A stretch of 24,479 nt of DNA from Psammoneis japonica. Taxonomy: Eukaryota. This document shows positions 1-24,479 of this stretch, piece by piece. Location: assembly GCA_008632985.1 (NCBI GenBank), contig QPGO01000183.1, positions 124,001 through 148,479 on the forward strand, read 5' to 3'. Every line of letters begins with the position of its first letter. The stretch's first letter is position 1. The notes beneath the pieces are model-generated. The model was given only the letters and a program-made list of their open reading frames with translations. It was not told the origin of the DNA and searched no databases. The position numbers and the translations under genes were made by a program.

Positions 1-935
1 GCGGAAGAGGCGACATGTCACTGCTGCTACGACGGGCCTGCAAAAGAGGAGGTGCCACTGGTGTTTTTTTCGTAGTGCTGCTGTCCGTGGAGCCTGTCTG
101 AGATGCTGGTGATAGTGCCTTTGACCAAACACTTGGTTTCTTGGGGGTCGTCCCATCCGACGAGAAGCTTGACTGTGAAAAGAAGGAGGGCGGAGGAGGA
201 GACTTCTTAGAAAAAGCTGGGCTACTCGACGAAACCTTCTTGGACCATTCTGAAGAACTTGTGTAGGAAAGAAAGGGTGGGGAGCAGGACCTGCAGGAAG
301 CTTGGCATGAGCTTGCCCAAGGCCCGACGACGCCTTGTTTTTGTTCCAATCCGTAGAGCTCGCTTTCTCCAGAAGCGGTGGTAGTGGGCAATTCGATGCA
401 TTCGTAACCCAATCAGAAGAGCTATTCTGTTGAGCAAGGGTGGGGGACAACTGCTGTACTTGGAAGGGCTGGTACTGGGCACCTTTTTTGACCAATCGGA
501 TGAACTCGTTTGAGCAAGAAACGCCGGAGGCGGGGGACACGACGAATTCTTGGCAAAAGTGGGACTCGTCGTCAACTCCTTGGCCTTCTTCCAATCCATG
601 GAGCTTGATTGGATAAGCAGAGGAGGAGGAGGAGCTGCGGTACTCTTTGTGACTGGACTGGACACCTTCTTGGCCCATTCGGACGAACTGGACTTCGCCA
701 ATAGAGGAGGAGGAGGAGGAGGACAGTCGACACGCTCTTGTTCCACTCAGAAGAGGTAGAATGTGCTAGAAGTGGTGGAGGCAATGGACAATCCGGATCC
801 TTTGACGGACTCGACACCGTCTTGGCCCATTCCATAGAGCTCGACTGCGCTAGGCTGGGTGGACTCGCCGCTACAGTGGCCCAATCTGAAGAACTTGCCT
901 GTTTTAGCAACGGTGGTGGAGGAGGAGGACCATGA
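1..935 (-). repeat. Coding tandem repeat, about 11 copies of PPPPLLxxxSSx[DE]W at roughly 20-32 aa spacing
   Basis: Examples across frames: PPPPLLKQASSSDW, PPSLAQSSSMEW, PPPLLAHSTSSEW, PPPLLAKSSSSEW, PPPLLIQSSSMDW, PPAFLAQTSSSDW, PLPPLLEKASSTDW, PPFLSYTSSSEW. Confidence 0.85.
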
Positions 936-2107
936 TTGGGCGTAATGGACGCCGCCTTGACCCAATCAATGTCGGACATGCCGCGACCTGTTGGCTGATG
1001 AGGCGAAGGATGCACTCCCGAAACGACCGCGGCACAGCTTGCTGGCGGACGTGGCGGAGGAGGAACGCCATTCTCACAGCCGGACTCACAGCGTGCTTCT
1101 GAACTCGTCCATGAGTATGAAACTTGACGAAACGGAGATAATTCCTGTTGCTGTTCACGGGCGCCATGAGGTTGGTCTTTAGCCGCAGGATCTTTAGACT
1201 CCTCCTCGTTCCGTGTCGTACTGTCAAAGTATGATACTTGTCGGTGGCCGCGGGGTGGTAGTGCCGCAATATCAGGATCATACAGGTTGACAGGAGGCGT
1301 AGCATCGGACTTGGTACGTAGCTTGTGAGAATCGGGTGTCAAATTCTGCCCCTGCATTGGAACTTGCCGCGGAAGTGATGGCGAACTACTGCTAAGTGGA
1401 AGAGTTCGAGACTTGAATTCTTCTTGCTCTCCCCACAAGTAGGTTTCCAAAGTATGCCCAGTAGAGCCGTTCTTTTCTGGAAGACGCATTGTGAAGGTGT
1501 TTCCACGTTTGTTCTTGTTGGGAATATCCAATATTGATCCTGGAGGGGCACAATCGGCGAGAGAGGTGCGGTCCCACGCACAGACGGCTTGGTGCAAGAC
1601 GGTCGATGGCAGCGACGAGTTCTTCTCCGCTAGAGATTTCGATTGTTGCTCCTTGAGGAGAGCAATCCACCTGTCTAGATTCTGTATATGCTCACGATGT
1701 TGCTCCTCTTTCTGTTGAACACTTGTTTGAGCCTCGCCGTGTATGCGGAGTTGCATATCTTGACCTTGTTTTTGCCGTCTCGTGTCAACATACCGAGTGC
1801 CTCCAACACTACAATCGTGTCATAGAGCCGACGATTGGCGACACCCAGCTCGTTCGCCACGTCTGTAAGGTGCAAGCTCTCATCAAGCGACCTCTTCGCG
1901 ATTATAGTGTTGAATGAGTATGATTGAGGGGAACGGTTGTGTGAGATATCCATAAGCAAGCGTACACTCCCGTAAGAAATCTAAGATACGCATCTTGAGA
2001 ATCTCATAAAAGCGTTTCGACATGACGCTTAACGAAGAAGTTTCTGGACGTTTTGACGCTTTCCCCAAATGAAAAGCACCCTCCTTAAGCCTATGGTTGG
2101 CATGCAT
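1..2107 (-). pseudogene. E2F/DP-family winged-helix transcription factor-like gene with a long Pro/Ser repeat C-terminus; disrupted and running off the window start
   Basis: Exon 1 reads ETSSLSVMSKRFYEILK. Exon 2 reads RSLDESLHLTDVANELGVANRRLYDTIVVLEALGMLTRDGKNKVK, matching the E2F_TDP RRxYDxxxVLE motif. A coiled-coil-like EEQ..LDRWIALL follows in another frame. The predicted phase-0 intron (about 1993-1894) has a CTCAC branch point and AG acceptor, but its donor reads ATGCGT. Frameshifts occur near 1750, 730, 430 and 290. Confidence 0.75.
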
Positions 2108-2790
2108 GTCACTCCGCCGTGGGAGATCCGTGTTGGGGATTGCGAATACCGGTGCGAATCATCCAGCAGGGACCCACAAGCTTTCGCTTGATGATAAAGT
2201 TCTCGAGAGCAGATGAAAATCAAACTTTAAACCGTTTCTTTTGCATGCTCTTGGTGTGATGATTCAGTGCAGTCATAGTTTCGTCACTGCGATCTTGTTG
2301 TTGCGGTCATGGCGGCGGCAACAAGTTGAAAACATCAAAAGGCCCTTCACGATTTGCTGCTCTTGATGTAGACGAAAAATGTTGAAAACCGTGGAGACGC
2401 AGCAACAGACAGCCTCGAACGACGCCGCTCTGCTGCTGTGCTTCATCATGGTCAACACACCGCGTGCGTTGAATGTGTTTTCGTTTGAAACGTGTAGACT
2501 TCAGTACTCTTCTACGTGCATGTCGTACATAATTAGTAAATATCCAACATATATATTTGATATATTTATTGGCATATATTCATCCAACGGACATAATTTT
2601 TTCGATATTTACACTAAAGCTAATACTAACAAAAAAGGACATTTAATTTATTATCAGATCTAGGTTAGAGCATAACATGCGATCCAGCGAAAACTGCATG
2701 GCGACGCAATCTCCTGATCGTGTTTTTCTGTGCAGAGTCGTTGTTGCTGTTGCTGTTGTTGCTTGATTGTATCCAGGTGTCAGTACTACC

Positions 2791-3835
2791 ATGGTGGACA
2801 TTGCCAATAATATGCTGTTAAATGTGGGTGAGAATATGAATCATGCAGACGAGGATGAGGGCCAACAGCACCAACAACCCATGTTGTTTGAGTCCCTCAG
2901 CGACGCGGATGTAGACGACGCACGGAATGACACGCGTCAAGGTGACGACTCGTCGAGCATACCCTTTTGTGTTAAGGGCATGGGGGGGACGGAATGATTA
3001 TGTATATGGATGGTACGTTGTCTGAATAACAGTTTCGTCAGTACATCATCTTGTTTCTCTCTACAAACACAACTTGTCTTTGGAGTTTTTGAGTGTGATT
3101 CTCCGAATTTTTATATTCCAAACAGCTCGAGGTGCAATTCGATCTTTTATTCTCCCGCGTGTGCTCGTAAACTTATGGAGCTGGGGATGGATTTGTTGCA
3201 TATAGTGTCTCTGTTGAGCGATGTTTCTAAATGATTTGCTATTCTACCTCCTCTCACACACCTGTTGCACTTTTGGTTTATACGTGCTTTATAATTATAC
3301 AGGCTTTCGGTTATCGTTCAAGGGCAACCAACCATGTCTCAATTTATTCTTTCCCGGTTGGACTCTCGATTCTCGGGTCAAATTTAGTGGTGCTCTAGTT
3401 TTGGTATTTGCTCTGGCCATTATGACCGAGGGTATTGCCAAGTGGCGACATGTGCTCCACAATAAGAGGCGTCACAACAACATCAACAAGCGAATAAGCA
3501 GCACTCACACCAGCTCTCCACCACCACGAAGAATATTCATTACACTCTTGCACACACTCCAAGCCTTTTGTGGATACATTCTCATGTTGGTAACCATGAC
3601 CTTTTCCGTGGAGCTTTTAATGAGCGTGGTGCTTGGTTTGGGTGTGGGCTATGCCGTTTTTTACAATGACGATGATCACCACGTTACCACGAATCCGTGC
3701 TGTAGCTTTATGCAAAACGAACAAGAGGAACGTGTCGTTGAGAGTGATGATACTACGAGTCGAAATAGTGGTTTGAATCAAGGCGGAGACGCAGCATTTA
3801 CCATGCCTGACGGTGGTGGACTGGAGAATCTGTGA
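2791..3835 (+). CDS. Ctr-family (SLC31) copper transporter, 2 exons, frameshifted at a G7 run (2982-2988); pseudogene or assembly error
   Basis: Met-rich MIMYMDG|FRLSFKGNQPCLNLFFPGWTLDS is followed by TM1, then TM2 with MxxxM (MLVTM) and TM3 with GxxxG (GLGVG). Adding one G to the G7 run joins KGMGG to DGMIMYMDG. The intron at 3013-3302 restores the frame. Confidence 0.85.
3013..3302 (+). other. Spliceosomal intron of the Ctr gene (290 nt, phase 1)
   Basis: GTACGT donor at 3013, CTCAC-type branch point near 3253 and TACAG acceptor ending at 3302. Splicing gives G|GC (Gly) in MDGFRLS. Confidence 0.8.
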
Positions 3836-4425
3836 GGTTCCGCCTCAACTGTACACGGAACTCGTGGCTCGTTATTGATCCTCTCTCTAGAGACTATTGC
3901 AATAAAAATGTATTTTATGGTATGACTATTATATAGATGAAGCTCTAATATCATATTTGCTAGAATAATGACAATCACATTGTTTTAAAAGAGCTCCATC
4001 TCGTCGGTCGAAAAATTTCTTCGTACCCGTCGCTGTCGTCCAGTAGACGAAGCTAACTATTGTAGGTATATTTTTTCAAAGAACGGAAACAATGGTACCT
4101 TTTAGAGGATGTGTTTGAAGAAGCATTTGGGGTCTCGAATGTCGAAGGGTACAGGTATGCTCTTGTTGAAACAATGAGTAAGAAAAGGGGGAAAAGAGTC
4201 GTTTATAGAAGGAATGACGAAGGGCTGCATCGCGCCTACATCACTATATATTACATCTAAGAAATAGTGAATATGCTTTATTGTTTACTTTATGAATGAT
4301 AGGATAACTATGAATTAGAGCCGAAGTGTCCTTGACTTCAAACCTCATCGTTCGAGAGCGGCTAAAGCTCTACCCATATCCCCATTCCCCTACTCTAATC
4401 ACCTTTCGACAAACAGCCCATGTTT

Positions 4426-6066
4426 CTAGAGACCAGAGCCAAAGTTGAAGTGCAGAAAGGGTCGTCGCGCTACGTTGGCATCAGGCATGAGGCTCTCAGA
4501 CTCATTTTCGTCAATTGCACCAAAGTGCTTGGCAAGACGCTCGAACTCTTCCATGGCAGTCTTGTATCTGGTGCCGAGTCGCTCTCCAGCAGCAAGGATG
4601 CTTTCCAAGGCTCTCATCACCTTCTTGAGAATTTCAACGTCATTGACTCCTTGTACAGAGCAAATGGCTTCCATGCCTCCGAGGCGGACAAGCTCGTCGA
4701 TTTGTACATCGCTGCCACCGGTAAAAATGTTGATCAAGACACTAATGGCCTCCTTGCGAATACCCCATTCAGCCTCCTTTGCCAACTTTACAATCGATGA
4801 AAGCCCGCTTGAGTGGAAAAAAGGCAAGCAATTTGGTTTTGGGAACCAGCTGCGATGTTGGACATCATCCAACAAAAATCTTTTTTAACGTGCTTCTGTA
4901 GAACGTTTCTCTGTAGAAGGAATGAAAGAACAAGGAATGTGAGTGATACCTGTGTTAGCAATATTTCAAATACATGCATGGTGCCACAACCAATAATAAC
5001 ATACCTGGGGACAGTTGAGGATTCGCTCGCTGTAGTGGGTAATACCGGCATTCACCACAAGCTGCGCTTGGTCCTCGGTTCCCGCACAAATATTTCCAAG
5101 GCATCGTACAAGAGGCCTGATATGGGACGGCTCGATGACTTCCAATAGATTGATGAGAACATTGACGACATGAGGTTGGTCTTGTAGGAGGGCAGTAATA
5201 CACTCATGCCCTCCGTCCGACGCATACCTCATGGCCCAGATCGAATCACCCAGGCTTTCCTTGGTTTTGGGATTGGCAAGGACTTTGGCCAAACACGGAC
5301 CAGCCTCCTTGACGAATCGAACGTCGGGATGAGGATGGGCGCGTAGCAAGTTGCAAAAGGCCCAGATGGCAGTGTTGTAAAGAGTATCGTGATTGGGATC
5401 GTTGACATTCTCAACCACACCCGTCAACGCACCAAGTTTTAGCGCCTCGTCACGGAATTGGACCGAGTCGCCGGCCGCATTGCCGACACACCAAATGGCT
5501 AGCTCACGGATATTGGCTTTTTTGTGCCAAAGACACGTTACAACTCCTGGCAAGGCACCCGCCTGAATCGCAGCAGCCGTGTAAGCGGACGAGACGACAT
5601 GATTCAAGACCGAAAGCGTTTCAATCAACGGTTGCGGTTGATCGCCCAACTGGAGAAAGCTCTTCAACGTGACGAGAACCCCTGAATCGACAATGGCCTT
5701 GACAGGAGCATCCCTTTCCAAGGACATGTTTCGATGAACCATCTTGAGAGCTTCAAGTCTAAGCTTTGCATCCCCAGTGGTTTGAAGAAAAAGGATAATA
5801 TTATGGAGTTGTTTCGGCGTAAGAGGACGTGCATGGCTTCTGTTGTTGTTGATCGTGTTGGAAACGTTTGCCGTGGACGCACCGAGCGTGAGCTTGTTGG
5901 GACCAAAGCGACGCCTCGCCCAGCGCTCTCGCTTTTTGGTCTTTCGAATCTTGTGTACCAAGTCAAGACGACGGCGAAAACCATGCTCGTGATTGTAGGA
6001 GTAAATGCGGTCTGCAGCAGCAGGAGCGATAGAGAACAATCGTGTTGTGAGTGAATGATGTGGCAT
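4426..6066 (-). CDS. Importin-alpha-like ARM-repeat protein, 2 exons, 1-nt frameshift near 4805; possibly a degenerating paralogue
   Basis: A basic IBB-like N-terminus (RRRLDLVHKIRKTKKRERWARRR) is followed by ARM motifs AIWCVGNAAGDS, AIWAFCNLLR, VRCLGNICAG, CWMMSNIAAG and IRKEAISVLIN. The intron runs from 5004 to 4896 (or 4911). The frame changes at QAG/LSSIVKLAK. Confidence 0.88.
4896..5004 (-). other. Intron of the importin-alpha gene with two in-frame TTCTACAG acceptors (4911 and 4896)
   Basis: CAG|GTATGT donor, CTCAC branch point, and a duplicated acceptor 15 nt apart. Confidence 0.75.
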
Positions 6067-6810
6067 CAACCAAAACCTTATTCAACACAACAAGAACGAC
6101 GACAAGAAGACGTTTTTCAAAAACTTGATACACGCGAAACGTCAAAACGCAACGCACAACCACGCAACGCTCGTCCATTCTACTTACGGCTCAAGTTGTT
6201 CATGATGATAGTATGCTTTGCGATTTGAGCACAATAAACGTGTGTGTTTGTGTGTTGTGTTTCTTTATGACGGTAACGACAAGAAGTGTTGAGTGTTGGG
6301 TTCGATGTTTTCTGTTGTTGTTGGCAAAAAAAAACTGGCGAGTCCAGGGTTTCAAATTTTGCGTAGGAAATGTACCAATTTCTACGCGATTGCGGTTTAC
6401 TTAGAGGAGAAGTGAGATTTGAATTCCTTCATGTGTATATGTATATATGAACTGTCCAACGTGAATTGTAGGCATGTCTTTACATGCGATTTATTTGGGC
6501 TTCTCACAGCCGTTTGAGTTCCGCGCACGAGATTTTCGTCGCGTTTGTGCCTGTCTGCCGCCCGTCAGAAGTGCCGCCCTTTGGCACCAAACATCAATCA
6601 CGCAACACCATGCACCACGCACCACGTTGCCATCTTAAAATGGGTGCTCTGTGCTCTTCCATCCAAGAGAATGTTGCTTGCCATTGTGAGGGCAGGTGGC
6701 ATTGGATTTGATGCGGCAGAGTTCCTGCTGTGATGTGCAAACTCGGGAAAAGGCAAAAGGCTGCGGACGGTGCATCCGCAATCCAGCGTCCAGCACGTGC
6801 ATCACCAAAC

Positions 6811-7008
6811 ACCATCTGCCATCCACCATCCAGCATCTGCCATCCACCACCCCCATTATCTGCACCCGCTGCCAGCACCATCCGCCATCCACACCATCCA
6901 GCATCGTCTGCACCCACCATCCCCCGCCATCTGTCTTCCGGCACCCAACATCCAACATCCGCTGCCCACCAACACCACCTGCCATCCAGCATCTGCATCT
7001 GCCATCCA
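6811..7008 (+). repeat. Degenerate CCATCC/GCATCT short-unit tandem repeat (about 7-nt units)
   Basis: Runs such as ccatctgccatccaccatccagcatctgccatccacc, repeated with variation. Confidence 0.7.
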
Positions 7009-7219
7009 CGGCAACAAGAAACACTGCACAAAATTGGAGGTGGCGACATGACAAGCAATGGGAGTGAGGCAGCACAAATGAAGAGAAAATGCATCTCTCG
7101 TCCGACGCAACCAGGGTTGCGATGGCCACAACTTTGGCCCAACTTTCTCCAACTCCAAAATGGCCACCAGGTTTCAACATGAGGAGCAACTGCTTCACAC
7201 CAGACACTGATGAGAGGTG

Positions 7220-9720
7220 GATCAAAGCTGCCCACAGGACAAGTGGGGCACTCTCCAAAGAAAGGCACAAGTGTTCGCTCTGACAGTTGCGGGGAAGAAG
7301 AAACATGCCAACGCAGGCATGCCTGCCAAGTCAATTTCACTGTCTGGGTTGAGGGTGCCGTTGGAACTGTCGTTGTTGTCAGCAGCAGCATCAGGGGCAT
7401 TGTGGATGGCTGCGTGACAATGGGTGCTGAATTTGGCCAAGCTGTGGCACAGAAGGGCAACGAAGCGGCCTTCTGGAGAATCCACACCCACTCCACCCTG
7501 GAATGGACACCGGTCGTGCAAGGCAAGTGCACCATCACTCTCCAGGGGAGCTGGTCCACTCATGTCATGAAGCATGGCCAACTCAAAGCCAGGGCGCACA
7601 CTGTTGCCGGCATTGTTGCATCAACCAGAGGCAAAATCCTTGAGTTTTTTCCATGCATTGCTGGCATTGAGCGGCGTCTCGGGGTTGATGGGGTGAGCCG
7701 TCACCATCATTGTCACATTTTGATCCTGCCAGAGGGTGAGCCCTTTCTGTCAGGACCACACACTCTTGAAAGAATGACAAAGGAGCCAAGGGTTGAGGTG
7801 AAAATCTGATTGAGGTGGAGGCTGGGGGGTGCAAAGAGTCAGTGCGAACAATCGTGCCAAGTTTTCCTGACAACCACATTTCCGAAATGCAACAAGCCAA
7901 TTGTGAGCAGCTGCAGTCATCTGTGCCTCAAAGTGCAAGTGCCTGAGAATTCACAACTGGGGTGCCCAGGTTCTTGAAGCATTTCTTGTGAAAGGGCGGC
8001 ACCACTCTTGTTCCACGGCAAACAACAGAAATTGTGCCACATGGTCAGGTGGTCTTGAAGGGATTTCCACATCTGCTCCCAGTTGTCAGTGTCATTTCAA
8101 AGCTCAAGATTGCAGGATTCTTCTGGGTGAGATGCACGGCCAACATTTGTGCTTGCAGTTTTCTGTTGCTCAGAAATGTGGCTGGACTTTGTTGGTGGGT
8201 CATTCTTCCATGATGAATGATGGAATGACGCTGATGCAACAATGCCCCACATGCTTGGGGCAACATCCAATGGGTCACCTTGAGCTGCACTCCCGAAACA
8301 TCAGGATCTTCCTTGGTTGTCCATTTGTGGGAAATGAAGATTCATCCCAGGAGCGACGGATCTGTCCAAGGTGGGGTGGGAACTCCCCGAGCCCTCAACT
8401 TGGTGGCAACAAAAGTGGTCAACTTGGGTTCAATCACTGTGGAAAAGGGAAATGCTTGCAATCACTGCAGCGGCAATGACAGTGATGATGATGACAATGA
8501 ATGATTCGTGGACTTTGCAATGCAGGATGATTGGCTGAGATCACAAAACTGCAAAAAGTTGCAAATGGTGTTTGCACTGATGTTGCTCAGTGGGGGGGGG
8601 GGCCGTGCCATCCAACTGACTCCCATGTCGGCCACTGCACCTGGATCAAGGTCAATGCCAGTCAACTCATTGCCTTGTTTGGTGGGCCCTTCCATGTTGC
8701 TTGCAATCAAATGACTGTCTGGGATCACGGAGAGAAACCTGACATGTCCAAGGATTTGCAGACTTTCCCTGTGAACCCAAGCAGAGTTGTCAACAGACAA
8801 AAAAAACACAGACACCGATGGTGGTTGTCTAAATTGTCGGCACTCCTCTTTGCAATTGGCAAACCCAGCTTCTGTGATGGGTGTCATTTGGTGCACTGAT
8901 GCAAAGAAAGCCCAACCACAGCACATGCATCAGCTTTGATTCCACGCACATGGCCCTCCATGAAGCCCTCAACGGAGTGCCGCATCGACCCATGCAGCAT
9001 GTGTCCACCATTGCAACAACTTCCCATGTTTGTGGTGACTTTCAAGTGTCACACCAGGGGAACATTGTCCAGCATTTCCTTGCAAAGCACAGCCACATCA
9101 TGTTGCACTTGATTGGAGTTGGGATTCACTTTTTGAAAGAACAAGCCCTCATGGACCACAACTCTGGGAAGGTGAGGAGAGATTCCATTCTTGGTGCAAG
9201 CTCTTGTTGCAACCTTTGACAGCAGACAATGAAATGCCAGCCTGCCAGACATGACTGCAGAACCAGCCATTTTGTCCAAGACAATCAACACCGTCTCGTC
9301 ATCCATCGCCGGAGAATCAAAATGGTTCTTCACTTTGTGTGGCCGCCCCAGCACCTTGTTTCAGAGAATTTCCTGTTCTTCAACATCCGCAGTCTCACAG
9401 TGCTGATGTCAACTTTTTGTGACATCAGCTCCAAGCACAGCCAACATCTCTTTTCCTTTCTGAAGTGCCCTCAAATGGTCTCGCTCTTTGGACATTGAAA
9501 TGATGCCGGCAGAGAGTGGATGAGAGCATGTGGCCCTTGTCGTCCTTGAGTGTTCTTGCGTTGGCAAGCACCACATCAACAGCGCATGGAAAAACGAATC
9601 CATCCCTTTTCATCCATTTGCTTGTCATCATCTTCTTCTTCATCAGAGGTGTTTTTGGGTCTGTCATCAAAGTGCGATTCATCAGCCTGCTCTGGTGCTC
9701 AAAGCTTGCTCTCCCCAAGA
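7220..9720 (-). mobile_element. Possible highly decayed transposase-like coding relic (hAT-like, tentative)
   Basis: Fragmentary minus-strand frames include FELAMLHDMSG..LESDGALAL, loosely recalling the ELA..D.G....LEGDG.L segment of some hAT-related transposases. No terminal inverted repeats were identified. Confidence 0.2.
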
Positions 9721-10003
9721 ACCCTCCTTCTTTTTTTGCCTCTCAGGAGCAGTTGCTCCAGCTGCTCTTTTGCCACACGACTGTGTTCTAGCCACTGGCT
9801 CTAGCTGGCTGCCACTGCTGCTCTGGCTTAGAGCACTGCAGAGTGCAGCAATGTGCCACGGCAGTTTTCAGATTCCTAAAAATGAATTTCACGACTGGCC
9901 TCCACGTGGATCTCCAAAATGAGGCAAGCCTGCCTTTCCGTTTCAACGGCAGTCATCATTTTTAAATTAATTTAGCCTCGCCGGAGCTGTCATCCAATGC
10001 ATC

Positions 10004-10836
10004 GTGCATCACTCTTCTCTCATTTCTTGTTTTGTTTCTTGCACATGCAGTGTGTGGAACACCTTCCACGATGATGGTGCTTCATGTCCACATCATGGTC
10101 TCGAATCCCACAGGCTGCCAGAGGGTCCATTTGTTCAGGAACGACACAACGTCGGTCGACAATGCTTGCACAGCAGTGGCATTTCGAATCTCAAGATGGC
10201 AGGGGTAAATCAAGACAGCAACGGTGCTTCTGACAATGAAGTTGAAGTCACTCAAGTCATCCATCCCATTGATGGGGACACCGAGTGACACAATGATGAT
10301 TCGAGCAAGGATTCCGACGACGACATTCTTGATGTCTGCTCCAACAACAATGGCAGGATTGAGCATGACAACGATGAAGTCATTCAAGCCCACCATCACA
10401 ACAATGGTGATGTTGATCACGGCAATTGTGGTTTGAACAAGGAGTCCGATGATGACGTTCTTCATGTCTGCTCCAACAATGATGGCAGCACCACCCAAAT
10501 GCACTCTAGCCACAACCGCGGATCTGAGCAAGAGAGCAACGATTCTGATGTGAGACCGCAAGAAGCAGAAGAAGAACTTGTGAACTGCAATGATGATGCT
10601 GAGTTCACTGGGACAAATCACGGGTGGCACGAAACTTGGGAATCAAAGTGCCAGCATTTGGTGCAATTCAAGAGGAGGTGCGGTCATTTGCGAATCCATT
10701 GTGAGCACAACAGGAAGGTGTGCAACTGGATTTGCTGTCACGTGAAGGAACACTGAGAGTGTTCTGGCAGGAGGAAAGCGCGTGGTGAAAAGAAGCTGGG
10801 GAAGTCACACGTCGTCTAGAGCAACTTGGGCCATTT
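10004..10836 (+). pseudogene. Relic of a helicase-associated (HA, PF03457-like) domain protein with an acidic N-terminal region
   Basis: WHETWESKCQHLVQFKRRCGHLRIHCEHNRKVCNWI is followed, after a frameshift, by RRLEQLG. This matches the HA pattern W...Y..L..FK...GH..VP......L..WV...R..LE.LG. There is an internal duplication of about 50 bp (about 10307-10356 and 10439-10488). Confidence 0.7.
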
Positions 10837-11264
10837 GAAACAACAAGCATGTCAAGACAAATGGGCAGAGCCACATCAACTGCATCATGTGGCATCAACA
10901 GTGATGCCACATTTGCAAGAAAGGATGCCGCAACCAGGAAAATGCTCGTCTTTGCAACCAATTCTCTGCGCATTGCCAAGCTCATGCTGAAGCTAGATTT
11001 GCCTGTGAGGCAGAAGGCCGTCGTAATCTAAAGTCCATGGAGTGGTGTCTTTCTTGTGCTTGCAGCCCATTTGAAGCTCTTTGTGCTCTGATCAACTGTT
11101 GATCAGTTGTTGAGAACAAAGCTCTTGATGGCAATTGTGCTTGGCGAAGCTTTTTCCAGCCTTCAAGGGTGACGGTGAACGTGACACAAACTCAAGCTTG
11201 TTGGACGAGTTCTTTCAGAATGGCGAAATCAACGCACGTGACATGAAGCTGAAGCTTTCTTAAA

Positions 11265-11395
11265 GGCAAGACTGCCGCCATGTTCAACACATGCCGTTGT
11301 GCTTGATGCCAACAAGGAGCATTTTACAGCATGTGTGGCAAGGCTGCCGCTGCGTTTGACACCTGCCGTTGCGCTTGATGCCAATGAGGAGCATT
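11265..11395 (+). repeat. Two-copy tandem duplication, period 72 bp
   Basis: ggcaagactgccgcc...tgccgttgtgcttgatgccaacaaggagcatt and ggcaaggctgccgct...tgccgttgcgcttgatgccaatgaggagcatt. Confidence 0.75.
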
Positions 11396-11694
11396 CCGCA
11401 TCATGCATGCATGTGCACATTTTTTGCAGTGGAAGCAAGTGACAAATGATGAAAAGAGATGCCATGATGCACAGCATGAAACCAAAAACCACACGATCTT
11501 GGTTGCAGGGCACCGGCAGCTGGGCAAGTCTCCGAATTGCTCAGAACCGGCATTGGCGGAAATGGGAACAAAACCAAGCCCATGGCATTTTGAAATGCAA
11601 TTGTCAGGTTTTCCACGAAGATTCAAAAAAGTTTCACCTGAGTTTTTAGCCGCCACGCAGTTCTGCGTAGAACCACACGAGAGCCATTGCCACG

Positions 11695-14316
11695 ATGATT
11701 GGCGACAAACCACACGACGCTCTCACTTTTGAACTTGGAGAAGCTTGCAACACTCACCATTTGTCTTGTCTCACAAAAGCAATCATGGACCTCTTCCTGT
11801 TCATTTTCATTGCTCTCTTTGCCACAGCCATCGTTGCTGTTGTGGTTTTGATCTCTTTGATCTGCAAGCTTGTCATCAACACCATGCTTGCCGTCTTGGT
11901 CGTGTTGAAGCAAAACTCAATGCTTTCCAATGTTGCCAAGATTCAAGCCCATCCATTCCAAGAGACCTTGTTGCTGACTGCAATTGACGACGTCAAGCAC
12001 ATGTGCTTCTTTTCTCCCAAGGCATGGCTCGAATTGCACGTCAAGAAACTCTGTCGCCTTGCCGCCAAAACCTGCAAAGACCACATCGCCAAGCTTCCGA
12101 CGCTCGTCAATGAGTCATTTGCTTGAGGCCTCAAGAACTTCCACATCAAGATCAAGAAGTTTGTCAAGTTGGACGTGCACATCAACAATGCCGTCATCGC
12201 CAGTGCTGCAAGCTGTGCACCGGCTGGGTTGCTCCCAGTTGTTGATGGCGTGGAGTTTGCAATCAAGTTGACAAAGAACAAGCAATTTCAAAAGATTCAG
12301 TCAGAAATTGCCAATGTGCTGAAAAAACTCTTCACATGATGCAGCAACATTGAAGTGAGCTTCCAGTTTGAGCACTGCAACAAGCTTTGCTCTCTGTTGG
12401 TTGATGTCGTGTTGAGATTGGTGCTCTAACGCAAGAATTCCTGGGCGCCAAGTGACCTGTCATGATGCCTCCATGCTGCATTTGAGACAAGTCCAGAGGT
12501 TGTTGATCTCGTGCCATCAATTCCTCCTTCGACCGTGCCCGCTGCTCAAGCCGTCAAAGAATTCAGCGCCACTCCATCAGACATTGCGAGTGCATCAGAT
12601 GAGCTTGTGGTTGCAACATCAGAAAGCATTGTCTCCTTGGGCACACCTGCTGTGGCTCCGACAGAAAATGGCAGTCATGTGCCCCTGACTCTTTCGTCGG
12701 ATGCACCAAGTGTGTGTCTGCAAGAAGGGGCTGAAGATGTTCCATCGACGCCCACTTCGACAATGCCCACTGCTCAAGCCGGCAGCGAACCCAGCACTGT
12801 TCCGTCAGAATTTGCCAGTCCTTCAGACGAACCTGTGGCCACTTTGTCAGAAGCCATTGACCATGTGCCATTGACCTCTCTGCCGCTGTTGTCATTGGAG
12901 CCAACTGGGCTGACATGAAAGCACTCAAAGAAAACAAAAGTGACAAAGAACGGTTGCAGAGTCAACCCAAAGACAGCCTGTTCTTCCAAGTTGCTGGCGG
13001 CCCAGATGCAGGAGAACAAGAAGAAACAAACAGCAAAGCATCAACCCGAGTGCCGCAAAAGGACAAGGGCAGCAAGACAAAAAGCACACGGGGCAGTCCC
13101 TTCGAAGATGCTGAGAAACATTGCATTTGAAAGGGCGACTCCCTCAGATGCACCTGACGTGGTTTCGTCCGAAACAGTTGACGATCAAATTCCGTCCATT
13201 CTGTCATTGACCGTGTCCGCAGATCTGGACGGCGATCCGCCAAGCGACGCTCTTTCAGAAGCTGAAATCTTGCTGGGTGCACCTGCTGTGGCTCCAACGG
13301 AAGACGTCAGCCATGTGACACCGACTCCTTTGCATGCTCCGTTGAATGCACCCAGTGTGGTTTCACAAAAAGAAAGTGATGCTGTCCCATCAACAACTCC
13401 TCTGACAGCATCCGCAGCCACAGCCAGACCATGCACTGTCAAGCGACGCAAGGTGTTGAAAAAGGAGCTGCGCTGTGAACAACAACAAGCTTTCAAATGC
13501 ATCAAAAGACATCATCAAGCTGGATTGCTTGCCTTGTCAAAGAACATTCGCGGGGGGTTCATTGACATGAGCAGGATGAAACCAAATGTCGCAGCTTCGT
13601 CCTTCCAAGCTTTGCTTGGAATCTGTTCAGATGTTTCACAAAACCACAAGGAGAGAAAGAAAATGCGAGTGGTTTGTCACAATTGACGCATGTCTCCTGA
13701 GTCCAATGCGTTGAAGAAGCAACTTGATGCATTCAAGAAGAAATGCCAGAAGAGATTTGACACCCGCAAAATTCAACAAGATGCCAGCCGCAGAAAGAAT
13801 GTTGAATCCAATCGACAGTGCAAACCCTGAATGAAATCCTTCGATTTGCAAAACACCACGTTGCTTCGAGCAATTGTGTTTGCATGGCAGCATGTCATCC
13901 CTCCGTCAGAAGCACCTGCAGCAGAAAAACGAGAAATGTTTGGAAGAATGCACACTGTGAGACATGCACAACCATGTGATGAAAGCAGCCTTTTCACCAC
14001 CAGACTTGCCATTTTTTGCTCGCCTTTGCCATTCAGCACAATCGAAAAAGAATCACACTGGGTTGATGACAATGCAGCATCACACGAGTGTGCCGTGGTC
14101 TCTTTAAGACCATTGACTGCACCACCCCTTTTTGTCATGGCCATTCACTGTCCCAGCCCAAACCCAAAGCTCGAATGCTGGCTCATGAGAACAAAGGTGC
14201 AAGTTGCTCAATGTCTTGTGTCCTCTTCTGTCTCGAATTTTCAATTGGCTCAGTGCAGCAAGTGTCAAACGCCACCGGTTTCAATTTCCCACACCCCGGG
14301 CTCAGTCACTTGCTGA
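11695..14316 (+). pseudogene. Long single-frame coding relic (about 870 codons) of unknown protein with internal Pro/Ser/Ala/Glu repeats
   Basis: ORFs starting at 11695, 12511, 12940 and 13831 share one frame, separated only by point stops (12124, 12337, 12427, 12463, 12916, 13684, 13828). In-frame internal repeats include STVPAAQA../STMPTAQA.. and LGTPAVAPTENGSHV/LGAPAVAPTEDVSHV. Confidence 0.55.
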
Positions 14317-16800
14317 AGCACATTCCTGCTGCGCCAGGTGGAAGATGTCATTCGTGCCCCGAAATGTCACATTGCATGCGTGCCTGGAATTGAATCTTGG
14401 TCAGACAGTCCATTGCGGATGGCCCCTGTTTGCAACTCTGACCATTGATTGCAAGCCAGGCGGGAAACGAGACCTTGGTCAAATTGGCAGCTGCACTTCT
14501 TCACAATGTGCTGGCCAGTCATGATGGGTGCCATCTCAAAGATGACATGTGCAATGGTGGTGCAGAGCGCTCCACAAACAATGGCACCCTGGCCCACCAC
14601 CATTGAAAAGACACTGGGTGCCATTTCGAGTTTGCCAGTTTCAGTCGCTTTGGAGGAGACGTGAGCGGCAAATCGAAAGGACGTGAGTGGCTTCAAGCCC
14701 AAAAACTTGCAAACCACAGAACAACCCACCAAAAAGAGCCGGAGTCAGCTTGAGCCATGACAAAGAAGAGACAGCCCCACATCGCAGTCTTGCCCTTGCA
14801 GAAATGCACCAAGCCGGCATCACAATCAGCTGCCACATCAATGTCGAAAGCCACGAGTCCGGCGACCTTGTTGGCCGCGACGATTCAGAAGACTCGAGAG
14901 AGGATGAGGACAAATGCCGTCTCCGTGAAGAAGAGCGTGCTTTGTCGGAACGATTTGGAGAAGTTGGCAAAGCCAGCAGCAAAAAGCAAAAGCAAACGGA
15001 CAGGAAATCGAAGCCGAGTGTGCCAAGAAGCAAGCAAGAAACCTCGTCCAATGTTGTCACTGGCACACTTGTGTGGTTCCAATGGAGCGGCGCGAATCAA
15101 GAATGAATTCTCCAGAACCCTCTTTACACCTTGGCTCGCTCACTTGACGGCTCTTTTTCCCAGATGGGTTGAGCTTGCTTGGTGAGTTTCAAGGCTGCTT
15201 CCATGTCAGCCTCACAGCCGCGGGGAACCTTTCCAAAAATGGATCAATCCGCGGGATTCTCCACGTCAATGGCAACAGAATCAGGCAGCAATGCACTTGT
15301 TGCCGCTCCATTGACTGAGCCTCTTCTTTCCTTCAGTGGAACCAGGCTTCATTGATGAATGACATCCCACCAAGTCATGCAGGCTGCTGCCATCTCGAGA
15401 CCCTGCCCAAAATGAGTGTTGAAGAAATGTTTTGGAAAGAGTCAAGGCAATGAAGACACGGAGAGACAAAGCACACATTGTGCACTCATGCCAGATTCCA
15501 GTGAATCAATTGTCATTGCTTGAGGAATTGCACATGTGCAAGGATGGCAGAAACTGCCGCCGAATGAGAGTCTTGAAAGCAGAGATTGTCGACAAGATCG
15601 CCGGAGACGAGTCGGTCTCCGTGTGGCAACTTTGCATGCCGGCCACCACGGCACCAAAATGCAGAAAACATCAAGCAAATGGCACGGTGTTGATTTCAGA
15701 AAGACATCCGAGAGCCAACGGATCGGCACATCAAGCTTTTGCTTGAATTCAAACCAACAAACAACTCCAAACGCCCGAAAGCCGCCTAAAATTGGACAAA
15801 GGCCCAGCTCCTGGTGCCGGGAAGAAAGCCAGTCATGCTGCACACGAACATCCATGTCCGCTAAAATGGCAAAAAAGAGGTGAGAGAATCTTGTGTGCGG
15901 CTGACTCTCAAAATGATTGCAGCTGGGATGCTGCACCCCTTCATGAGCGGGCCGCTGCAAATGGCGGTGTTGCTCTGCGGCGGGGCATTGCAGATGCATG
16001 AGAACAACTGACTGCTCACACAGGACATCATCTCATGCATCTCAGTCTCATCCATCTGTCTCACCCGTGCTCAACCTGAATGAGGAACATGCAATGTGGC
16101 GAGTCATCAACCAGATCCAAACAGTGTCGCAAAGCACTGTTGCACAGTCTCACCTGTGGCTCCAAGTGTCACAACTGGAGCAAGCAGAGAGTGGTGTCAT
16201 GCACCCCAAATGAAAAGAAATTGAGGCAGCCATCATGGAATCTTGCAACAAAAGGGTGTCGCTGCCAGTGCAGCAGCCAAGTCCACGATGTGCCGCGACT
16301 GTCAAAGCTGCACTTCACCCCCCTCTTCAAAGTGCGTGTGTCAGCGGCGTTTTCGGATCAATTCAGTGTCCTCTTTGGCCCTGTTGTTGCCCTCAACTTT
16401 CTGGTCATTCTCCTCATCGCTCAACACTGCAAGCAAATCAAGGCAAGCCATGTTTCCGTCAATGTCAACCAAGGACAACAAGCACACATTTCAAGCGAGA
16501 TTGCTTCTCTTCCATGAACATCACACACTTCTTTTTGCGCTGCCCTCGTGCACCACAAATTTTTGGAATGCCGTGCCTTGGATGCCGCCACGAATTCAGC
16601 ATGCTGCTTGGAAGCAAAGGTTGAAATACCCATTGCGATCTCCATGCTGTGTACCGATCCATTGCTTCTATTTACTCGACTCGTACAATGCCCCACCAGA
16701 TCGGAGGTCGGAGGTCGGAGGGGTTCTACGTGATTGGCGCACGTGACTATCGCGCAAACGTTCAGCATTTCAAAGTATCCAACCTGAATATAATCAATGC

Positions 16801-17002
16801 GTGTCGAATGCATCGTAATGTGTCCTTAAAGCACGTATACATTCATTGATTATCGCGTGACGAATGCATCGTTTTTCGTGACGAATGCATCGCAATGTGT
16901 TATTAAAGACCGGACACATTCATTGATTTCGCGTGACGAATGCATCGCAATATATTTATACAGAACGAATAACGCATTAGTTTTGCTTGTGAGAATGCAT
17001 CG
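16801..17002 (+). repeat. Array of five GTGACGAATGCATCG motifs, mostly 55-56 bp apart
   Basis: Motif starts at 16801, 16857, 16878, 16933 and 16989. The spacers are related to each other (aatgtgt..ttaaag..acattcattgatt..cgc). Confidence 0.85.
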
Positions 17003-17597
17003 TTTTTTCAGTTCATTTTCTGCGTAGAATCTACGTACGCATGTGGTTCAAGCCATCCACTGTCGCACAATTCCCCCGCCGCCCATCAGCGCAGCAACCC
17101 AACAACAACAAGAACACTCGCTCCGCGCTTCATCGGCTCTTTATTCAAATGTCATGCATGCTGCAAGCTGCAACATACGACAGCGACTCGGGTTCCTCGG
17201 CTGTCTACGTCTCGAGTCAATCGAGTCTTACAACTGGTGAGCGGAGTCAATTGTGTCGTAATCGAAAGGCCCATCGAAGTCCAATGGACAGGGTCTTCTT
17301 GATTCAGTGAATGCCGAGTTCAACAATCTCTTTCCTCTTCCTCCAATGCATCCATCTGAAGAAGAGCTGGCGAACTTGTCGGAGCAGGAAAAGGATGCGA
17401 TGATCACAAGCGTCATGAAAGTGGCGGAATTGCAGGGTCATTTTTTTGTTTTTTGAGGGGCTGTTGAATGACACATCTGTGCAGCGTGCGATTCGACATC
17501 GGCCGCAGCCACACACCATGTATTGTATGTCTTGTGTAAGAGCTCGTTCTTCCGACACTTCCTATTTTCCCTATCCTTGATTAAATATCTGTTCAAG

Positions 17598-18569
17598 GTG
17601 TGGCCCTGAAAGTGGTGAAGAATAGACAAGCTTATGCACAACAAGCAGCTGTGGAGATTGATGTCTTTCGGGTATTGAGTAAAGACGAGGATGGCTTGGC
17701 CACCAACTTTCAAGCAAACGATCGCAAGATGGTGCACCTGCAATCATACAGTACGCATCAGAATCGCCTTTGCTTGGTGTTTTAATTGTTGGTGATGAAT
17801 TATTACGAGGTTTTCAATCAGCAGCAGTTCCGAGGGTTACCGTTGACAATGGTTCGGTCGCTGCTCGTGCGAGCAATGGACGGCGTGCAGGAATTGTGTT
17901 AGCGATCGATTGTTAATTGCAGTCTGAAGCCTGAGAATATCTCGCTTACCGAGAAGTAGTCTGGTTTAAGCAATATCAAGTTAATCAATTTCGGTACGGC
18001 TTGCCTTGAAGGACACACGGCTCATACGTATGTTCAATCTCGATTTCACCACAGCCTGGTTGTTCTTCTACTCTAGTGCTACCGTACAATTCCGCAATTT
18101 GACATGTGGTCCTTTGACGCGTTGCCGCCGAACTGTTCCTCGGATTGTCTCTACTACCTGGTGCTTATGAGCACGATCAGCTGAGACGACTTTGTGAAAT
18201 GATTGGACCCACTCCAGACAAGGTGATTGGCGAAGGGTACGTGTCATTTTTTGTATTTGATACTTTTATTGAACGGACGCATGTGCTCATTTATTGTTTA
18301 TCGCTGCTATAGTCTTTGTTCAGTGCTAATAATCGTCCATGTACTTTGCAAAATTTATTTCCAAGTCGGAAACTATTACTTCAACTCCGATGCAGCCACA
18401 AACCAGCACAGCTAGCATAGAGAAGCCATCATCTTCGAAGACACAGAGAGAATATCTCGATGGCATCCCAGAAGAAGAAATCCGAAAGATATCCGGGCTA
18501 CGGAAGCTAGAGAAGCAACCCACCAATCGATACTTCAAGAGAACAAAGCTTTTGAGAATACATGTGTAG
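17598..18569 (+). pseudogene. YAK1: YAK1/DYRK-family protein kinase pseudogene fragment
   Basis: Motifs VALKVVKNRQAYAQQAAVEI, LCLVF*LL, QFRGLPL, NCSLKPENI (HCDLKPEN decayed), IKLINFGTAC (DFG decayed), YVQSRFH, DMWS and AAELFLGL..PGAYEHDQL. Several in-frame stops and frameshifts are present, and a GTACGT intron donor lies at 18237. Confidence 0.9.
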
Positions 18570-19199
18570 CTACAACTAGAGGTGTTTACTATGAACTATA
18601 AAGCTCTCGTGTTGTCCTTGAAACAAATTTGCCAGTTCAAACAAAACCAAGAAGGGTGCGTACACAAATCCTTGACCACTCGGCAGATGTATCTTGAACG
18701 ACCTTTACGCTCTTTCGGACTGACTATCGGTAATACCATTTTCCGCTCTTTTGGCCACTCGCCGCATGCTACCACCGCCGGCACTGGTGTACTTGATAGC
18801 TTCGAATCCCAGTTTTCAAAAGCGTAAAGAGAGATATTTTAATTCATAATTTGTTGGCTAATTTTTTGTTTTGTTTTCATAATTTTGATCTGTAGGCCTA
18901 ATACTCTACAGTGCACTCTGTAAGCAATCCCTCTTGAGCCCCAGTAACCCATACCTCACACCCGCGATATTGAATCCAACAATCCGTGAGCTTCTACCTT
19001 GCACGCGAAAAGTCTGTCCAATGTTTGTTTCTCGTTTTCTCATTCTCAGCATGACACGTGCTTACGGAAAGCAAGCTGACATCTGAAATGACCATAATGT
19101 CCATACGACAATGCAGGTCTGGACGAAAAATAAGATACAATCATGGACAAACTTTTCCACCCGCAATAGCAAAAAACCCAGACCCAGTCAGAACACTCG

Positions 19200-20913
19200 T
19201 TACAAATCCGGATCGGGATCCTCCTCCAAGTAGGAATCAATCGTCTGTCTCTCGCTCCCATCCACACATTGAATGTCGTAGTACGCCACGAGATCATCAT
19301 CAAAGTAGACATTTACAACTTTGGCCATTACACGAGTGTTGTTGCGGCAGTAAAGCACGTCCTGGCCCTTCGTGTACGTTGAAATAGGAGTTTTCGGCGC
19401 AGGAGTGAGATGTGAATCGACGGCCTCTCTCTCTTCCCCATCAGGCATACGGACAGCATAGGTCGGGTAGAAATCCTCGTGGGTGATAATTCTAACGACG
19501 ACGGCAGGAGTGGCCTCTTGCCAACTTCGAGCCTTGTGAATCACTTTGTCACCCACCGAAAACTTTGGAGGAATCTCCAAGAAAACAAGCTCTCCTCCAG
19601 GTTCTTGCACTGGATTGGCATAATTCACTGAGCAAGGGGGGTAGCAGACAGAGTAGTGCCGAACTGTGTTGCCGTCATAGATGATTTCGTCGATTTCAGC
19701 TGGAATGGTTTTGTCGAAGAACCGATACTTGAACGTCACCTTGTCCCCTACCGAATATAACTTTGGCTGGAGCACCTCGGAACAAGGCCCCATGACAGGG
19801 TCTTCTTTACATTTTGGATTCAAAAGCTCCGTGTCTCCTTCAGATGCTACCGAATACAACTTTGGCTGGGGCGCCTCGAAACAAGCTTCTTCGACAGTTT
19901 CTTCTTCTTCCTTTGGATTACACGGCTCGGTGTCTCCTTCAAATACCGCCGAATGCAACTTTGGGTGGGGCACCTCAAAAGGCTCCGCGTCTCCTTCAGA
20001 TACTGCCGACTGTAACTTTGGCTGGGGCACGTTGTCTTTTTCTGCTTCCGATTCGACCGTCGGTGGAGAGTTGTTCATTGGAACCGGCTCGTGAAAGGCG
20101 CCACCATCGCAACCAGCACTGTTAACAGGGGTGAACCGATACTTCCTAGGGATTGACGTGGGCGGCGGAACTTCGATCGGCGGAACTTTGATGTTGTTGA
20201 GTTTTTTTGTCCTCCATTTGACCGACAGTGGAGAGTCCTTGTAGATAGGAACCGGATCGCGAGAGTCGCTACTGTTGCAACCAATGTCGTGAGTAGAGCT
20301 GAACTGGCACTTTGGAGCACTCGGCTTGGGAGGCAAAGCTTTGAAGATGTCTTTTTCTGATTTCATTTCGACCGCCGGTGGGGGGTTGTACATTTGAACT
20401 GGTTTGCGAATTGTGCTACTGTTGCAACCAACACCGTGAGCAGGACTGAGCTGGTGCCTCAGAGGGCTCGGCTTGGGAGGCAAAAGGTTGATCTTTTCTT
20501 TTTCTGACACCGGCTCGAGAAAAGCAATACTGTCGCGATCAATGCCGTGAATAGGGCTGAAAGCAGGAAAAGGAACAGAAGGAATGCGACGTGAGAAACA
20601 AATGTTGTCGTAACAGGCAGTACAAACAACGAGCGCAATAGAGAACTTACTGCAGAAATGGCTCATTGTCTTCAAAGGTCGAATCTGTAGTCCAACCCTC
20701 GTCGTCATAATGCGCCTGAGCCCGCTCCTCAAAGACAAGGTAGAGATAGATAAGACATACAGCCGCGAATAACCAGACGTTGACTGCCCTCAAAAAGAGA
20801 AACACGAGGAACCAGCAAACCGCGACAAATGGGCTGAACTGATCAGGATCCATGATTCGGTCATAGGTACCAAAGAGAAACAAGGCGTTCAAGAAGAGGA
20901 AAGTGTACAACAT
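19200..20913 (-). CDS. Apparently intact 539-aa protein: hydrophobic N-terminal membrane segments, Pro-rich repeats and three C-terminal Tudor/SH3-like modules; exons 20913-20651 and 20556-19200
   Basis: ATG at 20913 starts MLYTFLFLNALFLFG..VAVCWFLVFLFLRAVNVWLFAAVCLIYLYLVF. A phase-2 intron (GTAAGT...CTCAC...TTTCAG, 20650-20557) joins it in frame to the 512-aa ORF. The modules read YSVGDKV..AEIDEIIYD..HYSV, FSVGDKV..AVVVRI..PTYAVRMPDGEERE and YTKGQDV..AKVVNVYFDDDLVAYYDIQCVDGSERQT. Confidence 0.78.
20557..20650 (-). other. Spliceosomal intron (94 nt, phase 2)
   Basis: GTAAGT donor, TTCTCAC branch point, pyrimidine tract and CAG acceptor; splicing restores the frame. Confidence 0.85.
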
Positions 20914-21559
20914 GGTGATATTGTCGATGCGATACTTTACTTTCTTGCCAGAACTGCGATTGTGAGCCGAAGAAAGAGCGTGGGAAAGTGCGTGCTTGCA
21001 TATTTCGGATTTTCGCGTGTAGGCAATCGTGTCCGCGAAGTGCAGAGTTGGTTTTGACACAATTTTCAGTCAAGAAAATCGGTACTGGGTTCGATCCAAG
21101 TAATCATCTCGAATCCAAACTCGGAATACCGCTACAATCTTCAGCGCCATGGCCACAGCGTTTTTTGTTTCCTCTTTGCTTTTCTGACGACTGACGACTT
21201 CGCCAAAAGTCTTGTGAGGCAATAAATGTTATTCGTGCTTTCCGTTGACACGCACATGACAGTTATTTATATTAATTGGGTTGTTGAATGACACATCATC
21301 TCGTCTGCTTTGATGATCGCTGATTTCGCACCACACACCATCATGACCATGGGCAACACTTTGCCGCTACAATCCGGAATCTCTCTCTTTGCTAAATCAC
21401 CTGTTGCACTTGCCTTACTATCGCCAAGGGATCCCGAGAAATGATTATTTCTGAATTTTCTCGGATACCTACATCGATCCTGCAAGTCTCTCGTGGAAGT
21501 TCCATCAGCCATCATCAATCAGCCATCAGCCGCACAGCGATATGCGATATTCATACCAG

Positions 21560-22390
21560 GAACTCGTGCGCTTGATACATTATGGAACCATCCTGGTCGC
21601 GTAAAGTCTCCAGATCTGGGGATCAATGCCGTGTTTCTCTATGATTCCACACTCTCCATGGGATTGACTGCCATTGTGCTGCGGCAGACCGTCACTTACT
21701 TTGACGCAGTCTACCATGACAAGCATACTTTCAATACAAGCTTTGTGGATGCTACGGGTTCTATTGTCGTTGATCAGATGACAGGGTCTCGCGATTTCAC
21801 CACGCATATTACCATTTGCTCAACTTTATTGGACAAAAGACACTGAAACCAGGTATATCTCGTGTGATGCTGCGCCTCTACCAAAGGACCGCAGGTGAAT
21901 TACAACTATCTGAACGGGGTATACTACGTGGCATTGGCTTTGCTCTTTCGGCCATTATAATTCTTCTTTGTATTGCATTCGGGTACTGAATCATCCGCTA
22001 CAGAACGGGCTGAGTCGTCAAAGGTGTATTATTTTAAATGGGGTATGTTGTGGTGTGTGCTACACAGGCGTCTGTGTTTTGCCACATAAAGGGAAGACAC
22101 GGCTCATGCATTGTTTCCGTTGCGCACTATTGTTTATCGTTAAGTCGGCCATTTGTCCTTTGAGTTTTGATGACAAAATTGAGAGCAAAGCTGGGTGCGA
22201 TATAGTGTGTCAACACACACCTTGGCTATTCATCCTCGGTTTCGCTCTTGCTTTTTCTGCATTAGGGCCCTATTCAGCAAGACATGGCGGACAAACAGAA
22301 TATTTCATAACTCATAGCCCTTCGTTAAAATGCATAAAGAATCACGCCCTTTGTGACGTAATGGCACCGTTGGTTGCTCTCCTACGTGTT
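21560..22390 (+). pseudogene. Class-C (GABA-B-like) GPCR pseudogene fragment: end of extracellular domain to about TM4
   Basis: Segments AVFLYDSTLSMGL, F.DATGSIVVDQMTGSRD, PQVNYNYL, ICPLSFDD...C....PWLFILGFALAFSAL / LFSKTWRTNRIF and DVMAPLVALL resemble stramenopile 7tm_3 receptors. The fragment has frameshifts and stops and is truncated at about 22390. Confidence 0.75.
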
Positions 22391-23130
22391 GATGCGGTAC
22401 CTAGCAGCCCAGCTCCGAGTGCCACACCGACAGTTATGACATTGACACCCCCAGCACCTCTGACGAGTGCTCCATCAAGCAGTGTTGATCCAAGTGAAGC
22501 GCCGTGACATACAACAAGTACAAGCCCTGCTCCCAGTTTGGCACCAAGCAATTCTCCCAGCGCAAGTCCAGCACCAAGCTCAACTCCAAGTCAAGAACCA
22601 TCAGCAAGCCCGGCTCCGAGCAACACACCAACTCACACGAACCGACCACCAAGTCGCAGTCCTGCACCGAGTGAGACTCCCAGTGCATCTCCAAGCAGCA
22701 GTCCAGTGCCAAGTGATTTGCTGAGTGAGTTGCCCAGTGCAAGTGCTGCCCCAAGTTCTGTGCTGAGCAACGCTCCCAGTGCAAGTCCAGCACCGAGTGA
22801 CGCATCAACACACACAACTCTGCCTCCAAGTTTGAGTCCGGCACCAAGCGAGGCACCCAGTGTGGCACCAAGTGGCAGCCCGGCACCAAGTGATTTGCCA
22901 AGTGAATTGCCTGTGCCGAGCAATGCTCCCAGCGCAAGATGCCATCTCAAGCTCCCAGTTTGAGTTCAGCACCAAGCACTTCTCCCAGCATGGCTCCAAG
23001 TGCAGGGTTCGCTCCGTCCGCCTGCCCAGCTCCCAGTGAATTCCCAAGCACAAGTCCCAGTTCCAGCCACACCTTAAGTCGTGCTCCAAACAGCATGCCA
23101 AGCCGCAGCCCACCCCAAGTGACACTCCCA
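22391..23130 (+). pseudogene. Pro/Ser/Thr-rich xAPSxxPS mucin-like repeat coding segment, disrupted
   Basis: Many SPAPS/APS/PSASP units. There is an in-frame TGA at 22505 and a frameshift near 22940. Confidence 0.7.
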
Positions 23131-24479
23131 GTGGCGTGCCATCTAAAAGTCCTGGATGCTCGCAATTTGGGCTGGATGGATTCCTTGGCATGGGAGCATG
23201 GGCTTCTCCGAGTGGATGTGTTTGAGCAGACAGTGGAAACAGAAGGATTTGCAAGTCCGGCACTCCATGTCAGTGCTGTCAGGGAGGAGACAATTTGTGC
23301 GCTGATGGGATCAGAGGCAAAGTTCAGGTGCGGCAAAGTGCAGAGCATCTTCTCTGCTTCCAACAGTGTGCCAACTTCTGTGTTGCACATCCTGTCCAGG
23401 CAATCATCAAGAGATGCCCTGGAAACTGGATGGATCATGTGCCTCGCACAACTTCTTCCAACACCGTGCAGCAACTGTGACAGCTGCATGTGGCTCTTGC
23501 TCAAGCCCATGGCATTGGCACACTCAACAATTGACCAGACAACTTCATCGGATGAACCTTGCATCGCAATCTCATCAACTGTGACATCTTGTCTGCTGGA
23601 AGGGTGTTGGTCATGCCTTCTTCTGCTGATGAGCACAGGAAAAGACAGAGATGCAACTGAGGAGACAGATGAATTGTGAGACAAATGGTCAGCAATTTGT
23701 CTTTGTCCCAGGTTGCAAATGATGTTTGGGATTTGAAGCTGACCTTTTGAATCTTCCAAGTGGCACCCCAGCAGTGTCCCACAGCACATCTCCTGTGTGC
23801 AAGATGGACAGACTTGTTGCTCTGGGCCACCTGCCTGTGGCCAGCACTGCCACTTTGGCTCAAGCCTTTGCCCACAGATTTGGTCCAAACCTGTGCAGCA
23901 GCTTTTGCCCATGGGAGTTCCACACAGGCAAGGCATGACCCAACTGGCCATTAAGCAGTTGACACATCTTGCATGAAGCAGCGGCTGTGCAGAACTGCAC
24001 AGTGCCAAATGCAGCCATTGTCACACAGGGACTCAAGCTCCATGTGTCTTGCTGTCTTGCACATGCAAGTTGCGCGTGCAGAATTTTTTCACAATCTCTG
24101 CAACACCAGACTCACATGTTGCTGCCTGAGTGCTTGGACCCCCCCATTCCTGCACAGTTTTGCTGCAACACTGCCACCTCAAGTGCAAAAATGCCAGCCC
24201 AGCTGGCTGCCACCACAGAATGTTGCTCTGCCTGCTCTCTGAGGCTGTTCAGCCAACAGGGGAGCAGACAGCAGAGATCGAGAGCAGAAATTGCAAAAAT
24301 GTTGCTCATGCACCAGTTGAGAGTGGGCACAAACATTTTTCAAAATTGCCGCTTCTCATTGAGTGTGGTGCACCCATTGTGCATGTTGGCACAGGTGCCA
24401 AGATGACAAGATTTCCAAGATTGCACCTGTTTGACACAAATGGTTGCAGATGCTGCGTTTCATGATTGACTGCAGAGAG
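22521..24479. other. Second TpA-erased, TG/CA-rich block, running off the window end
   Basis: Only three TpA found by eye (about 23075 TTAA, 23144 CTAA, 23952 TTAA). CpG also looks sparse, and the ORFs lack Tyr. Confidence 0.9.

Follow-up and report, generated by a model that had tools for sequence, protein, structure and literature searches.

What process removes nearly every TpA step from some ten kilobases of DNA, stops within tens of bases at both ends and leaves ordinary sequence on either side? This question is raised by the window analysed here, a single stretch of 24,479 nucleotides, for which the initial annotation had claimed a sharply bounded 10-kb block erased of TpA, a run of about 2 kb with none at all and an excess of TG and CA. 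The features of the window are collected in Table 1.

Table 1. Features of the window, with positions counted from its first nucleotide.
Feature	Position	Strand	Details
Ctr copper transporter gene, flank	3221..3835	+	Pfam PF04145, E 1.7e-19
Armadillo-repeat gene, flank	4966..6069	-	Pfam PF00514, E 8.5e-10; ends ~425 bp before block 1
TpA-erased block 1	6493..16626	.	~10.1 kb; 25 TA vs 436 expected (flank density)
Left border zone, block 1	6493..6563	.	70-bp 95% bound from flank TA spacing
Longest TpA-free run	6858..8829	.	1,973 bp, bounded by TA at 6857 and 8830
Cluster of 7 surviving TpA	9789..9973	.	CTAG, CTAG, TTAG, CTAA, TTAA, TTAA, TTAG; all YTAR
Relic of long reading frame	11671..14880	+	frame of 11671; few stops
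Right border zone, block 1	16557..16626	.	70-bp bound from flank TA density
Protein-kinase gene fragment between blocks	17600..18115	+	Pfam PF00069, E 3.9e-6, 26.9 bits, under the curated cut-off of 31.7; TpA content normal
TpA-erased block 2	22522..24479	.	3 TA vs 84 expected; cut by window end

Extent and borders of the TpA-erased blocks

Dinucleotide counts for block 1 (6495-16626, 10,132 bp) gave 25 TpA where base composition predicts 626.4 (O/E 0.04), together with an excess of TG (981 against 571 expected, O/E 1.72) and of CA (1122 against 699, O/E 1.61) and a deficit of CG (337 against 637, O/E 0.53). In the flanks the O/E of TpA is 0.62 and 0.49, and 533 TpA in 12,389 bp correspond to one per 23 bp, a density at which the count in block 1 has a Poisson log10 P of -148. 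The second-longest TpA-free run in the block measures 1,678 bp and the largest gap in the flanks 262 bp. Regarding the borders, 13 TpA within 6364-6492 are followed on the left by the next ones only at 6636, 6857 and 8830, and on the right the last TpA of the block lies at 15862, none occurs in 15863-16626 and seven occur in the 124 bp from 16627; at flank density both borders are placed to within about 70 bp. The erased block, the long run and the TG/CA excess of the initial annotation are thus all borne out. It did not mention block 2, in which the deficit has a log10 P of -31.6. The frequency of TpA is 0.0025 in block 1 and 0.0015 in block 2.

Read support, copy number and paralogues

Logan contigs, which are assembled from 31-letter words of reads, cover the left part of block 1 in run X1, which may be the assembly's own data: one spans 5292-6841 across the left border with one difference and another 6823-9286 with four differences, at depths of 56-57, equal to the single-copy depth. 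Bins 7148-8481, within the longest TpA-free run, are covered by one X1 contig at depth 57.1 and are therefore single copy. The sequence of the block is real and not an assembly artefact, because contigs from public reads reproduce it across the left border.

Differences to paralogue contigs, counted over about 20 kb as a whole, comprise 331 A>G, 379 G>A, 346 C>T and 330 T>C; given this near-symmetry, the paralogues seem to be TA-poor as well. Among the 13 in-block paralogue differences listed, three have TA in the paralogue contig and CA or TG here. Paralogue contigs of a second run, X2, start matching at 22517, the TA-free border of block 2. Between internal duplicates 157 of 676 aligned columns differ, with 18 TG-vs-CA discordant pairs, of which CpG decay alone predicts 14, so that ancestral TA is not demonstrated by these pairs.

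Dinucleotide balance, strand symmetry and CpG loss

Pyrimidine-purine (YR) steps, the sum of TA, TG, CA and CG, make up the same fraction of the dinucleotides, 0.2433, in block 1 and the left flank; block 2 stands at 0.2514 and the middle flank at 0.2472. From the left flank to block 1 TA changes by -0.040, CG by -0.021 and TG+CA by +0.061, and the YR balance is kept in every purine/pyrimidine class of 4-mers (634 vs 638 per 10^4 for Y..Y, for instance). Since the TA and CG deficits are exactly offset by the gains in TG+CA, the change points to transitions only. GC content goes up from 0.476 to 0.502, an increase near the +0.019 that this transitions-only model predicts.

The share TG/(TG+CA) lies between 0.40 and 0.56 in 23 of 24 windows of 400 bp (starts 6801-16001), the outlier being 6801-7200, a CCATC repeat, at 0.26. 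When the succession of TG and CA was examined by a runs test, z was +0.58 in block 1, +0.28 in block 2 and -3.3 in the left flank. Both strands have been struck, site by site and in random order, as TG and CA rise equally and their order is random. From composition we infer the direction TA to TG or CA, with the flanks assumed to represent the ancestor, and a 4-mer regression on this flank-as-ancestor composition is weak (R2 0.22); searches of 5.8 billion proteins, of 1.84 billion representatives and of IMG/VR returned no unmutated homologue.

The loss of CpG is coextensive with the TpA-erased blocks, which suggests cytosine methylation or heterochromatin. Block 2 has a CG fraction of 0.018 and, in its only full 1-kb window, a CpG rho of 0.23. 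CpG decay through deamination of 5-methylcytosine resembles the loss of TpA in that a symmetric dinucleotide is eroded to TG/CA on either strand, and it accounts for the low CG of both blocks and for most of the TG-vs-CA differences between the internal duplicates. Unlike the process under study, however, it cannot remove TpA, the loss of which is about five times more complete than that of CpG on a log scale (O/E 0.04 vs 0.53 in block 1).

Context and recency of TpA erasure

The two blocks together retain 28 TpA, namely 22 in YTAR, six in mixed (YTAY or RTAR) and none in RTAY context, compared with 71, 283 and 179, respectively, among the 533 TpA of the flanks (Fisher p=1.2e-13, or 6e-9 when the 9789-9973 cluster is omitted). 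The members of this cluster are read as refractory sites rather than as a later insert. Erasure depends on the wider context r-T-A-y, RTAY being lost fastest and YTAR slowest. Mixed contexts have gained more TG than CA (107 vs 66 per 10^4), which suggests that erasure is favoured by a pyrimidine 3' of the target A more strongly than by a purine at the second position 5' of it. Random substitution at 0.5% per site would create about 3.4 RTAY TpA in these 12 kb; because none is seen, the exclusion of TpA is ongoing or ended very recently.

Gene content of the window

The Ctr copper transporter has 50 relatives at 34-59% identity, and the three with a named organism are all diatoms (Grammatophora, Seminavis and Amphora). 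For the Armadillo-repeat gene a near-length search returned no relatives, and by the kinase fragment an X2 contig shows an intron-like GT..AG joint from 18235 to 18312. The window contains no deaminase gene.

The blocks are non-coding at present: open frames of at least 80 codons number roughly 10 per frame, about the chance level, and the six frames of block 1 contain no Pfam family at or above the curated cut-off. The relic frame has 7 stops per 800-codon window, against mostly 17-27 in other frames and places, and encodes 0% Tyr, 3.7-4.0% Cys and 3.1-4.4% His. No relatives were found for 12466-13683 in the search of 5.8 billion proteins, and none for 12430-14880 among 1.84 billion representatives or in IMG/VR. 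The foreign origin of the blocks is thus putative, the Pfam, viral and other relative searches having given no match.

Comparison with Bigelowiella natans

TpA hypermutation of integrated viral DNA has been reported in mutation-accumulation lines of Bigelowiella natans, where two integrated viral regions received 231 of the 302 single-nucleotide mutations that arose de novo; of these 231, 230 were A to G or T to C, and every one of the 230 was on TpA (Mettrop et al., 2026-04-14, bioRxiv 10.64898/2026.01.13.699255). The same preprint describes 124 TpA-depleted, CpA+TpG-enriched clusters in the genome, a subgroup of CDS with a TpA frequency of 0.0018 and a single-copy NCLDV target, and it has overtaken the statement of the initial annotation that it knew of no characterised mechanism. 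Going by the preprint, both cases share the hitting of TpA alone, with change to TpG or CpA, the confinement to regions adjoined by ordinary DNA and the resulting clusters, and the affected genes of B. natans are often unannotated. Block 1 falls within the cluster thresholds of that paper in nine consecutive 1-kb windows, and its TpA frequency resembles that of the low-TpA CDS group.

There are also differences. Bigelowiella natans is a chlorarachniophyte (Rhizaria), whereas the present window is diatom-like, as judged by one gene (Ctr). The preprint observed mutations de novo and demonstrated viral origin; here there is a footprint in composition alone, without viral matches. Its hypermutating regions are far from saturation (rho TpA 0.45 for the NCLDV region, and a TpA content of 9.2%, above the genome average, for the virophage region), whereas rho is 0.04 here. 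The main text of that preprint does not take up the RTAY/YTAR context or a coextensive loss of CpG, both of which are seen here.

Explanations for the footprint

Both blocks are probably the saturated footprint of region-targeted TpA to TpG/CpA hypermutation, a process of the same kind as in B. natans. The initial annotation had proposed a region-limited, TpA-specific A:T to G:C transition process, and this proposal agrees with the YR balance, the random strand order, the refractory context of the survivors and the de novo precedent in B. natans. In such a process A:T to G:C transitions would occur at the self-complementary TA step, with either DNA strand attacked one site at a time, and the target would be inserted, partly repeated and apparently silenced nuclear DNA of a diatom-like alga. 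Targeting may track whatever mark labels DNA as foreign or silent. As to the chemical step, we tentatively favour, at somewhat less than even odds, an enzyme that deaminates DNA adenine to hypoxanthine, a base that would be copied as if it were G when the DNA next replicates. The damage would consist of missense changes and lost TA-containing signals and stop codons; it cannot consist of new stops, because a change of TpA to TpG or CpA cannot make an in-frame stop codon.

Alternatively, the footprint could predate arrival, the element having been hypermutated as a virus, an episome or a replication intermediate, or copied from a TA-free master, and then inserted, so that the sharp borders would be insertion ends and nothing would have acted in situ. 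Borders within about 70 bp and free of any gradient into the flanks would fit such a history, as would the coincidence of the left border of block 2 with the start of the paralogue match, the near-symmetric differences to relatives that seem TA-poor and the other, deeper flank haplotype or paralogue, which leaves 7148-8481 uncovered at a threshold of 80% likeness. We nevertheless regard it as unlikely: the random mixture of TG and CA on both strands is unlike a one-strand RNA or cDNA stage, the absence of RTAY TpA, which 0.5% neutral change would recreate about three times, shows that erasure continued to or nearly to the present, and the blocks are covered by CpG decay, as expected of resident methylated DNA. 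In B. natans, moreover, the mutations reported in the preprint arise in situ in integrated DNA.

A regional process in situ could also have another chemistry, in which the thymine of TpA is modified on both strands as a silencing mark and mispairs with G, giving T to C, in analogy with the decay of 5-methylcytosine at CpG; the mark might be 5-hydroxymethyluracil or a base-J-like base made by a TET/JBP-type dioxygenase. Hydroxymethyluracil in dinoflagellate DNA occurs mainly at TpA and TpC, and such a mark would suit the symmetry of the process, which takes either strand at random, the preference for RTAY over YTAR, itself palindromic as would befit a mark recognised on double-stranded DNA, and the CpG decay in the same blocks. 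This chemistry appears improbable, since such a base is purely hypothetical in this organism and the unequal gains in mixed contexts fit an enzyme that reads one strand with a preference for the 3' neighbour; the authors of the preprint likewise favour adenine deamination.

Selection against TA words, through a nuclease or a TA/TTAA-targeting transposon that cuts or inserts at TA, might explain context-dependent survivors by a recognition word longer than TA but is very improbable, given that the blocks are non-coding, that a two-base target is, to our knowledge, too short for known nucleases and that acceptance of any substitution would have lowered YR by about 0.015 at the observed transition share, whereas it is unchanged. 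A technical artefact, be it a chimeric assembly or modified DNA that was miscalled or wrongly polished, might be entertained because run X1 has no recorded library type and may be the assembly's own data, but it is scarcely credible when the contigs carry TA-free sequence at the depth of unique flank, with one joining flank to block, and when strand-specific misreading of modified A would give reads that are all TG on one strand and all CA on its complement, in place of the single, randomly ordered TG/CA sequence.

Comparison with other mutators

The hypermutation preferred here shares with fungal RIP a saturated regional attack by transitions on one dinucleotide, sharply bounded and directed at non-genic, partly repeated DNA. 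RIP depends on DNA-methyltransferase-like enzymes, acts premeiotically and is fungal. It changes CpA to TpA and thereby generates TpA and stop codons, whereas the present process destroys TpA and has no way of introducing an in-frame stop. Duplicated DNA is a further requirement of RIP, so that the analogy drawn in the initial annotation fails as regards repeat induction: 7148-8481 is single copy (depth 57), as is the NCLDV target of B. natans according to the preprint.

ADAR, which acts on double-stranded RNA, and APOBEC, which acts on single-stranded DNA, likewise deaminate bases enzymatically against foreign nucleic acid. Both leave strand-coordinated runs with partial and graded neighbour preferences, and ADARs are, as far as we know, regarded as animal-specific. 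In block 1, by contrast, TG/CA order is random, loss is limited to TpA and AA is undepleted (O/E 1.24), which also speaks against the Pol-eta route (WA to WG) raised earlier. ADAR is described as changing A to G with a 5' U favoured (bioRxiv 10.64898/2026.01.13.699255). Adenine deaminases of the TadA family, ADAT2/ADAT3, occur in all eukaryotes and have a natural target, A34, that follows U33; they are the candidate named for B. natans (bioRxiv 10.64898/2026.01.13.699255). The only ADAT described as shown to edit DNA is amphioxus BjADAT2, which according to that account prefers single-stranded DNA hairpin loops and, as to sequence context, TCG and GAA rather than TpA (PMC10354150).

The blocks look like the saturated product, in a probable diatom, of the kind of TpA hypermutation that was first described in 2026 from an unrelated alga.

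Extent and borders of the TpA deficit

Dinucleotide counts in block 1, the TpA-erased segment at 6495-16626 (10,132 bp), revealed 25 TpA where 626 are predicted from base composition (observed/expected ratio, O/E, 0.04), together with O/E values of 1.72 for TG, 1.61 for CA and 0.53 for CG. TpA O/E in the flanks is 0.62 and 0.49. The left flank, which precedes block 1, and the middle flank, which separates it from a second TpA-free segment (block 2), contain 533 TpA in 12,389 bp, i.e., one per 23 bp, a density at which 436 would be expected in block 1 (Poisson log10 P = -148). TpA is absent for up to 1,973 bp at a stretch (6857-8830), the widest gap in the flanks being 262 bp. At the left border, 13 TpA lie within 6364-6492 and the next occur singly at 6636, 6857 and 8830; at the right border, 15863-16626 is devoid of TpA and is followed by 7 within 124 bp, and from the spacing of TpA in the flanks each block border is located to about 70 bp. 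The counts thus bear out the description in the initial annotation of an abruptly bounded 10-kb block from which TpA has been erased, about 2 kb of it lacking TpA altogether, with TG and CA in excess.

Features located in the window
Feature	Position	Strand	Remarks
TpA-free block 2	22522-24479		3 TA against 84 expected; cut by the window end
Ctr copper transporter	3221-3835	+	Pfam match, flank
Armadillo-repeat frame	4966-6069	-	Pfam match, flank
Kinase fragment	~17600-18115	+	below the Pfam cut-off
C-rich CCATC-type repeat	6803-7009		just within the left border of block 1
52-nt unit (CGTGACGAATGCATCG...), three copies	16800-16983		spacing 55-77 nt; ~175 bp beyond the right border of block 1, in TA-normal DNA
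512-codon frame	19200-20738	-	normal TpA; without a Pfam family
Tandem repeats within the 512-codon frame	19748-20507		99-nt and ~150-nt, encoding FGWG-like units

Gene content of the blocks and flanks

Regarding coding capacity, the blocks are non-coding today. When block 1 was read through in all six frames, no Pfam family reached its curated cut-off, the best sub-threshold matches being Aldedh (20.8 bits against a cut-off of 23) and HA (E 0.28), and an organelle or bacterial insert was rejected because block 1 has no conserved domains. Rfam, tRNA and tandem-repeat scans gave nothing relevant and no RNA genes, and block 1 was found to have neither terminal direct nor terminal inverted repeats. 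With TGA taken as the sole stop, open frames of at least 80 codons occur at about chance frequency. In a forward-strand frame at ~11,300-14,900, stops number 7 per 800 codons, with mostly 17-27 in other frames and places; this frame is probably what remains of a long gene. The section at 12466-13683 gave no matches in a set of 5.8 billion proteins, and that at 12430-14880 none among 1.84 billion representatives and none in IMG/VR; neither Pfam in the six frames nor the search for relatives of the relic frame gave a sign of foreign origin. Tyrosine is absent from the relic frames and cysteine and histidine are raised, as is expected if TAY codons were converted to TGY or CAY. From the genetic code, the same change would be unable to create an in-frame stop, since TAA becomes TGA or CAA and TAG becomes TGG or CAG, and old frames would remain long.

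The first 450 bp of block 2 are occupied by 42-62-nt repeats rich in Ser, Pro and Ala codons, which start some 125 bp ahead of the border of that block.

Comparison of 13 open frames with Pfam gave matches in the flank genes only. A search with the Ctr frame gave 50 relatives, 34-59% identical to it, of which the organism-named ones are all diatoms (3/3), and no Bigelowiella proteins were among the matches; from this one gene, the organism is taken to be a diatom or a close ochrophyte. The Armadillo-repeat frame gave no matches in a search for relatives. No deaminase gene was detected within the window. The array of 52-nt units is possibly a regulatory array or the end of an element.

Strand symmetry, sequence context and timing

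The ratio TG/(TG+CA) lies at 0.40-0.56 in 23 of 24 400-bp windows across 6801-16400, the exception (6801-7200) being the one with the CCATC repeat, and a runs test for the succession of TG and CA gave z = +0.58 in block 1 and +0.28 in block 2, compared with -3.3 in the gene-bearing left flank. As TG and CA rise jointly and in random order, either strand was struck, site by site, in agreement with the earlier claim that TpA was lost on both strands. Single-strand deamination of the ADAR/APOBEC type, in contrast, leaves strand-coordinated clusters of one change; the random order seen here resembles the decay of a symmetric mark. A mutagenic mark on thymine is a rival explanation of the footprint.

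TpA surviving in the two blocks and present in the flanks, by 4-mer context (Y, pyrimidine; R, purine)
Context	Surviving TpA in blocks	Flanks
YTAR (CTAA/TTAG, CTAG, TTAA)	22/28	71/533
Mixed (YTAY or RTAR)	6/28	283/533
RTAY	0/28	179/533

Survivors and flanks differ strongly in the share of YTAR against all other contexts (Fisher p = 1.2e-13), and with the flanks as a proxy for the ancestor, TpA survival would be about 32% in YTAR, 2% in mixed and 0% in RTAY contexts. The TA 'island' at 9789-9973 consists of seven YTAR sites, and its interpretation as a later insertion was rejected, as all seven are in this refractory context. In mixed contexts the gain of TG exceeds that of CA (107 vs 66 per 10^4) and, with CpG decay allowed for, an A followed by a 3' pyrimidine was struck about twice as often as the A of the other strand. 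A rough multiplicative fit to these small counts suggests a boost of about 4-5-fold by the 3' pyrimidine and of about 2-fold by a purine in the second position 5' of that A. These patterns would amount to a testable specificity, in which RTAY is erased fastest and YTAR is refractory, and the r-T-A-y site would be new.

As to timing, a random substitution level of 0.5% per site would be enough to re-form about 3.4 RTAY and 6 mixed TpA in 12 kb, where 0 and 6 were seen. Between internal duplicates, 157 of the 676 columns show a difference, and the blocks have lost about half of their CpG; since RTAY sites have not been re-formed despite this divergence and CpG loss, TpA removal appears to be ongoing or to have ended very recently. 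Erasure of TpA before integration of the DNA is a further rival to hypermutation in place.

Sequence in reads, copies and paralogues

Contigs built from the reads of two coded public runs, X1 and X2 (Logan), were compared with the window. Run X1 contains 84% of the words sampled from 6000-15999, and its contigs match 5292-6841 (1 difference), connecting normal flank with block 1, and 6823-9286 (4 differences), at depths of 56-57, which is the depth of unique flank. A technical artefact, which the initial annotation had proposed to check in reads, is thus disfavoured by read-derived contigs bearing TA-free sequence across the left border, with the limit that X1, whose library type is not on record, may be the assembly's own data. 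Misreading of bases is likewise disfavoured, because modified A would yield all-TG or all-CA reads according to strand, whereas TG and CA are interleaved in the one sequence that is present.

Paralogues of parts of block 1, with 80-95% likeness, are present in X1 and X2, and the match of X2 paralogue contigs to block 2 starts at 22517, which is the TpA-free border of that block. Bins 7148-8481 are represented in X1 by one contig at single-copy depth and may have had copies in the past. On block 1, X2 contigs of 80-90% likeness lie at 11526-12488, 13159-13817 and 14558-15282. In the left flank gene, a second and deeper X1 sequence type was observed at 4480-5813 (at the places listed, other letters have depths of 36-154 out of 56-180), which would fit a diverged second haplotype, a homeologue or a paralogue; among the contigs shown, 7148-8481 is covered by the single-copy contig alone, and block 1 may therefore exist in only one of the two types. 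The CCATC-type repeat has a summed X1 depth of 2480 and many loose ends, which suggests that this short motif occurs in abundance in the rest of the genome. In the kinase gene, an X2 contig omits 76 nt with GT..AG ends at 18235-18312, which resembles a spliced intron, so that X2 may contain transcript-derived sequence; no RNA runs were among the public runs listed for the window sequence.

Type and direction of change

As transitions preserve the purine/pyrimidine pattern, the pyrimidine-purine (YR) fraction (TA+TG+CA+CG) is a usable check on the type of change, with values of 0.2433 for the left flank and for block 1, 0.2472 for the middle flank and 0.2514 for block 2. Compared with the left flank, block 1 has lost 0.040 TA and 0.021 CG and gained 0.061 TG+CA, losses and gains also balance within purine/pyrimidine 4-mer classes, and GC has risen from 0.476 to 0.502, near the model prediction of +0.019. 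Selection is disfavoured, since purging of TA via any substitution type would have reduced the YR fraction, which is unaltered between left flank and block 1.

The compositional footprint is that of TpA->TpG and TpA->CpA changes only, AA and GA not being depleted. Mutagenesis of the Pol-eta type (WA->WG), which had been suggested initially, was not borne out, as AA and TT, each with an O/E of 1.24 in block 1, lack the depletion expected of a WA-type polymerase signature. The direction from TA to TG and CA would follow from composition. Eight internal duplicate pairs hold 18 TG-vs-CA pairs, 14 being expected from CpG decay alone; differences between the window and paralogue contigs are nearly symmetric across the 20 kb compared, and among the 40 paralogue differences listed, the paralogue has TA at only 3 of the 13 that are in a block. 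A regression of block on flank 4-mers gave a TA coefficient of 0.52, with the sign expected, but an R2 of only 0.22, and was set aside.

Rho CG is 0.23-0.68 in 1-kb windows wholly within the blocks and 0.70-1.12 outside, and block 2 shows even stronger CpG loss than block 1 (CG fraction 0.018). CpG depletion with TG/CA gain in the same region is as produced by 5-methylcytosine decay, which accounts for the CpG part only. The depletion of CpG is co-extensive with TpA loss and suggests that the blocks are, or formerly were, cytosine-methylated silent DNA.

Comparison with known systems

The literature searched contained no description of diatom blocks free of TpA, the sole relevant paper being a preprint on TpA hypermutation of integrated viral DNA in Bigelowiella natans (bioRxiv 10.64898/2026.01.13.699255). 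According to that preprint, 231 of 302 new single-nucleotide mutations in mutation-accumulation lines fell in integrated giant-virus and virophage regions, 230 of the 231 being A->G or T->C and every one of these on TpA, at a regional rate about 1000 times that of the genome and in some lines only; the genome contains 124 clusters of TpA-depleted, CpA+TpG-enriched 1-kb windows, and a group of 324 CDS has a TpA frequency of 0.0018 (bioRxiv 10.64898/2026.01.13.699255). Block 1 has a TpA frequency of 0.0025 and, with the B. natans cluster thresholds reported there applied using the Karlin ratio, passes them in nine consecutive windows. As in B. natans, discrete regions, here two blocks, lie beside normal DNA. 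The main text of the preprint is silent on wider sequence context and CpG (bioRxiv 10.64898/2026.01.13.699255), and the r-T-A-y specificity and co-extensive CpG decay are additions to what it describes.

Fungal RIP makes TpA by C->T change at CpA, the opposite of the present case, in which TpA is nearly gone and CpA/TpG are in excess. Regarding duplication, a criterion of RIP, 7148-8481 is a single contig at single-copy depth and other parts have paralogues. The regional and dinucleotide-centred nature is shared with RIP, which the process does not appear to match in other defining respects. Of the initial proposal of a region-targeted A:T->G:C mutator, the confined and transition-balanced footprint stands, and Pol-eta chemistry is not supported.

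Explanation and significance

Eukaryotes are known to defend their genomes by targeted hypermutation in the C->T direction (RIP, APOBEC). For the A:T->G:C direction, such a process aimed at TpA was described for the first time in 2026, in one rhizarian alga (bioRxiv 10.64898/2026.01.13.699255). The blocks probably represent the footprint of TpA->TpG/CpA hypermutation of the B. natans kind, recent or still in progress and run to saturation, on inserted silent DNA in a diatom-like genome; the process belongs to a very recently described kind and is not a categorically new system.

Regarding chemistry, adenine deamination on DNA is preferred, tentatively, and deamination by an ADAT2 homologue was proposed by the preprint authors (bioRxiv 10.64898/2026.01.13.699255). 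The one ADAT2 shown to edit DNA is described as favouring hairpin loops and, as contexts, TCG and GAA (PMC10354150), which makes ADAT2 no more than a candidate enzyme for the blocks. It is conceivable, if rather unlikely, that TpA-directed hypermutation is a genome defence common to SAR algae, here in a diatom, and no peculiarity of one chlorarachniophyte, and that it saturates on silenced inserts, reads r-T-A-y as a palindrome in duplex DNA, is coupled to a cytosine-methylation mark and employs an enzyme other than the housekeeping ADAT2/3. As diatoms are transformable, the enzyme could be found genetically, and the specificity for RTAY, with YTAR refractory, could be used for screening candidates.

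From a saturated footprint in the genome of a diatom-like alga it would follow that the process reaches beyond one lineage, that near-complete erasure of a dinucleotide from 10 kb is possible, and that TpA erasure runs alongside CpG decay. Blocks free of TpA and rich in CpA and TpG would provide a simple marker of silenced foreign DNA in algal genomes, DNA that would lack recognisable genes because tyrosine and stop codons have been rewritten without new stops.

Follow-up and report, generated by a model that had tools for sequence, protein, structure and literature searches.

Which process strips nearly every TpA from a long stretch of diatom DNA, and what decides which sites survive? This question is raised by a locus of Psammoneis japonica, analysed here as one window of 24,479 nucleotides (QPGO01000183.1:124001-148479). 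Known genome-defence mutators such as RIP and AID/APOBEC act on cytosine and, to our knowledge, deamination of adenine in genomic DNA has been described chiefly for engineered editors. An initial annotation of the window proposed that surviving TpA sites (hereafter TA) are mostly YTAR and that one strand-symmetric rule, most simply 5'-TAY>TGY, explains this.

TA-erased blocks and their borders

Two-state segmentation delimited two TA-erased blocks. The first retains 25 TA in 10,134 bp, compared with 531 in 12,385 bp of flanking DNA; the depletion initially placed at 6630-15870 is confirmed, while its limits had to be moved outwards. The features of the window are as follows (strand given where assigned).

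1675..6081: spared host genes of the left flank, three genes
1675-1980, minus strand: E2F/DP winged-helix ORF, left flank, spared
3218-3835, plus strand: Ctr copper transporter, left flank, spared
to 6081, minus strand: armadillo-repeat gene, which we take to be importin-alpha-like, left flank, spared
6493..16626: TA-erased block 1, 25 TA left, CpG down ~40%, TG/CA up
6772..7009: satellite-like unit rich in CCATC, with matches to TA-free arrays on contigs C99, C3, C26, C29 and C101
8749..9790, minus strand: decayed host-gene copy, with an 821-aa ORF intact in its TA-rich homolog (L007)
9789..9973: seven TA survivors close together, all YTAR, where two decayed repeats meet
9863..11447, plus strand: decayed copy of a low-copy element with TA-rich copies L004-L006 and L009
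11511..14125, plus strand: decayed copy of another repeat, no Pfam family; among its homologs, L013/L014 are depleted and L003/L008 are so in part
14471..15318: two short segments with homology to L019/L024
16347..17162: repeat spanning the right edge of block 1, in a single continuous alignment to L015
17588..18262, plus strand: kinase-like pseudogene (motifs presumably those of a kinase) with in-frame stops, TA normal (31 in 675 bp)
22403..23154, plus strand: coding sequence with Ser/Pro-rich tandem repeats, from a multi-copy gene family (L047-L056), spanning the left edge of block 2
22520..24479: TA-erased block 2, extending to the end of the contig, with YTAR at all 3 survivors

Block 1 is made up of decayed repeats and gene copies in a mosaic arrangement. 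In the TA-rich copies of the element at 9863..11447, both an intact HA-domain ORF of 525 aa and a SWIM-finger ORF are present, and the element is probably transposon-like. Nine frames from within or bordering the blocks gave no Pfam match, and no RNA dataset was listed as containing the block. The depleted domains are sharply bounded, their edges cutting through repeats and homology: in the L015 alignment, none of the 10 homolog TAs up to 16569 is kept, and most are kept from 16627. TpA loss is restricted to bounded regions of foreign or putatively silent DNA, and host genes are spared. The kinase-like pseudogene keeps normal TA, and being dead is therefore insufficient for targeting.

Surviving sites are biased towards YTAR

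Between 6630 and 15870, the 25 remaining TA comprise 19 YTAR, 3 YTAY, 3 RTAR and no RTAY, which reproduces the earlier hand count (19 YTAR, six with one non-YTAR flank, zero RTAY); all eight example positions listed with that count are YTAR, and so are all three survivors at 22520-24479, as had been claimed. The chance level, initially put at about a quarter, was an overestimate, since YTAR makes up only 71/533 TA (13%) in the window flanks and 293/1973 (15%) in normal segments of the rest of the contig. Normal DNA in both is thus YTAR-poor, and the survivor bias is stronger than first claimed (block survivors vs flanks, Fisher p = 1.2 × 10−11).

Comparing NTAN distributions, a check set beforehand, showed that depleted and normal DNA are clearly unequal. 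On the same contig (C184:4001-124000), depleted segments hold 168 YTAR, 113 mixed and 9 RTAY sites (n = 290 TA) and normal segments 293, 1067 and 613 (n = 1973). Across 60 loci on other contigs, TA-poor 500-bp windows hold 238, 246 and 59 (n = 543) and comparison windows 959, 3151 and 2038 (n = 6148). Homolog TAs were likewise kept in the window at 4/22 YTAR, 3/90 mixed and 0/55 RTAY sites. The survivors of block 1 are neither fully independent nor all old: 7 of the 25 cluster within 9789-9973, and about 12 of the 19 with an aligned homolog are also TA in a homolog, while others (e.g., 10994, 11029, 12427 and 14105) are not.

If each event changed the adenine of a TpA to guanine on a single strand, with events spread over many generations, a TA would be lost once either adenine was hit and its survival would be the product of two strand survivals. 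YTAR reads as TAR on both strands, so it would last longest. A hand calculation on contig counts led us to reject a steady state of TA creation and removal behind the survivor pattern, since the observed GTAA retention (0.114) agrees with the product of strand survivals (~0.11) and not with an additive expectation (~0.045).

Direction and timing of the change

As read from sequence comparison, the direction of change is TA>TG/CA, because intact ORFs sit in the TA-rich homologs; aligning 8749..9790 with its intact-ORF homolog fixes both TA>TG/CA and CG>TG/CA. We show that the mutation acts after insertion; between paired LTRs, 414 of 648 differences are TA/TG. Some young copies that are almost identical have largely escaped, and loss is patchy among copies 95-98% identical.

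These observations bear on a group of explanations that we regard as scarcely credible, i.e., hypermutation at the RNA or reverse-transcription level (ADAR-type editing of transposon RNA), stop-codon selection, base composition or an assembly artefact. YTA and TAR are indeed stop-codon words and the genome holds ADAR/ADAT1-fold genes, but TA is the main difference between paired LTRs, both strands are equally hit, the targets include non-retro sequences and a host-gene copy, and normal DNA is YTAR-poor. TAG is cold here, yet UAG is the ADAR2 hot spot according to the available text of PMC10661471. Retrotransposition of ADAR-edited RNA would depart from the present pattern in three respects: it predicts changes on one strand only, LTRs identical at insertion and UAG as hot spot, against both strands hit, differing paired LTRs and a cold TAG. 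Contigs from a public run, possibly the assembly's own sample, contain the TA-free block (2,464 bp, 4 differences), which argues against an assembly artefact.

A 3' pyrimidine promotes loss of the adenine

Survivor counts alone could not separate TAY>TGY from RTA>RTG; mixed sites can. We fitted a competing-risk model to 728 TA sites (9,465 site-copies) in 52 Copia copies of four families, with site bootstrap intervals. Eight of 60 fetched Copia loci were left out (L074-L079 and L100 outside the four families, L097 rearranged), as were 462 of 9,927 site-copies that were overlapping TATA. Relative to +1 A, rates were 3.33 [2.77-4.85] for +1 C, 3.24 [2.52-4.91] for +1 T and 1.43 [1.16-1.92] for +1 G, with intervals that correct only partly for the shared ancestry of the copies (median TG/CA concordance 0.63-0.72, max 0.86). 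Majority polarisation, which the site model replaced, gave only a ~2x bias and understates it because hot sites are mis-polarised.

At mixed Copia sites, the TAY adenine was lost 1455 times and the TAR adenine 542 times (253 vs 71 sites), and the 3'-pyrimidine preference appeared in each of the four families and on both strands. Within the window, whose saturated blocks alone carry little per-strand signal, the corresponding losses were 47 vs 29 (p = 0.05), and 39 vs 23 in a count that took in flank positions. Summed over four non-Copia pairs with light mutation, losses were 35/407 TAY and 6/291 TAR adenines, and the Copia-fitted rates predict the retention of 10 tetramers on C184 (Spearman 0.96). 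The proposed rule 5'-TAY>TGY is therefore supported by direct test, about three-fold, and its description as a preference rather than an absolute rule also held (+1 C or T ~3x and +1 G 1.4x, relative to +1 A). The 3' pyrimidine of the suggested trinucleotide stands; a three-base motif is too narrow, since A at -2 or -3 boosts the rate ~1.5-2x and A at +2 lowers it to ~0.6x. These effects at -2, -3 and +2 partly mirror one another across the duplex.

The preference of A>G for a 3' pyrimidine, for which a spectrum check had been called, is present at TA and in rare non-TA changes. Off-target singletons in heavily hit windows number 103/25,150 for VAY and 38/27,513 for VAR (p = 1.6 × 10−9), a bias absent in lightly hit windows. 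Per 1000, AAY is hit 5.7, CAY 4.0 and GAY 3.1 times (AAY vs GAY p = 0.016, AAY vs CAY p = 0.15), all far below TAY, CAY reaching a small percentage of it.

All these context counts would equally fit a lesion on thymine, in which the T of 5'-RTA is modified in silent chromatin and later read as C, because RTA>RCA and TAY>TGY are the identical base-pair change and no transcriptional strand bias tells thymine from adenine. Candidate lesions include oxidation to 5-hydroxymethyl- or 5-formyluracil; oxidised thymines, however, mispair at low rates only, and we know of no thymine lesion with such strict TpA transition specificity. We consider this origin unlikely.

Spectrum, strands and CpG decay

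The changes are almost only transitions, with 2,299 TA>TG against 32 TA transversions, and double changes are rare (9 TA>CG vs 3,660 TG/CA). TA is hit at 6-35%, compared with at most 1.2% for other adenines (AA 0.1-1.2%). Both strands are equally affected (sense/antisense 1.06 [0.94-1.22]), and strand concordance between neighbouring hits does not exceed that of permuted data (290/537 pairs at ≤10 bp vs 289.6 permuted); this lack of coordination led us to reject processive single-strand deamination. UV TA photoproducts are TpA-specific and mutate the adenine, yielding A>T transversions according to the available text of PMC7709870, unlike the pattern here (TA>TT 23 vs TA>TG 2,299).

As TA loss climbs from 3% to 84%, CG>TG/CA climbs from 0.83% to 3.07%, while RG>RA stays at 0.5%. 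This co-location could point to a Pol eta-type error-prone polymerase inserting G opposite T at WA in short patches, during T:G mismatch repair after methyl-CpG deamination. The available part of PMC4686820, on the non-canonical AID signature, describes mutations linked to Pol eta at WA motifs, with an A to C/G signature. Adenine mutations at TA and, more weakly, at AA resemble that signature, AAY is the leading off-target, and TA with a CG within 4 bases is slightly more often mutated (905/1828 vs 1419/3207). However, the signature also has A>C and clustering, whereas transversions are near zero here, AA is hit far less than TA, strand coordination at ≤10 bp is lacking and TA loss (84%) far exceeds CpG loss (3%). 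We therefore hold this polymerase to be quite improbable.

In the same alignments, CpG decay shows a 3'-pyrimidine flank effect of ~1.3-2x, so a flank bias could arise without a sequence-reading enzyme, or through uneven repair. Of the initial suggestion of an enzymatic process rather than compositional drift, the rejection of drift holds and an enzyme is likely, though unproven from flank bias alone. A process in two steps would fit the flank effect of CpG decay, the single uncoordinated hits on both strands and the partly mirrored effects at -2, -3 and +2: TpA adenines would be marked (e.g., N6-methylated) or would escape repair in heterochromatin, and their deamination, whether spontaneous or weakly catalysed, would be fixed as inosine repair fails there, the TAY bias reflecting stacking or repair. 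Rates tens of times above those of other adenines in the domain would nonetheless require a TpA-specific step, and in Bigelowiella natans, judging from the available text of a preprint (Mettrop et al., bioRxiv 10.64898/2026.01.13.699255), the process operated in 11 of 15 lines and not in the other 4, which looks regulated. This route seems rather improbable to us.

A probable deaminase acting on silent chromatin

The best reading, which we consider probable, is a chromatin-targeted DNA adenine deaminase. A DNA-level mutator would work on silenced chromatin domains of the diatom, converting dA to dI, which replication would read as G; it might be a zinc deaminase of the TadA/ADAT2 or ADAT1/ADAR fold, recruited to CG-methylated heterochromatin (methylation being suggested by CpG decay), and would serve genome defence in the direction opposite to RIP. 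In a model diatom, TEs are marked by methylation at CG, according to the available part of PMC9998398.

Candidate adenine deaminase genes are present in the genome as ordinary single- or low-copy genes, and no chromatin-reader domain was seen in their scanned frames. Two TadA/ADAT2-type genes (L122, L125) have HxE and PCxxC motifs, with a putative activity on DNA. Besides ADAT2, one candidate editor is a second ADAT1/ADAR-fold deaminase on contig C79 with intact catalytic motifs, whose relatives occur in centric and pennate diatoms and have no dsRNA-binding domain on record. It is conceivable, though doubtful, that diatoms possess a natural dedicated DNA adenine editor common to Rhizaria, drawn to CG-methylated silent chromatin, nucleating at transposon 5' ends, spreading to sharp borders and reading A-A-T-[A]-Y-(not A), as a RIP-like defence causing A:T>G:C.

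RIP in ascomycetes produces dense dinucleotide-specific transitions in repeats, post-insertion and on both strands, and makes TpA from CpA. The process here shares the former traits but runs in the opposite direction, with intact ORFs in the TA-rich copies, and its extent is not set by duplicated homology (an edge inside one alignment, patchy loss in 95-98% identical copies). As described in the available text of PMC10188366, the TadA-derived ABE7.10 favours 5'-YAY, with 5' C as well as T favoured and 5' A disfavoured; for ABE8e editors, the available part of one benchmark gives GCA as the upstream motif (PMC11702641). Like ABE7.10, which acts via inosine, the process here causes A:T>G:C, as pure A>G with a 3' pyrimidine favoured. 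The match is partial, because TadA-derived editors are engineered, Cas9-guided on displaced single strands and accept 5' C, whereas here the 5' T is near-absolute and AAY is the top off-target.

TpA hypermutation is already known from one preprint, in integrated NCLDV and virophage DNA of B. natans (bioRxiv 10.64898/2026.01.13.699255). Its available text reports the TpA transition seen live, at ~6 × 10−7 per site per generation (raised ~1000-fold), with 11/15 lines active and 4 inactive, and proposes an adenine deaminase; flanking context and diatoms do not come up in its main text. On that account, both systems show A>G/T>C almost only at TpA, on both strands, in silent foreign-derived regions (here putatively silent) and in clusters poor in TpA and rich in TpG/CpA. 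B. natans belongs to another supergroup, and its targets are viral, unlike the Copia elements, other repeats, satellite and dead host-gene copies hit here, with near-complete erasure coupled to CpG decay. The copy-to-copy variation in TA loss is compatible with activity in some lines only.

Breadth and implications

Five metagenome loci, drawn from 65 pattern matches and related to a single Copia RT, showed no erasure (rho TA 0.37-0.75, YTAR 4-21% of TA), a neutral result given their small number and unassigned hosts; no viral contig related to this RT was found. Our literature search found no publication joining TpA A-to-G hypermutation of transposons or heterochromatin with diatoms, no 'TpA depletion' wording in the publications examined, and no study joining ADAR/ADAT1 deaminase-domain phylogeny with stramenopiles or diatoms; the available parts of PMC9399415 and PMC9973308 contain nothing on deaminase context.

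The motif (+1 Y ~3x, A at -2/-3 ~1.5-2x, A at +2 ~0.6x, off-target VAY) offers an assay read-out for expressed candidates, and its comparison with the B. natans mutations could decide on a common origin. This fingerprint narrows the search for an enzyme that mutates adenine in DNA, and since about two thirds of LTR-LTR differences stem from one process, the finding bears on the dating of diatom transposons.

Surviving TA sites

By recount, 25 TA sites survive in 6630-15870 (19 YTAR, 3 YTAY, 3 RTAR and 0 RTAY), as the initial annotation had stated, and its claim that the block 2 survivors are all YTAR also held (3/3). Its chance level of about one quarter YTAR has to be replaced by the flank value of 71 among 533 TA (13%), against which the survivors in 6630-15870 show a clear YTAR excess (Fisher p = 1.2e-11). 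In a two-state segmentation, block 1 spans 6493-16626, and block 2 starts at 22520 and runs to the contig end. On both strands, ATA/TAT occurred once inside the blocks and 336 times outside, GTA/TAC 5 and 303 times, CTA/TAG 21 and 201 times, and TAA/TTA 29 and 224 times; CG-containing trinucleotides were reduced to 0.45-0.77 times their frequency outside, whereas TGCA rose 2.7-fold.

Because survivors are bunched (7 lie in 9789-9973) and partly new or ambiguous (among 19 with an aligned homolog, about 12 are also TA there and the remainder are new or ambiguous), we sought replication outside the window. Across a further 120 kb of contig C184 (4001-124000), depleted segments held 168 YTAR, 113 mixed (one TAY and one TAR adenine) and 9 RTAY sites (n = 290) vs 293, 1067 and 613 in normal segments (n = 1973). 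At 60 loci on other contigs, TA-poor 500-bp windows held 238, 246 and 59 (n = 543) vs 959, 3151 and 2038 in the remaining windows (n = 6148). Neither in the window nor in the replicates did depleted DNA share the NTAN distribution of its surroundings, and the survivor observation is confirmed.

Composition of the blocks and direction of change

The window forms the end of C184 in a 91 Mb eukaryote assembly; where its genes have named relatives, these are diatoms. Its flanks include:

E2F/DP, ordinary flank gene
Ctr, ordinary flank gene
armadillo repeat, ordinary flank gene
17588-18262, right flank, dead gene, kinase-like by its motifs, interrupted by in-frame stops yet retaining a normal number of TA

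Block 1 is a patchwork of decayed copies of sequences present elsewhere in the genome. For two of these, a TA-rich homolog retains an intact frame (821 aa at L007, 525 aa at L006), whereas the window copies are split into short frames; this settles the direction of change in the window as TA>TG/CA and CG>TG/CA. Over 6,681 covered block positions, 167 homolog TAs had identical flanks; the window kept 4/22 YTAR, 3/90 mixed and 0/55 RTAY, so that YTAR is depleted too, a preference and not an absolute rule, as proposed. Recovery of TA-free sequence (6823-9286, 4 differences) in contigs of one public DNA run, which may be of the same sample, argues against assembly error. Among the 23 block 1 differences in 40 listed rows of 287, 16 were CG vs TG/CA, 2 made TA and 0 removed TA, so CpG decay continues to turn over in block 1.

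Positions 22936-24479 are 96% identical to L046, a locus on contig C148 that is equally TA-free. A CCATC-rich unit at 6772-7009 has matches in long, TA-free tandem arrays spread over several contigs, and the summed depth of public-run contigs aligned there is about 40x that of its neighbours.

Strand-resolved context of A>G changes

As survivor counts cannot show which TA adenine is mutated, we aligned Copia copies and counted changes: 60 loci were taken from at least 150 RT matches, and 52 copies in four families were aligned (94-99% identity). A>G affected 6-35% of TA adenines and at most 1.2% of other adenines, with 32 TA transversions vs 2,299 TA>TG. A competing-risk model with local exposure (728 sites, 9,465 site-copies; intervals from 100 site bootstraps) gave rates for the mutated adenine's 3' neighbour, relative to A, of 3.33 (2.77-4.85) for C, 3.24 (2.52-4.91) for T and 1.43 (1.16-1.92) for G, estimates that come from copies sharing ancestry (median TG/CA concordance 0.63-0.72) and are limited by coding selection that operated before insertion. 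C and T exceeded A and G in each of the four families, and likewise on either strand. Model-free, mixed sites showed 1455 TAY-adenine vs 542 TAR-adenine losses (253 sites TAY-led, 71 TAR-led, 24 ties), and four lightly mutated non-Copia pairs gave summed losses of 35/407 at TAY and 6/291 at TAR. The proposed 5'-TAY>TGY preference is thus borne out.

The motif extends beyond three bases. With A as the reference, the other bases gave 0.53-0.72 at position -2, 0.44-0.69 at -3 and 1.5-1.8 at +2, terms that may partly be duplex-level effects. Copia-fitted rates predicted the retention of ten strand-folded NTAN tetramers on C184 (Spearman 0.96, ATAT entered as half a count). Singleton A>G at non-TA adenines in heavily hit windows numbered 103/25,150 before pyrimidine vs 38/27,513 before purine (p = 1.6e-9), compared with 34/19,058 vs 30/21,479 in lightly hit windows (p = 0.38); this off-target class separately confirms the 3' pyrimidine rule.

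Mode of action and extent of the domains

TA vs TG/CA accounts for 414/648 differences between paired LTRs (58 pairs), and non-retro sequences are also mutated; the process acts post-insertion, at the DNA level. Strands are mutated equally (sense/antisense ratio 1.06, 0.94-1.22), strand sharing between adjacent changes does not exceed that in permuted data, and 298/399 sites mutated in at least 4 copies show both TG and CA; the changes are single and uncoordinated. A second adenine change is rare after the first (9 TA>CG vs 3,660 TG/CA): a site is dead once one adenine has changed.

Extent is governed by domain, not homology. A single alignment to the homologous locus L015 spans the right edge of block 1, and copies of Copia family F1 lose TA most heavily towards the 5' end with a reach that differs from copy to copy, a gradient biased by the choice of copies with intact RT, in which selection shields the 3' part. 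The F1 peak (L060-L073) lies in the 5' LTR/gag region, a pattern resembling the spread of a mutagenic domain from the promoter end. Family F2 (L080-L099) is TA-poor elsewhere, yet most copies retain a TA-rich stretch (30-44 TA per 500 bp) at about 500-1500, a short way in from the 5' end. The edge at 16569-16627, which shortly precedes three copies of a 52-bp repeat (16800-16983), has a counterpart at about the same position in the paralogous copy L020; either the two share a duplication or the border is set by sequence. Positions 19115-21287 and L039:1-2180 on C184 are a recent 2.2-kb duplication (98.3% identical), and both are TA-normal: being duplicated is not in itself enough to set off TA loss.

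TA loss rising from 3% to 84% was accompanied by CG>TG/CA rising from 0.83% to 3.07%, with RG>RA constant at 0.5%. We infer that the domains are CG-methylated heterochromatin; CG methylation is reported to mark TEs in Phaeodactylum (PMC9998398).

Possible mechanism and candidate enzymes

Adenine deamination is a fairly probable source, because the transitions are pure A:T>G:C and strictly TpA-centred; in sequence, a thymine lesion at RTA would look the same. The TadA-derived editor ABE7.10 reportedly favours 5'-YAY (PMC10188366), which agrees with the 3' rule but disagrees with the near-absolute 5' T and with AAY off-target changes here, and another benchmark gives a GCA motif for ABE8e editors (PMC11702641). 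The reported ADAR2 hot spot, UAG (PMC10661471), is by contrast a cold context here. Pol eta-type mutagenesis, described as A to C/G at WA (PMC4686820), does not fit near-pure transitions at TpA, nor does the UV TA photoproduct, reported to yield A>T (PMC7709870), fit A>G. The trinucleotide bias had been read as enzymatic; the TAY preference was measured, but bias alone is no proof of an enzyme, since in the Copia data a 3' pyrimidine on the G strand likewise goes with faster CpG decay. The initial interpretation is otherwise supported.

The genome has nine PF00383 matches, including one TadA-like and one ADAT2-like gene (labels reflecting our reading of motifs), and two PF02137 loci, on contigs C40 and C79. 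The C40 locus has relatives annotated as tRNA adenosine deaminase 1. The other locus is:

L130/L131, G000:C79, another deaminase of the ADAT1/ADAR fold, separate from the ADAT1-like C40 gene and diatom-conserved

The two hit lists have zero sequences in common, and the C79 relatives form a separate group (24/240 proteins, quick tree, support 100). Both centric and pennate diatoms have them, with PF02137 as the only domain, and 119/120 retain the three catalytic motifs; the nearest Atlas cluster of the C79 protein is broadly eukaryotic. By its sequence this deaminase would be a candidate enzyme, as a lead only. Elsewhere, L124:313-1785 (-) encodes, in a single frame, a fusion of a zinc-deaminase domain with a 2OG-Fe(II) oxygenase.

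Relation to known systems

The closest known case comes from Bigelowiella natans, in which integrated viruses undergo TpA hypermutation (bioRxiv 10.64898/2026.01.13.699255); the main text of that preprint contains neither flanking-context analysis nor diatoms, and its Table S2 is directly relevant to context. RIP is alike in purpose; identity with it was rejected, as its defining tests failed here. Our literature searches found no publication on TpA hypermutation in diatoms. The phenomenon is of a barely described kind, to which we add direct strand-resolved rates, a wider motif, an off-target class and the finding that hits on the two strands are uncoordinated.
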